Source: Candidatus Aenigmatarchaeota archaeon | Lineage (GTDB): Archaea; Aenigmatarchaeota; Aenigmatarchaeia; GW2011-AR5 | Direction of reading: 5' to 3' | DNA: 64,000 nt | Assembly (NCBI GenBank): GCA_016198685.1 | Contig: JACQID010000004.1 | Span: 37,160 to 101,159, forward strand | In this document: in pieces, positions 1 to 64,000 of the stretch | Layout of the letters: the number at the start of each line of letters is the position of its first letter | Numbering within the stretch: the first letter of the stretch is position 1 | The notes under the pieces: model-generated | What the model saw: the letters and a program-made list of their open reading frames with translations, nothing else | Told to the model about the DNA's origin: nothing | Databases searched by the model: none | Position numbers and translations under genes: made by a program

Positions 1-410
1 CGCTTATTGGAGGCATTCGTTCGGTCATTTTACCTTCCATGTCGGATATTCCACCTTTTGTTCCTGCGCCCGCCAATATAATTGATGCTCTTGTAGCGTT
101 TACTGCCGGTTATCTTTCTCATGCGCCTTTGACTCTTCTTTTGCCGTTACTCCTTCTTTTGAAAATTTTAGCCAATGCCCGGATAGAGAAAACGATTTAC
201 GATAAACCCATCAATATAACGGAAGCCGTAGCTAAATTCATTTTTAATGTGATTTTTATTTACTTCTTCGGAAATCAAATAAACGCGCTTGTGAGTTGAT
301 GTAAGGCTAATGCGGAGATTAGTTAGGTGTTTTGAATCATTCAACTGTTGTAGTATTGGATCCTGCGGCTCTTAAAAATTGAATATAAAAAAGAAAGAAA
401 ATACTCGCAC

Positions 411-818
411 TCAAGATCTTTCATGTGTAAGGCTATGAAAATGTTTTTCCCTTGCAACCTGAATGAACAGAGTATTCACAGCTGCTATATGTTCTGGCAG
501 TAAGGCAGTCGTTGCATAGATACTTTCAATTGCCGTTTTGCATTTGCTGTATACATCGGCAAATTCGGCTATTGTCGGATCTATCTTTGTTGTTTCTGCG
601 CCTTGGGGTTGTGGCTGCTGTTCTGGTTGTTCTTCTGCACTCCAGCCGCATTTTGTATGTCGCTGCCATGATTTAGGTATCCATCCTTCACATTTTGGGC
701 AGTTCTTCCATTTCTGCTTCTGCTGAGGTGCTAGTGTTTGTTGCGGCATTGTTTCATCTCTTCTTACACTCCGGAAAAGAAGTAAATTTTGGAGCTGGTA
801 AACATATTCACTCATCAA
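411..818 (-). CDS. hypothetical small Cys-containing protein (CPKC motif)
   Basis: 135-aa ORF; CxxC pair suggests a zinc-ribbon-like element; no recognisable family. Confidence 0.3.
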   Translation of the reverse strand: MMSEYVYQLQNLLLFRSVRRDETMPQQTLAPQQKQKWKNCPKCEGWIPKSWQRHTKCGWSAEEQPEQQPQPQGAETTKIDPTIAEFADVYSKCKTAIESIYATTALLPEHIAAVNTLFIQVAREKHFHSLTHERS

Positions 819-930
819 AATATTTAAAATTATAGAGATTTTGCGAAGAAAATACCATGGAATGCAGGCGAAGAAACGTGATGACGGGAATTTTGGCGGG
901 GTTAGTGAATATTTTTGTTTTCAGGCGCGT

Positions 931-1452
931 TCAGGCTCTGCATTCGCTGCAGAGGAACTTGCTGTCCAGTTCTTCGACGTCGTCAGAGTAGTTCCCGCAC
1001 GACTCGCATTCCGAGAACTCCATCCGCTCCTGTTCCGCTTCCGGCTCGGAAATAGTCTGCATTTTTTCAAGGAGGATCTCAAAGAGCGAAGGCTGAACCT
1101 TCAGTATATCCGTAGCGGTCACGATCCCCACTATCTTGTCGCCGTCCAGCACCGGGAGCTTTTCTATGTTTTTCTCGGCAAGCAGCTTGGCAGCCTGTTC
1201 AATCGTCTTGTTGGGCGATATCGTTATCACGGGAGAAGTGGCTATGTCCTTTACATGGCTTCCCTTTCCTTCAGCGACATGTTTGTATATTATGTCCGTG
1301 GCCGTAATGATGCCTATCGGATAACCTTTTATGAGCAGTGACCCTATTTTTTTATCCTTCATTACCTTTGCCGCATGGGTTATCGTGTCTTCTAATGCGA
1401 CCGTTTCCACGCCCTTGTTCATGATTTCCCGTACTGTTGGATATAATTTCAT
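931..1452 (-). CDS. CBS-domain pair protein with C-terminal CxxC...CxxC zinc ribbon
   Basis: Two CBS-like repeats (..IGIITATDII.. and ..IVGIVTATDIL..). C-terminal CESCG...CSEC. Start moved to the internal MKLYPTVREIM, because the ORF-track N-terminal extension looks non-coding. Confidence 0.6.
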   Translation of the reverse strand: MKLYPTVREIMNKGVETVALEDTITHAAKVMKDKKIGSLLIKGYPIGIITATDIIYKHVAEGKGSHVKDIATSPVITISPNKTIEQAAKLLAEKNIEKLPVLDGDKIVGIVTATDILKVQPSLFEILLEKMQTISEPEAEQERMEFSECESCGNYSDDVEELDSKFLCSECRA

Positions 1453-1720
1453 ACTGACCCTTGTGTAAAACATGGCGAGATTCTTCTTAAAGCTGAATTC
1501 CTTGCGTTGTCGCGGAGCTATTGCGCTCACGAAGTGGAGGAGCCCCGTAAATCGTGCAGGACCTGAGTTTTCTTGATGGATACCTTTCGACGGGAAAGGA
1601 AACATTCTGTTTGGCGCACTTGATGTCCCATTATTACGTATTCATGCGGCACGGCGAAACGGAGTTCTGCAGAAGGTGCACGGCGCGAGGGATAGCTTAG
1701 TACTCCCCGTATATTAATTG

Positions 1721-2581
1721 TTATATGTTTCCGTACAAGGCGTCAAAATTTTTAGAGATGCTGTCCAATATATAGCCAAGTTTAGCCGCGGGTATCTGCG
1801 GCACGTACATCTCCATTACGGCGTCGTCTGGCATATGGTTTAAAAGCCGTCTAGATTCCCTTTTCGTAAGCATATCTCCTCTTTCATTTACTATCTGAAT
1901 AATGCCTTCCCGAATCGCGTTTTTCAATTTCTTGTCCCTTTGAAGAAATACGCGTCTTGTAAGACGATCTCTTGTGGTTGATGAACTATCATCCCTTTTC
2001 CCCATATATACTAATGCAGAACGAACACGCGGCTTAGGATAGAAGGATTCTGGGGGAATTGATTCATGAATGCGCACATCATAAATTGAACGAAGCATCA
2101 TAGCAAGTTTTGTATAGTCGTTGTCTTCAGAAGACGATATAATACGGGTGACAAAATCTAGTGGCAAGATAAGACTGGAGGCAGCAGGCTCCTGAACAAA
2201 AAGTTTCTGTAAAAGTGGTTCAGAAATCCGGTATGGCACATTCGACATGAATTTGTGGGCGGCTGGCCACGGGACGCGAAGAGCATCTCCTGTTATAAGA
2301 TAGAAATTGTGATAGGATGCCAACTCTTTCGACAACAATTCACTAAATCTTGGATCTTTTTCTATTGCATATAATGAATGTGGCATGTCGTTAAGGGCCA
2401 ATCTTGCAAGATTTCCGTATCCCGGTCCCACTTCGAGAACATTATCATAGGAAGTTATCCCGAGTAAATAGACAGTTTCTCTGGATACCGCCGAATCAAT
2501 AAGGAAGTGCTGGTCCAGATTGACCGTGTCTTGCGATATGCGATTGTATGCTATTTTATCGGAACCGTCTGGAATTGTCAT
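1721..2581 (-). CDS. ksgA: 16S rRNA (adenine1518/1519-N6)-dimethyltransferase KsgA/Dim1
   Basis: Motifs QHFLID, VLEVGPGYGNL, SNVPYRIS and PPESFYPKPRVRSALV align to the archaeal Dim1/KsgA signature. Confidence 0.7.
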   Translation of the reverse strand: MTIPDGSDKIAYNRISQDTVNLDQHFLIDSAVSRETVYLLGITSYDNVLEVGPGYGNLARLALNDMPHSLYAIEKDPRFSELLSKELASYHNFYLITGDALRVPWPAAHKFMSNVPYRISEPLLQKLFVQEPAASSLILPLDFVTRIISSSEDNDYTKLAMMLRSIYDVRIHESIPPESFYPKPRVRSALVYMGKRDDSSSTTRDRLTRRVFLQRDKKLKNAIREGIIQIVNERGDMLTKRESRRLLNHMPDDAVMEMYVPQIPAAKLGYILDSISKNFDALYGNI

Positions 2582-2598
2582 TTGTACACCGTATTATT

Positions 2599-3504
2599 CT
2601 AAAACATGGCATCGCCATAGCGACTCTGCCAGCTTCGCCCGCCGCCTCTTGGTTTGTGACTGCCGCCCCATATCCTTTTGGGCTTGGCAGAAGACAAATA
2701 TTCGAAAAATCTGGTAAATTCATAGCTTGTCAGGGCATCTACCCTTTTGTCCATATAGGGGTTTTCAGCTCGCGTTTCCTGAACATATCTATCTATTCCG
2801 GCGTCCTGTTCTTCGGTATACTGACTCAAAGCCGCACGAAAGGCATCTTGAAGGGGCCGTTTATTCTGGTCCCAAACGCACCTCAAAGTGAATAGTGGGA
2901 AATCCTTCTTCATAGACATTTTTTCCCGGGGATATAGTCCGACTAATACAGCGTTTGTTGAAGGTTCAGGATCGAAGCTTTCGCTCCCGACGTCCATTAA
3001 ATGTTCGGGACTGAAGTAGGCATTGGTGAGAAGTCCCAGTCTTGTATCTTTTCTTCTGCAGGCGGAATTCGCGAAATTTTCCCCTACCAACAGGAAGGAA
3101 GGAGCAGGTTTTCCGTTAAATAACTTCATCATTAGCGGCTCCGTTATGTTGAACGGGATATTGCCGACCATCTTATCGTGTTTCGGAAACCTTGCAGTTA
3201 TGGCATCTCCGTAAATCACGGAAACATTGGGGTGTTCCCTCTGCACATCTTCGAGGTATTGACGCATTCGAGCGTCCTTTTCTATAGCCACTACCCGGCC
3301 TGCGAACAAGGCAATTTCACGAGTAATTGACCCCTTTCCCGGGCCGATTTCTAATGCAGTTTCATAGGAATCTACATCGGCATGAAGAACCATCTGCCTC
3401 GGAATTTCACTATCTACTAGGAAGTGCTGATTTAGGACTTCTGTCTGGTTAGACGTTGTCATATGATAACCGCAATTAACATCCAGACAAACTTTATAAA
3501 CCAT
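2599..3504 (-). CDS. KsgA/Erm-family rRNA adenine N6-methyltransferase paralog (divergent, C-terminally extended)
   Basis: NQHFLVDS, LEIGPGKGSIT, GNIPFNIT, SESFDPEPSTNAVLV. Tandem with ksgA but only about 30% identical by eye. Extra ~60-aa Gly/Arg-rich C-terminal tail. Confidence 0.55.
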   Translation of the reverse strand: MVYKVCLDVNCGYHMTTSNQTEVLNQHFLVDSEIPRQMVLHADVDSYETALEIGPGKGSITREIALFAGRVVAIEKDARMRQYLEDVQREHPNVSVIYGDAITARFPKHDKMVGNIPFNITEPLMMKLFNGKPAPSFLLVGENFANSACRRKDTRLGLLTNAYFSPEHLMDVGSESFDPEPSTNAVLVGLYPREKMSMKKDFPLFTLRCVWDQNKRPLQDAFRAALSQYTEEQDAGIDRYVQETRAENPYMDKRVDALTSYEFTRFFEYLSSAKPKRIWGGSHKPRGGGRSWQSRYGDAMF

Positions 3505-3563
3505 AGTCTGGTATCTGCCTTCTGACCGCAGAGTCTTTTTATTTTTTCGGGATAACCAATTAT

Positions 3564-4250
3564 ATGCAAAAAATCGTTTCTCTCGTTTCCGGTGGCATGG
3601 ATTCCTGCACTACAATGGCGAAAGCAGCGATGGATGGAAATCATATATATCCATTATTTTTTAATTATGGCCAAAAATCCGCCAAAATGGAGGTTACAGC
3701 GGCCCAGAATTACATCAACGAATTGAGAAAACGGTCAGTGAATATAAATACGCTTCAAATAGTGACGATTTCGATGCCGTTTCTGAGAGTTGCGCTCACG
3801 GGAACAGGAAACATTACAAAGGCGGCGGACAAAGACTTTCATTCCATGGAATCGAAGAAGATAGATTGGGTGCCGGCCAGAAATGTAATTTTCCTTACTA
3901 TTGCCAGTTCATACTGCGAAATTGTAAAGGCGCGATGCATTACCATAGGCGCTTATAAGGAGGACGAAATGCCGCCGTATCCAGATTCGTCCCGGGAGTT
4001 TTTCGATTCCATGGAAATATCGTTGAGTAGAGGCATTTATGGCGACAAATTTGAAATAAGAACTCCGTTTTTGCATAATTTCAAATGGGATATGATAACA
4101 TTTTCGAAGGCTAACGGGCTTCCGGTTGATGTGACGTGGTCGTGCTATGAATCCGGAGAGAAGCATTGTGGGGCATGCAGAAATTGTCTCGACAGAAAGA
4201 ACGCCTTTGAAAAGGTCATGGCGCCGGACGTCACAGAGTATGTCGTCTGA
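3564..4250 (+). CDS. queC: 7-cyano-7-deazaguanine (preQ0) synthase QueC
   Basis: SGGMDS PP-loop, WVPARN, C-terminal zinc site CYESGEKHCGACRNC. Confidence 0.8.
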   Translation: MQKIVSLVSGGMDSCTTMAKAAMDGNHIYPLFFNYGQKSAKMEVTAAQNYINELRKRSVNINTLQIVTISMPFLRVALTGTGNITKAADKDFHSMESKKIDWVPARNVIFLTIASSYCEIVKARCITIGAYKEDEMPPYPDSSREFFDSMEISLSRGIYGDKFEIRTPFLHNFKWDMITFSKANGLPVDVTWSCYESGEKHCGACRNCLDRKNAFEKVMAPDVTEYVV

Positions 4251-5048
4251 TCAGTTTCTAAATTTTTTCCTGACAGAATAGACATCAAAGAGTGCTTGGG
4301 ATACCCATCCGAGAGTATATGCCGAGTTCCATGCAAGCATGTAGGCCGCTACATCTAAGCCTTTTTTTGATGCTATGTCGATTTCCTTATCGTAAAACGC
4401 ACCCAGACCCTTCATCAGGTTTTTTTCCACGCCAATGCGTTTTCCTACGCCATATCTCCATGCGCTCCGTAAATCTGTACAGGGTGTTAGTGGCGGATGA
4501 TTTATGGTAGCCTCTACTATGTAGTTTATAGGTATATCATTTATCTGAACCCGGCGATCGAATTCGGCATCTTCCACCCAGTGGATATCCCTGTCGTACA
4601 GATAGCCCCCTATATCACTTTTTATAGATCTTCGCATGGCCAGTGGAGGTTTATAGGCGGTGATTCTGTCCGATGTTGTGTATTCTCTCGCTCTGGCTAT
4701 TACATGACTAGGGTAACCCTTGGTTTGGAAAAGAACCCTGCCTTTTGCGAGTTTATAACCCTCGAGACCCTCGTAGAGCATCCGTATTGTTCCGGGATTG
4801 AATGTGCAATCCGAGTCTATAAGCAGAACCCTTTCGTTCGATGCCGCATGTATACCTTCATCAAGAGCCGCGCCCAAGTTCCTCTCGGCAAGTTCACATG
4901 AATCCCTGCCAGATTCTTTAACTATCCGTTTTATGTCTGGAGTGGGGCCATTCATAGAAACGATTACTTCCACATCTTCATCGATGCTCTGGAGACAGTC
5001 CCTTAAGCGCAGATCGTTGGCGACAGGAATTATGATCGATATGTCCAT
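4251..5048 (-). CDS. family-2 glycosyltransferase
   Basis: N-terminal IIIPVAND...DSDC (DxD) GT-A fold signature. Abuts the queC stop with zero gap. Confidence 0.6.
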   Translation of the reverse strand: MDISIIIPVANDLRLRDCLQSIDEDVEVIVSMNGPTPDIKRIVKESGRDSCELAERNLGAALDEGIHAASNERVLLIDSDCTFNPGTIRMLYEGLEGYKLAKGRVLFQTKGYPSHVIARAREYTTSDRITAYKPPLAMRRSIKSDIGGYLYDRDIHWVEDAEFDRRVQINDIPINYIVEATINHPPLTPCTDLRSAWRYGVGKRIGVEKNLMKGLGAFYDKEIDIASKKGLDVAAYMLAWNSAYTLGWVSQALFDVYSVRKKFRN

Positions 5049-5061
5049 TTAAAATTACTAT

Positions 5062-5739
5062 ATGTCAATGATTATATGCATGGTATTTAACAATACTGTT
5101 ATGGTTTTTGCCGCTCACCCGGACGACGAATCTATAGGATGCGGGGGTAGTATGGCCAAGTATGCTAGTCAGGGACGTCGACTGTTTCTGACATGCATGA
5201 CATCATCGAATTCGCAAGACGCGAGAGAGATACGCGAAACGGAAGCCCATAATGCTGCCAAAAAATTGGGTGTGGAAGAGTTGTTCTTTCTTCGAGAACC
5301 CGATAGATTTCTTGAGTATAATAGAAATGCATTGATACCCACAATCAACCTCCTAAGGCGAACGCGACCGGATTATATATTCATTCCGCATCCCGATGAG
5401 CATGATCGTGACCATAGGTCTGCATACGACATAAGTAGCGAAGCCGCATGGTTGTCTTCAAGTCCTTATATGCCGGAATTGGGCAAGCCCTGCGATATCA
5501 AAGGCATATTTATGTATGAAGTATGGACACCAATACAACACCCTCAATATTTTGAAGATATTACAGGATTTGTCCAACAAAAGAGGAGTGCCATAGAGTG
5601 CTATGGGTCGCAGATATCGCATGTCAATTATGCGGATGCGGCTATCGGCCTGAATAAATTTCGGGGCATAATGAGTGGTACAGGTGATTTTTCCGAGGCA
5701 TTTCTGATAAAGCGTTTAAGAGATGTCTGTATGAAATGA
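5062..5739 (+). CDS. LmbE/PIG-L family N-acetylglucosaminyl de-N-acetylase
   Basis: AHPDDESIGCGG zinc-binding motif near the N-terminus, HPDEHDRDH later. The true start may be the internal MVFNNTV or MVFAAHP. Confidence 0.65.
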   Translation: MSMIICMVFNNTVMVFAAHPDDESIGCGGSMAKYASQGRRLFLTCMTSSNSQDAREIRETEAHNAAKKLGVEELFFLREPDRFLEYNRNALIPTINLLRRTRPDYIFIPHPDEHDRDHRSAYDISSEAAWLSSSPYMPELGKPCDIKGIFMYEVWTPIQHPQYFEDITGFVQQKRSAIECYGSQISHVNYADAAIGLNKFRGIMSGTGDFSEAFLIKRLRDVCMK

Positions 5740-5743
5740 TGCC

Positions 5744-6445
5744 ATGAATGGCGTTACCTGGGTGAAGAATATACTGCATACGACATATACCAAAATTTCC
5801 AATGATTTTATAAGGTCGGACCTTTCGACAAACAAATACGCTCCTGCGGAGAATGTTATAAAGACCCTGAGAGAGTCTATACCCAGAATTTCGGCGTATC
5901 CCGACAGGAATTGGTCGTTATTGACGAAGAAAATAGAAAGTTATACGGGAATTTCGGACGATCATATGTTGACGACCAATGGTCTCAAAAAGGCAATAAT
6001 CTCATTGTAATGAGAAATTTCTCAAATCTTTTGGTCTGGCCGGTATGCGGCTGGGATACATCATAGCGCATCCTGAAACGGTAGACATGTTGCTGCGGTT
6101 GAGGCGCCATCGAGAGTCAATATGATGGTGCAACGCGCGGCCATAGCTTGCAATGATAGCGTTGATTATTATGCAAGCACATGGGTAAAAGCGAAAAAGA
6201 CGGTAAAGAGACTTGTAGATGAATTGACCGTTATTGGACTATATGCCGAACCTTCTGCAACGAATTTTGTGTATATCAGAACTTCTCGCGCGGAGGCAAT
6301 ATTTTACCATCTCTGGAAAAATAAAATCTCGGTGTTCCCTTCATGGGACTCCGAATTTATAGATGCGGATCGCGATGGGCTCAGAATAGTCGCTGGCCTG
6401 CCGGACGAGAATATCGCATTATTGAAAGCATTGAAAACCATGTAA
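5744..6445 (+). pseudogene. class I/II (HisC-like) aminotransferase remnant with frameshifts and an internal deletion
   Basis: N-terminal piece (frame of 5744) carries DLSTNKYAPAE. A middle piece 6009-6124 in a different frame carries the PLP-lysine motif KSFGLAGMRLGY. C-terminal piece 6122-6445 returns to the first frame. Total about 233 aa versus ~350 expected. Confidence 0.5.
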
Positions 6446-6457
6446 GGCGGCATGATT

Positions 6458-8158
6458 CTATTTCTCAATCATGAAATCACCGATGAAAAGGTAATCCATG
6501 CCGCTTCCATACATAGTGCGTAGTGCATCTCTGGGACTACATACAAGCGCCTCTCCTTTTACATTAAGGGAAGTGTTGACGACTACCGGAACACCCGTGA
6601 TTTCGCCCACATTTTCTATGAGTTTCCTATATCTGGGATTGCTTTTTTTATCAACCGTCTGAGGCCTAGTTGTACCATCTACGTGAACTACCGCAGGTAT
6701 ATCTCCGGCCCGATCTTTGCGGACATCAAATCCTAATATCATATATGGTGAAGAATGCGGTTGTTCCAGATAATTGGCCGCCGCTTCATCGAGCATCGAA
6801 GGGCCAAATGGCCTGTACCACTCTCTGTATTTTACTGCTTCATTCAGTCTGTTTTTCATATCAGGATTTCTTGGGTCGGCAAGTATGCTTCTGTTGCCCA
6901 ATGCTCTGGGTCCCCATTCCATGCCACCTTGAAACCAGCCTACTATTTTTCCGTTTGTGATAAGCTGCGCGGCCATGCCTTCGGGATCATCTTGGTATTT
7001 GAATGGTATCTTGAGCGATAGTAGCTCCCTTTCAATGGCTTCTTCTGAGAATGCCGGCCCCAGATAGACATTCGGAATAATTGTTCTGGCGTTGTATCCC
7101 AGTCGGGAATAGAGCTCTAGAGCGGCGCCCATACTGCATCCCGCGTCATTGGCAGCCGGTTGGATAAATATATCATCCACAATACCGGAACGCAATATCT
7201 TGCCGTTGGCGACGCAATTCAATCCCACACCCCCGGATAGTGACAGGTTCTTAGAGCCAGTTTCTTCAACAGCAATTTTGGCAAGATATAACATCATATC
7301 TTCGACTATGGCTTGTGCCGAAGCGGCGGCATCCATATAAACCGGGGTCATGATAGTTTCACGCGCGAATTTTTTCGCATCTTGGTCATAGATGAATGAA
7401 GGCGCATTGGCCCTTCCAAATCGGCTGGAGAATAATTTTACCCATTGCTCGCGTATTTGGGTTTCTTCATCGCTGACTCCGTCTTTTCCAAGTACTATTC
7501 CCGACCTGTTTATATTGGACCTATAGCTTTTGCCGTTAGTTGTGAAAGCGTCTGACAGTGACATTCTTCGTCTGCCGTATGCTGCAAGCCCCATAGTCTT
7601 GCCAGGTTCGTTGGGTTCTAAGCCCACGAATCCCGTCGAGGCCTCGTAAAAATATCCCAATGAATCAGGTATGCCTATTTTTCTGACTAATTTTATTTGG
7701 TTTCCGTCTCCATACCACAAGGAAGTGGAGACGTCTTCGCCCTGCCCGTCCGCCACTACAATGGCGCTTTTGTCGTAGCCCGAGACTCGGAATGCGCTTG
7801 AAGCATGCGACAAATGATGCTCGATGAAAGAAATCCGCGGAGATTTACCATAATCAAACATTGTTCTGGGGAATATTTGTTCTGGGAGAGTACTTTCATC
7901 TAGGCGGTCCGTCATGCCTCTAATTTTATAATGATACGGCCAGTCCCAGTAAACCGCTACATGATCTATTTCGTTGACTCCTATGCCGGCGACATCAAGG
8001 CAGTACTTGATGGAATTATGAGGCAATGTGTCGTATGAATACTTTTTTCTGATCAGTTTTTCCTCTTCTACCGCAGCTACAATTTTGCCGTCTTTTAGAA
8101 GCGTTGCCGACGCATCATGACCTCTATCGTTCCAGCCTGCAATACCAAGTATGTACAT
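6458..8158 (-). CDS. NodU/CmcH/TobZ-family carbamoyltransferase (Kae1-like fold)
   Basis: MYILGIAGWNDRGHDASATLL...IVAAVEEEK N-terminus and HHLSHASSAF hallmark. 566 aa. Start set at MYILGIAG. Confidence 0.7.
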   Translation of the reverse strand: MYILGIAGWNDRGHDASATLLKDGKIVAAVEEEKLIRKKYSYDTLPHNSIKYCLDVAGIGVNEIDHVAVYWDWPYHYKIRGMTDRLDESTLPEQIFPRTMFDYGKSPRISFIEHHLSHASSAFRVSGYDKSAIVVADGQGEDVSTSLWYGDGNQIKLVRKIGIPDSLGYFYEASTGFVGLEPNEPGKTMGLAAYGRRRMSLSDAFTTNGKSYRSNINRSGIVLGKDGVSDEETQIREQWVKLFSSRFGRANAPSFIYDQDAKKFARETIMTPVYMDAAASAQAIVEDMMLYLAKIAVEETGSKNLSLSGGVGLNCVANGKILRSGIVDDIFIQPAANDAGCSMGAALELYSRLGYNARTIIPNVYLGPAFSEEAIERELLSLKIPFKYQDDPEGMAAQLITNGKIVGWFQGGMEWGPRALGNRSILADPRNPDMKNRLNEAVKYREWYRPFGPSMLDEAAANYLEQPHSSPYMILGFDVRKDRAGDIPAVVHVDGTTRPQTVDKKSNPRYRKLIENVGEITGVPVVVNTSLNVKGEALVCSPRDALRTMYGSGMDYLFIGDFMIEK

Positions 8159-8206
8159 ACAAATAACACGATTTTTTATTCTTAAACATCTTCGCATATT
8201 GTCATT

Positions 8207-8980
8207 ATGGGGAAAGGTGTTGATGCATCGTTTTGGGATAAAGTGGGTTCGGAGATAGGATACGACTTTACATCATTGCGCTTATACCGCGAAGGCGAAA
8301 ATTGTGAGGAAAAATTCAGGCGACTTGTCACGAATAATATCTGCCAAAACAGCGTAGCAATTGACATAGGGGTCGCTGACGGCTCGTTTGATATTAGTTT
8401 ATCCGATAAGCTGAAATTTATCGTAGGCATTGACACTTCTACAAAAATGATTGAAAAAGCGCGCCAAAAACTCGCGATTTCCGGATCAAGAAACGTATTC
8501 TTATCCATCTCGGACGGTAGGGAATTACCGTTTGCTGATGCACAATTTGACATTTCGATTAGTAGGAGAGGACCCAGTACTTCCAGCATGGAATTTCTTC
8601 TGGAAACCAAGCGTATTTTGAACAGGGGCGGGATATTTCTAGAGATAACTATAGGTGAGAAAGACAAAGAAAATATAAAGAGAATATTCGGAAGAGGGCA
8701 GAATTATACGGCGCTGATGGCAGGCAGAAGCGAAATGTTAAGAAAAAAGGCCATGCTGCAAAAAGCGGGTTTCGTGGACATAGAAGTGAGTGAAATGAAT
8801 TCGGCGGAATTCTACGAGTCCGTGGAGGATATTATGTTTCTCCTTCGCAACACCCCGATAATTCCCGACTTTAACAGGATTAATGACATGGAGTATATTC
8901 ATAAACTGATGAAAGACGCAAAAACGGAGAGGGGAATACGCACGAATAGCCATCGAATTATCATATCGGCAAGGAAATGA
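8207..8980 (+). CDS. class I SAM-dependent methyltransferase
   Basis: Motif I AIDIGVADGSFD, motif post-I, Rossmann MTase layout. Confidence 0.55.
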   Translation: MGKGVDASFWDKVGSEIGYDFTSLRLYREGENCEEKFRRLVTNNICQNSVAIDIGVADGSFDISLSDKLKFIVGIDTSTKMIEKARQKLAISGSRNVFLSISDGRELPFADAQFDISISRRGPSTSSMEFLLETKRILNRGGIFLEITIGEKDKENIKRIFGRGQNYTALMAGRSEMLRKKAMLQKAGFVDIEVSEMNSAEFYESVEDIMFLLRNTPIIPDFNRINDMEYIHKLMKDAKTERGIRTNSHRIIISARK

Positions 8981-8981
8981 T

Positions 8982-9740
8982 TCATCTGCCCCTATCCGAC
9001 CCCCATAGAAGAATATGTAATCTCGGCGTGAATCCGTATCCAGATGCTTTGCACGTCTCCACGATGAACCGGGATCTGCGGAGTACATCCTCACGTGTCG
9101 TGCCCTCCGGCATTAATAGGACCTTGTTTTTTTGGATTTTGTAACGCGCGACAATATCGTTGATTCCGTAGATATCGTTCTCAGAGCAAACTACAAATTT
9201 AAACCATGCGGTATTAGCATTTGAAAAAAAGGACAGAGCTGCGGCATTTTCTCTCATAATAGCCCTGTTTCCAGAGGATTCGAGTTTGGGCGAAACATTC
9301 CATTGTTTTATGCTGGCAGAAAAGAGCTCATTTGGGACTATGGTGCCGTTCGTTTCCGTTTCGATATAGTAGCCTAATTCATTAACACAGTTTAGGAATT
9401 TCAAGAGCTCCGGATCTTTTTGCTGCAGCAATGGTTCCCCGCCTGTAAGTACTATGCGTTTACAGTCAAATTTCTCTATAGTTTGTATTAACTCTTCGGA
9501 TAGCATATCGATACTTTCTTTGAAGGGGTGATAGAGTTTGGTATCCTCTCTGGGGGCGGAAGAATTGTCCGTAGTAGCCTTCTCAACGTTCTTTAGCATT
9601 TGTTTGCTGAAAAGCCATGTATATTTTGTGTCGCACCACCAGCAATGTAAATTGCATGAAGAAAGCCGGATAAAAATCGAAGGAATGCCGAGAGAGCGAC
9701 CTTCGCCTTGCACGGAATAGAATACTTCATTTACCTTCAT
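8982..9740 (-). CDS. queE: 7-carboxy-7-deazaguanine synthase QueE (radical SAM)
   Basis: FYSVQGEG and CNLHCWWCDT cluster typical of QueE. Start set at MKVNEVF. Confidence 0.75.
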   Translation of the reverse strand: MKVNEVFYSVQGEGRSLGIPSIFIRLSSCNLHCWWCDTKYTWLFSKQMLKNVEKATTDNSSAPREDTKLYHPFKESIDMLSEELIQTIEKFDCKRIVLTGGEPLLQQKDPELLKFLNCVNELGYYIETETNGTIVPNELFSASIKQWNVSPKLESSGNRAIMRENAAALSFFSNANTAWFKFVVCSENDIYGINDIVARYKIQKNKVLLMPEGTTREDVLRRSRFIVETCKASGYGFTPRLHILLWGSDRGR

Positions 9741-10116
9741 TGTCTTTCCAGTATTCCGCATATTGATTTTGGGATTCCCAAACCCTTACCCTCTCCAGAT
9801 TTTTGATGCCCTTGTCCTCCAGTTTATGGAATAATATTTTCGAGACATTCTCGGCCGTAGCATTGTTTCCCAGAATGTTATTAAGATGATTGTGGTCAAA
9901 TTCGCTCAGACATGATCGAAGCCCACTTTTTAATTCTATGAAGTCAGAATTTTCTAAAATCCCATTGGAATCTGTAGTTTGACCTGTTACGAACACTTCC
10001 ACTTTATACGTATGTCCGTGGAGGTTTCTGCATTTCCCAGCATGCCCAGGTATGCTATGTGACGCGTCAAAATGGTCCTCTATGCGCAATCGAAACATTA
10101 TAACGTCCCCTCCCAT
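9727..10116 (-). CDS. queD: 6-carboxy-5,6,7,8-tetrahydropterin synthase QueD
   Basis: CRNLHGHTYKVEV (C-x4-HGH zinc motif). 129 aa. Overlaps queE and folE2 as in an operon. Confidence 0.75.
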   Translation of the reverse strand: MGGDVIMFRLRIEDHFDASHSIPGHAGKCRNLHGHTYKVEVFVTGQTTDSNGILENSDFIELKSGLRSCLSEFDHNHLNNILGNNATAENVSKILFHKLEDKGIKNLERVRVWESQNQYAEYWKDNEGK

Positions 10117-10862
10117 TGCGAAGAGATGTTATGATCATGGATTGACTCGAAGCTTATGCACTTGATATGACATTGCCTTCGCGGATATTCGGCCTTCAGT
10201 TCAGCCGCGCATTTACGTACAACGTCCTCCACAAACATGGGGTTTTGGTGGATTTTTTCCACAACCGATTTTTCTTGCGGGCGTTTCAGCAAACTATATG
10301 TCGGTGAACTAAAGCACGAATTGCATATATCAATAAGATAAGCGTGATTTATTGGGGCCCCCGTAGTGTCCAATCGTAGTTGCAATTCACCGCGTTGGTT
10401 ATGCGTCAGCCCACCAGTCAATTCTTTTGAACATGGGCATGCTAAGATGCCTTTCAATGAAAGCTCTATGGTTCTTTGCTTTGTTCTCGTATCATAAGTA
10501 GCGCAAACGTTTACTATAGCAGTTTCCTTTCCCCCAGAAACGTTTCTTTTATGAAATGGCATTATGCCAGAAACCTTCGTTTCGCAATGATAGTGGTGTT
10601 TTTCCAGTATGCTCTTTGCAAGGGTCTCCGCGACGTCTTCAATGGAATGCATATTTGAACTCAGGTTGTGTATAGATTCAATGAACCTGCTCATGTGGGC
10701 ACCCCTTTGATGAGCCGGCAAAGTGACGTATGCGTCAATGGACATTACGCATTGATATGCATCTGAGTCACTGCCTACAATTATGAGTTTTTTTACGTTT
10801 TCTACCCCCACGCGGGATAGCTCTAATGGATTTGCGGGTACAGAATTTTGAACATCTATCAT
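10098..10862 (-). CDS. folE2: GTP cyclohydrolase FolE2/MptA (type IB)
   Basis: DUF198/FolE2 signature ...QRGAHMSRF... About 250 aa. First gene of the folE2-queD-queE operon. Confidence 0.7.
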   Translation of the reverse strand: MIDVQNSVPANPLELSRVGVENVKKLIIVGSDSDAYQCVMSIDAYVTLPAHQRGAHMSRFIESIHNLSSNMHSIEDVAETLAKSILEKHHYHCETKVSGIMPFHKRNVSGGKETAIVNVCATYDTRTKQRTIELSLKGILACPCSKELTGGLTHNQRGELQLRLDTTGAPINHAYLIDICNSCFSSPTYSLLKRPQEKSVVEKIHQNPMFVEDVVRKCAAELKAEYPRRQCHIKCISFESIHDHNISSQWEGTL

Positions 10863-10984
10863 TCTTTATCTATGTAGTTCAACAATTAAAATCTTCTATT
10901 CAGCAATATATTGCAAATTCGAGAAAATAACCACTTCGGCATCAATGATAAGTTTCGAGAGGTACTTTTTGGCGGGGTGACTCA

Positions 10985-11105
10985 TGCACCATCCGGGATT
11001 TGAACCCGGATCACGAGCTGTTTCCATGCTATTTTAATACAGCATACGATGCAGCGAAGTTGCGGGCATTGGGAAGCTCGAATCCTGCCATTAGACTAAT
11101 GGTGC
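10985..11105 (-). tRNA. tRNA-Gly(CCC) with a ~50-nt intron at the canonical 37/38 position
   Basis: Hand-folded. Acceptor GCACCAU/AUGGUGC, D stem GUCU/GGAU, anticodon stem CGAGC/GCUCG, loop UUCCCA|intron|A, T arm CCGGG-UUCAAAU-CCCGG, discriminator A, no encoded CCA. Confidence 0.5.
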
Positions 11106-11132
11106 TTTTCTGATAAGTTTTCTAGAAAATAC

Positions 11133-11456
11133 TTAAGTGTGATTTCTAGTCCTAAGCAGGCGGATCCTTTTCGAGAATAAAATTTTTTCAAGAACTTTTG
11201 CATTATAATCCGGCTGGCCATCAGAGTTGAAAATGCCAGAATAAAAAGCTCTTACGGTCCTATATTGCTCATGTCTTGGAACTTTGGCATTCGATGCCAT
11301 AGGCTCGATCTCCAATGTATAGCCTATATGGTCCTTAGGCATTTCCCTTGACACTACAAAATAATAGACAGCTATTTTGTTTTCTCCTTCGCTTGTCCAT
11401 ACTACTTCATGAACGGTACCCCTGCGTCTGACATAGATCGGCCCATCCGTAGACAA
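11133..11456 (-). CDS. hypothetical protein
   Basis: 107-aa ORF; the reading frame stays open upstream without an ATG, so it may start at a non-ATG codon. Confidence 0.3.
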   Translation of the reverse strand: MSTDGPIYVRRRGTVHEVVWTSEGENKIAVYYFVVSREMPKDHIGYTLEIEPMASNAKVPRHEQYRTVRAFYSGIFNSDGQPDYNAKVLEKILFSKRIRLLRTRNHT

Positions 11457-11637
11457 GAAATATGATTCATGGTTGTCTATGACAGTATAGAAATCGGAGC
11501 TATAGGCTCTTGCCCGAAAGCCGTTACGCCTGAGTCTTCATGCAAATTCAGACGGCATTATGAAGGTAACTTTTAGAATAATGCATATTCCAGGAGAATA
11601 AAATAATATCATATGCGATTAGTTCCTTAAGAAAGAA

Positions 11638-11760
11638 TCAGCCTTTGCCGTATTCTGCGGCGCATTTTTTGCAGACATACGTCTTCGTGCCGTAAAATCT
11701 GTGCTCATTCATATCCTTTTCGTCAAATTCGCCGCCGCAGGAATCGCATTCTTTGCGCAT
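11638..11760 (-). CDS. small zinc-ribbon protein (40 aa)
   Basis: MRKECDSCGGEFDEKDMNEHRFYGTKTYVCKKCAAEYGKG: two CxxC pairs. Translated by hand; absent from the ORF track because it is under 60 aa. Confidence 0.35.
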   Translation of the reverse strand: MRKECDSCGGEFDEKDMNEHRFYGTKTYVCKKCAAEYGKG

Positions 11761-11839
11761 CCTACAAAATTAGCCTTGCCGCTTTATATTCTTGTCGCCC
11801 GCTTGCAACATTATAAACGGATATGCGGATAGTAGGCCT

Positions 11840-13162
11840 ATGCGGCTCAGAAGAACTGTGGGTGTCTGGGGCGCGACATCCGTAGGAATTGCTAATATCA
11901 TTGGCGCAGGCATATTCGTACTGAGCGGTGTCGCCGCAGGCATTGCCGGGCCATCCGTTATATTATCATTCTTTATCGCAGGCTTCATAGCGTTGATGAC
12001 CGCGCTCTCGGCAGCCGAACTTTCATCGCTAATAACCGAAACAGGTGCCAGTTATGCCTTTACCAAGAAAGCTTTCGGCAGGTTTTGGAGTTTCCTCGTA
12101 GGCTGGTTCAAGTATTTTGATTATACTGTCGGTGCCGCCGCTGTATCCGTAGGCTTTGCAGCGTATTTTGCCGCGTTTTTCGGAATGAACGGGCCCACTG
12201 CCTTGGCATTATCGGCCGTTGGCTTGCCGGTCGCGCTTACTATTCTGAATCTGATTGGCGTACGTGAAACCGCCCGGGCTACTGCAGCGATGGTTTTTGT
12301 TAAAGTCTTTGCGCTAGTCCTGCTTGTGATGCTCGGGATTTTTTATCTTGGGCAGAATTTCAATGCCTCTCATTATACGCCGTTTTTTGTCAATGGCTTG
12401 GGCGGCACACTTGAAGCTGCTGCTGTAGTATTCTTCGCGTTCCTTGGGTTCAATACCGTGAGCATGATGTCCGAGGAAACGAAAAATCCTGAGAAGACTA
12501 TTCCGCGTGCATTAATGATAGCTTTTTTCGTCTCATTCATACTTTATATGGCAATAGCGGTGGTGGAAATCGGAGTTCTGGACTGGAACACCATGGGATC
12601 AACAGCATCTCCCTTGATAGAACTTGCGGCAGCGTTGACGTCTAACCGGATGTTCATGGACTTTATTGCATTCTCTGCCATGGTAGCAACAGGTTCTGTA
12701 GCCCTGAGCTCAATGATAGGTGGCACGAGAACGAGCTATGTGATGGGGCGCGATGGCCTTCTTCCGCGCCAGTTCGAATCTGTCAGCAAACGGTTCGGAA
12801 CGCCTTATATTTCCATACTTGTCAGCGGCATGATAATTACAGTACTTGCAGGACTTTTCGCTGATAATATAGCACTCATAGTTTCAATCGTGAATTTCGG
12901 AAGCCTCTTCACTTACATGTTTACTCATTTATCGTTAATAAGATTGCGCCACCTCATGCCTAAGGCAAAGCGTCATTTCAGAGTTCCCGCTTATCCAGTC
13001 GTGCCTATTATCGGAATAATAAGTTGCCTTTTTTTCATGTTTTATCTCAGTGTTGATGCCAAGGTGGCAGCAATGTTATGGGCAGCTATAGGGATTGTTG
13101 CATATGCGGTTTTTCACACTAAAAGAAGCAAAGTTCCTCTAGGATTTTTAGTCAAGGATTAG
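11840..13162 (+). CDS. APC-family amino acid permease
   Basis: 12-TM hydrophobic profile, GAGIFVL motif. Start set at MRLRRTVGVW. Ends with a TAG stop. Confidence 0.7.
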   Translation: MRLRRTVGVWGATSVGIANIIGAGIFVLSGVAAGIAGPSVILSFFIAGFIALMTALSAAELSSLITETGASYAFTKKAFGRFWSFLVGWFKYFDYTVGAAAVSVGFAAYFAAFFGMNGPTALALSAVGLPVALTILNLIGVRETARATAAMVFVKVFALVLLVMLGIFYLGQNFNASHYTPFFVNGLGGTLEAAAVVFFAFLGFNTVSMMSEETKNPEKTIPRALMIAFFVSFILYMAIAVVEIGVLDWNTMGSTASPLIELAAALTSNRMFMDFIAFSAMVATGSVALSSMIGGTRTSYVMGRDGLLPRQFESVSKRFGTPYISILVSGMIITVLAGLFADNIALIVSIVNFGSLFTYMFTHLSLIRLRHLMPKAKRHFRVPAYPVVPIIGIISCLFFMFYLSVDAKVAAMLWAAIGIVAYAVFHTKRSKVPLGFLVKD

Positions 13163-13188
13163 GGTATTGTTTCTTAGAATAAATTTAA

Positions 13189-13261
13189 TGGGCCCGCTGT
13201 GATTTGAACACAGGCCTCGGCCACCCCAAGGCCGGATCCTACCAAGCTAGACTACAGGCCC
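13189..13261 (-). tRNA. tRNA-Pro(GGG)
   Basis: Hand-folded. Acceptor GGGCCUG/CGGGCCC, anticodon stem CGGCC/GGCCG with loop UUGGGGU, T arm CUGUG-UUCAAAU-CACAG, discriminator A. Confidence 0.7.
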
Positions 13262-13422
13262 CGCATTTTGTATAATTAGTCCGGCAGCAAAATATAAGTA
13301 TGGATGAAATAACCTGCGTACTTGGGAGGAAGATAGGATTCACGAAGGAAAATGGCTACATATCGTGATGCGCCATCCTGAGATGGAAGGCAAGGAGACG
13401 GAAATAGCGGAAACTCTCAAGA

Positions 13423-14349
13423 ATGCCGATTTTGTGCAGAGAAGCGCGTACAGCAGTGATGCGCTTCTCTATTACAGAGGCATCCAAATCAAACGGTATT
13501 TTGTGGTTGTGGTGGCTTTGTTTAAATACTTTTAGAAAATTGAGTATAAGGGTGTTAAATGTGCCTTTAGGTCATGGCGAAATTATTATTCCAAATATGA
13601 TGGATATGCAATTACTCATGGATATTTATAATGTATCTCCAAGTAGCCGTAGAGGCCTAGATAGCGGAGAGTTGTCTGCATTGAGAGTAATTTCAAACGC
13701 CCCAAAAACGAGTAATGTATTCTACGGAATTGAGATCGGGCCGTTTGGCGGGCAGACCCGCCCATATACTGCGCATTTTGCGGATCTTCAGCCGCATGAC
13801 AAGCCCCTTACAATGAGAGAATTAGTGGGGCTGTTCTATGGACTTTATGGTGTTGCACCTTCAAATGATGTGATAGACAGTATTGTCCGTATTCAAGATT
13901 TGGTGGATCAAGATCGTGCAAATCCGCCATTTTTCCGCAAAGGATTAACTCCGCATGAATACGCAGATTCTTTAATTGTGGACGGAAGAACATGCATACA
14001 AAGACCTATAATACAAATGACTGGTGCTGATAGGATAGACTATGCAGGAGGAGATAAATCAAGAATAAAACTCCCGCCCTCGGGATGGGTAGGTGAATTT
14101 GATGAGACGGGTCTTCCCTACAAAACTTTCCGTAATAGGCGTGATGCTGAACAAGCCTTAGGTAATCACGCGCCTTATTTTGACGGCAACTTTCGCAAGA
14201 ACGGCGCAAATGTTTTAGTGCGAGCTTATAACATGAAAAGAAAAGCGCCGTTCACAATAACCGCCGTGCCTTTGAATCAACGAGATCCGGAGATAGGCGT
14301 ACGGAAAACAGCCCTATACATAGCACCTTCTGCAGTTAACGCTGTTTGA
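13423..14349 (+). CDS. hypothetical protein (start uncertain)
   Basis: 308-aa ORF immediately downstream of tRNA-Pro; no recognisable motifs; first ~60 codons look non-coding. Confidence 0.3.
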   Translation: MPILCREARTAVMRFSITEASKSNGILWLWWLCLNTFRKLSIRVLNVPLGHGEIIIPNMMDMQLLMDIYNVSPSSRRGLDSGELSALRVISNAPKTSNVFYGIEIGPFGGQTRPYTAHFADLQPHDKPLTMRELVGLFYGLYGVAPSNDVIDSIVRIQDLVDQDRANPPFFRKGLTPHEYADSLIVDGRTCIQRPIIQMTGADRIDYAGGDKSRIKLPPSGWVGEFDETGLPYKTFRNRRDAEQALGNHAPYFDGNFRKNGANVLVRAYNMKRKAPFTITAVPLNQRDPEIGVRKTALYIAPSAVNAV

Positions 14350-14446
14350 AACGTTGCAGTTTAGCCCTTTTCGTGTTTTAGCGGAAAAGATAGTGCAGGC
14401 GTTTGCGATTGATATAATTGATTTACAATAATTAAGTTAGGCGCCC

Positions 14447-15748
14447 TTGCGTGCTTTGTTGCCGGATCTTAGCGATAATGCCGATATTCATAAACTCAAC
14501 GTGACAAAGTATGATATGACAAATTTGCCGAAGCGTGAATTACCTGCCAACAGCGGCTTCTCCGAAGAATTCCGAATCATGGGGACTTTTTACATTATAA
14601 ACTTCCTTGAAGGGGCGGCAGCTCTCATACTGCCTTATTGGGTGCTTTATTTCTCGGAAATCGGGCTTTCATTTACCCAGATTTCCCTCTTAATCTCTGC
14701 ATCATTTATGGCATCGCTTTTCTTTGAGGTTCCTACAGGCATCATAGCTGATGTATATGGGCGCAAGGTTTCCGTTGTGCTAAGCTTCTTTCTTTGCGGC
14801 TTTGCGTTGATGGCAATATCATTTACGCGAGAATTCGGGATTATCGCGGCATTGTTCTTCTTCATGCAGGCATCGAATACATTATCTACAGGAGCATGGG
14901 ATGCATGGCTGGTTGATTATGCGAAGCGCGAAGGGGGGCGAAAGCTAGTGAATACGGCAATCTCAAAAGCCCATGCATTCACCCTTGCAGGCACATTTTT
15001 AGGGTTTCTAGTTTCCGGCCTCCTCGTTACGGCTATCGGACTTTCAATGCTTTGGGTTATTACAGGGTTGCTTACCATGGCAGGAGGAATCTATGCTCTT
15101 CTATACGGGAAAGAATATTTCGTTCGGCGCAGAGTAAAGATGTCCGATTTACTGAATCATGCTGTTCGGCAAAGTGTAAAGGGCAGCAAATACATGGCAT
15201 CGCATAATGTGATTTTGTATCTCGTGCTAGGAACCGCATTCTTAGGTTTTTTCACGGCAGGTGAGATAGCATGGCAGCCCTTCCTCAAAGACATAGGCAT
15301 GCCAATAGCTTATTTAGGCCCGCTTTTCGCCGTAGCATCGCTCATAGGAATCATATTCTCTGCATTGAGCCCTACGTTTGTTCGTTTGGTTGGCTCCCAG
15401 AGGAATGCTCTCATAATTTCCATTGTCATGATGAGCATATTATTCCTAATTATCAGCGTTGTTTCCGATTATTTGCTTGCAGCCGCCATATATGTTGCTT
15501 TGGCATCCATAGGGGCTCTATACTATCCTTTGCGCGAGGCGTATTTCCATAAATTTGTTCCTTCGCATAGCAGGGCAACTATGGGCTCGATAAAGAATGT
15601 GGTTTACAGCATCGTGGGCATAATCGCATTATTCATAGGAGGGGTGATAGCCGATTCCTACGGGCCTCAGGCAGCTTTGGTCGCATGTTCGATATTGATA
15701 TTGCCTGCGATATTTTTCTATGGAATGATAAAGGAATCAAGGAAGTGA
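14447..15748 (+). CDS. MFS transporter
   Basis: 12 predicted TM helices, and a DVYGRK motif between TM2 and TM3 that is typical of MFS transporters. Confidence 0.65.
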   Translation: MRALLPDLSDNADIHKLNVTKYDMTNLPKRELPANSGFSEEFRIMGTFYIINFLEGAAALILPYWVLYFSEIGLSFTQISLLISASFMASLFFEVPTGIIADVYGRKVSVVLSFFLCGFALMAISFTREFGIIAALFFFMQASNTLSTGAWDAWLVDYAKREGGRKLVNTAISKAHAFTLAGTFLGFLVSGLLVTAIGLSMLWVITGLLTMAGGIYALLYGKEYFVRRRVKMSDLLNHAVRQSVKGSKYMASHNVILYLVLGTAFLGFFTAGEIAWQPFLKDIGMPIAYLGPLFAVASLIGIIFSALSPTFVRLVGSQRNALIISIVMMSILFLIISVVSDYLLAAAIYVALASIGALYYPLREAYFHKFVPSHSRATMGSIKNVVYSIVGIIALFIGGVIADSYGPQAALVACSILILPAIFFYGMIKESRK

Positions 15749-15758
15749 TATACGCGGC

Positions 15759-16190
15759 TTATTCTCTGCCCTTTATTTTCATTGCTTCAGGCATTTTATT
15801 CTCATCCATGTAGAAAATTTCCCATATATGACCGTCAAGATCTTCGAATGCTCCTCCATACATCCATCCACTATCCTCAATCGGCCTGAATTCTCGGCCG
15901 CCTGCCTCGATAACTTTCTTCATCATTTCATCGACTGCCTTTTTGCTATCGAGAGTCAGAGCGTTGAGAACTTCTGTACTTCTTTTCGCATCAGAAATTT
16001 CTTTGCCCGGAATAAATGTCTTGAAGAATTTCTCAGCTAAAAGCATGGCATATATGCCTTTTCCAAGGATAAGACAACCGGCATTTTCATCTGTAAATTC
16101 AGGTCTAAAGGTAAATCCAAGTGCGGAGAAAAACTGCTTTGTTTTGTTAATGTCTTTTACTGGCAGATTGACAAAAATTTCTTTTACCAT
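15759..16190 (-). CDS. VOC/glyoxalase-bleomycin resistance family protein
   Basis: 143 aa; N-terminal PVKDINKTKQFFSALGF beta-alpha-beta-beta-beta module. Confidence 0.55.
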   Translation of the reverse strand: MVKEIFVNLPVKDINKTKQFFSALGFTFRPEFTDENAGCLILGKGIYAMLLAEKFFKTFIPGKEISDAKRSTEVLNALTLDSKKAVDEMMKKVIEAGGREFRPIEDSGWMYGGAFEDLDGHIWEIFYMDENKMPEAMKIKGRE

Positions 16191-16236
16191 ATTGATACAA
16201 CACTTTGAATCTTATTAAAGTTTTATTCTCGAAATA

Positions 16237-16788
16237 TTATTTACTATTATTTCTGAAACAGGTCTTTAGATGGTCGTTCGTCATGCCTGTTGCCTGCATG
16301 AAAGCATAACATATGGTCGAGCCGACAAAGCGAAAACCTCTTTTTCGCAGTTCTTTGCTGATGGCATCGGATTCATCGCTTGTTGCCGGTATCTGGGAAA
16401 CCGAAGTAGGAGTTCTATGTTTTTTGTTTGCGAATTTCCATATATATTTGTCAAATGAGCCGAATTCTTTTTGGACGGCAAGAAATGCTCTTGCATTTGT
16501 TATTGCAGCCTTGATTTTGAGTTTGTTCCGTATTATCCCGGGGTTGGAAATAAGCTTCTGAACTTTCTTTTCATTATACTTGGCTATTGTGTTAGCGTCA
16601 AAATTATCAAATGCCATGCGGAAATTCTCCCGCTTTTTGAGTACAGTCGACCAGCTAAGGCCGGCTTGGAAAGCTTCCAGAATAAGGAACTCGAAGAGCT
16701 TCTGGTCATTATGCACAGGAACGCCCCACTCCTTGTCGTGATAATCTACCATTAAAGTATCCGTGCCGGCCCATTCGCACCTTTGCAT
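16237..16788 (-). CDS. tag: DNA-3-methyladenine glycosylase I (Tag)
   Basis: CEWAGTD...YHDKEWGVP...EAFQAGLSW Tag signature. Confidence 0.7.
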   Translation of the reverse strand: MQRCEWAGTDTLMVDYHDKEWGVPVHNDQKLFEFLILEAFQAGLSWSTVLKKRENFRMAFDNFDANTIAKYNEKKVQKLISNPGIIRNKLKIKAAITNARAFLAVQKEFGSFDKYIWKFANKKHRTPTSVSQIPATSDESDAISKELRKRGFRFVGSTICYAFMQATGMTNDHLKTCFRNNSK

Positions 16789-16835
16789 GTACAATCTTAG
16801 GTGAGAAATTTAAAAAACAAGCGCCAATACATCAT

Positions 16836-17258
16836 ATGAAATGGTTTATTATGACTTTGACAGCCGTTATATTGATTATTTTTATCCTGGCGCCCCTTGA
16901 CGGCAGCGAAGCGGAATTGAGTTCGGTAAGAGTGGGAAACATGGAGTACAAAGTGGAAATTGCAGATTCCTATGACGAAAGAACAGCGGGTCTGATGCAT
17001 AGGCCTTTGCTTGAAGAGGATCATGGAATGTTGTTTGTATTTCCGAACGAAGATTATCATCCTTTCTGGATGAGGAATACTCTGATACCGTTGGATATAA
17101 TATTTATATCGGCCGATCTTCGCGTCGTGGATACAGTTTCGCTCCGGCCATGTGTTGAAACCTGTGAAGCCTATGTGCCTAAAGAGAAGGCCTTATTCGT
17201 GCTTGAAGTTAATAGTGGCTCAGGAATAGCGAAAGAAGAAAATGTTGTTATAGGATAA
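16836..17258 (+). CDS. DUF192 (COG1430) family protein
   Basis: Signal/TM N-terminus, GLMHRP...GMLFVFP motif. Confidence 0.5.
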   Translation: MKWFIMTLTAVILIIFILAPLDGSEAELSSVRVGNMEYKVEIADSYDERTAGLMHRPLLEEDHGMLFVFPNEDYHPFWMRNTLIPLDIIFISADLRVVDTVSLRPCVETCEAYVPKEKALFVLEVNSGSGIAKEENVVIG

Positions 17259-17270
17259 GAGAGCGGATAA

Positions 17271-17873
17271 TTACCCGAGGGCCTTTTGTATGTCACTGAA
17301 AACTACGTCAACCGCCCGCATAGCATCTATTGTCTTCAGGATTTTCTTTTTCTTGTAATAATCAATGAGCGGTTTCGTTTCTGTGTGATAGATTTCCAGC
17401 CTTTTTTCCATTGCCGCTGGCTTGTCATCGTCCCTCTGGTATAATTCCCCGCCGCAGGCGCCGCATTTTTTCCTCCCTTCAGAATATATCTTGCCGCAAT
17501 CCCTGCATTGGCGTCTTTTGGACATCCTCTCGATAGCTATTCTATCGTCCAATTCAAGAAGTATGGCGGCATCAAATTTTTCATTGAGCATCTCTGCCTG
17601 GCGCGTATTGCGGGGAAATCCGTCAAGTACTACGCCTTTGGAAGAATCTCCCTTTGAAAGCCTTTGCTTGAGTATGCCAACCGTCAATTCATCCGGCACG
17701 AGCTTGCCTGCATTCATTATTTCTTTCATTTTCTTGCCGATATCGGTGTTGTTTTTTACTTCTTCCCTCAGAAGATCTCCCATGGAAATGTGAGGGAGTC
17801 CGTATTTTTCAGAAAGCATGGACGCTTGAGTTCCTTTGCCAGAGCCAGGAGGGCCTAGAAGCACGATTTTCAT
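17271..17873 (-). CDS. adk: adenylate kinase (long, zinc-lid type)
   Basis: GPPGSGKGTQ P-loop. Lid CRDCG...CGACGG zinc site. Confidence 0.85.
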   Translation of the reverse strand: MKIVLLGPPGSGKGTQASMLSEKYGLPHISMGDLLREEVKNNTDIGKKMKEIMNAGKLVPDELTVGILKQRLSKGDSSKGVVLDGFPRNTRQAEMLNEKFDAAILLELDDRIAIERMSKRRQCRDCGKIYSEGRKKCGACGGELYQRDDDKPAAMEKRLEIYHTETKPLIDYYKKKKILKTIDAMRAVDVVFSDIQKALG

Positions 17874-17882
17874 TGTTCCACC

Positions 17883-18434
17883 TTATTCATCGTATTGAGT
17901 TGTTTTGAAAAGTTTATCAACCTTTTCATACAATTCTCCAAGAGTTCCGTTGTTATTTATCTTGAAATCATCATATTGCAAAGCCTGGGTATATCCCAAT
18001 TCCTCCTCCCGTTTCTCCTGCCCTTCAAATTCTTCAAGAGTCTGCGGGTCTCCGGCTCTGCCGCGCGCAAACATCCTTTCAAATCTTTTTTCTGCGTCGG
18101 CTTCTATCAGAATTATTTTCATCTTGCGAAACATATTCTTCAGCGGAAGCACATCACCTTCTGTTCGCATTTCCTTGATAATGATTTTTGGGCCGCTTTC
18201 CGCCACTTTTTTCATGATTATGTTCGTAAAATAGTCGCCCCCGTACCGATCGCGATATTTCTTGCTTACTGCCTGCATGTTAGCCCTGGTTAGTTCAAGG
18301 CCCTCTTTTTCGGTCACTTCTTTCACGGCATCCCGGAATGCGACCACCGCATAGCCGTACTTTCTTGCGATGTATTCGGCAACAGTATCCTTGCCAGCGC
18401 CTATTCTCCCGATAATGCCGATTATTTTCTGCAT
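17883..18434 (-). CDS. P-loop nucleotide kinase (UPF0200/dNMP-kinase-like)
   Basis: IGIIGRIGAGKDT Walker A; about 180 aa; adjacent to adk. Confidence 0.5.
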   Translation of the reverse strand: MQKIIGIIGRIGAGKDTVAEYIARKYGYAVVAFRDAVKEVTEKEGLELTRANMQAVSKKYRDRYGGDYFTNIIMKKVAESGPKIIIKEMRTEGDVLPLKNMFRKMKIILIEADAEKRFERMFARGRAGDPQTLEEFEGQEKREEELGYTQALQYDDFKINNNGTLGELYEKVDKLFKTTQYDE

Positions 18435-18461
18435 TAGATCATTTGCCCTTTAACCCTTAAA

Positions 18462-19321
18462 TCAGAACGAAAGCGCGATTATGCCTGCTACTATGAAAAA
18501 CAGCGCAAGATATTGATGGCTATCGAGCTTCTCTTTGAGGAAGAACCGCGCGTAAAGAACGCTGATTACGGGAGCCGCAAATGCAAGCGGCCCTACTATA
18601 CTGACATCGGCTGCGACAATGCCTGCGTTATATGCTCCCACACCTACAGCCGCAAGAAGGCTTACTATGACTATGCTCTTTGCAGCTTTTCCGTTTATAG
18701 GCTTCAATTTACCCGTTCCGACCGCAATCAACGCCGCAAAACCCCCTACACCTGCCTGCGTCACAATTGCGGTAAACATCGGCCCCATTCCGGAAGCAGG
18801 ATACTTCAAAAGAAAGAAATATGCGCCCCACAAGATAGATGTGATAAGAGCGTAATGCACGCCTGCGTGACCGTTCTTCAGGTCGCCGGGCTTAAGAGAC
18901 ACAAGTATTACTCCAAAAATTATGGCAGCTACTGAAAGAAGCTGCAGCCCGGCAAGGACTTCTCCAAGAATCAGACCGAAAATATCGCAGTAAACACACC
19001 GGCAGAATTTGCAACAGGCACGATGACGCCTATTTTACCAGCTTCCAACGCCTTATAGAATGTGAACAATGGCGCAACGCCAAGAAGGGCTATTCCCATG
19101 GCTATGATTATATGCTCTATTGACAATATGAAACCTGCAGGATATAGCAGAAATGCTGGGACAAGCAACGCTGCGCTTATCAATGACTGGTATACGATGA
19201 GGTTCAGTTCGCCGGTCTTTTTTACGACGTTTTGAACCAATGCATTGTTAAGGCCGAACCCTATCATGGCAAGAATACCAAGCAGTATTCCGGTCTCGGC
19301 AGCCATCTTATGAAATGGCAT
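18462..19321 (-). pseudogene. EamA/DMT-family transporter interrupted by a 1-nt frameshift
   Basis: The N-terminal EamA domain (18971-19321) ends ...NSAGVFTAIFSV*. One base out of frame the sequence continues DIFGLILGEVLAGLQLLSVAAIIFGVILVSLKPGDL into the second EamA domain (18462-18902, GTG start in the ORF track). The shift lies in an A/T run near 18975-18985. Confidence 0.55.
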
Positions 19322-19356
19322 CGTGGCGTTTTAAAGCATCGCTGGTAATTAGGATA

Positions 19357-20178
19357 ATGTCGCTGCGCGACCTTTTGATAAAGAAATTGGGAAAAAGCGA
19401 AGTTGCGTTGGTGCCTTCTTCTTTTGACGTTATCGGCAACCGTGATAAGGCAGTTGCTATAATAGAGATTCCTGAAGAATTGCGGAAAAAGAAAAAGATC
19501 ATAGCAGAAGCTCTGATGGAACAGCATCCTAATGTGAAAACAGTTCTTGAGAAGGCGTCCCCAAGAAAGGGGGTCTATCGCACCCGCACGCTAAAAATCA
19601 TCGCGGGCTCGCGCAAGACTGAAGTCATGCATATTGAGAATGGGTGCCGTTTCTTTGTAGATCCTCGCAAGGCATATTTCTCCCAGAGAGAAGCAACTGA
19701 ACGGGCGCGGGTTGCAAGTGAAATCCATGAAGGCGATGCAATAATGGTATTTTTTGCCGGCGTAGGTGCTCTGCCTATCTTAATGGCAAAAAAGGCGCGG
19801 CTAGCGCGTTGCGTCGGAATAGAGATAAATCCAGATGCCGTGGAATCTTTCAGGAAAAATATGATCCTGAATAAGACTGCCAATATTGAAGCCGTGTTAG
19901 GGGACGTCAGGGAGAAGCACATGGCATATAAGGATAGTTTTGACAGGGTTCTTATGCCGCTTCCGGAAACAAGCGAAGAGTTCCTGGCCGAGGCATTGTC
20001 TGTTCTGAAGCGGGGCGGCATTGCAAGCGTTTATTTTTTCGCAGCCGAAACAGAATTAAAGGAGCGGGAGAAAGATATTGCAGGCAAGCTCAACGGGACA
20101 GTATTCAAAACAGTCCGGGTCTTGCCATATGGGCCGAGGATATGGAAATACCGGACTGATGTGGTAGTGAAAAAATGA
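19357..20178 (+). CDS. Met-10+ family tRNA methyltransferase (Trm5/Taw2 paralog)
   Basis: Class I MTase core ...VFFAGVGALPI..., C-terminal Met-10+ region. Paralog of 27008-27805. Confidence 0.6.
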   Translation: MSLRDLLIKKLGKSEVALVPSSFDVIGNRDKAVAIIEIPEELRKKKKIIAEALMEQHPNVKTVLEKASPRKGVYRTRTLKIIAGSRKTEVMHIENGCRFFVDPRKAYFSQREATERARVASEIHEGDAIMVFFAGVGALPILMAKKARLARCVGIEINPDAVESFRKNMILNKTANIEAVLGDVREKHMAYKDSFDRVLMPLPETSEEFLAEALSVLKRGGIASVYFFAAETELKEREKDIAGKLNGTVFKTVRVLPYGPRIWKYRTDVVVKK

Positions 20179-20762
20179 AATTCTATCTTGTCACGGGCAT
20201 TGTAGCGGGGTTTCTTGCTATATATGCGCTTTCCATCGTTACCGGCAATGCAGTTGCGGAAGCTCAAACGCATTCTTTGCCCCGAATACCAGAACCTGTA
20301 ATCGAAGAAAGATTTTATCATGCGCATGCCGATTTCAAGGTTTTCATTGACGGCAATGAAATGGATTTTGCAAGAAAGAAATATGACTACAAGGACCATA
20401 ATATCCACCTGCACATCAACAATCCCTATGGCGGCTATGTCATGCATCTTGAAGGTGGCGGCGCTGAGCTTGCAAATTTCTTTGCGTCGCTGGGGATGAT
20501 ATTCAATTCAACATGTTTTGCGACCGAAACGGAAAGCTACTGCAATACTGGATTCTCCAAGTTGCGGATGCTCGTGAACGGCAAGGAGAACCAGGATTAC
20601 GGCAGTTACATACCCCAGGATCTTGACAGAATTCTGGTAACTTACGGTAACCAGACTGAAGAGGAAATAAGCTCTCAGAAAAACTCGATAACTTCTGTTT
20701 CCTGCGCCTTTTCGGGCGTTTGCGCGATACCTGAGGAACTTGTAGGGGTGGAGCTTCTTTAG
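20175..20762 (+). CDS. hypothetical membrane-anchored/secreted protein
   Basis: N-terminal TM helix, several Cys. Overlaps the previous gene by 4 nt. Confidence 0.35.
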   Translation: MKFYLVTGIVAGFLAIYALSIVTGNAVAEAQTHSLPRIPEPVIEERFYHAHADFKVFIDGNEMDFARKKYDYKDHNIHLHINNPYGGYVMHLEGGGAELANFFASLGMIFNSTCFATETESYCNTGFSKLRMLVNGKENQDYGSYIPQDLDRILVTYGNQTEEEISSQKNSITSVSCAFSGVCAIPEELVGVELL

Positions 20763-20818
20763 ATATTTTTAAATATTTGCAGGCCGAAGGTATGAGAAAG
20801 TATGAAAGAGGTGTTTAA

Positions 20819-21703
20819 ATGGAACTTTTGATTTTGGCGTTCGACCACAGAGGCTCATTCCTCGAAAAGATGTTCGGTATAAAGGCAAGGGAGCCGACTC
20901 AGGAGGAGACAGAAACAATCTGTGATTACAAGAGGATGATTTACGAAGGCTTTGTTGAGTCCGTGAGAGACAAAAAAGAGGGCAGAGGCATACTAGTCGA
21001 TGAGCAGTTCGGGTCGGGGATACTTGAGGATGCCAAGAAAAACGGCATAATATTTGCCATGCCTTGCGAAAAATCCGGTCAGGACGAGTTCGATTTTGAC
21101 TATGGCTCAGCTTTCCCGGTGCATATACAGAAATTCAATCCGGACTATGTGAAAGTGCTTGTCAGATTCAATCCGGAAGGAAACGACGAGATAAATTTCA
21201 GGCAGATGGAGAAATTAAAGAAGCTGGATAATTACCTCAAACTTTCCGGAAGAAAATTACTTTTTGAGCTGCTTGTCCCTGCAACAGAAAGGCAGCTTGC
21301 AGGCGGCAAAGAAAAATATGATGCAGAAATAAGACCAAAGCTCATGGTAAGGGCCATGAAGATGATACAAGATTATGCAATCGAACCTGATATATGGAAA
21401 CTTGAAGGTGTTGACAAGGCTGAAGATTCTCAAGCTCTTGTGACCCAGGCTCAAGCGAGCGGCAGGAATGCGGGCGTTGTGACGCTCGGCCGCGGCGAAA
21501 GCAAGGAGAAAGTAGCAGAGTGGCTGAAGGTTGGTGCCAAGATTCCCGGCATAATCGGGTTTGCTGTCGGCCGGACGATATTCTGGGAACCGCTTGAAGG
21601 GTACAAAAATAATAAATTCTCACGAGACGATGCTGTGCGTATGATAGCTGACAATTATTCCGGATTTGTGAAACTTTGGCAGGATGAAAAGAATGGACAA
21701 TGA
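20819..21703 (+). CDS. class I aldolase of the LacD/DUF2090 family (putative fructose/tagatose-1,6-bisphosphate aldolase)
   Basis: AFDHRGSF near the N-terminus resembles the LacD AIDQRGSL motif; TIM-barrel size; first gene of the glpX-pgk-gap-tpi operon. Confidence 0.55.
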   Translation: MELLILAFDHRGSFLEKMFGIKAREPTQEETETICDYKRMIYEGFVESVRDKKEGRGILVDEQFGSGILEDAKKNGIIFAMPCEKSGQDEFDFDYGSAFPVHIQKFNPDYVKVLVRFNPEGNDEINFRQMEKLKKLDNYLKLSGRKLLFELLVPATERQLAGGKEKYDAEIRPKLMVRAMKMIQDYAIEPDIWKLEGVDKAEDSQALVTQAQASGRNAGVVTLGRGESKEKVAEWLKVGAKIPGIIGFAVGRTIFWEPLEGYKNNKFSRDDAVRMIADNYSGFVKLWQDEKNGQ

Positions 21704-22631
21704 AATACTGCATGGTCTTCTGAATGCAACTCAAAGGGCCGCCATAGCTTCGTATGACTGGATAGGCAGGGGTGACTCGAAGGCAGCGGACGCTGCGGCA
21801 GTCAAGGCGATGCGTGAGGCCATGAACGCCATGGATTTTGACGGAAGAATAGTCATAGGCGAGGGTGAGCGGGACGAAGCGCCCATGCTCTATATAGGCG
21901 AGAAACTCGGCAAGGGCGGAAATCCTGTGGATATTGCAGTAGACCCGCTCGAAGGGACGGATATAACAGCGCGCGGCGATTATGGATCTTTATCAGTTCT
22001 GGCGGTCGCATCGCGCGGCATGCTGCTGGAGGCGCCTGATACTTACATGGAGAAAATAGTTGCCGGCCCTTCTGTCGGCAAGAACGTTTCATTATCAATG
22101 AGCGTTGAAGAAAACGTGAAAGCTGCGGCTCATGCACTGCAAAAACCCGTAAGCGACCTTCGAGTTACGGTTCTTGACAGGGAACGGCACAAGGAATTGA
22201 TAGCATCATTAAGGAAAACCGGATGCCGTGTCATATTGATAAGAGACGGGGATGTGCATGGCGCAATCGGGACTTGCATGGGAACATCCGATTTACTGAT
22301 CGGGACAGGCGGAGCCCCGGAAGGGGTGCTTGCCGCATCGGCAATCAAATCGATGGGAGGATACATGGAAGGAAGGCTGGTATTCCGCAATGACGACGAA
22401 ATCAAGCGTGCAAGAAAGCACGGAACATCGGAGGCAATAATCAACGGCAAGATAATGCCCATGGACGAGATGATAAGAGACAACAGGTCGGTATTTATTG
22501 CATCCGGCGTGACCGAGGGCACTTTCCTTAAGGGAGTGAAGAAGCACGGCAGTGCCGCAGAAGTCCATTCCGTCATAATAAGAGGTGGAAGCACGATGTT
22601 CGTGAAAAATTCTTTGAGGGATGCTATATGA
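21684..22631 (+). CDS. glpX: fructose-1,6-bisphosphatase class II (GlpX)
   Basis: GlpX N-terminal ATQRAAIAS...GRGDSKAADAAAV..., DPLEGT motif. Confidence 0.8.
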   Translation: MKRMDNEILHGLLNATQRAAIASYDWIGRGDSKAADAAAVKAMREAMNAMDFDGRIVIGEGERDEAPMLYIGEKLGKGGNPVDIAVDPLEGTDITARGDYGSLSVLAVASRGMLLEAPDTYMEKIVAGPSVGKNVSLSMSVEENVKAAAHALQKPVSDLRVTVLDRERHKELIASLRKTGCRVILIRDGDVHGAIGTCMGTSDLLIGTGGAPEGVLAASAIKSMGGYMEGRLVFRNDDEIKRARKHGTSEAIINGKIMPMDEMIRDNRSVFIASGVTEGTFLKGVKKHGSAAEVHSVIIRGGSTMFVKNSLRDAI

Positions 22632-23956
22632 ATGAGCTGATGTGCGTAGATGATCTGAAAGAGCATCAGGTCAAAGGAAAGAATGCGCTTGTCCGCGTTT
22701 CATTTGACGCATTTGACAAGGAAGGCAACATACAGGACAGCCTGCGAATAGAGGCATCGGAAGGCACTATCAGGACCCTGAAGAAGCTGGGCGCCAAAAG
22801 AATCATACTGATGTGCTATGCAGGAAGGCCCGAAGGCTATGACGCATCGCTTTCCATGAGGCCTGCGGCCAACTTTCTTTACGGATTATTCAGGGAACGG
22901 ATGCATTTCCTTCCTTCGGCCGGCAAGGACGGAAAACTCATGGCATACAAGGATTATATTCAGCATGTGAAACAATATATGGAGAAGGACATGGAAGACG
23001 GTGAAGCGGTGCTTCTTGAGAATCTTCGTTTCTGGCCCGAAGAGAACAAGGGCGATGAGGAATTCGCAAAATATATCGCTTCGCTCGGCGAGATTTATGT
23101 CCAGGACGGCTTTGCCCAGGCACACAGGCTTGGGAACGCTACTGTAGGAGCGATAACGAAATATGTAAAGACAAGAGTCATGGGCGTACAGTTCAAGAAG
23201 GAAGTCACTTACCTCAAGGCAGTTTCTGAAAATCTGCTCAAGGAGGGGAGGAAGCCTTTCATTTTTATAATAGCAGGCAAAAAGGTTGAAACCAAGCCTG
23301 GAATAGTCTCCAAGATAACGGTTGCAAGCAAACTCATGGATAACATGAAGCGTGGCGATAAAATAATGATAGGTGGGGCAATAGCATATCCTTTCATAAT
23401 CGCCAAGGAGTTTACAGGCAAAGCGCCGTCTATAAGGGACATGCGTAACGCGATAGGAGAATCCTTCATAGAGGAGAATCAGGTATATGATCACATGAAA
23501 ATGGCCGAGGAGATATTCTCTAAAGCCAGCAAGAATGGCATAGAAGTCATGCTTCCTGTGGATCATGTTGTCAAATGCAGAGATGGTATAAAGACCGTTG
23601 CGCATATAGAGCAAGGCATGATGGCAGCGGACATAGGCGAAAAGACCGTAAATGAATGGAAAAATAATCTTTCCGATGCAGGTACTATAATCCTGTCCGG
23701 CCCTGTGGGATGGTACGAAAATCCTCTATTTTCATCGGGCAGCCTCGAAATAACCAAGGCGATGGCCAAGGCAACTTCAGGCGGCACGGTGACGGTTGCC
23801 GCAGGCGGCGACACGTCTTCCATGGTAAGGAAGTTCGGCTACGAGAGGAATTTCTCGCTGCTTTCCATAGGTGGCGGGGCAACTCTTGAGTTCCTCATGC
23901 ACGGAAAGCTTCCAGTAATGGATGTTCTTGATACAAAAGAAATGATCAAAGTCTGA
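22628..23956 (+). CDS. pgk: phosphoglycerate kinase
   Basis: Length and motifs consistent with PGK; overlaps glpX by 4 nt. Confidence 0.85.
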   Translation: MNELMCVDDLKEHQVKGKNALVRVSFDAFDKEGNIQDSLRIEASEGTIRTLKKLGAKRIILMCYAGRPEGYDASLSMRPAANFLYGLFRERMHFLPSAGKDGKLMAYKDYIQHVKQYMEKDMEDGEAVLLENLRFWPEENKGDEEFAKYIASLGEIYVQDGFAQAHRLGNATVGAITKYVKTRVMGVQFKKEVTYLKAVSENLLKEGRKPFIFIIAGKKVETKPGIVSKITVASKLMDNMKRGDKIMIGGAIAYPFIIAKEFTGKAPSIRDMRNAIGESFIEENQVYDHMKMAEEIFSKASKNGIEVMLPVDHVVKCRDGIKTVAHIEQGMMAADIGEKTVNEWKNNLSDAGTIILSGPVGWYENPLFSSGSLEITKAMAKATSGGTVTVAAGGDTSSMVRKFGYERNFSLLSIGGGATLEFLMHGKLPVMDVLDTKEMIKV

Positions 23957-23957
23957 G

Positions 23958-24977
23958 GTGGAGAAAATGAAAGTGTGCGTTAATGGTTACGGAACCATAG
24001 GAAAGAGAGTGGCTGATGCCGTAGCAATGCATCCGAAACTCGAGTTGGTCGGAATTTCAAAATACACCCCTGATAATCACGCCAAGATGGCCGAAAGACT
24101 CGGCTACGGCATTTACGTTCCTGCGGAAAAGAAAGCGGATTTCGAGAAAAAAGGAATCAACATTAGAGGCACAGTTGAAGAAATGATAAAGGCTTCTGAC
24201 ATAGTTGTGGACGCTTCTGCAGACGGAAAGGGAGGAGAAAACAGGAAGCTTTATGAAAAGCTCGGCAAGCCTGCCATATTTCAGGGAGGCGAAGATGACT
24301 CTGTAGGTAGGAGTTTCAATGCACGCAGCAACTTTGATTCTGTGAAGGGCGAAAAATTCATACGCGTAGTGAGCTGCAACACGACAAGCTTCTGCCGTAT
24401 TCTGAAGCCGCTGCAGGAAAAATTCAAAATCAAGCGCGTGAACGGATTTCTCATCAGGCGAGGGGCTGACCCTGACGATGTCAAAGGTTCTCAGATTAAT
24501 TCCATAGATTGGAAGGCCAACAGCCACCATTCTCATGACGTGAACACGATAATCGATGTGCCTATGACAAGCCTTGCTTTCAAGGCTCCCCATACGCTGG
24601 CCCACGTCAATTCGCTCTATATTCATTTCGACGGCGAGCCGTCTAAAGAGGAAATAATCAATGTCCTGAAGGCCGAGAACAGGGTAATCGTAGCGAAGGC
24701 TGATTCCACATCGCAGATCATCGAGGTCGCAAGGGATCTTGGACTTAAGAGATACGACCTTTACATGCCTGTCATGATATCCAACAGCGTGATGGCAGAA
24801 GGCAATACGGTTTTCTTTAGCATAGTAGTGCCCCAAGAATCCGTAGTCGTAGCCGAGAACATTGATGCCATCGTGGCGCAGGGAGGCCTGATGGCCAAGG
24901 AAGAATCGATGCGCGTCACGGAAAAGATACTCGGTATGGACAGGATAAAGAAGGACGTTGAAACGGTGCTCGGTTAA
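23958..24977 (+). CDS. gap: glyceraldehyde-3-phosphate dehydrogenase, archaeal type II
   Basis: MKVCVNGYGTIGKRVADAV N-terminus, SCNTT catalytic Cys motif. Confidence 0.85.
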   Translation: MEKMKVCVNGYGTIGKRVADAVAMHPKLELVGISKYTPDNHAKMAERLGYGIYVPAEKKADFEKKGINIRGTVEEMIKASDIVVDASADGKGGENRKLYEKLGKPAIFQGGEDDSVGRSFNARSNFDSVKGEKFIRVVSCNTTSFCRILKPLQEKFKIKRVNGFLIRRGADPDDVKGSQINSIDWKANSHHSHDVNTIIDVPMTSLAFKAPHTLAHVNSLYIHFDGEPSKEEIINVLKAENRVIVAKADSTSQIIEVARDLGLKRYDLYMPVMISNSVMAEGNTVFFSIVVPQESVVVAENIDAIVAQGGLMAKEESMRVTEKILGMDRIKKDVETVLG

Positions 24978-24978
24978 G

Positions 24979-25644
24979 ATGAACAAGATAATTGCAGCTA
25001 ACTGGAAGATGAATAAGTCATCGAAGGAGGCGGAGGATTTTCTCAGGCGTATTGAAATTTCGGATAAGAACACTGTAATAATATTTCCGTCATTCACTGC
25101 GCTTCCTGCCGTCAGTTCCATCATTGGCCGTCATCATTCCGGCGCCCAGAATGTTTTCTATGAGGAGAAGGGCGCATATACAGGCGAGATATCGCCTGTA
25201 ATGGTCAAGGAATTCGCGGACTATGCACTTATCGGACACTCAGAAAGGCGGGCGCTCTGGGAGACTGATGAAATAATCAACAAGAAAGTCAAAGCCGCCC
25301 AAAACGCGGGATTGAAAATTTTATTGTGCGTTGGCGAAGCCAAGGGCCAGGATCGAAACAGGACCCTTGAAACCCAGCTTAGAAAAGGTCTCATGGGAGC
25401 CAATGAAAAAAATATTGTCATAGCCTACGAGCCTGTATGGGCCATAGGTACTGGTCTCACCGCGAAAACGGCAGAAATTGCAGAAGCGGTTTCCTTCATA
25501 AAAACCCTGCATAAATGCAGCGTTATTTACGGAGGAAGCGTGAATGCGTCGAACGCAAAAGACATGCTTTCTGTCTGTGATGGTCTTCTCGTAGGCGGCG
25601 CGTCTTTAGACGCAGAAGGTTTCCGCAACATTATACAACTGTGA
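24979..25644 (+). CDS. tpiA: triosephosphate isomerase
   Basis: IAANWKMN and GHSERR motifs. Start set at MNKIIAANWK. Confidence 0.8.
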   Translation: MNKIIAANWKMNKSSKEAEDFLRRIEISDKNTVIIFPSFTALPAVSSIIGRHHSGAQNVFYEEKGAYTGEISPVMVKEFADYALIGHSERRALWETDEIINKKVKAAQNAGLKILLCVGEAKGQDRNRTLETQLRKGLMGANEKNIVIAYEPVWAIGTGLTAKTAEIAEAVSFIKTLHKCSVIYGGSVNASNAKDMLSVCDGLLVGGASLDAEGFRNIIQL

Positions 25645-26572
25645 CGCGATAGTTTTTGCCCTTGCCGATCGCCTGTGGCATAGTCAGCAAGCCGTTCTGG
25701 GCGCCTATCTTGCGTACAGTACTTTGCGCGTTTGCCGTTGCTATCTTCAGGGCCTGCTCAATACTTTTGTTTCTTATCAGGGATGCGACAAACCCAGAGA
25801 AGAAAGCGTCTCCTGCTCCGGTTCTTTCTGTCGTTCTTGTGTGCTTAGGCTGTATTTTGTACAGCTTGCCATCATAGCAATACGACGGCTTTGCTCCATC
25901 TGTCATGCAGACTATCTTAGGACCCAGTCCATGGATTTTCTTTATGATCCTTTCCCTATCGTTCTTTATGCCGGAAAGCGCCTCGGCTTCTTCTTTGTTC
26001 AGGGAAAGGATATGGCAATTCTTTACTATTTCTAAGATTCCTTTGCTTATCATATAGAGACTTGGATTATACGCTATCTTTATTCCTTTTTTTTCTGCGG
26101 CACCCGCCAGCTTCTTTTGCGTTTTTAAGGATTCGCCAAGCATGGAAGAAAAACACAGCCACCTTGCTTTCATAGCGGGATTTGAATTGCGGACTGAAAG
26201 GCTGTCATTCATGCCCCTGCTTCCGATTATCGAGCGGTCAATTCCGTCGCCGTCAAGAATTATGGAATAGCCGCAGGCTCCATGTTTCACGGCACCCGCA
26301 AACTTCACTTTGTGGTCCAGAAGCGAATGCCATATTATATTTTTGCCGTAATCATCGCCAAGAATCCCGAGAAACGAGGTTTTGATTCCCATCTTGGAAA
26401 GGCCTGCGGCAACATTCGCGCCGCCTCCGCCTGCATGAAACTCAATTTTTTCAGCAAGCATCTTGCCGCCTGCAGGATACGCAAGATAATTACGAGATCC
26501 GTTTTTTATTTTTTTGGCGTTCGCGTAGATGAACATGTCTACAAACGCAGAGCCTACGGCAACGGCTTCCAT
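25631..26572 (-). CDS. PfkB-family carbohydrate/nucleoside kinase
   Basis: GGGGANVA and TGAGDAF motifs. Convergent with tpiA. Confidence 0.65.
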   Translation of the reverse strand: MEAVAVGSAFVDMFIYANAKKIKNGSRNYLAYPAGGKMLAEKIEFHAGGGGANVAAGLSKMGIKTSFLGILGDDYGKNIIWHSLLDHKVKFAGAVKHGACGYSIILDGDGIDRSIIGSRGMNDSLSVRNSNPAMKARWLCFSSMLGESLKTQKKLAGAAEKKGIKIAYNPSLYMISKGILEIVKNCHILSLNKEEAEALSGIKNDRERIIKKIHGLGPKIVCMTDGAKPSYCYDGKLYKIQPKHTRTTERTGAGDAFFSGFVASLIRNKSIEQALKIATANAQSTVRKIGAQNGLLTMPQAIGKGKNYRVTVV

Positions 26573-26604
26573 GCAAAGAATATGCCGGGCGGAGTTAATA
26601 AACT

Positions 26605-26985
26605 CTACTTCTCAAGCGGGCATCCGGTGAGCGCGCCCAATTCTGCTGAACTTAATCTTCCCTGTTTCCTTGTGCCGTCAGCAAATTCCCACGTCGGGTA
26701 TTTGTTCACGCCTGCATCGCTGCATATTCCAGGATTATTGATTTCCATGGCGCAGTCAGTGGCATTGATATTCTGCCAGCTCAGCCCGAATTCCTTCTGC
26801 TGTTCTGTGCACTCCTTGCACCAGTATGTTCCGTAGAATTTGACGCCTTTTTCCGTGAGACACTCGGAGAACGCGTCATAATCAATCTTGGTTGCATGGC
26901 CCGTGGGAGGCGTAATCATCGTTGTTAGAAGGAAAGTCGCGGCAACGACAAATCCGGCTATAATGCCGACTTGGAAGGGTTTCAT
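26605..26985 (-). CDS. membrane-anchored thioredoxin-fold protein (WCxxC)
   Basis: N-terminal TM helix and a YWCKEC redox motif. Confidence 0.4.
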   Translation of the reverse strand: MKPFQVGIIAGFVVAATFLLTTMITPPTGHATKIDYDAFSECLTEKGVKFYGTYWCKECTEQQKEFGLSWQNINATDCAMEINNPGICSDAGVNKYPTWEFADGTRKQGRLSSAELGALTGCPLEK

Positions 26986-27007
26986 GGCTATAGCTGTCCA
27001 AAGAAGG

Positions 27008-27805
27008 TTAAATTTCTTTCATTTTCAAATCCACGACATAATGAACCCTTCTCGGTGCAACGTCCTTGACTTTTTTCTTTGATATGACATGGAAATCTCC
27101 TATCTCATGATGTATTTTCCGGAGTTCATCCCCCCAAAGTTCGCTTTCATCGCATATATCATGATAGTGTATTATTGTGCCGCTCTTCGCCATCGTTAGG
27201 GCGATCTTAAGGAATTTCTCTGTTCCCGGAAAATATCCCATGATTATCCTGTCTGCTTTCTCAGGTATCAAGACTTCGCGGTTGTCTGCGTTGATTACTT
27301 GCACGTTGCCAAGCTTGTTCAGTTTTACGTTTTCTTCAAGATAGTGAAATGCGTCAGGATTTTTTTCGATGGCGATGACGCGCTTCGCTTTTTTTGCAAT
27401 GCCGATGGTAAAATACCCTATGCCGGCGAACATGTCTATGACGGTTTCTTCTGGCATAATCGAACTCAAAAGACGTTTTCTTTCGGTCAGATTACCCTTG
27501 GAAAACATGATTTTTGCAGCGTCAAGCTTGTAGATTATGCCGCTTTCCCTGTGCAGTGTTTCCGTGCCGTTGCCTGCAATCTTTGTGATTATCGGCTGCC
27601 TTAGTTCTCCTGTAACAGAAGAGATATCGCATACTGTTTTAACATACGGCAATATTTGCATTATTCCTTTGGCGGCATCTGCCTTTTCCTCTTCGCTGAG
27701 GCGCAACATCTTGGCAAGGAAGACGTGCCCCAGCACCTGATACGACGCCGGAAGCCGCTCTTTCGGTATTCCCGTCATCACCGACAGCTTTTCAACGAAG
27801 CGCAT
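27008..27805 (-). CDS. Met-10+ family tRNA methyltransferase (Taw2/Trm5 paralog)
   Basis: IDMFAGIGYFTI SAM motif, Met-10+ architecture. Next to taw1. Confidence 0.6.
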   Translation of the reverse strand: MRFVEKLSVMTGIPKERLPASYQVLGHVFLAKMLRLSEEEKADAAKGIMQILPYVKTVCDISSVTGELRQPIITKIAGNGTETLHRESGIIYKLDAAKIMFSKGNLTERKRLLSSIMPEETVIDMFAGIGYFTIGIAKKAKRVIAIEKNPDAFHYLEENVKLNKLGNVQVINADNREVLIPEKADRIIMGYFPGTEKFLKIALTMAKSGTIIHYHDICDESELWGDELRKIHHEIGDFHVISKKKVKDVAPRRVHYVVDLKMKEI

Positions 27806-27855
27806 AGCACTAAGAAAATCGCAGAAGATAAAAGCTTTCTTTGCGATGTGGAAGT

Positions 27856-29196
27856 ATGCCCGAAGACCTTACAGTCGTGATTGTTGATGGCGGAGGACGG
27901 GGGCATGCGATTTCTGAAGCGTGGGAAAGCCATCCGGAGGTCAAGCGAATAATCGTCACTCCGGGAAATGATGGAATTGCCTATAACCGGCAGAAGGAAG
28001 TCGTAATAGACAGGCGGGGAAACCTGAAGGATGCGGATTCTATATTGGAAGTTGCAAGAAGGCACATAGGCCTGCGGGAACGTCATCTGGTTGACGTGGC
28101 TCAGGATGACGCAATCGCCGCCGGCACTGTGAACAAACTCCGTGCCGCGGGTTACAATGCATTCGGTCCCACTGCAGAGCAAGCGTGGATAGAATCTCAC
28201 AAGGGACATTCCAGGGACTTCATGGAAAGGCACGGAATACCGCATCCGGATTATCGCATTTTTGATTCCGAGGACGGCGCCATCGCATACGTGAGAAGGG
28301 TATACGAAAAAAATCCGAAGAAGGCAATGTATGTTAAAGCATCTGGTCTCGCACAGGGCAAGGGCGTTTTGATGGCAGAATCTTTTGATCAGGCTATAGA
28401 CCGCATATATGCGATGAAATCTTTCGGCGCGTCTGGGCATAATTTTGTCATAGAAGACGCGCTTTTTGGCGAGGAATTTTCGGCATTCGCGCTTGTCAAC
28501 GGCCGCGATTACGTCCTTCTCGGCAATGCGCAGGACAATAAATTGTCGGAAGACGGTGATAAAGGCCAACAAACAGGAGGCATGGGAGGAAATTCGCCTG
28601 CAATGGTCACTATGGGAATAGAAGATGCTGTGGATAGGGAATTGTTCAGAAAAGCGATAGAAGGCATGTAGGGCGAAGGCTATTCATACGAAGGAATTTT
28701 ATACGTAGGCGGCATACGGGTAGGAGACGATCTGTGGAACATAGAATACAATGCAAGATGGGGCGATCCCGAGGCGCAACTTGTTCTGCCGTCCCTCCGT
28801 AACTATCCGCATATGGTTCTTGACAGCATGAATGGCAAGCTCAAAGGCGCTGCTGTATTGAAGGACGGGAAAGCGAGGGCCGGAGTCGTTGGCGTTTCCA
28901 AAGGCTATCCCGGAGATTACTCAGCCGTGAGAGGCAAGGAAATATACGGAATAAAGGAAGTGGCGGAAATGCCCAATATCAGATTCTATAGCGCCGGAAT
29001 ATCCATGCAGGACGGACGATTTTATGCCGACGGGGGAAGACTGTTCACGGTCGTCGGCGAAGGCAATGACATTCTGGAAGCCCGCGACAGGGCGTATGAT
29101 GCAATGAATTACATATCAATAGAAGGCGGCAATCTGCATTATCGCAGGGATATAGGAAGAAGGGACGTGGAGAGGTTTCTTGGCATATTGCGCTAA
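27856..29196 (+). CDS. purD: phosphoribosylamine--glycine ligase PurD, interrupted by one in-frame TAG at 28669-28671
   Basis: N-terminal VVIVDGGGRGHA. Homology continues uninterrupted in the same frame across the TAG (..AIEGM*GEGYSYEGILYVGG...NARWGDPE..) to the C-terminus at 29196. Confidence 0.7.
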
Positions 29197-29234
29197 TAAC
29201 CAGTTAAAAAGCTTTTTCTTTAGTTATAGAGTAT

Positions 29235-30269
29235 ATGCTTCCAGTACTCAACAATCCAGTTGCACAGGCAAAAGAACCCCTTTCAGATTGGGTTCCGGCA
29301 TGGATGAAAAGAAAAATAGGCATAGTTGAGCGTGCCGGCTACAGAATAGTGGGGCCTCACAAGCATTCTGCAGTAAAGATATGCCATTATACAAAACAGG
29401 ATATACGAGGAAAAGATGTTTGTTACAAATGTAAATTTTATGGCATATCTTCCAGCCGTTGCCTCCAGTTGACTCCTGTTGAATTTTTTTGTTCGATGAA
29501 CTGCAAATTTTGCTGGAGAAACCTAGGATATATAATGCCTCCGGAGAATTTTCCATGGGACTCGCCGGATGAAATACTTGACGACGCGATAAGAGCGCAG
29601 CGAGAGCTTCTAATGGGCTTCTGGGGTTCGGATGCTGACAAGGAGAAGATGGCGAAGGCGATGGAGCCTAAGCACGTGGCCATATCATTGTCCGGCGAGC
29701 CGTGTCTTTATCCCTATCTTCCGGAATTCATAGACAATATCATAAAGAAGCGTGATATGACCGCATATCTTGTCACAAACGGTGCGCATCCTGAGATGGT
29801 AAAAAAGCTCATAGGTCATCAGCCAACGAATCTTTACATTTCTGTGTACGGGCCGGATGCCGAGACATATCAGAAGACCTGCATGCCTAACGTCCCGAAT
29901 CCGTTCCCGAAGGTCATGGAATCGCTTTCGCTAATGAAACACTTTGCATGCAGGACGGTCGTGCGATTCACCATGACAAAGGATTTCAATTTCAAGGAGC
30001 CCGAGGCATACTCCAAAATCATAAGCATGGCACAGCCGCAGTGTGTTGAAGTCAAGGGTTACATGAACGTCGGCGGCGCGCGGGCGCGCCTCACAGCCGG
30101 CAACATGCCGACGCATGACGAGATAATAAAATTCGCGGAGATACTCGAAAAGAACACTGATTACAGGATCATGAACCAGAAGGCGAATTCTCGTGTTGTA
30201 CTTCTCCAGCGCCCGGATATGAATCTTACGCCTGAGGAAGTCATGAGCGATGATGCGTTTACAGGTTAA
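29235..30269 (+). CDS. taw1: tRNA wybutosine-synthesizing radical SAM enzyme Taw1 (TYW1)
   Basis: CSMNCKFCWR radical SAM cluster plus an upstream Cys cluster (CYKCKFYG). Confidence 0.75.
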   Translation: MLPVLNNPVAQAKEPLSDWVPAWMKRKIGIVERAGYRIVGPHKHSAVKICHYTKQDIRGKDVCYKCKFYGISSSRCLQLTPVEFFCSMNCKFCWRNLGYIMPPENFPWDSPDEILDDAIRAQRELLMGFWGSDADKEKMAKAMEPKHVAISLSGEPCLYPYLPEFIDNIIKKRDMTAYLVTNGAHPEMVKKLIGHQPTNLYISVYGPDAETYQKTCMPNVPNPFPKVMESLSLMKHFACRTVVRFTMTKDFNFKEPEAYSKIISMAQPQCVEVKGYMNVGGARARLTAGNMPTHDEIIKFAEILEKNTDYRIMNQKANSRVVLLQRPDMNLTPEEVMSDDAFTG

Positions 30270-30461
30270 GCAAATACACTATTTTTTGGCATGCTCCGTC
30301 TTTTCCATAAACCCGAGGGAAACCGCAACTTTTAATGATTTTTTCATGACGGTTGGATTTCTATAGTCCGCGTATTACATTATATCCTGCTCAGATTGGT
30401 TTTTTATAATGAAAGTCTTAAGGTGAGACTTTCTTCCATAATAATCGATTTCATCAAAGAA

Positions 30462-31007
30462 TTAATTCCTATCCTCGGCTATGACTTTCTTCCCGCTCGC
30501 TTGAGGCTCTATCTTGAGTTTTGCCTTGGGGAATTTCCTGTCAAGCTCCTTGCCTTTGAAATATTCGTGCAATATCACTGCAAGAGCAGCAACTTCGCTG
30601 TGGGGCTGGCTGCCTACGGCAATGTTATAGTCTGCGGCAATATACATCTGGCCGGGAACTTTTGCGCCGCCGACTGCAATCATAAGGTTCTTTTCCTTTC
30701 GTATAGCAGAAATTTTCTTTTGAAGCGGCTCGCCGTACATCGTCAAGTGGACTATTTTTACCCTCTTTTTTTTTGCTTCTTTAATCGGCTGTTTCCAGTC
30801 TTCGATATAGCTTACCTTGAACTTTCCGCCCCATTTTCCGGCAACTTCGGTAACGCTTGCAAGCATGGCATCATCTTTTTCATCAGTGTATATGACTTCA
30901 TTCGCGCCAAGGGCGCGTGCAGTAAGACCCACGTGTGTAGAGAGCCTGTCGTCCCTGTGCAGGCGATGTCCAAGGCGCAAAACAGTGACTTTGCCCATAA
31001 TTATCAC
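30462..31007 (-). CDS. trm56: tRNA (cytidine56-2'-O)-methyltransferase aTrm56
   Basis: VTVLRLGHRLHRDDRLSTHVGLTARALGA SPOUT signature. Confidence 0.7.
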   Translation of the reverse strand: MIIMGKVTVLRLGHRLHRDDRLSTHVGLTARALGANEVIYTDEKDDAMLASVTEVAGKWGGKFKVSYIEDWKQPIKEAKKKRVKIVHLTMYGEPLQKKISAIRKEKNLMIAVGGAKVPGQMYIAADYNIAVGSQPHSEVAALAVILHEYFKGKELDRKFPKAKLKIEPQASGKKVIAEDRN

Positions 31008-31343
31008 TCAGAAAACCGTTTCTCCCGGCGTCGTTATTGATACATGAGCGAATTCCTTGTCTTTTGATCCGTGCCAGTGCCTCTCGCCTGCAGGAACGAA
31101 CACAACCATGCCAGGCCTTACAATATTTTCCTCCTTTTCGGTGGCCAGCACGCCCTCCCCTTCTGTAATGTAAAGCACCTGTTCATGAGTATGATGGTGG
31201 AGCTTAGTCCTTGCGCCGGGCGAGAACTTCACCAGTGCAAGACGTATATTCCGGTCAACAAGCGTTTTGACAGTCACATGCCCCTCAAAAATATCAGAAG
31301 GATTGGTCTTTTCTTCGGCTTTTGCGATATCAATGACATTCAT
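31008..31343 (-). CDS. cupin-domain protein
   Basis: 111 aa; two-His cupin motifs (HHHTHEQ ... HWH). Confidence 0.5.
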   Translation of the reverse strand: MNVIDIAKAEEKTNPSDIFEGHVTVKTLVDRNIRLALVKFSPGARTKLHHHTHEQVLYITEGEGVLATEKEENIVRPGMVVFVPAGERHWHGSKDKEFAHVSITTPGETVF

Positions 31344-31420
31344 GAAAATACATTAAAGTGACGGTTTTTATACCTATTTTTGCCATTTATTAGTTCTCTG
31401 GTTTCATTGAAAAATAAAAA

Positions 31421-31493
31421 TAGCCCCGAGCGGATTCGAACCGCTGTCCGAGGTTCCAAAGACCCCTATCCTTGGCCGCTAGACGACGGGGCT
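31421..31493 (-). tRNA. tRNA-Gln(TTG)
   Basis: Hand-folded. Acceptor AGCCCCG/CGGGGCU (archaeal Gln-like), anticodon loop CUUUGGA, T arm AGCGG-UUCGAAU-CCGCU. Confidence 0.7.
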
Positions 31494-31555
31494 ATAGGCT
31501 CTGATTAGAGTCTTAGATTTTTAAAGTTAGCCAAGCAAGAAGAAAAGAGGCATTT

Positions 31556-33244
31556 ATGAAAATATTATTGATACATTCGGATTTCATACAATTCGAGGCG
31601 TGGCAGAAGGCCATAAAACAGGCCGAGGAATGGCAGAAAGGTCAGAAGACGCGCGTTGATGATTGCCTTGTTGTCTTTACAGCCGTGGAAAAACGCGATG
31701 AAGGCAACATTGCCCAGGTCACCAAGAATATGATCGACGAAGTCGAAAAGGTGGCCAAGGAAATTAAGGCAGATAAACTTGTGTTTTATCCATATGCGCA
31801 TTTGAGCAAAGATCTTTCCTCGCCTGCAACAGCTTTAGAAGCCTTGCGAAAAGCAGAAGAAACCGCCAAAGAACGGGGATTTGAGTCATTCCATGCGCCT
31901 TTTGGCTGGTACAAGGCTTTTGAAATAAAGGCAAAAGGTCATCCTCTGTCTGAACTTTCGCGGGAAATTACGGTCGAAGGACCTGCGGCAAGCGCAACAA
32001 AGAAGAAGGGTGGCGCGCAGCTAACGCAAGCTGGAGAAACAAAAGAGCTTAGCGAAGATGATCATAGGCTCCTTGGCAAGAAGCTTGATCTTTACAGCTT
32101 CCATGATGTTGCGCCAGGCATGACATTTTTCCACCCAAAGGGCATGATAATCAGAAATGAACTTATGAGCTTTTGGCGCAGTGAGCATGCAAAACGTGGC
32201 TACTCGGAAATCAATACACCTCTTATAATGAACAAGTCGCTCTGGCAGATGTCGGGTCACTGGGATCATTACAAGGAAAACATGTTCTTTACAACTATTG
32301 ATGATGTGGAATTTGCAGTCAAGCCCATGAACTGTCCTGGTGCAATAACGGTTTTTAACAGTTCTACTCGCAGTTATCGCGATCTGCCTATGAAGCTTGC
32401 CGAACTGGGCCAAGTCCACCGTAACGAGCTGTCGGGGGTTCTTTCCGGCCTTTTCAGGCTGCGCTATTTCACGCAGGATGATTCCCATATTTTTGTCCGT
32501 GAAGACCAGCTTGAGCAGGAGATAATGAATGTCGTTGATACAATAGAACATTTCTACGGCATTTTTGGCTTCCAGTATCACGTTGAGCTATCGACAAGAC
32601 CGGATAATTCGATAGGCTCAAAGGAGATATGGGACAAGGCCGAGAAAGCTCTGGAAGACGCGCTTAAGGCAAAGAAGATGAATTACAAGATTAACCCGAA
32701 GGATGGCGCATTCTACGGCCCGAAAATAGACTTCCATATCAAAGATTCCTTGGGCAGGACATGGCAATGTGCAACTTGCCAGGTTGATTTCATGCTTCCT
32801 GAAAGATTTGACGCCAAATACATAGGCGAAGACAACAAGCCGCACCGTCCGGTCATAATACATCGTGTAATATACGGTGCAATAGAGCGCTTCATAGGCA
32901 TATTGGTTGAGCATTACAAAGGGGCATTCCCTGTCTGGCTATCGCCTGTTCAGGTCCGTGTTCTCGCATTGACGGACAATAACAATGCTGCCGTGGAAAG
33001 GATTGTGAACATGCTAAGGAACCAAGCCATCAGGGCGGATACGGACATGCGGCCCAGCACAGTAGAATATCGCGTAAGGGAAGCCGAACTGCAGAAGATA
33101 CCCTATATTATAGTAATCGGCGAGAGAGAAGAGCAGTCAGGTACGGTTGCGGTAAGGAGCCGTGGCACAGGCAAGGTACAATTTGGCGTAAAGCCGGATG
33201 CATTCCTTGCAAAGCTAAAGGAAGAAATAGAAAAAAAGGCCTGA
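31556..33244 (+). CDS. thrS: threonyl-tRNA synthetase (archaeal type with N-terminal editing domain)
   Basis: Class II motifs; ThrRS catalytic core (..FRLRYFTQDDSHIF..), anticodon-binding C-terminus. Confidence 0.85.
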   Translation: MKILLIHSDFIQFEAWQKAIKQAEEWQKGQKTRVDDCLVVFTAVEKRDEGNIAQVTKNMIDEVEKVAKEIKADKLVFYPYAHLSKDLSSPATALEALRKAEETAKERGFESFHAPFGWYKAFEIKAKGHPLSELSREITVEGPAASATKKKGGAQLTQAGETKELSEDDHRLLGKKLDLYSFHDVAPGMTFFHPKGMIIRNELMSFWRSEHAKRGYSEINTPLIMNKSLWQMSGHWDHYKENMFFTTIDDVEFAVKPMNCPGAITVFNSSTRSYRDLPMKLAELGQVHRNELSGVLSGLFRLRYFTQDDSHIFVREDQLEQEIMNVVDTIEHFYGIFGFQYHVELSTRPDNSIGSKEIWDKAEKALEDALKAKKMNYKINPKDGAFYGPKIDFHIKDSLGRTWQCATCQVDFMLPERFDAKYIGEDNKPHRPVIIHRVIYGAIERFIGILVEHYKGAFPVWLSPVQVRVLALTDNNNAAVERIVNMLRNQAIRADTDMRPSTVEYRVREAELQKIPYIIVIGEREEQSGTVAVRSRGTGKVQFGVKPDAFLAKLKEEIEKKA

Positions 33245-33278
33245 TTATCTTTTTTATAGCGCGAGATCAAATTAATCC

Positions 33279-33671
33279 ATGGCATTTGAGCTTCTCCCCC
33301 AGGAATTTCTAAATGGGGCAGGATCGGCGTTTTTCATTCTTGCATCACGACCCGAGACTCTAATACTTCTTGTCGGCTTTGGGATTAGCGCTTTATCGGG
33401 CTTTGGTTACGAACTTCTTTTGCATTCGTACATACAACGAATGAAAGAAAAACGGCATTTCACAGAGATAGTTTCACGTTATTTCCTGCTCGTTGTACTG
33501 GTTCATGCTTTTACATCGGTTTACTTCATCATAAGAATGAGCCAGTCTCTGACCCCAGGAATGCCGGATTATCTGCTGGCGGACATTGGAATGATATTCA
33601 TTCTTTTGGTCGTGGTCGCAACTGCCACGAACAACCTCTCGATAATAAGGTCATTCGTAGATAAGGGATGA
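33279..33671 (+). CDS. hypothetical integral membrane protein
   Basis: Hydrophobic, about 4 TM helices. Confidence 0.3.
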   Translation: MAFELLPQEFLNGAGSAFFILASRPETLILLVGFGISALSGFGYELLLHSYIQRMKEKRHFTEIVSRYFLLVVLVHAFTSVYFIIRMSQSLTPGMPDYLLADIGMIFILLVVVATATNNLSIIRSFVDKG

Positions 33672-33675
33672 TGAC

Positions 33676-34002
33676 ATGGAACTCCTGAACTTTGCCGTTG
33701 TGGTTTATGGGCTTCTCGCAGTCATGCTACTCTTTTTCTTCACATACATGGAAGCATACAGGCACGCGAAGAATCTTACAGGAGTTTACCGTAATTTCAT
33801 AATTTCACTTCTGCATTCCGCGTTGTTTGTCGACCTTGCAGGAATATTATATTTCGGGCTTCGTCTTCACCAGCTTAACGCAGGATTTGACGGCTTTCTA
33901 ATCGCAGATATAATGATGGCAATAATTTCAACGATTCTTTTTGCATTGTCCTACCCGTATCTTCTTGACAAGATAAAAGAGATGGAGAACTTGTACGGCT
34001 GA
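33676..34002 (+). CDS. hypothetical integral membrane protein
   Basis: Hydrophobic, about 3 TM helices; possibly co-transcribed with the previous gene. Confidence 0.3.
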   Translation: MELLNFAVVVYGLLAVMLLFFFTYMEAYRHAKNLTGVYRNFIISLLHSALFVDLAGILYFGLRLHQLNAGFDGFLIADIMMAIISTILFALSYPYLLDKIKEMENLYG

Positions 34003-34212
34003 TCAAACAAGGCCTGCAAGCGTCGTCTGCAATTCCTTCTGCTTTGCTTCGCCAAACGAGGCCTTTAGTATTGCAAGATCCTTTTCCTTCTTTTTCCTGA
34101 AAGTTTGCAGCTCTTCAAGCTTGGCAACCGTTTTGCTCATGTCTTTGTCAATGCCTGCGATTTCATTCTCGAGCCTGCGTATCTCGGACCGCATCTCGTC
34201 TTCGAGAGTCAT
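34003..34212 (-). CDS. small coiled-coil protein
   Basis: 69 aa with heptad-like charged repeats. Confidence 0.3.
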   Translation of the reverse strand: MTLEDEMRSEIRRLENEIAGIDKDMSKTVAKLEELQTFRKKKEKDLAILKASFGEAKQKELQTTLAGLV

Positions 34213-34252
34213 TGCTATATTTTTTCTGATTTCTTTTAATTCTCGCCGGTTT

Positions 34253-35407
34253 TCAGGGTAAATGCATCTTTAAATGAATATTAAGAGGGATCTTGTAGGC
34301 AATTCTTCCGCCTATGACGCCTATTTCCTTCCTTCCGAAGTCATAACCGGCTATTTTTGCTGCTACATCGCCATAAGAAGTAGGAATGCATATTCCATCA
34401 GAAAAATTATTGTCGAGCCATTGCATGTATTCGGTTGCTTGGAATCTTTTCTCGGCGTCCCAGTATAGCGAATACGTAAACTCCCCTGTAGGGTATATCC
34501 GAGGATTTTTTATCCTCTCGGCGCCCCACTTTGATTTCATATAGGCGTCCATTTCAGGGCTTATGTTTTCCCATAAAGGCAATATTCGCATAATCTCGTC
34601 AGGACTGTCAGCATGAATCACCGCATTGGGCACAGGCGTTCTATACGTCACATTTGCAATCAAGCCATTCGGGCCTTTGCGGAAAAAGAGATCGGTTTTG
34701 TAATGTATTAGGCGGCCTTCTGGCGTGGGGACTTCTATGCAGGAGACATTTTTCAATGCCGTTCTTATGATATCTCGTGTGGCTTCAGGTAGCATATGAA
34801 TTTCAATGGAGGTTCCTATTTCCGCGCCTAATGCTTTTATGTAAAGTTCTGGCCGGTTGGCATGAGCTCCTGCAACAAATTTTAAGCTGGATAAAGGCTC
34901 CACAAGGCCTTTTTGTATGTCTTTGCTCAGGTCTGCGGCGGTCTGGCGCATGCGTATAATGCCATGCAAGTCTCCCTTTGAGAGATAAACTCTCCCGTCA
35001 TTGACAAAGGATTTTACTGCGCCCGAAGAGGCAAGGGCATTTACTTCCTCCGGGCTCATACTTCTCAGATTCACAAGCTCTTCACTATTGAGAAAATCAA
35101 ATTCCGGGTTTTCAAGATCTCTGAGCATATTAGCTATCAAGGGCTCACCGCAAGCCATCGCTCTTTGGGTATCATCTGATGCAAGCGTGGCGGCTTTTTC
35201 TTTATCCAAACCCCTAAGCAAGTAATCCCATTGCCGGTAAATTTGAAAGGCTTCTTCCGCATTTAACGCACCTCGTTCAATAATTGGCATCATGCCCGTT
35301 TCTTCGAAATAACCGAATCCCGGCAGAATTTTTCTTATTTCATCAGCGTCTATTCGGTTTGCTCTTTCATCAATCATATGCGTTTTTTCTGTGGAAATCA
35401 TTTTCAA
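34253..35407 (-). CDS. hypothetical protein, 384 aa, no recognisable family
   Basis: Long clean ORF with typical codon usage; no motifs I can place. Confidence 0.35.
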   Translation of the reverse strand: MKMISTEKTHMIDERANRIDADEIRKILPGFGYFEETGMMPIIERGALNAEEAFQIYRQWDYLLRGLDKEKAATLASDDTQRAMACGEPLIANMLRDLENPEFDFLNSEELVNLRSMSPEEVNALASSGAVKSFVNDGRVYLSKGDLHGIIRMRQTAADLSKDIQKGLVEPLSSLKFVAGAHANRPELYIKALGAEIGTSIEIHMLPEATRDIIRTALKNVSCIEVPTPEGRLIHYKTDLFFRKGPNGLIANVTYRTPVPNAVIHADSPDEIMRILPLWENISPEMDAYMKSKWGAERIKNPRIYPTGEFTYSLYWDAEKRFQATEYMQWLDNNFSDGICIPTSYGDVAAKIAGYDFGRKEIGVIGGRIAYKIPLNIHLKMHLP

Positions 35408-35415
35408 TGTCTCTA

Positions 35416-36942
35416 TTAAAAATATTTAACCATATAATATCCGTCCGGCTTATAGCCGAATTTCTTGTAATATTCGCGTGCGCCTACACCTGACGTGACT
35501 GCAATTTTAATTTTGCCCCTTTCTTTTGCGATTTCTTCCGCCCTTTCAAGGAGGCGGCGACCATAACCCTTGTGCTGATAGGCTCCTTCTCCATGTATAG
35601 GTACTTGGATACCATAGACGTGAACTTCTCTGACCTTGGCCGTATCTGATTCATCGATTCGCAGGCGCAGAAAGCCTATCAGAATATCCTGCTCCTGATC
35701 TTCAAAGCTCAGGAAGATCTCCTGTCCGCCTCCGGCTTCATAGCTATTTTCGAGAAGTGTGATGTCTTTGGGTGTTCTGCCGGAGACCCCTACTTCCCTG
35801 CAGCGTATGCACCTGCATTTCATGCCGCGTTCGCTAGCGAGCTGCCGAAGGTTTGTTGTCCTTGCGCCTGCCGCGGCTTTATGTTCCGATATGTCGCGCA
35901 TTATCCTCTTTATCCTGACATAGGGAGGCACAATTCTTTTCATTTCTATGAGCAATGATATCATTTCTTCTTTTTCAAGCGGGGCATATTGCCCGTTCTT
36001 CCATTTGTCGTGGAGCTCTGTTCCAGGTATGACTAAAGTAGGGTATATTTTCAACTCGTCAGGCATGTAATCCGGATTTGAAAACAGTTCGCTAAAGAAT
36101 TTCAATTCTCTTTCAAAATCAACTTTGCCAAGAAGACCTGTGAGCCCAGGCATCCAGTGTGCCGTAATCTTGATTCCTGCCTCGCGCAAACGGCGGAACG
36201 CTTCCTTGTTTTTTTCACACCCGTGCCCGCGGTTTACGAGCAACTGGAGGGTTTCATCTGTCGTTTGGACTCCTATCTCCACTCGTGTGGCGCCATAACG
36301 AAGCATTTCATTTACGTAAGAATCGTTGCAATAATCGGCACGGGTTTCTATTGTAAGTCCTATGACACGGTTGCCTGCAGTTTCGTTCAATGCCTTGGCG
36401 TCTTCGAGAGACTGCGAATCTTTTCCGTTGAAAGCGTCAAATGCGCGCTTTATGAAATTCTCCCGATTCAATTTGTCCCATGCCATGAAAGTCCCGCCCA
36501 TTATTATAAGCTCGCACTTGTCCGTGACATGCCCTATGCCGTTGAGCTGCTTGAGACGATTCGAGACCTGCTTGAAGGCATCATATTCATTGCGTTTGGC
36601 TCTTAATGTAGTCGGTTCAACGCCGGTATAGGATTTCGGAGAATATTCTCCTTGAGGACAGAATATGCACGAAAAGGGGCAGGAATAGGAATTTTCCCCA
36701 AGCCACATTATCGCAATATTGGCAACACCCGATAGCGTGCGCACGGGTTTTGTCTTGAGTAGTGCAATAGCATCATGAAAACCGTTCTTCTCGGCATATG
36801 CGATCAGCTCTGCATTCTTCATTATGTTGGGCAGTGCATATTTACCTGCGAGCGTAGTCTTGGCTTTCTCGAGTTCCGAATGGCTCGATATTTCCCCTCG
36901 TTTTATTTTTTCCAAAAGTTCTTGATGTGCTTTTTGTGGCAT
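35416..36942 (-). CDS. elp3: Elongator Elp3 homolog (radical SAM + GNAT tRNA U34 modifying enzyme)
   Basis: CPFSCIFCPQG radical SAM site and a C-terminal GNAT domain (HKGYGRRLLERAE). Start set at MPQKAHQELL. Confidence 0.8.
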   Translation of the reverse strand: MPQKAHQELLEKIKRGEISSHSELEKAKTTLAGKYALPNIMKNAELIAYAEKNGFHDAIALLKTKPVRTLSGVANIAIMWLGENSYSCPFSCIFCPQGEYSPKSYTGVEPTTLRAKRNEYDAFKQVSNRLKQLNGIGHVTDKCELIIMGGTFMAWDKLNRENFIKRAFDAFNGKDSQSLEDAKALNETAGNRVIGLTIETRADYCNDSYVNEMLRYGATRVEIGVQTTDETLQLLVNRGHGCEKNKEAFRRLREAGIKITAHWMPGLTGLLGKVDFERELKFFSELFSNPDYMPDELKIYPTLVIPGTELHDKWKNGQYAPLEKEEMISLLIEMKRIVPPYVRIKRIMRDISEHKAAAGARTTNLRQLASERGMKCRCIRCREVGVSGRTPKDITLLENSYEAGGGQEIFLSFEDQEQDILIGFLRLRIDESDTAKVREVHVYGIQVPIHGEGAYQHKGYGRRLLERAEEIAKERGKIKIAVTSGVGAREYYKKFGYKPDGYYMVKYF

Positions 36943-37011
36943 GAAAATATAGATAATGAAAGTCTTATAAAATAAAGAAATTCTTATAAAGATTTGGGTT
37001 ATAGATGACTG

Positions 37012-37599
37012 ATGGGCATATCTCAATTATCTTCCGGCCTGTCAGTGGTGCGCTATGATATCGAGCGTAAATTCAACGAAGGACTCAGAGAAGATGCCAA
37101 TCGGCAGGTAGGGGATATTGTCAAGGAGCACGGATATCCTGATTATCAGGGTCTTTTCATGGGACGTATGAGAGACAGGTATGATGTATTCTTTTGCCTT
37201 GGCAACGGAGGCAATAGCACTGCAATAGAGGCTTATGAGGACGCACTCAATCTCTGCAAAGCACAAAAATGCACCATCACGCGTAATAACAATCTCTCCA
37301 AGTACATGAAACGCGAATTTGATTATATCTTCGGGCAACGTTTCGAGGGAGGACGTCTTGCCGTCATCGGGGATTCAGAAGTTACGCATCCCGTCACGCT
37401 TGCATCTTACGACACAAATAACGGAAACATCATAATGGTGCCCTTCGGCCTTCGCCCTGAAAATTACGAGACGGCCGAGCGCATCGCAGAATCGCTTGGT
37501 ATAACGCCCGCGTATCCTATAGCTGACGATGAAGGGATACCAGGTAATATTCCATTGCCTCCTGCAATAGAGAATTTCCTTAAACAATTGGGCATGTAA
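37012..37599 (+). CDS. hypothetical protein
   Basis: 195-aa ORF; no recognisable family. Confidence 0.3.
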   Translation: MGISQLSSGLSVVRYDIERKFNEGLREDANRQVGDIVKEHGYPDYQGLFMGRMRDRYDVFFCLGNGGNSTAIEAYEDALNLCKAQKCTITRNNNLSKYMKREFDYIFGQRFEGGRLAVIGDSEVTHPVTLASYDTNNGNIIMVPFGLRPENYETAERIAESLGITPAYPIADDEGIPGNIPLPPAIENFLKQLGM

Positions 37600-37648
37600 A
37601 CCCGAAAGTTAAAATCCGAATGTTAATATTTTGAAATCAAAATAAAAT

Positions 37649-38488
37649 TTATTTCGCGGCCTTAGCATTCTTCCAGAGCATGTTGAACATAGGTTCCATG
37701 AAATTAGAAGTCACATGATTGCTCTGGGACCAGAATGCAATGTCCTGCGTTGGGTGCGTTTTTGCATCATCCGTGAGCCCGATGACGAACTCTTCGCCAT
37801 CGACTATGCAAACTCTGCCCATCAGCTTTTCAATGCTATCGGCGCCATTAAGGTTCTTTATCTGAGCATAGCCGCTAAGAGATTTTATAACTTCCGTGTG
37901 CTCATCTTTTAGAGGCGCAAGAATCTGGACCGCAACTCCCCTTTCTGCCATCTTTTTTATATGAGAAGAGTGGTGTTCTGCGATTTCGTTGAGGCCGCTT
38001 TCTGTGGTTATGAGCTTGACGTTCTTCTTCGCCTTCTTCATCATCGTACCGAGATGCTGGAGCATTGCAGGCCTGCCCTTCAGAGCGCCGGTTAATTCAT
38101 CGGCATTGACCGTTTTAATATTATCCTTGTGAAGCTTCTCGAGTTCCTTTATCGACTCGCTCTTGGAAAGATTTTCCATTCTGATTTCAGCTTCCTTGGC
38201 ATCATCCATTATCTTGGATTTGGCTCTTTCCAGTGCCTCGCGTGGAGGAAGTGAGACGTATTTCAGGGGTTTGCCCGGCTGTAGCATTATGAAGCCTTTG
38301 CTGCTTAGCGATTCAAGAACGTCATAGCATCTGGATCTAGGAACTTTTGATATTTCTGCGAGTTCGCCTGCAGTGGCGCTGCCTCTTGAAAGCAGAGCAA
38401 CCCAAATGTTCCTCTCGTATTTGTTCAATCCTACTGACTTCAACGCATCCAACGTTTTTTGTGACGCCACCATCATAACACCTCGCAT
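37649..38488 (-). CDS. TrmB-family transcriptional regulator
   Basis: N-terminal wHTH (...ERNIWVALLSRGSATAGELAEISKVPRSRCYDVLESL..) plus a C-terminal effector domain. Confidence 0.65.
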   Translation of the reverse strand: MRGVMMVASQKTLDALKSVGLNKYERNIWVALLSRGSATAGELAEISKVPRSRCYDVLESLSSKGFIMLQPGKPLKYVSLPPREALERAKSKIMDDAKEAEIRMENLSKSESIKELEKLHKDNIKTVNADELTGALKGRPAMLQHLGTMMKKAKKNVKLITTESGLNEIAEHHSSHIKKMAERGVAVQILAPLKDEHTEVIKSLSGYAQIKNLNGADSIEKLMGRVCIVDGEEFVIGLTDDAKTHPTQDIAFWSQSNHVTSNFMEPMFNMLWKNAKAAK

Positions 38489-38554
38489 TTTATTATCTTG
38501 ATTGTTGTTAGGGAAACCTTAAATATGTTACTTTTGAGGAAGAACACTAAGCCC

Positions 38555-39706
38555 TCAAATCCAGCCGCCTTTTTTCGCCTCTTTCTCTTCTTTTTTATAC
38601 TGTTTGTGGAGCTCTTCAACGATCTCTTTGACTTCTCCATGGGCTTTGTAGTCGTCTTTAACGCCGCAGGAATTGCCAACGCCTATAATTATGACCTTTT
38701 GGCCCTTGCTCGCGCGATCGACAGCTCTGTCAACGTATGTCTTGACTTTATCCACGGATTCAAAAATGCTTTTCTTCATCGGCAAAATAGCCTCGTCAAT
38801 TCCTACTTTTATGACGATGCTGTCTATAGGTATGCCTTTGGGCAACAGGACGTTTTCTATCATCTCGCGCTGCCCGACTCCGCCCATGGCAAATCCCACG
38901 CCCTCTGCAACAGATCCTGTTTTTTCGCCTTCAAGCTTTGCCCCTGCATCTATAGTAACAACACGGGAAATCTTCTTGCTCTTCATTATTTTTAAAATCG
39001 CCTCATCTATTCTTCCCAAATGAGGTGCAGGGCCTGTAGCCTTGAGAACAAAGCATACTCTGCCGTTTATGACGGTTTCATCAACCACTACTTCTTCTGC
39101 TATATTCTTGGGCTTCTTCATGTAAGTTGCCGCTACGAGCGGTCCTATCGAATCGCCGATAGGCCACCCGTTCACGAACGCTTCGGTGCCTTTGAGTTCG
39201 GATTCTGCAATCTTTTCTATGATAGGCAATTGCATCTGAAGAATCATTGCGATCTGCAGATTCTTGAATTTCTTCGATATTTCAACATAATGACGTACAA
39301 TTTTGGCCATCTGGCGCAGGCTGACAGCAGCTCGTAGGCCGTAATTAATTTCCTGCACTTCTTCTTTGTTTTTCGCTATGCTCTGGGCGAACTGGCTGAA
39401 ACGCTGTTCCATGTTTTTTATGGTTTGATCTATCTTCTTTACAAGCCCGAAAGGATCTATGGAAGAAGGCTCGACTACAAATAACTCGGTGAATTCGTGG
39501 ATAGCATGCTTTGTTGCATGGGTTCCGGTCTTCTTCAAAACGAGCCCATTTGCCTTTTCAGACATCCCTTCTATCTTCCTTGCGCTCTGATCTATCTTGG
39601 ATATGAGCTGCGAAAGCATCATGCGGGGATAAATGTACATGAAAATGAAAAGCATGGCAAACCATGTTATTATGCCAACAGGATCTGTCGCTTGCATGAA
39701 TTGCAT
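38555..39706 (-). CDS. archaeal DUF1512-like membrane-anchored protein
   Basis: N-terminal TM helix; about 380 aa; the family assignment is a tentative memory match. Confidence 0.4.
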   Translation of the reverse strand: MQFMQATDPVGIITWFAMLFIFMYIYPRMMLSQLISKIDQSARKIEGMSEKANGLVLKKTGTHATKHAIHEFTELFVVEPSSIDPFGLVKKIDQTIKNMEQRFSQFAQSIAKNKEEVQEINYGLRAAVSLRQMAKIVRHYVEISKKFKNLQIAMILQMQLPIIEKIAESELKGTEAFVNGWPIGDSIGPLVAATYMKKPKNIAEEVVVDETVINGRVCFVLKATGPAPHLGRIDEAILKIMKSKKISRVVTIDAGAKLEGEKTGSVAEGVGFAMGGVGQREMIENVLLPKGIPIDSIVIKVGIDEAILPMKKSIFESVDKVKTYVDRAVDRASKGQKVIIIGVGNSCGVKDDYKAHGEVKEIVEELHKQYKKEEKEAKKGGWI

Positions 39707-39764
39707 TTTTTTACACCAAAATTATTTCTAAAACCTTTTAATTTGATAGCTTAAATATATTTAG

Positions 39765-40376
39765 ATGGACTGGAAGATCATAGCTTCTCTTGCTATTGTG
39801 ATGGCCATAGCTTTTATAGCCGTTTCAAGAACCCCGGAAGTTTCCCGTTTTTTCGATGATATAGTCGGTTATATTAACCCGGTGCCGGGCAATCTAAGCT
39901 TCTCGTTGGTAGGGGTTTATAGCGAGAATGTGACGCTTGCGACAACGAATTCTGCCGTGGAAATGACACCAGAGAACGTTTCCCTGGAAATAGGCGGAGG
40001 AACTATCGAGTCCGGGAGCCATATATTATTGCGGGGATTCAAAGGTAATGTCAAGATACATGAAAATACTGCTTATATAGATGGAATAGCATCTGCAGTT
40101 GAAGTCGGCGATGCGTCTATTAACTATGCCGGCCGTTCGGTCAAGGGAACGGTTGGGTTTTCGGCCTTGAAAGTTACGAATGTCACCAGCCGATCGTTCG
40201 ATCTCAATACTTCTTCGGGAATGCTAAATGCAGGCGACACGGAAATAACGATAGATGGCAAAATTGTAACCATAGTCGCGCCTCATGCCGATTATTCCTT
40301 TGAAACCGGATCTTTGCGTGTCGCCGGAAAGGCAAGAAGAATAGAAGTTCCGGATGCCGGACTGAGAATAGAATAG
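39765..40376 (+). CDS. hypothetical secreted protein
   Basis: N-terminal signal/TM segment, beta-rich composition. Confidence 0.3.
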   Translation: MDWKIIASLAIVMAIAFIAVSRTPEVSRFFDDIVGYINPVPGNLSFSLVGVYSENVTLATTNSAVEMTPENVSLEIGGGTIESGSHILLRGFKGNVKIHENTAYIDGIASAVEVGDASINYAGRSVKGTVGFSALKVTNVTSRSFDLNTSSGMLNAGDTEITIDGKIVTIVAPHADYSFETGSLRVAGKARRIEVPDAGLRIE

Positions 40377-40700
40377 TTATCGTTTGTTGCCTGGCACAAA
40401 AACGCCGCCTATCTTTCCTGCTATATCGAGTATTCCATAGACAATTCTTGCGAGAATGAACAACATGTACAACCCTATGCCCAAGGCGACGAAGAATATA
40501 ATTGCATTAAGATCCGTGGGCAGGCTGAATCCTAGGAGGTTCACGCCAAACGGAAAGACCGCTGATGCTACCGCTATTATACCTATGTTAATTACGGTCT
40601 TCACCGCTTGATTCATGACATAAAGGAAAGCGGCAAATACTATGACCAAAAGGGCCAGTTGCATGGTGTCAAATGCGCCTATGACGCTTTCAAATACCAT
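40377..40700 (-). CDS. hypothetical small membrane protein
   Basis: 3 predicted TM helices. Confidence 0.3.
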   Translation of the reverse strand: MVFESVIGAFDTMQLALLVIVFAAFLYVMNQAVKTVINIGIIAVASAVFPFGVNLLGFSLPTDLNAIIFFVALGIGLYMLFILARIVYGILDIAGKIGGVFVPGNKR

Positions 40701-40992
40701 AATTATATTTCATAATTGAATATAAAAAGAAAAAAAGAATTGTTGCTTTCGTTCCAGTCGGGCTTTCTCATTTGCCGCTTAAGCATGGCATACAAATTGT
40801 TTCGGTCTAAAACATATTGTTGTACGCCATGTCCTAACCCGCTATCGTTTTCTGCGCGTGTTATGCCTAGGAGATAGTGCTGCGGACTTATTGTAGCATT
40901 TGTCATTGCGGACACCGCAATGATGCCGACAACGCGTTTCAGGCAATTGTCAGGCTTTCAAAAGTCCGTCTACGCGCCGGACAGTAGGGCTG

Positions 40993-41298
40993 TCAAAGCT
41001 CAGTCACGTTATCAACGATTGTCGTATTCGAATCGTTAATAACGATGCCGTTCGTATCGTTTATGACTGGAGCCGTCGTATTGTTGATTTCAGGCATAGG
41101 CAGTGTATAATTTGTCATATTTGTTTCATTTATGCCCGGAATCGTTGTGTTATTAATCCCTGGAGTCGGAGGCTGTGGAAAAGGCAACGTTGTTGTAGTT
41201 GTAAAGGTAGTTGTTGTAGTCGTCTCGCCGTTGTCCATCGTACCTGTGCACCCTGCCGCTAGGAGCACCAAGGCCATAAAGGCTGCTATTGTTTTCAT
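40993..41298 (-). CDS. small secreted Thr-rich protein with a lipobox-like Cys and 9 N-glycosylation sequons
   Basis: MKTIAAFMALVLLAAGCTG signal peptide, a run of 13 Thr, then repeated NxT/S (INNTT, INETN, MTNYT, INDTN, NDSN, NTT, NVT). Start set at MKTIAAF. Confidence 0.4.
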   Translation of the reverse strand: MKTIAAFMALVLLAAGCTGTMDNGETTTTTTFTTTTTLPFPQPPTPGINNTTIPGINETNMTNYTLPMPEINNTTAPVINDTNGIVINDSNTTIVDNVTEL

Positions 41299-41370
41299 AC
41301 TTCTTATTATAGCGCTGAAATTATAAATAAAAAAACGGATTTTGATTCTTATTCCGTAATTTTTCCGGAA

Positions 41371-41465
41371 AATTATCATGCATATATTTCAATGACATCT
41401 TTCATCACCGCTTAACGTCAAGCCAGTCAAGAGGACAATTATCATGCATATATTTCAATGACATC
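41371..41465. repeat. perfect 29-bp direct repeat x2 (41371-41399 and 41437-41465) separated by 37 bp
   Basis: aattatcatgcatatatttcaatgacatc occurs twice; the second copy encodes the last 7 codons and stop of the DRG-like gene. Confidence 0.6.
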
Positions 41466-42227
41466 CCCGTCATCTAATGTATAACCGAGTCCCACCTGCT
41501 TGTTCATCCCCTTCCGGCCAATTCTTGCAAAACGGAAATTCTTAATGAAATCCTTGTGTATAGCCTTTGCAGCGTCCCTTACTGTCGCACCTCTGGCCAA
41601 TGACATTGGAGTCTTAGTCTTCTTCGTGTAAACCACTATTCTGCCCAATGCCTTCCATATTCTTTCTTTTACGCTGCTTGGCGTTTCTTCACGTGGATTG
41701 ACAGTCAATGATTTTGTGCGTATATACTTGTCATCAAGCATACTGCGCAGCATTTTTTCTTCTTTCGGATTTTTTATTACAATAATAACAAGCTCGGCCG
41801 TTCTCGCTATGCTGACGTAGGCAGGTTCGAATGTTGAAGGTATCTCGATAATCTGTATCTTGACCCCTTTCCAATCCATCATGCCTATCTCGGGCTTCAC
41901 GGTCGTGTATTCATAAGGCGCGATTTCAGGCTTTGCGTCTGTGATGGCGGCCAAAAGCTGGGATTTGCCGGAATTTGTGTAACCGAGCAAGCATACTTGG
42001 GCGTCTCCTTCTTTTTGTATCCCTACTTTTGTCGTGCCCTTCTTTTCGCCCTCTTTCTTGAGCTTAGCCAGCCTCGATTTCAATTGCGCATGTGCGTTCT
42101 CGCTTCCATGATGACGCGGAAGAAGCGATATCATCTCTTCCAAAGCCGCTATCTTTTCTTCTCGGTTCTTGGCTTGTGCATACTTCATTTCCGCTTTATA
42201 ATATTCCGCCGGAGGATTGACTGGCAT
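41442..42227 (-). CDS. DRG-family (Obg-class) GTPase homolog lacking the G4/G5 region, with a C-terminal TGS domain
   Basis: The N-terminus aligns to DRG (..AHAQLKSRLAKLKK.., G1 GYTNSGKS, then G2 and G3). It then runs straight into the TGS domain (GATVRDAAKAIHKDF...DGDVIEI). About 100 aa containing the NKxD motif are absent. 261 aa versus about 365-390. Confidence 0.6.
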   Translation of the reverse strand: MPVNPPAEYYKAEMKYAQAKNREEKIAALEEMISLLPRHHGSENAHAQLKSRLAKLKKEGEKKGTTKVGIQKEGDAQVCLLGYTNSGKSQLLAAITDAKPEIAPYEYTTVKPEIGMMDWKGVKIQIIEIPSTFEPAYVSIARTAELVIIVIKNPKEEKMLRSMLDDKYIRTKSLTVNPREETPSSVKERIWKALGRIVVYTKKTKTPMSLARGATVRDAAKAIHKDFIKNFRFARIGRKGMNKQVGLGYTLDDGDVIEIYA

Positions 42228-42489
42228 ATCTATAACTGCGACTGAAGGGATAAATCCGTAAGCTTAGCACCCTGTATGCAGATACACAAAGGATGGCATG
42301 GCACCATTGTATCCTTGACAACTAAGCATCGGCAATAAGTTAAGGCGATAATTATGGCAAGATATGTATTTGTGCAAAATCGTAATATAAAAGGTGATTA
42401 TACGCCTTTTGGCAAGATAGATTCTTTTTAAGGCAAAGAGTCGTTTTCTGAAACAGAAAGCTTTAAATATGCGTTATTACTAAAGAGTA

Positions 42490-42864
42490 GTGATATTAAT
42501 GAGAAAAATGAAAGATATTGATGCTAAGATATGGGGCGGCAAGCATGATATACCTGATGCAGACTATGCTCTAAGGCATCTTCACGGCAATCAAATGGGC
42601 TTGCCTGCAATGGTTTACAATGAAAGAAAGATCGATCCAGAATATGGGGGAGAGTATAATTTTGAACACTATAGGTCGTTATTTTTATCAGGGCTTAAAC
42701 AAATTTTGGAATACGGAATGGAGGAGGCAGGTGATGTGACATATGAACGCCTACTCAATATCGCCCATCTGGTGGCGTTGCCGGGAGCATGGGATGATCC
42801 TGAGAAATTCAGAGAAGCATATTATATGACTTCCAAGATCTTAGGGAAAAAGCCTATCTTCTAG
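42490..42864 (+). CDS. hypothetical protein
   Basis: 124-aa ORF with no recognisable family. Confidence 0.3.
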   Translation: MILMRKMKDIDAKIWGGKHDIPDADYALRHLHGNQMGLPAMVYNERKIDPEYGGEYNFEHYRSLFLSGLKQILEYGMEEAGDVTYERLLNIAHLVALPGAWDDPEKFREAYYMTSKILGKKPIF

Positions 42865-43182
42865 ATCATGGAGAGAGAAAGGCTTTTCTAATAGCGAGAC
42901 AGAAGGGTTTGCCTGCAAACCAATCGGGATGTTTGACTTGTTGCTATAGATTACTACAACATTTCTTGAAAATCCTCTGCCCACTGCTTTTGTCATTCTT
43001 TCGCCTGAACAATAATCAGCGTCAATAATAACGGTGCCGGCATAGCCAGGCAGGTCGACGCCTCTCGGTTCATAGCCTGCATTATGGTCTCCATTTTGCA
43101 GTCGATATGCAATAATGTCTTGTATAGGTGATCTGCCCACAAGGAGGATATTTGCGAGTTGCATATGATAATCTGTATTCAA
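42841..43182 (-). CDS. stand-alone degenerate receiver (REC)-like domain protein
   Basis: ILLVGRSP...VIIDADY...VIYSN...LEKPF matches the receiver fold and retains the Asp and Lys positions, but the N-terminal acidic pair is replaced by GR. Confidence 0.4.
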   Translation of the reverse strand: MNTDYHMQLANILLVGRSPIQDIIAYRLQNGDHNAGYEPRGVDLPGYAGTVIIDADYCSGERMTKAVGRGFSRNVVVIYSNKSNIPIGLQANPSVSLLEKPFSLHDLEDRLFP

Positions 43183-43586
43183 AATATAAAAAGCATCAAT
43201 GTATTAATTATAAGTATCAATAGCTTTCATGGTTACTGTTTTGGGAAGTCAATTTACGTTTGTACGGCACAGCCCAAAAATCTTTCAATTCATGATGACC
43301 ACATATTTTCCTGAAGACATTCCGCGCAACAAGGCTTCGTACATGAGCCACATTCTGTGCAATGGATTTTTGCCAATACTGAATCCGGAGATGGGTTATG
43401 TTGAAATAGGCACTCCCAGCTTAGAAGCAGGCTCGTAAGGCTTGCAAATGATGATTCTCTGCCGGATGACGGAATGACGGGGAGAGGATACTTGAATACG
43501 TAAGGTGTCTGGGAAACGTGAGTCCTCGTGATGAAGATGGGCTAAGAAATCTTTATGAGAAGGGCATAAACATGCAGAGGGAGAAT

Positions 43587-44183
43587 CTAGAGAAATGTCA
43601 TAGATATCAAAATAAGCTCTTCCCATTCGATTTTTTCCCTCTTAATTACAGATGCTTTGAACCCATATCTATTGCATAGTGCCAGAACTTCTTTTTCTCC
43701 ACTAAGAGAAGAGATAATGAAGAATATCATTCCATCCTTCTTAAGATAAGTTGCCGCTTGGTTCAAAAAAGCATATATCGTCTCCCTTCCTGTCGGGCCG
43801 CTTACCAGTTGAGCTTTAGAATTGCCTAAGTATTTATCACTCTCATCTGCCGGTAGATAAGGCGGATTGAAGGCTATTATGTCAAATTTGCCTTCTATGG
43901 AAGAAAATAGGTCAGATACTATAGTTTTGATATTCACGTTGTTGAAATTGGCATTCTTTCCCGTTGCAGTCACTGCGTCTTGATTTATATCTATAGCGGT
44001 TACAGTTGCTCCTTTTTTTGCAGCAACAATCGAAGAAAGCCCTGCGCCGCATCCTATTTCCAGGAAGGCCGTGCCTTTCTTCACTTTTTCAGAAACCACT
44101 TCTGCGAGGAGCAGTGAATCTTCTTCAGGATAATAAACTGAATCGGGCACTTCGAGTTTTATGCCTTTATAATTAAATTCCAT
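43587..44183 (-). CDS. HemK/Mtq2-like protein (release factor) glutamine-N5 methyltransferase
   Basis: EIGCGAGLSS motif I and the FNPPY motif IV. Confidence 0.65.
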   Translation of the reverse strand: MEFNYKGIKLEVPDSVYYPEEDSLLLAEVVSEKVKKGTAFLEIGCGAGLSSIVAAKKGATVTAIDINQDAVTATGKNANFNNVNIKTIVSDLFSSIEGKFDIIAFNPPYLPADESDKYLGNSKAQLVSGPTGRETIYAFLNQAATYLKKDGMIFFIISSLSGEKEVLALCNRYGFKASVIKREKIEWEELILISMTFL

Positions 44184-44206
44184 GGATTATATTGCGAAGA
44201 AAGCGA

Positions 44207-44854
44207 TTAAACATAACCGCTGTTTGTTGTAGCCTCAATGAAGCCTGTGATAAAGCCTGCAATAGCTATAAACACAAAGAAACCAACCGCCAAGCCTGTG
44301 CAGGCTGTAAGAAGCACCGCTCCTGCAGCTTTGCCCATACTCATATTATGAAGAACAGACATACCGACTATACTTAGATATAGTGCATAGAAACCGCAAA
44401 TTGTCCAAATCAAAAGCCATACCATTGAACCTATTGCAGGTATCCACATAATAGGGAATAAAAGAGCTGTAATTTGGTGAGGAGTATTACTATATACTAC
44501 AGCTTTGTATGTTTCTGAATAATAATTCTTTGCGCCAAGGATTTTTGCAAATGCATGCAACATTCCGGCAGCGATGAATCTCCATACTATTCCCGTTATC
44601 CAGACAAAGCCAAAAACTACAATATTGATAATGCTTCCAGCTACAGCCGTTTCTCCCAGCGCCCCTTGATAAAGAGAACTCATCGCAAGACCCAAAATAA
44701 GGGCAAGCAAGGTTGTTGCTATAGCAGGAATAAGCGAAATAGAGAAGTAATACTTGAAGGCATCGCCAATTCCCTTCTCCTTCTTGGCAGAAGCGAAGAA
44801 TTTTGACGGGGTTAAAAGAATGCTGCTAATTTTTAGAAGAATTCGGGCATTCAT
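44207..44854 (-). CDS. Yip1-domain family membrane protein (paralog 1 of 3)
   Basis: N-terminal ...LTPSKFFASAKKE... followed by 5 TM helices. Confidence 0.5.
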   Translation of the reverse strand: MNARILLKISSILLTPSKFFASAKKEKGIGDAFKYYFSISLIPAIATTLLALILGLAMSSLYQGALGETAVAGSIINIVVFGFVWITGIVWRFIAAGMLHAFAKILGAKNYYSETYKAVVYSNTPHQITALLFPIMWIPAIGSMVWLLIWTICGFYALYLSIVGMSVLHNMSMGKAAGAVLLTACTGLAVGFFVFIAIAGFITGFIEATTNSGYV

Positions 44855-44862
44855 TTTCTAGC

Positions 44863-45414
44863 CTATGCTACTGCCTGTGCGCCGGCAGCAAGTATAGCAA
44901 ATATGACTGTTCCGACTAATGCCAGAACTGCAACCATGGCCAGTAAGAGCGGAACAAGAATCACGGCCGCAGCTCTTCCCATGCTGATATTCTGAAGAAC
45001 TGAAAGACCCTTGATATTTAGATAAATAGAGTATAATGCCGCTATTATAGACACTAACGGCAGGAAACCTACAAGATATACCGGAGTCGTAGCATACATT
45101 CCTGCTTTCAATGTTTGGCTGTATCCATTCTTTCCTCCTGCTAAGATAACCAATATATGCGTTATCGCTGCTGCAATAAACTGAATAATGATAAAGAAAA
45201 CTGGCACTATTAGAGATGTTAGGATAATAGCTACGATATCGAAGCTTGCTATAAGGGAACTTATAGACATGCCAAGCAAAGATCCGACTATGCTAAGCAC
45301 TGCAGTATATTTGATGACTTCACCATACCCTTCTTCTTTCTTGACAGATACGAAGAATTTGTCTGGATTGGTAAGAACCAGCTTGATTTTGTCTATTAGA
45401 GTAATAGTTACCAT
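44863..45414 (-). CDS. Yip1-domain family membrane protein (paralog 2 of 3)
   Basis: LTNPDKFFVSVKKEEGYG N-terminus, 5 TM helices. Confidence 0.5.
   Translation of the reverse strand: MVTITLIDKIKLVLTNPDKFFVSVKKEEGYGEVIKYTAVLSIVGSLLGMSISSLIASFDIVAIILTSLIVPVFFIIIQFIAAAITHILVILAGGKNGYSQTLKAGMYATTPVYLVGFLPLVSIIAALYSIYLNIKGLSVLQNISMGRAAAVILVPLLLAMVAVLALVGTVIFAILAAGAQAVA
44943..45012. repeat. 70-bp tract identical to 45631-45700 (inside paralogous Yip1 genes)
   Basis: gtaagagcggaacaagaatcacggccgcagctcttcccatgctgatattctgaagaactgaaagaccctt is present in both paralogs, whose flanks are divergent. Confidence 0.7.
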
Positions 45415-45544
45415 TTCATTCTAATGTGTAGCGCATATATAAATAGTTTTCTATGAATGGGCAAAAGAAAGGTTTAATTGAGATTATCAGCGAAAAAACA
45501 GTACAAGACGTTATGAGAGGCCTTAATTCTAAGATATACGAAAA

Positions 45545-46132
45545 TCAGGCTGCAGCTTCCATGCCGGCGAGAGCTACAAGATAAGTAAGCACAGCAGCTC
45601 CTGCAATTATAAAGCCTATGATTAAGGCAAGTAAGAGCGGAACAAGAATCACGGCCGCAGCTCTTCCCATGCTGATATTCTGAAGAACTGAAAGACCCTT
45701 TATCGTGAGATAAAGGCTGTAAAGTCCTGCCAAAAATCCTATATAAGGAACCCAGCCAAATAAATTTTTTGCAGTCGACCCATATGCAGTCGCTTTATAT
45801 GTTTCTGTATAGCCATTTCTGCCTCCAAAGAGATATACGAAGACATGCATTACTGCGGCTCCGACAAAGGAAAGTAAAATTCCGAGTATCCACAAAAGAA
45901 CAATGGCCATGGCACCCATGCCTCCTAGGAACATTTGGTAAGTGGGGTTATAGGAAACCATATCTGCTGCGATATTTATCAGAATTATAGAAGCAATCGT
46001 GCTAACGAGGGATGTTATTATAAGATATTTTACAGGCTGTCCAAGTGCTTCCTCTCTTTTAACGGAATTGAAGAATTTTTCAGGATTGGTTAGAACAGTT
46101 TTGATCCGTTCTAACAAAGAAAATGTTGCCAT
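45545..46132 (-). CDS. Yip1-domain family membrane protein (paralog 3 of 3)
   Basis: LTNPEKFFNSVKREEALG N-terminus, 5 TM helices. Confidence 0.5.
   Translation of the reverse strand: MATFSLLERIKTVLTNPEKFFNSVKREEALGQPVKYLIITSLVSTIASIILINIAADMVSYNPTYQMFLGGMGAMAIVLLWILGILLSFVGAAVMHVFVYLFGGRNGYTETYKATAYGSTAKNLFGWVPYIGFLAGLYSLYLTIKGLSVLQNISMGRAAAVILVPLLLALIIGFIIAGAAVLTYLVALAGMEAAA
45631..45700. repeat. second copy of the 70-bp identical tract
   Basis: Same sequence as 44943-45012. Confidence 0.7.
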
Positions 46133-46163
46133 TTATATTTCAATGTTCTGAAATATATAAATG

Positions 46164-46284
46164 CTTTTCCATACCGGAATGCTTAAATCAAGTAGGCAAC
46201 ATAGATTTTTTCCTGTGTTTGATCGGTCTTGAAGACGAAACCTTTTCCATACCGGAATGCTTAAATCAAGTAGGCAACATAGAT
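46164..46284. repeat. perfect 43-bp direct repeat x2 (46164-46206 and 46242-46284) immediately upstream of the gltX start codon
   Basis: cttttccataccggaatgcttaaatcaagtaggcaacatagat occurs twice, 35 bp apart; contains a TATA-like cttaaat. Confidence 0.6.
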
Positions 46285-46290
46285 ACAGTA

Positions 46291-47937
46291 ATGGATGATA
46301 TTAACGCACTCATAAGACTGTATTCTCTCGCAAATGCCGTTGAACACGAAGGTCAGGCATCTCCGAAAAGCGTCTTAGGCAAGTTATTGGCTGAAAGGCC
46401 TGAGCTTCGCGCGAGCGTACAGCAAATAAGCAGCATGATAGACGAAGAAGTGCGAAAAATAAACAAGATAGCCTTAGAAAAGCAGAAAGAAGAGCTAGAC
46501 CAGATGGATTATCAAAAAGAGGAAAAGAAAGAGGAAAAGAAAGAGCTGCCTGAACTTGACATAGGCAGGAATGGTCTTGTAGTCAGGTTCGCCCCTAATC
46601 CTGACGGGGCACTGCATCTTGGGAATGCCAGACCGGCAATAATATGCCACGAATACTCCAGGCGTTACAAGGGAAAGTTCATTCTGCGTTTTGACGATAC
46701 TGATCCTAAAATAAAAGTTCCTGAAAAGCGATATTATGAATGGATACGGGAGGATCTTAAATGGCTGGGCATAACGCCTGACAAGGAAGTTATTTCCTCT
46801 TCGCGTCTTACAATTTACAATACTTATGCGACAAAGCTTGTGGAATTGGACGCGGCATATGTATGCACCTGCGGGGAAGCTTGGAAGAAATACCGTGACA
46901 ATGCTAAACCATGCCCTTGCCGTTCTCTTGATAAGAAAGAAAATATGAAACGCTGGAAAATGATGATTTCGCATAAATACAAGGAAGGCGAAGCTGTTCT
47001 CCGAGTCAAGACAGAGATTGATGCCAAGAACCCTGCTACAAGAGACTGGCCTGCAATGCGCATCGTCGATAAGCCTGACCATCCAATGAAGAAAACGCAC
47101 CTCTGGCCTCTGTATAATTTCGCGTCTGCCATAGATGACCATCTCCTCGAGATCACGCACATATTCCGTGGTCAGGAGCATTCGACAAATGAGGTTAAGC
47201 AACGTTATCTTTATGAGCATTTAGGCTGGAAATATCCGGAGACGATCATACTCGGCCGTTTCTCGCTCTCTGACATGATGCTCAGCAAAAGCTCGATACG
47301 CGAGGGCATAGAAAAGGGCGATTTCCATGAATGGGACGATCCGGGTCTTGGCACGCTTCGTGCATTGCGCAGGCGCGGCTTCGTGCCAGAAGCGATACGC
47401 AAGATAGTTGTTGAAGTAGGTTCAAGACCCAATGATATTACAATATCGTTTGAGAACCTAGCAGCTTACAACAGGAAGATAATTGATCCTAAAGCCAAGA
47501 GATATTTCTTTGTCGCTGAGCCCAAACTGATACTTCTTAAAGACGGGAAGAAAGCCGTGGTAAAGGCGAAGGTGCATCCTGCCGGTGAAAAGACCAGAAG
47601 CATAGCTGTAGGCGACAGGATTTACGTGGAGAAAGATGATTATGACAAGTACAAGGGGCTGGAAATAAGGCTCAAGGATTTCTGCAACGTGAAACTAGGC
47701 GATACGGCCGAAGTGACAGGGTATGAAATGAAGCCTACTCCTAAGATACATTGGGTCCCGGAAAAGCATATTGTGGTGCGTGTTCTTATGCCAGGCGGAG
47801 AAACCTTAACAGGCGTAGGCGAACCCAACATACTGAAATCCAAGAAGGGAGAAGTCGTGCAGTTTGAAAGATTCGGATTCGTCCGTATTGAAGGCAAAGA
47901 GAAAAGCAGTGTAGGCGCGATATTTTCTCATTCTTAA
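46291..47937 (+). CDS. gltX: glutamyl-tRNA synthetase (archaeal class I GluRS)
   Basis: PNPDGALHLGNARPA (HIGH-type) motif, KMSKS region. Start set at MDDINAL; the ORF-track N-terminal extension merely translates the upstream repeats. Confidence 0.85.
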   Translation: MDDINALIRLYSLANAVEHEGQASPKSVLGKLLAERPELRASVQQISSMIDEEVRKINKIALEKQKEELDQMDYQKEEKKEEKKELPELDIGRNGLVVRFAPNPDGALHLGNARPAIICHEYSRRYKGKFILRFDDTDPKIKVPEKRYYEWIREDLKWLGITPDKEVISSSRLTIYNTYATKLVELDAAYVCTCGEAWKKYRDNAKPCPCRSLDKKENMKRWKMMISHKYKEGEAVLRVKTEIDAKNPATRDWPAMRIVDKPDHPMKKTHLWPLYNFASAIDDHLLEITHIFRGQEHSTNEVKQRYLYEHLGWKYPETIILGRFSLSDMMLSKSSIREGIEKGDFHEWDDPGLGTLRALRRRGFVPEAIRKIVVEVGSRPNDITISFENLAAYNRKIIDPKAKRYFFVAEPKLILLKDGKKAVVKAKVHPAGEKTRSIAVGDRIYVEKDDYDKYKGLEIRLKDFCNVKLGDTAEVTGYEMKPTPKIHWVPEKHIVVRVLMPGGETLTGVGEPNILKSKKGEVVQFERFGFVRIEGKEKSSVGAIFSHS

Positions 47938-47943
47938 AACTTT

Positions 47944-48516
47944 TTGCATCTTACTGCATGCATGGAACCAATAGAGTTCATAGTAGCTGCATCAAGAACG
48001 CGCAGAACTTTGCCTTTTGGGATGAAGGTTAACGAGAGTGTTCTGGTATGTGACAGAGATGATGTTTTTGCCGTGTCTTTCAGGCAAACAAGAAACGGGA
48101 AAATGAAGGAATCTTTCATGGCCGCATCTGAAGAAGGTGCGGATCGGTATATGGACTTTGTCAGAAAGCGGATGGTCGAGCGCTTTGAATTCGTGTATCA
48201 GGACATCGTTCGGCATATGAATCATTATGATATAAATATTTTGACAATGAATCCTCATATAGAGGCCAGGACAAAGAAAGATTTTTTTGCAGAATTTTTG
48301 CATCGTCGTGGCTATAGCAAAGATGCAGGGGACGATGCTGCAGAGGGCGTTTATGGGAAGGGGATGCCATCTGGGAAAAAATACATGTGTATTAGCGGCA
48401 ACGCAAAAAATGGAGATAATTATTATTTATGGTCCGTTTTCGATGCCGATACTTTCGCGAGAAACAGGGAATATCTGCGTTCCCGTTTGCAGGATTGCCG
48501 AGCAAAGCTTTCATGA
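47944..48516 (+). CDS. hypothetical protein
   Basis: 190-aa ORF with no recognisable family. Confidence 0.3.
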   Translation: MHLTACMEPIEFIVAASRTRRTLPFGMKVNESVLVCDRDDVFAVSFRQTRNGKMKESFMAASEEGADRYMDFVRKRMVERFEFVYQDIVRHMNHYDINILTMNPHIEARTKKDFFAEFLHRRGYSKDAGDDAAEGVYGKGMPSGKKYMCISGNAKNGDNYYLWSVFDADTFARNREYLRSRLQDCRAKLS

Positions 48517-48633
48517 CGGCACCGGCGCAAAATAATGCTTAAAAGCATTTCCCGACTAAATTCAGTGAATGGGGAAAATCGGTAGCCTCCTGGCTTTTAT
48601 GTACAAGACGTTCATGCCAATGGTAATGATGTT

Positions 48634-49299
48634 CTACATTCTTCTTGTATTGCTGACGCCGCTTAACTTCGAGCCAATATGGTTCGTGCTCGCGTTTTTC
48701 CTTGACATATTCAACGAAATAAGGGAATGAATTTGCTCAAGCGTTATCGGACCCTCTCGCAAAATCTTGTCATTTTGGACGTCGTATATCGTTGACGGTC
48801 TTCTTTTCGGCAGATTTCCGGCATCAATTATGGCATCTATTTTTCCCTCAAATGCCTTCACGACATCGCTAATATTGTATAGAGGGTCTGCGCCTGAGAT
48901 ATTGGCGGATGTCGCAGTGATCGGTCTTTTAAGTGCCGCCGAAAGCTTACGTGCAAAGCCGTGAGCAGGAACACGAAATGCTATTGTGCCTGTATCGTCT
49001 GCCGGAACGACAAGCGTCAGGGGCCCGGGCATGAATTGCTTGCATAATAGCTGCGTTTCAGGGGTTATCTTGGCGTATCTTTTGATCATTGCAACACGCG
49101 AAACTATGACAGAAAGCGGTTTGTCCCGATTACGCTCCTTTATATCATATATCTTTTCTTTTGCGTCTTCATTTGAAAAATCGGCGCCTATGCCATAGCT
49201 CGTTTCTGTAGGGTATATTATGATGCCGCCTTTTTTGAGGACGACGGCAGCTTGTGCCAGACTTTTTTTTTCTTGTGCCAGAAGTATCATAGTTTCCAT
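48634..49299 (-). CDS. tsaC: L-threonylcarbamoyladenylate synthase (YrdC/Sua5 family)
   Basis: IIYPTETSYG and TATSANISG motifs. Confidence 0.7.
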   Translation of the reverse strand: METMILLAQEKKSLAQAAVVLKKGGIIIYPTETSYGIGADFSNEDAKEKIYDIKERNRDKPLSVIVSRVAMIKRYAKITPETQLLCKQFMPGPLTLVVPADDTGTIAFRVPAHGFARKLSAALKRPITATSANISGADPLYNISDVVKAFEGKIDAIIDAGNLPKRRPSTIYDVQNDKILREGPITLEQIHSLISLNMSRKNASTNHIGSKLSGVSNTRRM

Positions 49300-49301
49300 G
49301 T

Positions 49302-49913
49302 TTATACCCAGTATTTTAATTCATTTATGTTTTCGCCTTTTAGACGCACAAAATTTGTATTGGCATGATATGCTGCTTTGGCATCGTGCTCGGTGTCACC
49401 TATATACAAAGAACGACAGGGCTTTACGTCAAGCGTCTGAGCGCATTTTAAGAGCGGTTCAGGATGAGGCTTGTGATTTTTCACATCTTCTCTGCCAATG
49501 ACAGATGAAAAATAATGCGATATTCCGTGTTTTTGAAGAAGATATTGAAGCGACTGGTTGCCCCTGCTGCTTACGATGCCCTGGGAGCATATTTGTGCAA
49601 CGTATTCGAGCGCTTCTATTGCCCCTTCGTAGAGGGATATATCATCCCATGTATGCTCGGATATTCTTCTTCTCGTATTCTCCACGGATTGAGAAAGTTC
49701 CAAAGGCACGCCGCCTACCCTTTTTTTGATTAGTGCATCGCGCATTTCCGGCGCAGTGAGGCCATTAAGTTCAAGAATCTCCTCGGAGGAGGGTATGGAA
49801 AGTCCATGATGATAAAATGTTTTCTGTAATGCCAATATGGTATGCTGCTGCGAATCGGCAAGCACTCCATCGAAGTCCCACATGACAGCCTCATATTGCG
49901 GACGATACAACAT
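49302..49913 (-). CDS. HAD-IA family hydrolase (phosphatase)
   Basis: Motif I MWDFDGVL and a motif III/IV GDTEHD-like region. Confidence 0.6.
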   Translation of the reverse strand: MLYRPQYEAVMWDFDGVLADSQQHTILALQKTFYHHGLSIPSSEEILELNGLTAPEMRDALIKKRVGGVPLELSQSVENTRRRISEHTWDDISLYEGAIEALEYVAQICSQGIVSSRGNQSLQYLLQKHGISHYFSSVIGREDVKNHKPHPEPLLKCAQTLDVKPCRSLYIGDTEHDAKAAYHANTNFVRLKGENINELKYWV

Positions 49914-50037
49914 AAATCGGCTATATCTGAGAGTTTTTATAAGTTATATTTATCTTTTTGGCGTATATAGAAATATGGAATCAATACAATCTATTTCTAT
50001 GAATTCTGATACAGTTTCTTTGAAATGAGGTGAATCT

Positions 50038-51564
50038 ATGCCGGCGATGATACCTATAGGTGAGTTACAAGAGAAAGGAAAAATAATTCATGAAATAAAG
50101 GGATACTTACCGTCTGCATATGCAAGATACATTGATTGGAACAACATAAAAGAGCCTCAAGCAATTCAGTATACTTCACCTGAAGCGATGCACGCGTATA
50201 ATCTTGCAGCAATCCGGAGCTATGTGAGCACTCTGGCAAATCATGATGCCATTCCTAGGGATGCCGGGGAAGAAATAAGCCAGAAACTTACACGAGAAAA
50301 TGTCACGTTTCTTTCTGCAGACGAGTGGGAGAGTATACTGCGCCATGACGTTCGCGGTCTGGTTAGGGCATGCCAGGATAAGCTTAGCGAGAAGGCGACA
50401 AGGTGGCTTTATCTTGGGCTTACAAGTTATGATGTCATAAACACCGCGCAGAGCGCCGCACTACGGGATGTTGCATATGAACTTATTATTCCGGAAGGCG
50501 TGAAGCTTGGTAATACGATGATAAGACGGGCAAAGGAACATAGGGATACGGTGATTGCAGGCCGAACGCACAGGCAGCATGCAGCTGCGACCACTGTAGG
50601 CCACTGGATCGGAGAGACGCTTGATGGATATGTTCCTGCATTGAATCTTTCTGCAGATCGTACTGATGAATTAAAGGGAAAAATACAGGGTTTTGTGGGA
50701 ACAAGAGCCGCTCCTCATGCTTTATTTCGCGACAGGATAAATCCCAGAACCCTTGAAACAGAAACTTTAGCTAAACTTGGGCTTGAGCCTTCACTTATTT
50801 CCTCGCAAGTCTTGCATCCTTATCATTACGCACAGTACTTTTTCCCGTTTATTCTTCTTTACGGCAGCATGGCAAAGTTTGCCAATGATGTAAGGAATTT
50901 TCAGCAGACTGAAGTCGGGGAAATATATGAAGCAAGACTTTCCGAGAGGGTGGGTTCTTCAACCGGCGCAACAAAAAGAAATCCCATAACCTCAGAAAAC
51001 ATAGGAGGCCATTGGAGGCAGCTCAAGCCCAAGGTTATCAGTATACTTGACGATTATATTACTGACTTCCAGCGTGATCTACAGGATTCTGCAAACAAAA
51101 GATATTACATGAATGAAGTTCCCCAGATAGTTCTGCATGGAATCAGGAGTACTGAAAGGATAGCAAATAATATGACGATAAGGGCTGACCGGGCGCTCCA
51201 GAATCTTGGCGTAACGCAGGGTCTTATACTCGGAGAGCCTCTCCAGTTGTATCTTCAGGTTCATTGTGCAGAGAGAGGAATGAACGTTGATACTCATGAG
51301 CATGTCAGGTTGCTTGCCGATCGCGCGATAGAAGACGGCGAACCTTTTTTCGAATACATGCAGCGGGATAGTCTCGTGCGTGGCATGCTCAATGAGATGC
51401 ATCCGGAAGACAAGGAAATGCTTCTCAATCCTGAAAAATATCTTGGAACTGCAAAAGAAGACATGGACAGAGCGATAGGGATATGGGAGCGCGATCTTGA
51501 TGTTCTTAGCAACAGAGCTCAAGCGTATAAGGAAATGAGGTTGCAGAGAGTCAAATCCAGTTGA
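50038..51564 (+). CDS. fumarate-lyase superfamily protein, adenylosuccinate lyase-like with a divergent signature loop
   Basis: GRTHRQHAAATTVGHW and GSSTGATKRNP (instead of the canonical GSSxMPxKxNP); about 60-aa N-terminal extension. Confidence 0.6.
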   Translation: MPAMIPIGELQEKGKIIHEIKGYLPSAYARYIDWNNIKEPQAIQYTSPEAMHAYNLAAIRSYVSTLANHDAIPRDAGEEISQKLTRENVTFLSADEWESILRHDVRGLVRACQDKLSEKATRWLYLGLTSYDVINTAQSAALRDVAYELIIPEGVKLGNTMIRRAKEHRDTVIAGRTHRQHAAATTVGHWIGETLDGYVPALNLSADRTDELKGKIQGFVGTRAAPHALFRDRINPRTLETETLAKLGLEPSLISSQVLHPYHYAQYFFPFILLYGSMAKFANDVRNFQQTEVGEIYEARLSERVGSSTGATKRNPITSENIGGHWRQLKPKVISILDDYITDFQRDLQDSANKRYYMNEVPQIVLHGIRSTERIANNMTIRADRALQNLGVTQGLILGEPLQLYLQVHCAERGMNVDTHEHVRLLADRAIEDGEPFFEYMQRDSLVRGMLNEMHPEDKEMLLNPEKYLGTAKEDMDRAIGIWERDLDVLSNRAQAYKEMRLQRVKSS

Positions 51565-52522
51565 CTTCCACCTCATCCGTCCTCCAGTTCTGCCAGAAGT
51601 CTGATTTTTCAATTGGCTTTGCGCCGTTTTTATATTGAACCAATCCGGTATAAGCGATATTCGCGCCGTTGTCGCCTGCAAACTCCATTGGGACAGGATA
51701 AAAAATTGCATTGCGCTCCTCGCACATTATGCGGCACATTTCCTGCAGGCGTTTGTTTGCGGCAACGCCGCCGACAAGGAGGAGCTCATTCTTGCCGGTG
51801 TGGGCCATTGCCCGTTCTGCAACTTCAACGAGCATCGAAAAGCAAGTTTCCTGGAAAGAAAATGAGATGTCTTCCAGCTTTTGCGAAGCAAGCTTGTTTT
51901 TAGCGGCAGTGAGTATTCCGGAAAACGAGAGATCCATGCCTTTCACGACATAAGGCATCTCGATATACTTCCCTTCCTTTGCCAGTTTTTCCATGACAGG
52001 GCCGCCCGGGAATTGCTTTCCGGCAGCCCGCATCAGCATGTCTATCGCATTGCCGATCGCAATATCCTGGGTCTCCCCGAACACGCGATACCGGCCGTTA
52101 AAGTAGCCAATGATCTGCGTATTGCCGCCTGAAACGTAAAGCATTATCGGGTCTTTCGCTCCTGTGCATAATTTGCCTATCTCTATGTGCGCAACGCAAT
52201 GGTTCACTGGTATCAAAGCCTTTCCGTATTTTTCAGCAAGCGCTCCTGCAAATTCTGCTGTCACTCGAAGGCACGGAGGAAGTCCGGGTCCTGCCGAATA
52301 AGAAATGATGTCAGCGTCTTCTATGCTTATTTTTGCTTTCTCAAGCGCCCTCTTCAACATTTCATCTTTCAACTCAAGATGGTGCTTCTTGGCCTCCCCT
52401 GGATGAATGCCCCATCCTTCAGGAGGCTTGTACATATCGCGTTCATTTGCGAGAATTTTCCCATCCATGGCAATCCCAACACCGAGCGTATGAGACGTGC
52501 CCTCTATTCCTATTGATATCAT
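51551..52522 (-). CDS. kae1: tRNA N6-adenosine threonylcarbamoyltransferase Kae1 (stand-alone, not fused to Bud32)
   Basis: MISIGIEGTSHTLGVGI N-terminus and the HCVAH metal site; 323 aa. Confidence 0.8.
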   Translation of the reverse strand: MISIGIEGTSHTLGVGIAMDGKILANERDMYKPPEGWGIHPGEAKKHHLELKDEMLKRALEKAKISIEDADIISYSAGPGLPPCLRVTAEFAGALAEKYGKALIPVNHCVAHIEIGKLCTGAKDPIMLYVSGGNTQIIGYFNGRYRVFGETQDIAIGNAIDMLMRAAGKQFPGGPVMEKLAKEGKYIEMPYVVKGMDLSFSGILTAAKNKLASQKLEDISFSFQETCFSMLVEVAERAMAHTGKNELLLVGGVAANKRLQEMCRIMCEERNAIFYPVPMEFAGDNGANIAYTGLVQYKNGAKPIEKSDFWQNWRTDEVEVNWI

Positions 52523-52573
52523 GACAAAATCAAATGCTCATCAATATAAAAAACTTCCCCCACAACTCTACTT

Positions 52574-52942
52574 ATGTTCCATCCTGGCAGAGTTCTGGAA
52601 GTTTTTCCAAGCAAGCACAAGGAAATCAATTCCGGCAACGCTTCTACGCAAGTCATGCTCGATATGTGGGACGAGAATCTTATCACGGTTGTTGTTGATC
52701 CAAAGCTCGCGGCAAAGATAAAGAAGGACGATGTCGTGCTTGTCGATTACACTCCTATGCAAGACAAGCCCGGTCCGACGCTTTCTGTAACAAAAATACT
52801 GAAAGGCGCGATAGCCAAGAACACATGGTCAACTTACAAGGATCATCACAAGAAAAAGAAAGGCGGAGGAAAGAATATAGTTCAGATTCCTCAAGGCATC
52901 CAAATAGAACAGCCCGCCCAGGCGCAGGCTTACGTGGGCTGA
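52574..52942 (+). CDS. hypothetical small basic protein
   Basis: 122 aa, Lys-rich C-terminus. Confidence 0.3.
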   Translation: MFHPGRVLEVFPSKHKEINSGNASTQVMLDMWDENLITVVVDPKLAAKIKKDDVVLVDYTPMQDKPGPTLSVTKILKGAIAKNTWSTYKDHHKKKKGGGKNIVQIPQGIQIEQPAQAQAYVG

Positions 52943-53011
52943 CTATATATCACGGAAACGGACGTGTATAATTGTCATTAGTTTAGAAGCACGATGGATA
53001 AAATAAAGAAC

Positions 53012-53638
53012 CTAACCATCCTCGAAAAATAAAATAACAAAAATACCTTTGCTGTTTTCTTTTTCTATTTCTTTAACAGAAGATAACAATTCATTTAAAT
53101 TACTTATAAGGTACTTAGTCGCATATTTAATCACGCTATCGATAATGTCTTCGGTTAGATTTTTAGTCATCATCTCTACAGTTACTTCCTTCATCTTTTT
53201 CTCGTGCAACATAACGTCTGATGTGTAATGTGTTAAATAAGCGGAATTTTCTGTGACAAAACGTTCAGTTACAAATTCGGAAACTCGGTTCTTTAGATTC
53301 GGTTCCAATTTTTCTAGTTCGTCTTTAAATTCTGTCAATTCGTTTGGTGTAAGAAATCCTATAATTTCTTCCCACATACTGCCGGGTGTCATACCACGTG
53401 GCAATGTAAGGCTCTTTGAGCCTAATTTCATTTCAATATTTTTCGCTTTTATGTTTGGGTTAGGAAATAAATTTTCAAGAAGCTCCTTCAGATTCCTGGA
53501 TTGAATGGACAGGAATTTCTCTAATAGATACATTTCCGAATAATGTGCAGAGGGGTGATGACCGTCCCATAAAATTAGCTCATGTCTTTTTGGCTCTTCT
53601 AGAACATAAAGTTTGCTTAAACTAATATCCGAACCCAT
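53012..53638 (-). CDS. hypothetical protein in an AT-rich segment
   Basis: 208-aa ORF; local GC is visibly lower (about 33%) than the flanks. Confidence 0.35.
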   Translation of the reverse strand: MGSDISLSKLYVLEEPKRHELILWDGHHPSAHYSEMYLLEKFLSIQSRNLKELLENLFPNPNIKAKNIEMKLGSKSLTLPRGMTPGSMWEEIIGFLTPNELTEFKDELEKLEPNLKNRVSEFVTERFVTENSAYLTHYTSDVMLHEKKMKEVTVEMMTKNLTEDIIDSVIKYATKYLISNLNELLSSVKEIEKENSKGIFVILFFEDG

Positions 53639-53797
53639 TTCACTCTAGAACTTCGTGTTCATACACGTATTTATACCTTAAATAGAGGCATTTAGTGGAC
53701 TCAAAATTTCTTATCGTCAACTCCAATTCAAGCCAGTGTTGCTGTTTTGTATTCAAGTAGATGACGTTTACTTAAAAGTTCGCACAAATCAAGAAAG

Positions 53798-54073
53798 CTA
53801 CGCCTTCTTGGTGATCTCGGACCAGTGGCATTTGCCGCAGTATTTCCTGTTTTGATAAGCAGCGATGAAAGTGCCGGGGCCGCATCTTGGGCAGGATTCG
53901 TTCTTTCTCTTGACAGCGCCGCCTTCAACCTTGTAGAGTTTCCATGCTTGGACCTTGGCATGCTTCTTCTTGGATTTTGGCCTGTCCTTCTGGCTCTTCT
54001 TCTCTTTTTTCTTCTCTACCGGTTTCGGGGCTTCTTCAACTTTAACTGCTTCCTTTGGTGCTGGTTTTGCCAT
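53798..54073 (-). CDS. rps27ae: ribosomal protein S27a (eS31) with a Lys-rich N-terminal extension
   Basis: C-terminal CPRCG...CGKC zinc ribbon, ...YKVEGG... motif. Confidence 0.75.
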   Translation of the reverse strand: MAKPAPKEAVKVEEAPKPVEKKKEKKSQKDRPKSKKKHAKVQAWKLYKVEGGAVKRKNESCPRCGPGTFIAAYQNRKYCGKCHWSEITKKA

Positions 54074-54086
54074 TGATCATCAACCT

Positions 54087-54362
54087 CTATTCTTTCTTTT
54101 CTTCAGCAGGCTTCGGCTTGCTGAGATCCTCGACCTTTTTCTCTTTCCATACATAAGCCTTGCCTGTAGAAACACCTATCCCATTTTCCGAGTGAATGCT
54201 GAGTATCTGAACGTTCTCGGCATCCTTCTTTGTTTCCTTGGCGATTTCAGCCTGCACGACTGCCTTGGAAGGCGTTGCGTTTTTGTCGTGAGTTAACTTT
54301 ACGGTAAGCTCCTTCCTTTCCATATAAGGATTCTCTTTTTCGTTGATAATAGACATTTTCAT
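54087..54362 (-). CDS. rps24e: ribosomal protein S24e (eS24)
   Basis: ENPYMERKELTVKLTHDKNATPSK matches the S24e N-terminus. Confidence 0.75.
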   Translation of the reverse strand: MKMSIINEKENPYMERKELTVKLTHDKNATPSKAVVQAEIAKETKKDAENVQILSIHSENGIGVSTGKAYVWKEKKVEDLSKPKPAEEKKE

Positions 54363-54372
54363 ATTTTTTCAC

Positions 54373-54552
54373 CTACACTCTTATCGCGTAAGTTCCCGGC
54401 GCGCTTATGCCAAGCTTTTTTGCGATTTCTGAATTTACATCGAATATCATCACAGCGCCTTGGAAGCTGCTAGTCAGTTCTGAAGTTTGGCATACCGGGC
54501 ACACTGAGCCTTCCACAATTCTTTTGCACTTCCTGCACGCTCTTCTTGCCAT
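54373..54552 (-). CDS. spt4: transcription elongation factor Spt4 (RpoE'')
   Basis: Hand-translated 59 aa: MARRACRKCKRIVEGSVCPVCQ...IAKKLGISAPGTYAIRV (zinc ribbon and NGN-binding C-terminus). Conserved spt4-rps24e-rps27ae order. Confidence 0.7.
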   Translation of the reverse strand: MARRACRKCKRIVEGSVCPVCQTSELTSSFQGAVMIFDVNSEIAKKLGISAPGTYAIRV

Positions 54553-54569
54553 TCTTCATTCACGTCCAA

Positions 54570-55142
54570 TCATTTTTTCTCTTCTTTCTTCGGTTCCTTA
54601 GTCGTCTTCTTCTTGTCTCTTTCGAGCCATTCAAGAGCGCCCATGCAAGGCTGTCTCATGGTAAGTGAGATCTTGCTTCTTCCCTTGCCGAGGGACACCC
54701 CAACAACTCTTGCGCGTATTATATTGCCTTCCTGCAGCTTGTTGCCGGTTTTCTTTCCGGTAAATACAGAGTTCTTCGGGTCATACGCCATTTTGTCGTC
54801 CATAACCTGAGAAACATGAATAAGTGCATCTATCGGGCCTATTCTTGTGAATGCGCCGAACTCGGTAACATCAACAACTTCTCCAAGAACCATTTCATTG
54901 ACTTCGGGCCTGTATACAAGGATCTTAAACTGGGCAGGATAGTGTATAGCGCCATCTTCAGGCACGATAGATCCTTCGCCTACTTCCATGACATCCGTTA
55001 CAGCCAGCAAAACACCGAGTTCTGGAAATATCTTGCCTTCTATTGTCTCCTGAAGGCTTTCCTTGATTGCATCGTTAATTTCAAGGCCAAATTTGGCTGG
55101 GAGTACCCTTACGTTATCCTTTATCGTTACAGTTTTGAACAT
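54570..55142 (-). CDS. rpoE: DNA-directed RNA polymerase subunit E' (Rpb7 homolog)
   Basis: N-terminal RNP-like domain plus S1 domain; operon position upstream of spt4. Confidence 0.8.
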   Translation of the reverse strand: MFKTVTIKDNVRVLPAKFGLEINDAIKESLQETIEGKIFPELGVLLAVTDVMEVGEGSIVPEDGAIHYPAQFKILVYRPEVNEMVLGEVVDVTEFGAFTRIGPIDALIHVSQVMDDKMAYDPKNSVFTGKKTGNKLQEGNIIRARVVGVSLGKGRSKISLTMRQPCMGALEWLERDKKKTTKEPKKEEKK

Positions 55143-55147
55143 ATTTT

Positions 55148-57118
55148 TTACACCAATGAAAACGTGACTATCACATGCACAAATATGATAGCTATTACGT
55201 TCATAACCTTTATTAATGGATTGATAGCCGGGCCTGAAGTGTCCTTAAAGGGATCGCCCACAGTATCGCCGACTACTGCAGCCTTATGAGCATCAGAACC
55301 CTTGCCTCCAAAAGCGCCTTTTTCGATATACTTCTTTGCATTATCCCATGCGCCGCCAGCTGTTGTCATGAGTATTGCCATGAGAAAGCCGGTGACTATG
55401 GAGCCCATGAGAAGGCCTCCAAGTGCTACAGGGCCAAGCAATATGCCGACAAGCAGAGGCGATGCTACAGAGAGGATGCCGGGCAATGCCATTTCTTTCA
55501 GAGCAGACGTTGTGACGATATCGACGCATCTGCTGTAATCCGGTTTTGCCTTGCCTTTGAGTATGCCCATCTTGAATTGAGCTCTGACTTCTTCAACTAC
55601 GCCGTAAGCGGCCTTGCCGACGGCAGCCATTGTCATGGCAGAGAATAGGAACGTTACTATGCCTCCAATCATGAGGCCTGCGAGCACGAACGGATCGTCA
55701 ATCTTGAAGGAAATTATCTCAGTGATTCCTGCACTTGCACGGGCAGAATTCACTTCTGAAACATACGTCGCAAATAGCGTCAATGCCGCGAGCGCGGCAG
55801 AGCCTATTGCAAATGCTTTAGTCACGGCTTTGGTCGTATTACCTACTGCATCCAGAGCATCGGTGACTTCCCTGATATTCTTGTCAAGCTTGGACATCTC
55901 GGCTATTCCGCCGGCATTGTCTGTGATAGGACCGTAGGCGTCCATGGTTATTACTATGCCTGTAAGGGACAGCATCGCCATGACCGCAACAGCGACTCCA
56001 TAGATCCCTGCCAGATAATATGAAACCAGTATCCCTCCTGCAACTATCAATGCAGGCAATGCCACGGACTGCATTCCCACCGCAAGGCCGGCGATCATTG
56101 TTGTAGCCGGTCCGGAGCGCGATGACTCAGCTATGTAGCGCACAGGCGCATGTTTTTCAGAAGTATAGTATTCGGTCACTGCGAAGAGAAGCACTGAGAT
56201 GCCCAACCCTACAAGAGAGGAATAGAAGATATTTCCTTCAAGGACGAAGTAAAGTATAATTGCCGAAAGTATTACTGATGTGAAAAGGCCCCTGTAAAGG
56301 GCGCCCATTATGCTCTTTCCGCCCCGTATTGCGTATACGCCTATGACTGATGCCGCGAGCGCAACAGCCCCTATGATTAAAGGCGTTTCAGCTGAGAAGC
56401 CCAGCAAAGATCCTATGAGCATTGCACCGAGAGCCGAAACAACGTATGTTTCGAAAAGATCCGCGGCCATTCCTGCGCAATCGCCGACATTATCGCCCAC
56501 ATTGTCTGCTATTACGGCCGGGTTTCTTGGGTCGTCTTCAGGTATGCCTGCCTCAATCTTGCCTACAAGATCAGCGCCGACATCGGCTGCTTTGGTGTAG
56601 ATGCCTCCGCCGACTCTGGCAAAAAGGGATATTAACGAAGCGCCAAAACCAAGGCCGATAAGCATGAACGGATCATTATAGATATAATAGAAAGATGTCA
56701 ATCCCAAAAGCGCGAGTCCTGCAACGAACATGCCTGTGACTGCGCCTCCCTTGACGGCCGTGTCAAGGGCTCTCGCAAGGCCGTGCTTGGCTGCGGCTGC
56801 CGTTTTGACATTCGCGCGTACAGATATCTGCATGCCCACGTATCCTGCAAGTGCGGAAAGAACCGCGCCCGCAGCAAATGTTATTCCAGTAGGAATACTG
56901 ATGAATGCTGCAAGGAGAACGGCAATGGCAGCTGCAAAAACAGCCACGGTTTTGTACTGTCTTTTCAGGTAAGTATTAGCGCCAACTCGTATGGCTGCAG
57001 CAATCTCTTCCATCTTGTCATTGCCGCGCTCGCGAAGGAGCACGTTGCGAGCCAGAAAGCCGGAAAATGCAATAGCAAGCACGCTGGCGGCAAAAGGTAA
57101 TTCAAGCATTCTTATCAC
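55148..57118 (-). CDS. hppA: membrane-bound H+-translocating pyrophosphatase
   Basis: VIADNVGDNVGDCAGMAADLFETY signature, 16-TM profile, 656 aa. Confidence 0.85.
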   Translation of the reverse strand: MIRMLELPFAASVLAIAFSGFLARNVLLRERGNDKMEEIAAAIRVGANTYLKRQYKTVAVFAAAIAVLLAAFISIPTGITFAAGAVLSALAGYVGMQISVRANVKTAAAAKHGLARALDTAVKGGAVTGMFVAGLALLGLTSFYYIYNDPFMLIGLGFGASLISLFARVGGGIYTKAADVGADLVGKIEAGIPEDDPRNPAVIADNVGDNVGDCAGMAADLFETYVVSALGAMLIGSLLGFSAETPLIIGAVALAASVIGVYAIRGGKSIMGALYRGLFTSVILSAIILYFVLEGNIFYSSLVGLGISVLLFAVTEYYTSEKHAPVRYIAESSRSGPATTMIAGLAVGMQSVALPALIVAGGILVSYYLAGIYGVAVAVMAMLSLTGIVITMDAYGPITDNAGGIAEMSKLDKNIREVTDALDAVGNTTKAVTKAFAIGSAALAALTLFATYVSEVNSARASAGITEIISFKIDDPFVLAGLMIGGIVTFLFSAMTMAAVGKAAYGVVEEVRAQFKMGILKGKAKPDYSRCVDIVTTSALKEMALPGILSVASPLLVGILLGPVALGGLLMGSIVTGFLMAILMTTAGGAWDNAKKYIEKGAFGGKGSDAHKAAVVGDTVGDPFKDTSGPAINPLIKVMNVIAIIFVHVIVTFSLV

Positions 57119-57474
57119 TCTATGAATATACGCTTCTTTTGTTTAAGCCGCAAAACTTTAATACCTGATTCCTTGAGTTTTTTTATCAACGCAGCGTCAT
57201 TCGTGGCGACGGCGTAGCCTTTTTCGGCTTTTTCCATGAGGCTAAAATCTGTGTTACCGGAGGCTTCGATAATTTTGACACCCTTTTTTTGCAAAAGCTC
57301 AAGTGCCACACGAGCTGCCGGGGCATCTTTCTTCCTGCTTCCCGCGAGCTTTTCAAGTTCTTGGATGCACGAACTTAATGTAAACAGATCGTTGCCCTGA
57401 AGTTCTCCGAACACATCGGCTTTGAACTGGGCTACTGCCATGAGGAAATTGGTATCAAGCAGGATTTTCATCAT
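57115..57474 (-). CDS. PIN-domain protein (Fcf1/Utp24-like small archaeal PIN)
   Basis: ILLDTNFL N-terminal acidic motif and C-terminal ...VATNDAALIKKL... Confidence 0.5.
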   Translation of the reverse strand: MMKILLDTNFLMAVAQFKADVFGELQGNDLFTLSSCIQELEKLAGSRKKDAPAARVALELLQKKGVKIIEASGNTDFSLMEKAEKGYAVATNDAALIKKLKESGIKVLRLKQKKRIFIE

Positions 57475-57544
57475 TTATATATAAGAAACCCCTTTTTAAG
57501 GGCCAATATGTTTATATATATTTACTATTTAGTAGTCATGAAAT

Positions 57545-58627
57545 ATGTCATTAAACCATCATGAATATGGAATCGGTGCCCGTCATTATGGACCTCCGTT
57601 ATTGATACCAGATACGTCAGCTTTGGTAAAAGCAGGCCAGAATGACATGGGCGTGTATTCGTCCCTGGCTGAAATGAGGAAGGAATTATCTGGGATGGGC
57701 ATGATGCCAAATTCTAGGATTGCGGATACTGTATTTTTACGGAGAGTTTCTGAGGAATATCATAGGTTGCATGAGAAAGGAGCGAGGAATGAGTACGGAA
57801 TCCCTAAGGCATGTTATGCGATGCTGGAACAGGGAGACATCACAGAATTTCCGGAGAGCCTGAAACCGGCTCTTGCACAGACAAGAAAGCTCTGGAAGTC
57901 GACTTCCAGGAAAGCATGGCAAGGGAACGGCCCTGGGAAAACAGACGAGGATATAATCACGTTGGCTCTCTACCATGCAAGAAACGGATCTATTTGCTAC
58001 GTCATGACATACGATGACGATATACGCGCGCCGCTGGCGCAGGCGATGAAGGAGTATACGAATTTGCGTCTCTGCAGACAATCTCTTCATCCGGCAGGCG
58101 CCATAGTCATGGAAATGGAAGAACGCGGAGAAGCGTTATTGTTTCCTCCAGAGATATTGGGTGCCATATATGGAATGGCTACGCCGAGAGCGCCTGAATA
58201 TTATCTTCTCGCCGCAAAAGTTCCTTTGGCGGGTAAACTGGAAGAGGCGGCACTTTCCATACATCCCATACAGGATTGCATCAGGAAGGAAGAAAGCGGG
58301 GTTTCACGTTACCGGATTTTCCCGGTCGATTTAGACGAAATAAGGGGCAAGGCAAATGCGGAGAGAATAAAGAAGGACTATGCGAAGCAGTCAACGGAGC
58401 GGCTTTCCGGCCCAATGATTCTTAAGATAACGAAAACGCGTAAATACGGCGTGATGGAGATGCGAGTAGATAGAATTGACAATAAAATCCGCGGAGGCCG
58501 TGTGGTGACAAGCTATACCACCGATATCCCGAGGCCATGGATACATGTAGAAAACAGATACCTAAAAGAATTCTCGCCGGAAACCCTCGAAGCAATAAAA
58601 GAAGCGAAAAGCCGCCATCCAAAATAG
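57545..58627 (+). CDS. PIN-like N-terminal domain fused to an uncharacterised ~190-aa C-terminal domain
   Basis: LLIPDTSAL, DEDIITLA and MTYDDDIRA give the three acidic PIN positions; the C-terminal half has no recognisable motifs. Confidence 0.4.
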   Translation: MSLNHHEYGIGARHYGPPLLIPDTSALVKAGQNDMGVYSSLAEMRKELSGMGMMPNSRIADTVFLRRVSEEYHRLHEKGARNEYGIPKACYAMLEQGDITEFPESLKPALAQTRKLWKSTSRKAWQGNGPGKTDEDIITLALYHARNGSICYVMTYDDDIRAPLAQAMKEYTNLRLCRQSLHPAGAIVMEMEERGEALLFPPEILGAIYGMATPRAPEYYLLAAKVPLAGKLEEAALSIHPIQDCIRKEESGVSRYRIFPVDLDEIRGKANAERIKKDYAKQSTERLSGPMILKITKTRKYGVMEMRVDRIDNKIRGGRVVTSYTTDIPRPWIHVENRYLKEFSPETLEAIKEAKSRHPK

Positions 58628-58749
58628 ATGCTTCGTAAAACATACAGATTTTCCGTATAAAAACTTATCGAGTCAAGAATTATGTATAAATATTACAACA
58701 AAGCCCTATTGCTACAATGTACTGATGGGCTTTTGATTACGGTGTAAAA

Positions 58750-59430
58750 ATGGTTACAGTGGATAAAGCCGTCATAGCACGGCTGGATAAAGGGGGCAAG
58801 CATTTTGAGGTGCTTGTGGACCCGGAACTTGCCTACGCCTTGAAGGAGGGCAAGTCTGTTTCTATTCAGGCGATGTTAGCGGTCAACCAAGTTTTTAGTG
58901 ACGCATCTAAGGGAACGAAATCATCTGAAGATGACATGAAGCTCTTCAAGAGCGATGTTTTCTCTGCGGCAGAAGAAATAATCAAGAAGGGCGATGTACA
59001 GCTCACCGCAGAATTCCGAAGGAAGAAAGCAGAAGATAAGAGGCGCCAGATAGCATCTATTATAAGCAAGAACGCGATCAATCCGCAAACCAAGCTGCCG
59101 CATCCGCAGGAGAGGATCGAGAATGCGATGGAAAAAGCAAGGGTCAACATAGACCCGTTTCTTTCTGCAGACCAGCAGATTCCGGCAATACTTGCAGCTC
59201 TTCGGCCGATACTTCCCATAAGCATAGAGCAGGCCGAGATAGAAGTCAAGATATCGGCAAAATATGCCTCGCGTGTATTTGGAGCGCTGAAGAGCCTGGG
59301 CGAAATTTCAGGCCAAACATGGGGTTCTGACGGCTCTCTGGTTGCAAAGATAAAAGTTCCTGCCGGTTTGAAGCAGACGATTTATAGTAAAATTAACGCC
59401 CTCACCGAGGGAAGTGCAATAATAAAGTGA
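58750..59430 (+). CDS. sdo1: SBDS/Sdo1 ribosome maturation protein
   Basis: ARLDKGGKHFEVLVDP FYSH-domain signature; precedes rrp4 as in the archaeal exosome superoperon. Confidence 0.8.
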   Translation: MVTVDKAVIARLDKGGKHFEVLVDPELAYALKEGKSVSIQAMLAVNQVFSDASKGTKSSEDDMKLFKSDVFSAAEEIIKKGDVQLTAEFRRKKAEDKRRQIASIISKNAINPQTKLPHPQERIENAMEKARVNIDPFLSADQQIPAILAALRPILPISIEQAEIEVKISAKYASRVFGALKSLGEISGQTWGSDGSLVAKIKVPAGLKQTIYSKINALTEGSAIIK

Positions 59431-59453
59431 TTCTGAAACGAGGTGTTTTGAAA

Positions 59454-60191
59454 ATGAATGAAGAGGATTTCGGAAGAAAACTCGTAATACCGGGAGATGA
59501 GATAGGCTCCGGCAAAGCAGGCCACAATGCCTATGAAGAGGACGGAAAGGTCCTTTCTAAGGTAGTTGGTCTTGCCGAAAGGCGTAATGGAATGGCGTTT
59601 GTCATACCATTAAGCGGAATATACAGCCCAAAGAGGGGCGATGGAGTCGTTGGCAAGGTACAGGAAGTGTCGTTCTCAAAGTGGATAGTCGACGTAAACT
59701 CGCCTTACGATGCAGTGCTTCCTCTGAATGAGGCCGTCGATGAATTCGTTGATTTCACCAAGACTGATCTCACAAAATATTTCAATTATGGAGACATGGT
59801 CTTTGCTGAAATTTCTTCGGTTTCGAAGACCAAGAATGTCCAGCTTTCTATGCGTGACAGAAAATGCAGAAAGCTGCGTGAAGGCAGGATAATAAAAGTA
59901 GTGCCCGCAAAAGTGCCAAGAATAATAGGCAAGAGCGGAAGCATGGTAGAGATGATAAAAAGCATGACAGGAACGCAGATAGTCGTAGGCCAGAACGGCG
60001 TAGTCTGGATAAAGGGCGAGAACGAAGTCGTGGCCGCAGAAGCGATTCTGACTGTAGAGAAAATGGCCCAGAAACAGGGGCTCACGGATTACATAAAGGA
60101 CATCCTTGAGAAAAAAATGGGCAAGCCTTACGAGGCCCAGCCCAAAAGGAGCGAAGAATTCGCAGAAGAAGAATTCAAGGAAGGTGAATAA
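59454..60191 (+). CDS. rrp4: exosome RNA-binding subunit Rrp4 (S1 + KH)
   Basis: RKLVIPGDEI N-terminus, S1 domain, KH GxxG (IIGKSGSMVE). Start set at MNEEDFG. Confidence 0.8.
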   Translation: MNEEDFGRKLVIPGDEIGSGKAGHNAYEEDGKVLSKVVGLAERRNGMAFVIPLSGIYSPKRGDGVVGKVQEVSFSKWIVDVNSPYDAVLPLNEAVDEFVDFTKTDLTKYFNYGDMVFAEISSVSKTKNVQLSMRDRKCRKLREGRIIKVVPAKVPRIIGKSGSMVEMIKSMTGTQIVVGQNGVVWIKGENEVVAAEAILTVEKMAQKQGLTDYIKDILEKKMGKPYEAQPKRSEEFAEEEFKEGE

Positions 60192-60192
60192 T

Positions 60193-60918
60193 ATGGGCGG
60201 AAATACAACTGACAAGGATTTGATGAAGAACGGCATCCGTCTTGACGGACGGAGAGCTGACGAACTCAGACCTATCGAAGCTAAAGTAGGAGTGCTCAAG
60301 AACGCCGACGGATCTGCAATGTTCAAGATAGGAAATACATGCGCCATAGCAGGCGTTTACGGGCCGCGTGTCGTGCACCCGAAGCATGAAGAAGAGGCCG
60401 AGCGTGCTGTGCTAAGAACAAGATACAACATGGCAGCGTTCGCAACAAAGGAGCGCAGCAGGCCGGGACCCAGCAGGAGGAGCGTGGAGATATCCATGGT
60501 GACAAGGCAGGCGCTTTCGTCTGTTCTCTTCCTTGAAGAGTTTCCCAAGACGGCCATAGACGTTTTTATAGAAGTTACAGAGGCGGACGCATCAACAAGA
60601 TGCGCAGGCATAAATGCAGCGTCCCTGGCTTTGGCTGATGCAGGCATACCCATGAGGGATCTTGTGGCATCCTGTTCTGCAGGAAAAATTCAGGGCCACA
60701 CGGTCCTGGACATAGCAGGCGAAGAAGATACTGCAGGGGAACTTGACCTTCCTGTGGCGTACTATACGAAGAAGAGTCAAATAACTCTGCTTCAGATGGA
60801 TGGCCTTACAAACAAGGAAGAATTCAAGAAAATTGTGGACCTTGCCGTGAAAGGCTGCAAGGAAATCTACAAGAAGCAGCAGGAAGCCCTGCGTGAAAAA
60901 TATTCTGAAGGTGAATAA
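60193..60918 (+). CDS. rrp41: exosome catalytic subunit Rrp41 (RNase PH-like)
   Basis: RLDGRRADELRP motif. Start set at MGGNTTDKDL. Confidence 0.8.
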   Translation: MGGNTTDKDLMKNGIRLDGRRADELRPIEAKVGVLKNADGSAMFKIGNTCAIAGVYGPRVVHPKHEEEAERAVLRTRYNMAAFATKERSRPGPSRRSVEISMVTRQALSSVLFLEEFPKTAIDVFIEVTEADASTRCAGINAASLALADAGIPMRDLVASCSAGKIQGHTVLDIAGEEDTAGELDLPVAYYTKKSQITLLQMDGLTNKEEFKKIVDLAVKGCKEIYKKQQEALREKYSEGE

Positions 60919-60920
60919 AA

Positions 60921-61715
60921 GTGATAGGACTTGATATGGCATTGGTAAGAAGAGTCGTTGCAGGCGGAGAAAGACTGGACCAGAGAAAATTCGATGAAAT
61001 GCGGGAAATCAAAATCGAAACAGGCATAATCTCGTCTGCCGAAGGCTCAGCTCGCGTTACAATAGGAGAGACCGAAGTTATTGCAGGCGTAAAGATGGCT
61101 GTTGGAGAGCCGTTCCCGGATACTGCCGATGAGGGAGTGCTGATAGTATCGGGGGAGTTCATACCATTCGCAGACCCGCTCTTCGAGCCGGGTCCTCCAA
61201 GAGAGGATGCGATAGAGCTTTCCCGTCTTGTTGATAGGGCAATACGCGAATCTAAGGCCGTTGACATGAAGAAGCTTTGCATAACGGCCGGCGAGAAGGT
61301 TTGGATGATAAACATAGACATAGACATCATAAACAACGGGGGCAATATGGTCGACGCATCATCGATCGCAGCGGCTGCAGCGCTTGTTACGGCGCGCTTG
61401 CCCGAAATCGACGAAAAAGGCAAGGTGCTATATGGAAAGCTAACTGGCACGAAACTGCCGTTGAGCGGCATACCTATATCGACGACATTTGTGAAGATAG
61501 GCGAATCAATAATGATAGACCCGTCTCTTCCTGAATATCAGGCGTTGGACGCACGTCTTACTATCGGCACTGTAGACAAGAACGGCATAAAATTGTGCTC
61601 GATGCAGAAGAACGGCGTTGCAGGATTAAGTATTGATGAAGTAGAGCGCATGATATCGGTTGCCGAAGAAAAGGGCGAAGAGGTTAGGCAGCTCGTGCGC
61701 GACGCCGCAAAATAA
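60921..61715 (+). CDS. rrp42: exosome subunit Rrp42 (RNase PH-like, non-catalytic)
   Basis: RNase PH domain 1 and 2 layout; follows rrp41. Confidence 0.8.
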   Translation: MIGLDMALVRRVVAGGERLDQRKFDEMREIKIETGIISSAEGSARVTIGETEVIAGVKMAVGEPFPDTADEGVLIVSGEFIPFADPLFEPGPPREDAIELSRLVDRAIRESKAVDMKKLCITAGEKVWMINIDIDIINNGGNMVDASSIAAAAALVTARLPEIDEKGKVLYGKLTGTKLPLSGIPISTTFVKIGESIMIDPSLPEYQALDARLTIGTVDKNGIKLCSMQKNGVAGLSIDEVERMISVAEEKGEEVRQLVRDAAK

Positions 61716-61761
61716 ATTCTTCTTTTTTATCTTCTTTATTCCTGTAACTTTATGATAAGGA

Positions 61762-62889
61762 TTACTTTCTCTTCTTTTTCATCCAGTCTTCAGCGAGTTT
61801 TATTCTTCTCCCTGCCGCAGGGTGGCTATACATCAGCAGTTCGGCCCATCTCGGAGGCTCATGGTCATGAAGGGCGTTGTCTGCAAGGCGCTTCTCCGTC
61901 GATATCTGCGCAACAGGCTTGCGTATGTGATTGAGCGCAAACAGGTCCGCGTCTGTTTCCATTCTTCTTGAAAAGAAGCTTGAGAACGGCATGAGCACAA
62001 AATTTATGAGCGTGTATGTAAGCATAAACAAAGGCAGTGATGCTATGCTATAGGGGTCGAATCCCAGAACAGGGGCAAATATCTTCAGGATAATATCAGT
62101 TAGATACAGGACAGGGAATATCGCAATTGCTTCAAGCAGAAATCCCTTTAGAATGTCGTGATTGAGGTAATGACCAACCTCATGGCCTATAACGGTATCT
62201 ATTTCATCTTTCGTGAAATTGTTCATGAGGGTGTCAAACAAGACTATTCTTTTGGTATTTCCAAATCCCGTGAACAACGCATTTGCCTTCACAGAACGCT
62301 GGCTTTCATTTGCAATCAGTACACTATTTATTCCCTTCGCCCCTAAATTCCTGCAGATTTTGAGAATCTTATTTTTGTATTTCTTGTCTTTTAGGGGTTG
62401 CAGCTTGTAGAACAGCGGAAGAATGAATATTGGCGATAGATACTCAAGAACCGCAACCATGGCAATATATATCATGCCTGCCCAGAGCCACCAGAGCTCG
62501 TAAGATGACATGAGATAATAAACCCCCGTTATGGCGACAAGCGAAAAGGCATACGATAGGAATGATGATTTGGCATAATCCTTGGCCCAGCCGCCTAGAG
62601 TTTGTGTCGATAGGCTGTGCTTGTGCTCATATACAAACGATGAATAGAATCTCAAAGGCAGATGCACTAAGGATAATATAATCAGAAAAAATATGGTATA
62701 GAGGGGTACGGCCAGCCACCCTTCAGGCATGATTGACGCTAGATAATTGCTCCCTCCGAAATACAGGAAAGCCGTCAAAAAAACGACAGGAACGGCAAAA
62801 CCGTTGATAAGACCGTTCATTATCTTTGTCATTGTATAAATTTTGGCGGTTCTGCGCTTCTTCGGATCGAATGAATATGGGTACTTCAT
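61762..62889 (-). CDS. M48-family zinc metalloprotease (Ste24/HtpX-like)
   Basis: Multi-TM N-terminus and an HEVGHY (HExxH) motif. Confidence 0.65.
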   Translation of the reverse strand: MKYPYSFDPKKRRTAKIYTMTKIMNGLINGFAVPVVFLTAFLYFGGSNYLASIMPEGWLAVPLYTIFFLIILSLVHLPLRFYSSFVYEHKHSLSTQTLGGWAKDYAKSSFLSYAFSLVAITGVYYLMSSYELWWLWAGMIYIAMVAVLEYLSPIFILPLFYKLQPLKDKKYKNKILKICRNLGAKGINSVLIANESQRSVKANALFTGFGNTKRIVLFDTLMNNFTKDEIDTVIGHEVGHYLNHDILKGFLLEAIAIFPVLYLTDIILKIFAPVLGFDPYSIASLPLFMLTYTLINFVLMPFSSFFSRRMETDADLFALNHIRKPVAQISTEKRLADNALHDHEPPRWAELLMYSHPAAGRRIKLAEDWMKKKRK

Positions 62890-62899
62890 GCTCTCTTCC

Positions 62900-63577
62900 T
62901 CAAATATAATTTTCGAAATGTATTCGCTTCCGCTCGAACCCTATTTCTTCGAGAAGTTGCCTTACCTCTGTGACCATTTGCATTAGCCCGCATATATAGG
63001 CCTCTCCGTTTTTTTTGGCGTATTTTTTAACCGTGTCCTGTACATGTCCTTTTTCGCCTTGCCATTCTTCCCGGCTTAAGACAGGAATGAAGCTCAACTT
63101 TATGGAGCCCGAAATTTTATTCATCTCGTCCTCATAAAGTATCTCATTGCGTGTTCTTGCGCCAAAGATTACTGTAACGTGTCCTGCATAATGCCTTTTG
63201 ACCATCTCAGGAAGCATGCTCATGAAAGGCGCTATGCCTGTTCCTGTGGCTATGAACATTATATCCTTGCCGGGTTCGTTGAGTGTAAATATTCCGAATG
63301 GCTGCGATATTTCCAGCTTTTGGCCCGGCCTCATGTTGCAGAGGAAATTGGACATGAAGCCGTTTTCCACACGTTTGATGCATAAGCGCAATTCCGGCTC
63401 ATCCGGATGCGATGCCAGAGAATATGCCCTTTTGACTTTTTCTCCGTCCTTCTCAGCGAATACGTATATCCACTGGCCGGGCTTGAAAGGGATTTTTTCG
63501 TCTGGCACAAGAGAAATTATCTTGACGGTAGGCGAGGCGTTCTTTATTTCACGTACAGTTGCGAAACTTGTTTTCAT
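62900..63577 (-). CDS. FNR-like FAD/NAD(P)-binding oxidoreductase
   Basis: RAYSLAS FAD motif, GTGIAP NAD(P) motif. Start set at MKTSFATV. Confidence 0.55.
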   Translation of the reverse strand: MKTSFATVREIKNASPTVKIISLVPDEKIPFKPGQWIYVFAEKDGEKVKRAYSLASHPDEPELRLCIKRVENGFMSNFLCNMRPGQKLEISQPFGIFTLNEPGKDIMFIATGTGIAPFMSMLPEMVKRHYAGHVTVIFGARTRNEILYEDEMNKISGSIKLSFIPVLSREEWQGEKGHVQDTVKKYAKKNGEAYICGLMQMVTEVRQLLEEIGFERKRIHFENYI

Positions 63578-63942
63578 ATTATCCCCCACATAACTATGCC
63601 GAAGAGCGGCCATTGGCTTATTATCGTCGTTCAGATTATTGTCAAATCCATTACAAATAGTTTTCTCATTGACAACACTACTTTGACTGAGAATTACTAT
63701 GTGTAAAGAACATTATTTATGTTCCGAAATTATTGTTCTCTGCCAAAGTTCAAAAAGAAACCCAAAATGGCTTTACGCACAAATCAACTATTAATAAATG
63801 AAAGAATACCATATGTACTGAAGGACATAGATAATCGGATCTTTAATGATGCCCCTCGCATGTCCAAAGGCGTTATTTGCGCGAAAAATAATGCATTTGA
63901 GTATAAAAAGGTGGTTCTACGGAGATAGATAACGTTAACCAG

Positions 63943-64000
63943 ATGGGTTATGATCAGGCCATAGTCGTCTTCTCGCCAGAAGGCAGAATGTATCAGGTCG
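63943..64000 (+). CDS. psmA: proteasome alpha subunit (5' partial, runs off the window)
   Basis: MGYDQAIVVFSPEGRMYQV matches the conserved proteasome alpha N-terminus. Confidence 0.6.
   Translation, partial: MGYDQAIVVFSPEGRMYQV

What the first reader, a model, noticed from the sequence alone, without database searches (positions are those of the whole stretch)
3564..10862. preQ0 (7-deazaguanine) pathway split by an inserted block of sugar-tailoring enzymes: candidate undescribed 7-deazapurine glycoconjugate or modification system
What the sequence shows: queC (3564-4250) and the folE2-queD-queE operon (8982-10862) are separated by five tightly packed genes. Gaps range from 0 to 50 bp and include convergent and divergent abutments. 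The five genes are a GT2 glycosyltransferase, an LmbE/PIG-L de-N-acetylase (AHPDDE), a decayed aminotransferase, a NodU/CmcH/TobZ-type carbamoyltransferase (HHLSHASSAF) and a class I SAM methyltransferase.

Established knowledge: FolE2, QueD, QueE and QueC together convert GTP to preQ0, which in archaea normally feeds archaeosine in tRNA. The GT plus LmbE-deacetylase pair is the classical two-step route for installing a glucosamine. Examples are MshA/MshB, BshA/BshB, PIG-A/PIG-L, and aminoglycoside paromamine deacetylases. TobZ-type enzymes O-carbamoylate sugars.

Inference: the block could attach a hexosamine to a preQ0-derived acceptor and then carbamoylate or methylate it. The product would be either a small-molecule deazapurine nucleoside or a hypermodified 7-deazaguanine in tRNA or DNA. 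Glycosylated queuosine in eukaryotic tRNA and Dpd 7-deazaguanines in DNA are precedents, but I know of no described archaeal system with this gene set.
Basis: partly seen in the sequence, partly recalled or inferred. Interest (0 to 1): 0.75.

Follow-up and report, generated by a model that had tools for sequence, protein, structure and literature searches.

The report
Deazaguanine amino-sugar antibiotic-like gene cluster
A tiny symbiotic archaeon carries a compact, widely shared gene cluster that most likely builds a small molecule: a guanine look-alike base joined to a carbamoylated amino sugar, using sugar enzymes related to those of the antibiotic streptothricin, with a ribosomal-RNA methylase beside it that may protect the producer.

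Summary
queC, a GT2 glycosyltransferase, a PIG-L/LmbE deacetylase, a broken aminotransferase, a TobZ-like carbamoyltransferase (CT), a class I methyltransferase and queE-queD-folE2 lie at the stated coordinates, 0-13 bp apart.

This is not a que operon split by an insertion. In 33 non-redundant loci from DPANN archaea, CPR bacteria, Gammaproteobacteria and Bacillota, this GT2 subfamily sits with CT (32), QueC (32), PIG-L (27) and QueE (27), in shuffled gene orders.

RrnaAD genes (19 loci) and ABC exporters (7 loci) never occur together, and two other loci carry MFS exporters inside the cluster.

The GT2 belongs to the small subfamily found in the streptothricin clusters of known producers. There it is inferred to be StnG, the guanidino-N-glycosyltransferase, paired with the deacetylase StnI.

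Best reading: a biosynthetic cluster for an exported N-glycosylated 7-deazaguanine, by inference carrying a carbamoylated amino sugar and one methyl group. It may target the ribosome, with rRNA methylation as self-protection. The huimycin cluster is a functional analogue, but its GT belongs to an unrelated family.

No transglycosylase gene or viral copy supports a nucleic-acid modification. I rate it a new variant of a known kind. No product is known.

The parts
2599..3504 (-). Rrn2: a divergent KsgA/Erm-family (RrnaAD) adenine-N6 methyltransferase specific to this cluster. Proposed self-resistance rRNA methyltransferase.
   Evidence: PF00398 at 119.5 bits. Scores 134 on the ksgA model and 114 on the Erm model, below both cut-offs. 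Motifs EIGPGKG and NIPF are present. It forms a discrete DPANN clade of 13 clusters at 166-657 bits, after which scores drop to 118 bits or less for ordinary KsgA. Members lie in or beside the cluster in L001, L007, L013, L034, L039, L041, L043, L053, L093, L094 and L095.
3564..4250 (+). QueC-like 7-cyano-7-deazaguanine synthase (last step to preQ0, or a related amide-forming step)
   Evidence: PF06508 at 158 bits, full length. TIGR00364 scores 132, below its cut-off of 150. The SGGMDS PP-loop and the C-terminal Cys cluster are present. Colinear with solved QueC structures 2PG3 and 3BL5.
4251..5048 (-). StnG-like GT2 (GT-A) glycosyltransferase. Proposed to N-glycosylate the guanidine-like N2 of the deazaguanine with a HexNAc.
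   Evidence: PF00535. AlphaFold2 model with pLDDT 94 and a GT-A fold. The DSDC and W-x-ED motifs are among 43 positions conserved in at least 90% of 86 family members, which include the GT2s of streptothricin-producer loci. The subfamily has only 170 clusters at E <= 1e-30 among 1.84 billion representatives.
5062..5739 (+). PIG-L/LmbE-family de-N-acetylase. Proposed to convert the HexNAc conjugate to the free amino sugar.
   Evidence: PF02585 at 97 bits. Best NCBIfam match is BshB1 at 110 bits. Best PDB matches are BshB1 and LmbE-related proteins. AHPDDE motif present. Found next to this GT2 subfamily in 27 of 33 que-type loci and 49 of 53 other loci.
5744..6445 (+). Pseudogene of a class I/II (HisC-like) PLP aminotransferase
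   Evidence: tblastn with the intact 357-aa L001 orthologue matches residues 8-87, then 211-240 in another frame, then 241-352. About 123 residues are deleted. Weak HisC hits.
6458..8197 (-). TobZ/NodU-type O-carbamoyltransferase (the database annotation starts 13 codons downstream)
   Evidence: PF02543 + PF16861. 403 bits, full length, to TobZ structure 3VEN. Present in 32 of 33 que-type loci.
8207..8980 (+). Class I SAM methyltransferase, archaeal cluster type. Proposed to methylate the base or the sugar.
   Evidence: PF13649/PF08241. Orthologues occur in the DPANN clusters L001, L013, L004, L011, L014, L034, L043 and L053 at 134-257 bits, and are distinct from the Bacillota cluster methyltransferase. 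No PDB relative at E <= 1e-6.
8982..9761 (-). QueE, radical-SAM 7-carboxy-7-deazaguanine synthase
   Evidence: PF04055. QueE NCBIfam models score 82-103 bits. CNLHCWWC motif present.
9727..10116 (-). QueD, 6-carboxytetrahydropterin synthase
   Evidence: PF01242 at 103 bits. TIGR03367 scores 88.8 against a cut-off of 89.25.
10098..10862 (-). GTP cyclohydrolase IB family (FolE2/MptA type); first step from GTP
   Evidence: PF02649 at 210 bits. MptA model 186 bits and FolE2 model 158 bits, both below cut-off.
1721..2581 (-). KsgA/Dim1-like methyltransferase in tandem with Rrn2. Probably the housekeeping enzyme; membership of the cluster is uncertain.
   Evidence: ksgA model 164 bits against Erm 114. 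Best PDB match is archaeal KsgA at 118 bits, full length. NVPY motif. A similar KsgA-like gene also flanks the cluster in L007, L008, L039 and L095.

Best explanation
The window carries a biosynthetic gene cluster (about 2599-10862) for a small, probably exported, N-glycosylated 7-deazaguanine metabolite of the streptothricin/huimycin type.

Proposed steps:
1. FolE2, QueD, QueE and QueC make preQ0, or a close 7-substituted 7-deazaguanine, from GTP. The families are shown; the chemistry follows from established knowledge of these families.
2. The StnG-like GT2 transfers a HexNAc from a UDP-sugar to the guanidine-like exocyclic N2 of the base. This is inferred from homology to the GT2 of streptothricin clusters and from the N2-GlcNAc of huimycin.
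3. The PIG-L enzyme removes the N-acetyl group (inferred).
4. The TobZ-like enzyme O-carbamoylates a sugar hydroxyl (inferred).
5. The class I methyltransferase methylates the base or the sugar (inferred).
6. In relatives, the freed amine or the nitrile is elaborated further by an aminotransferase, a BpsA_C-type aminopropyltransferase-like enzyme or a DUF5591 protein. In this genome the aminotransferase is a pseudogene.

The cluster-specific KsgA/Erm-like methyltransferase (Rrn2) most likely protects the producer's own ribosome by methylating an rRNA adenine. Exporters would fill that role in other lineages. This implies a ribosome-targeting compound. The last point is a hypothesis.
For: 1. 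Family assignments for all nine genes.
2. Conserved co-occurrence despite rearrangement. The identical cluster is in L001 and L013 (Aenigmatarchaeota). Shuffled versions are in L004/L011/L014, L007/L039, L034/L043/L053/L093/L094, CPR loci L016-L042, Gammaproteobacteria L023/L024/L028, and Bacillota L010, L026, L031, L032, L036-L038, L040, L046. Counts over 33 non-redundant loci: CT 32, QueC 32, PIG-L 27, QueE 27, QueD 24, RrnaAD 19, BpsA_C 18.
3. The GT2 is one tight subfamily, with 43 positions conserved in at least 90% of 86 sequences and only 170 clusters at E <= 1e-30. The subfamily includes the GT2 next to PIG-L in loci of streptothricin producers: L052 is strain fd2-tb and L091 is strain TP-A0356. 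Those loci also carry TauD, a PLP enzyme, a stand-alone A domain and a GNAT. In streptothricin biosynthesis StnG glycosylates a guanidine nitrogen and a deacetylase follows.
4. The huimycin cluster combines the preQ0 genes with an O-methyltransferase and an N2-GlcNAc transferase, with a carbamoyltransferase gene adjacent.
5. Signs of a small molecule: an ABC exporter inside the cluster in 7 loci, MFS transporters inside L032 and L036 and beside L093, L015 and L020, and a DDE transposase next to L010.
6. RrnaAD and ABC exporters are mutually exclusive (19 loci, 7 loci, none with both). Rrn2 is embedded as CT-Rrn2-PIG-L-GT2 in several archaeal operons. All three further Rrn2-clade members looked up lie with cluster genes: L093 and L094 inside full clusters, L095 near a QueC at a contig end.
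7. Streptothricin's streptolidine acts as a guanine mimetic pairing with 16S rRNA C1054, and its carbamoylated sugar contacts A1196. A true guanine analogue on the same kind of sugar is therefore chemically plausible, and an adenine methyltransferase is a plausible resistance factor.
Against: - No product is known for any member. I found no paper describing the cluster, so every chemical step after preQ0 is inferred.
- HuiG of huimycin is a PF13439 (GT-B) enzyme, not a GT2. The huimycin parallel is therefore analogy only.
- I could not obtain the StnG sequence itself. The equation of the GT2 in the Streptomyces loci with StnG rests on strain identity and neighbouring genes.
- The window's QueC and QueD fall below the NCBIfam equivalog cut-offs. 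Relatives have long QueC variants of 385-436 aa, and QueC-like enzymes can form amides instead of nitriles. The aglycone may therefore not be preQ0.
- The aminotransferase is decayed here, so the pathway may be truncated or inactive in this organism.
- Secondary-metabolite clusters are unusual in DPANN and CPR genomes.
- Rrn2 could be a tailoring enzyme or a target duplicate rather than a resistance rRNA methyltransferase.
- Whether the genome has an arcTGT elsewhere could not be checked; only 64 kb was visible.
Confidence: 0.6

Rival explanations
1. The cluster hypermodifies a nucleic acid. preQ0 would be inserted into tRNA (as for archaeosine), rRNA or DNA, then glycosylated, deacetylated, carbamoylated and methylated in place. 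Rrn2 would act as an RNA-directed partner enzyme.
For: The preQ0 pathway normally feeds archaeosine and queuosine. Rrn2 and a KsgA-like gene, both RNA-directed families, are tightly linked to the cluster. A DUF5591 domain, which is archaeosine-synthase related, occurs in the Bacillota versions. DPANN and CPR genomes rarely carry secondary metabolism (my own knowledge).
Against: No TGT/DpdA family was listed among the Pfam-annotated genes of the related loci that had precomputed annotation, and none was found among the ten largest ORFs outside the cluster in the window. The loci from the genome scan were screened only with a query set that contained no TGT, so they were not tested. ABC or MFS exporters are embedded in many versions. 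The closest characterised homologues all act on small molecules: TobZ on aminoglycosides, BshB1 on GlcNAc-malate, and the GT2/PIG-L pair in streptothricin loci. The GT2 has no viral relatives.
Confidence: 0.12
2. The cluster makes an intracellular housekeeping metabolite rather than an antibiotic. Examples would be a cofactor, or a low-molecular-weight amine or thiol carrier built like bacillithiol or mycothiol (GT, then LmbE deacetylase, then ligation) on a deazaguanine scaffold. Rrn2 and the transporters would be unrelated to self-resistance.
For: The PIG-L enzyme's best curated match is BshB1. The cluster is retained in many reduced DPANN and CPR genomes, which suggests a benefit to the cell itself. 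BpsA_C polyamine-synthase-like genes occur in 18 of 33 loci.
Against: The phyletic distribution is patchy, with transposase or TnpB-like neighbours. The region has the most atypical tetranucleotide composition in the window. Exporters and RrnaAD alternate, which is the pattern of self-protection genes. Homologous modules in Streptomyces make antibiotics.
Confidence: 0.15
3. The juxtaposition has no functional meaning. The GT2/PIG-L/CT/methyltransferase genes would serve surface glycan or S-layer glycosylation and merely happen to sit between que genes.
For: GT2 enzymes are mostly involved in polysaccharide or lipid-linked glycan synthesis. There are weak NCBIfam hits to AglJ and EpsD.
Against: 32 of 33 loci with this GT2 subfamily near a que gene also carry CT and QueC, across two domains of life and many gene orders. 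Starting instead from CT or from Rrn2 recovers the same partners. The GT2 model shows a compact 265-residue GT-A domain followed by C-terminal helices; membrane association was not tested.
Confidence: 0.03
4. In this particular genome the cluster is a decaying, non-functional remnant of a horizontally acquired cluster.
For: The aminotransferase has an internal deletion of about 370 bp and a frameshift. The cluster region has the most deviant tetranucleotide usage in the window.
Against: The other nine genes are full length and colinear with their orthologues, with catalytic motifs intact. Many relatives lack the aminotransferase altogether and have BpsA_C instead, so it is an accessory gene.
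Confidence: 0.1

Closest known systems
Streptothricin sugar module: StnG guanidino-N-glycosyltransferase, StnI N-acetyl-gulosamine deacetylase, StnQ carbamoyltransferase (Streptomyces)
   Same: The GT2 is from the same subfamily: 35-39% identity over the full length, with shared DSDC, W-x-ED and H184 positions. It has the same adjacent PIG-L deacetylase, and a NodU/TobZ-type carbamoyltransferase lies in some Streptomyces loci (L048, L049, L062, L063, L068). The logic is the same: HexNAc on a guanidine-type nitrogen, then deacetylation and carbamoylation.
   Different: The aglycone genes differ: preQ0 genes here, versus TauD/PLP streptolidine genes and NRPS beta-lysine genes there. There is no GNAT resistance gene here; instead there is a KsgA/Erm-like methyltransferase or an exporter. 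The hosts are DPANN, CPR and Bacillota rather than actinomycetes. Calling the Streptomyces GT2 'StnG' is inferred from strain identity and gene context, not from the published sequence.
Huimycin biosynthetic cluster (Kutzneria albida; huiB-G), and dapiramicin-type preQ0 N-glycosides
   Same: A full preQ0 pathway clustered with a SAM methyltransferase and a glycosyltransferase that puts GlcNAc on N2 of the deazaguanine. A carbamoyltransferase gene (KALB_4074) lies immediately downstream.
   Different: The huimycin family GT is PF13439 (GT-B fold), not GT2. There is no PIG-L deacetylase, so huimycin keeps its N-acetyl group. It uses GTP cyclohydrolase I (FolE) rather than FolE2. It has a LuxR regulator and no rRNA methyltransferase. 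The parallel is functional, not homology of the tailoring enzymes.
TobZ (tobramycin/kanamycin 6''-O-carbamoyltransferase)
   Same: Full-length colinear match at 403 bits, with the same two-domain architecture (PF02543 + PF16861). TobZ acts on an amino-sugar antibiotic.
   Different: The substrate here is unknown, and the cluster context is not that of a 2-deoxystreptamine aminoglycoside.
Erm and KsgA rRNA adenine-N6 methyltransferases (Erm provides self-resistance in macrolide producers)
   Same: Same Pfam family (PF00398), with the SAM-binding motif and an N-I-P-F catalytic motif and a full-length two-domain match. Like resistance methyltransferases in producers, it sits inside an antibiotic-like cluster.
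   Different: It scores below the curated cut-offs of both the KsgA and Erm models and forms its own small clade. The target nucleotide is unknown, and a resistance function has not been shown.
Archaeosine/queuosine preQ0 pathway (FolE2-QueD-QueE-QueC feeding arcTGT)
   Same: The same four enzyme families that make preQ0 from GTP.
   Different: No transglycosylase or ArcS gene was seen in the cluster or among the window ORFs tested. The que genes are embedded with sugar-tailoring and transport or resistance genes. QueC and QueD are divergent and below the equivalog cut-offs.

Membership tests
preQ0 (7-cyano-7-deazaguanine) biosynthesis pathway | All four enzyme families present: GTP cyclohydrolase I (FolE or FolE2), QueD, QueE, QueC | tested here: met
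   PF02649, PF01242, PF04055 with QueE NCBIfam hits, and PF06508.
preQ0 (7-cyano-7-deazaguanine) biosynthesis pathway | Each protein reaches the curated equivalog score | tested here: not met
   QueC TIGR00364 132 against 150.3. QueD TIGR03367 88.8 against 89.25. QueE models 82-103 against 200-300. FolE2 158 against 215. These are divergent members, as is common in DPANN, so whether the product is the nitrile or an amide is not settled.
preQ0 (7-cyano-7-deazaguanine) biosynthesis pathway | Catalytic motifs: QueC PP-loop SGGxDS and Zn-binding cysteines; QueE CX3CX2C | tested here: met
   SGGMDS and C-x-HCGACRNC in QueC. CNLHCWWC in QueE.
StnG-like GT2 N-glycosyltransferase subfamily (streptothricin type) | GT-A fold with a DxD motif and subfamily-specific conserved positions shared with the GT2 of streptothricin clusters | tested here: met
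   AlphaFold2 model with pLDDT 94 and a GT-A fold. 43 positions conserved in at least 90% of 86 sequences, including those of the Streptomyces streptothricin-producer loci.
StnG-like GT2 N-glycosyltransferase subfamily (streptothricin type) | Adjacent PIG-L/LmbE deacetylase partner | tested here: met
   27 of 33 que-type loci and 49 of 53 other loci. In the window the two genes are 13 bp apart and divergent.
StnG-like GT2 N-glycosyltransferase subfamily (streptothricin type) | Transfers a HexNAc to a guanidine or imine nitrogen | not testable with these tools
   Needs an enzyme assay. Reported for StnG in the literature.
Streptothricin biosynthetic cluster | Streptolidine genes (TauD-type arginine hydroxylase, PLP cyclase) and beta-lysine NRPS or stand-alone A domain | tested here: not met
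   None of these is in the window cluster. They are present in L049, L089 and L091.
Huimycin-type preQ0 glycoside cluster | preQ0 genes clustered with a SAM methyltransferase and a glycosyltransferase | tested here: met
Huimycin-type preQ0 glycoside cluster | Glycosyltransferase of the HuiG type (PF13439, GT-B) | tested here: not met
   The window GT is PF00535, GT-A. The huimycin family GT is PF13439.
NodU/CmcH/TobZ O-carbamoyltransferases | Kae1-like N-terminal domain plus YrdC-like C-terminal domain, colinear with TobZ | tested here: met
   PF02543 165 bits + PF16861 236 bits. 3VEN at 403 bits over residues 14-579.
KsgA/Dim1 (16S A1518/A1519 dimethyltransferase), tested for Rrn2 (2599-3504) | Reaches the curated KsgA equivalog score and groups with housekeeping KsgA | tested here: not met
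   134 against 171. It forms a separate clade from the KsgA-like genes of the same loci. Bit scores drop sharply from the Rrn2 clade to ordinary KsgA.
Erm 23S rRNA A2058 methyltransferases, tested for Rrn2 | Reaches the curated Erm score | tested here: not met
   114 against 212.
Self-resistance gene of an antibiotic cluster, tested for Rrn2 | Embedded in the cluster, and alternates with other protection devices (exporters) across homologous clusters | tested here: met
   Order CT-Rrn2-PIG-L-GT2 in L034, L041, L043, L053 and L094. RrnaAD in 19 loci, ABC exporter in 7, both in none.
Self-resistance gene of an antibiotic cluster, tested for Rrn2 | Confers resistance to the cluster's product by modifying its target | not testable with these tools
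   Needs the compound, plus methylation mapping and MIC assays.
Nucleic-acid 7-deazaguanine modification systems (arcTGT/ArcS, bacterial TGT, Dpd) | A transglycosylase (TGT/DpdA) encoded with or near the que genes | tested here: not met
   No TGT/DpdA family was listed in the Pfam-annotated related loci or found among the ten largest ORFs outside the cluster in the window. Smaller window ORFs, the genome-scan loci and the rest of the 338-kb contig were not tested for TGT.

The most novel reading that the evidence does not exclude
DPANN archaea and CPR bacteria, which are ultra-small episymbionts thought to have almost no secondary metabolism, and some Bacillota, make a previously unknown class of ribosome-targeting antibiotic. 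It would be a 'deaza-streptothricin', in which a real guanine analogue (7-deazaguanine) replaces the guanine-mimicking streptolidine on a carbamoylated amino sugar. The producers would protect themselves with a new clade of rRNA adenine-N6 methyltransferase, possibly acting at the A1196-equivalent position that contacts the carbamoyl sugar of streptothricin.
Probability: 0.3. Interest if true: 0.85.

Novelty: new variant of a known kind. Interest (0 to 1): 0.68.

Why it matters
- It would add a new structural class to the 7-deazapurine natural products and to the streptothricin-like amino-sugar antibiotics. It would also link two pathways, preQ0 synthesis and the StnG/StnI/StnQ-type sugar module, that the held literature does not connect.
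- It would be one of very few specialised-metabolite clusters in DPANN and CPR organisms. That would suggest chemical warfare or host manipulation by episymbionts.
- The cluster-specific KsgA/Erm-like methyltransferase could be an unrecognised type of rRNA-methylation resistance determinant.
- The idea can be tested now, because the same cluster occurs in culturable Bacillus, Paenibacillus and Metabacillus strains.

Tried and rejected
- Exact look-up of the window's 579-aa CT found nothing, because the database protein starts 13 codons later.
- I expected HuiG of huimycin to be the GT2 homologue. This was rejected: the huimycin family GT is PF13439, a GT-B enzyme.
- I tried to read Guo et al. 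2015 on StnG/StnI. The paper is not held, so StnG identity rests on citing papers and on strain and context evidence.
- The sigma-70 promoter and terminator scan of 1500-11500 was at shuffle level and is not applicable to an archaeon.
- The viral-contig scan with the GT2 profile found no relatives.
- The PDB sequence search and Foldseek search for the GT2 gave only generic GT-A hits at TM <= 0.63. The methyltransferase has no PDB relative at E <= 1e-6.
- The cluster-associated hypothetical proteins h246 and h190 have no clear Pfam family and are not detectably related to the Bacillota DUF5591 protein.
- The window MFS (14447-15748) is only 25% identical to the MFS beside the L093 cluster, so I did not count it as part of the cluster.
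- GC content does not mark the cluster as foreign (0.443 against 0.449). Only tetranucleotide usage does.
- One Pfam call failed on wrong coordinates.

Full report
**Source and observation.** The window comes from a Candidatus Aenigmarchaeota metagenome-assembled genome: the CT protein is HY364_00695 on a 337,873-bp contig.
- queC 3564-4250 (+)
- a GT2 glycosyltransferase 4251-5048 (-)
- a PIG-L/LmbE deacetylase 5062-5739 (+)
- two HisC-like aminotransferase fragments, 5744-6010 and 6122-6445 (+)
- a two-domain NodU/TobZ carbamoyltransferase (CT) 6458-8197 (-)
- a class I SAM methyltransferase 8207-8980 (+)
- queE 8982-9761, queD 9727-10116 and a GCHY-1 (FolE2/MptA-type) cyclohydrolase 10098-10862 (all -)

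The quoted motifs AHPDDE and HHLSHASSAF are present, and gaps between intact genes are 0-13 bp or overlaps. tblastn with the intact 357-aa orthologue from L001 shows the aminotransferase is a pseudogene with an internal deletion of about 123 codons and a frameshift.

**The association is conserved, not an insertion.**
- Starting from CT homologues, an Aenigmatarchaeota relative (L001; CT 58% identical) has the identical nine-gene cluster with an intact aminotransferase.
- Groundwater archaeal contigs (L004, L011) have a shuffled version: GT2 | QueC-MT | BpsA_C-CT-QueE.
- L007 has QueD-QueE-GCHY1-CT-rSAM/SPASM | MT-QueC-hyp-GT2-PIG-L, inserted between the EF-2 and EF-1alpha genes.
- Starting from the GT2, Metabacillus idriensis (Bacillota) has BpsA_C-CT-DUF5591-GT2-MT-PIG-L-ABC exporter (three genes)-QueC-QueD-QueE-FolE, next to a DDE transposase.
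- A scan of 185,579 species genomes with a GT2 profile returned 80 loci. I annotated them by phmmer with the cluster proteins.
- Among 33 non-redundant loci with this GT2 and a que gene, CT occurs in 32, QueC in 32, PIG-L in 27, QueE in 27, QueD in 24, an RrnaAD methyltransferase in 19, BpsA_C in 18, a GTP cyclohydrolase in 17, a methyltransferase in 16 and ABC permeases in 7.
- These loci come from DPANN archaea, CPR bacteria, Gammaproteobacteria, a Dehalococcoidales genome and Bacillota.

The functional link it proposed is strongly supported.

**A missed component.** The two genes upstream of queC are both RrnaAD (KsgA/Erm family) methyltransferases.
- The distal one (1721-2581) looks like housekeeping KsgA: 164 bits on the ksgA model against 114 on the Erm model, an NVPY motif, and a full-length match to archaeal KsgA structures.
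- The proximal one (2599-3504, 'Rrn2') is divergent. It scores 134 on ksgA and 114 on Erm, has an NIPF motif, and matches the PDB only over its N-terminal domain.
- Rrn2 has orthologues beside or inside the cluster in L001, L013, L007, L039, L034, L041, L043 and L053. In the last four the order is CT-Rrn2-PIG-L-GT2 on one strand.
- A database search from Rrn2 shows a discrete clade of 13 clusters at 166-657 bits, followed by a drop to 118 bits or less for ordinary KsgA.
- All three further members I looked up lie with cluster genes: L093 and L094 inside full clusters, and L095 near a QueC at a contig end.
- In CPR bacteria, Gammaproteobacteria and a Nocardia locus, other RrnaAD genes sit next to the cluster.
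- RrnaAD and ABC exporters never co-occur (19 loci, 7 loci, none with both). Two loci with neither have an MFS gene inside the cluster (L032, L036).

This alternation is what one expects of alternative self-protection genes.

**What the sugar enzymes resemble.**
- CT is colinear with TobZ, the aminoglycoside O-carbamoyltransferase, at 403 bits.
- PIG-L is closest to BshB1 and LmbE-related proteins.
- The GT2 model is confident (pLDDT 94) and has a GT-A fold, with no close solved relative.
- The GT2 subfamily is small: 170 clusters at E <= 1e-30 among 1.84 billion representatives.
- Besides the que-type loci, the subfamily's other large group is about 45 Streptomyces loci in which the GT2 lies near a PIG-L gene.
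- These include S. yangpuensis fd2-tb, a published streptothricin producer whose 2,226,054-bp scaffold is L052, and strain TP-A0356, from which a streptothricin cluster was mined. S. lavendulae is also among them.
- Their neighbours are a TauD dioxygenase, a PLP enzyme, an oxidoreductase-epimerase, an ATP-grasp enzyme, a stand-alone adenylation domain and a GNAT. A second Streptomyces type adds NRPS modules, a CT and an MFS transporter.
- According to papers citing Guo et al. 2015, StnG glycosylates the imine nitrogen of a guanidine in streptothricin biosynthesis, an N-acetyl-gulosamine deacetylase follows, and stnQ encodes the carbamoyltransferase.
- All 86 GT2s share 43 positions conserved in at least 90% of sequences, including DSDC and W-x-ED.

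I therefore infer, but could not prove with the StnG sequence itself, that the window's GT2/PIG-L/CT trio is the counterpart of StnG/StnI/StnQ.

**Known deazapurine precedent.** The huimycin cluster of Kutzneria albida combines QueC, QueD, QueE and GTP cyclohydrolase I with HuiC (O6-methylation of preQ0) and HuiG (N2-GlcNAc). A carbamoyltransferase gene lies directly downstream, although it is not needed for huimycin in a heterologous host. However, the huimycin family GT is PF13439, a GT-B enzyme, so it is an analogue and not a homologue of the window GT2. A 2026 preprint mined about 2 million bacterial genomes for deazapurine clusters. Its main text does not mention carbamoyltransferases, PIG-L enzymes or CPR, and its only mention of archaea is an archaeal TGT search model. 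Searches combining QueC, carbamoyltransferase, glycosyltransferase and deazaguanine; deazaguanine and DPANN; and streptothricin and deazaguanine found nothing relevant.

**Proposed mechanism.**
- Shown: the enzyme families, their conserved clustering, and the intact catalytic motifs.
- Inferred: GTP is converted to preQ0 or a close relative. The GT2 N-glycosylates the guanidine-like N2 with a HexNAc. PIG-L removes the acetyl group. CT carbamoylates a sugar hydroxyl. The methyltransferase adds a methyl group.
- In other lineages an aminotransferase, a BpsA_C-type enzyme or a DUF5591 protein elaborates the molecule further.
- Exporters indicate that the product is released.

In streptothricin F, the streptolidine acts as a guanine mimetic that pairs with 16S rRNA C1054, and the carbamoylated gulosamine hydrogen-bonds A1196. 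A genuine guanine analogue on the same type of sugar is thus a plausible ribosome ligand, and an adenine-N6 methyltransferase is a plausible self-resistance factor. This last step is a hypothesis.

**Evidence against a nucleic-acid modification.**
- No TGT/DpdA family was listed among the Pfam-annotated genes of the related loci that had precomputed annotation.
- None was found among the ten largest ORFs outside the cluster in the window, which are housekeeping genes such as PGK, ThrRS, Elp3, GluRS and H+-PPase.
- The GT2 has no relatives in 2.9 million viral contigs.

The rest of the 338-kb contig, the smaller window ORFs and the genome-scan loci were not checked for TGT, so arcTGT elsewhere is not excluded.

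**Origin.** GC content of the cluster equals that of the window (0.443 against 0.449). Its tetranucleotide usage is the most deviant of all 8.3-kb stretches: L1 distance 0.194, against 0.083-0.144 for stretches that do not overlap the cluster. The patchy distribution across two domains and the mobile-element genes beside some copies also suggest horizontal spread of the whole cluster, que genes included.

**Caveats.**
- QueC and QueD score below the curated equivalog cut-offs. Relatives have QueC variants of 385-436 aa, and QueC-like enzymes can form amides. The aglycone is therefore uncertain.
- The aminotransferase pseudogene may mean a shortened pathway in this organism.
- Rrn2 could instead be a tailoring enzyme or a drug-insensitive duplicate of KsgA.

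**Verdict.** It is best filed as a new variant of a known kind: a deazapurine and amino-sugar antibiotic-type biosynthetic cluster with a candidate rRNA-methyltransferase resistance gene. It is unusual for its hosts (DPANN and CPR) and for combining two pathways not previously linked.

Noticed in passing
window 1721-3504 (-): Two RrnaAD genes lie in tandem, a KsgA-like gene and the divergent Rrn2. A KsgA-like gene also flanks the cluster in L007, L039, L008 and L095. This suggests Rrn2 arose by duplication of ksgA and that the cluster was assembled beside it. Alternatively, KsgA may itself be linked to the product's mode of action.
   Followed up: partly
window 10985-11105 (-): A 121-nt tRNA found by Rfam but missed by ARAGORN lies directly beside folE2. 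It appears to contain an intron of about 48 nt after the anticodon loop. By eye it may be tRNA-Gly(CCC). tRNA genes are common integration sites.
   Followed up: partly
window 2001-10264: This stretch has the most deviant tetranucleotide composition of the whole 64-kb window, although its GC content is average. That is consistent with an older horizontal acquisition of the whole cluster.
   Followed up: partly
L007 6224-17397; L039: In these Woesearchaeota-like contigs the whole cluster, bracketed by Rrn2 and a KsgA-like gene, sits between the EF-2 and EF-1alpha genes of the conserved rpoA-NusA-S12-S7-EF-2 region.
   Followed up: no
L007 13422-14630; L093 3904-5061; L094 10428-11687; L095 84-1394: QueC homologues in Woese- and Nanoarchaeota-type clusters are 385-436 aa, with an N-terminal extension of about 170 aa that has no Pfam match. 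They may perform chemistry other than nitrile formation, for example amide ligation as in roseomycin.
   Followed up: no
L012 4409-10807: A bacterial contig with a more distant GT2 (35% identity) carries a different cluster: an NpmA-like 16S rRNA methyltransferase, two PIG-L genes, GTP cyclohydrolase II, an Acetyltransf_6/FemAB-like pair and the GT2. This is another amino-sugar cluster paired with an rRNA methyltransferase.
   Followed up: no
L021 (Nocardia sp. CC227C) 9992-14623; L044; L070 (Desulfobacter): GT2-CT-PIG-L modules occur with no que gene within 10 kb, joined by an RrnaAD gene in L021 and by BpsA_C and DUF5591 genes in L044 and L070. The sugar module may serve other aglycones, or the que genes may lie further away.
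   Followed up: no
L001 6393-6857; L010 3495-5105: Mobile-element genes lie next to two versions of the cluster: a faint Cas12f1/TnpB-like hit in L001 and a DDE transposase in L010.
   Followed up: no
window 14447-15748 (+) and 11792-13162 (+): An MFS transporter and an amino-acid permease lie within 5 kb of the cluster. The MFS is only 25% identical to the MFS adjacent to the L093 cluster, so a role as exporter is unproven.
   Followed up: partly
window 35416-37026 (-): An Elp3-like radical-SAM/GNAT protein, a tRNA-modification family, is encoded elsewhere in the window. It is unrelated to the cluster.
   Followed up: no
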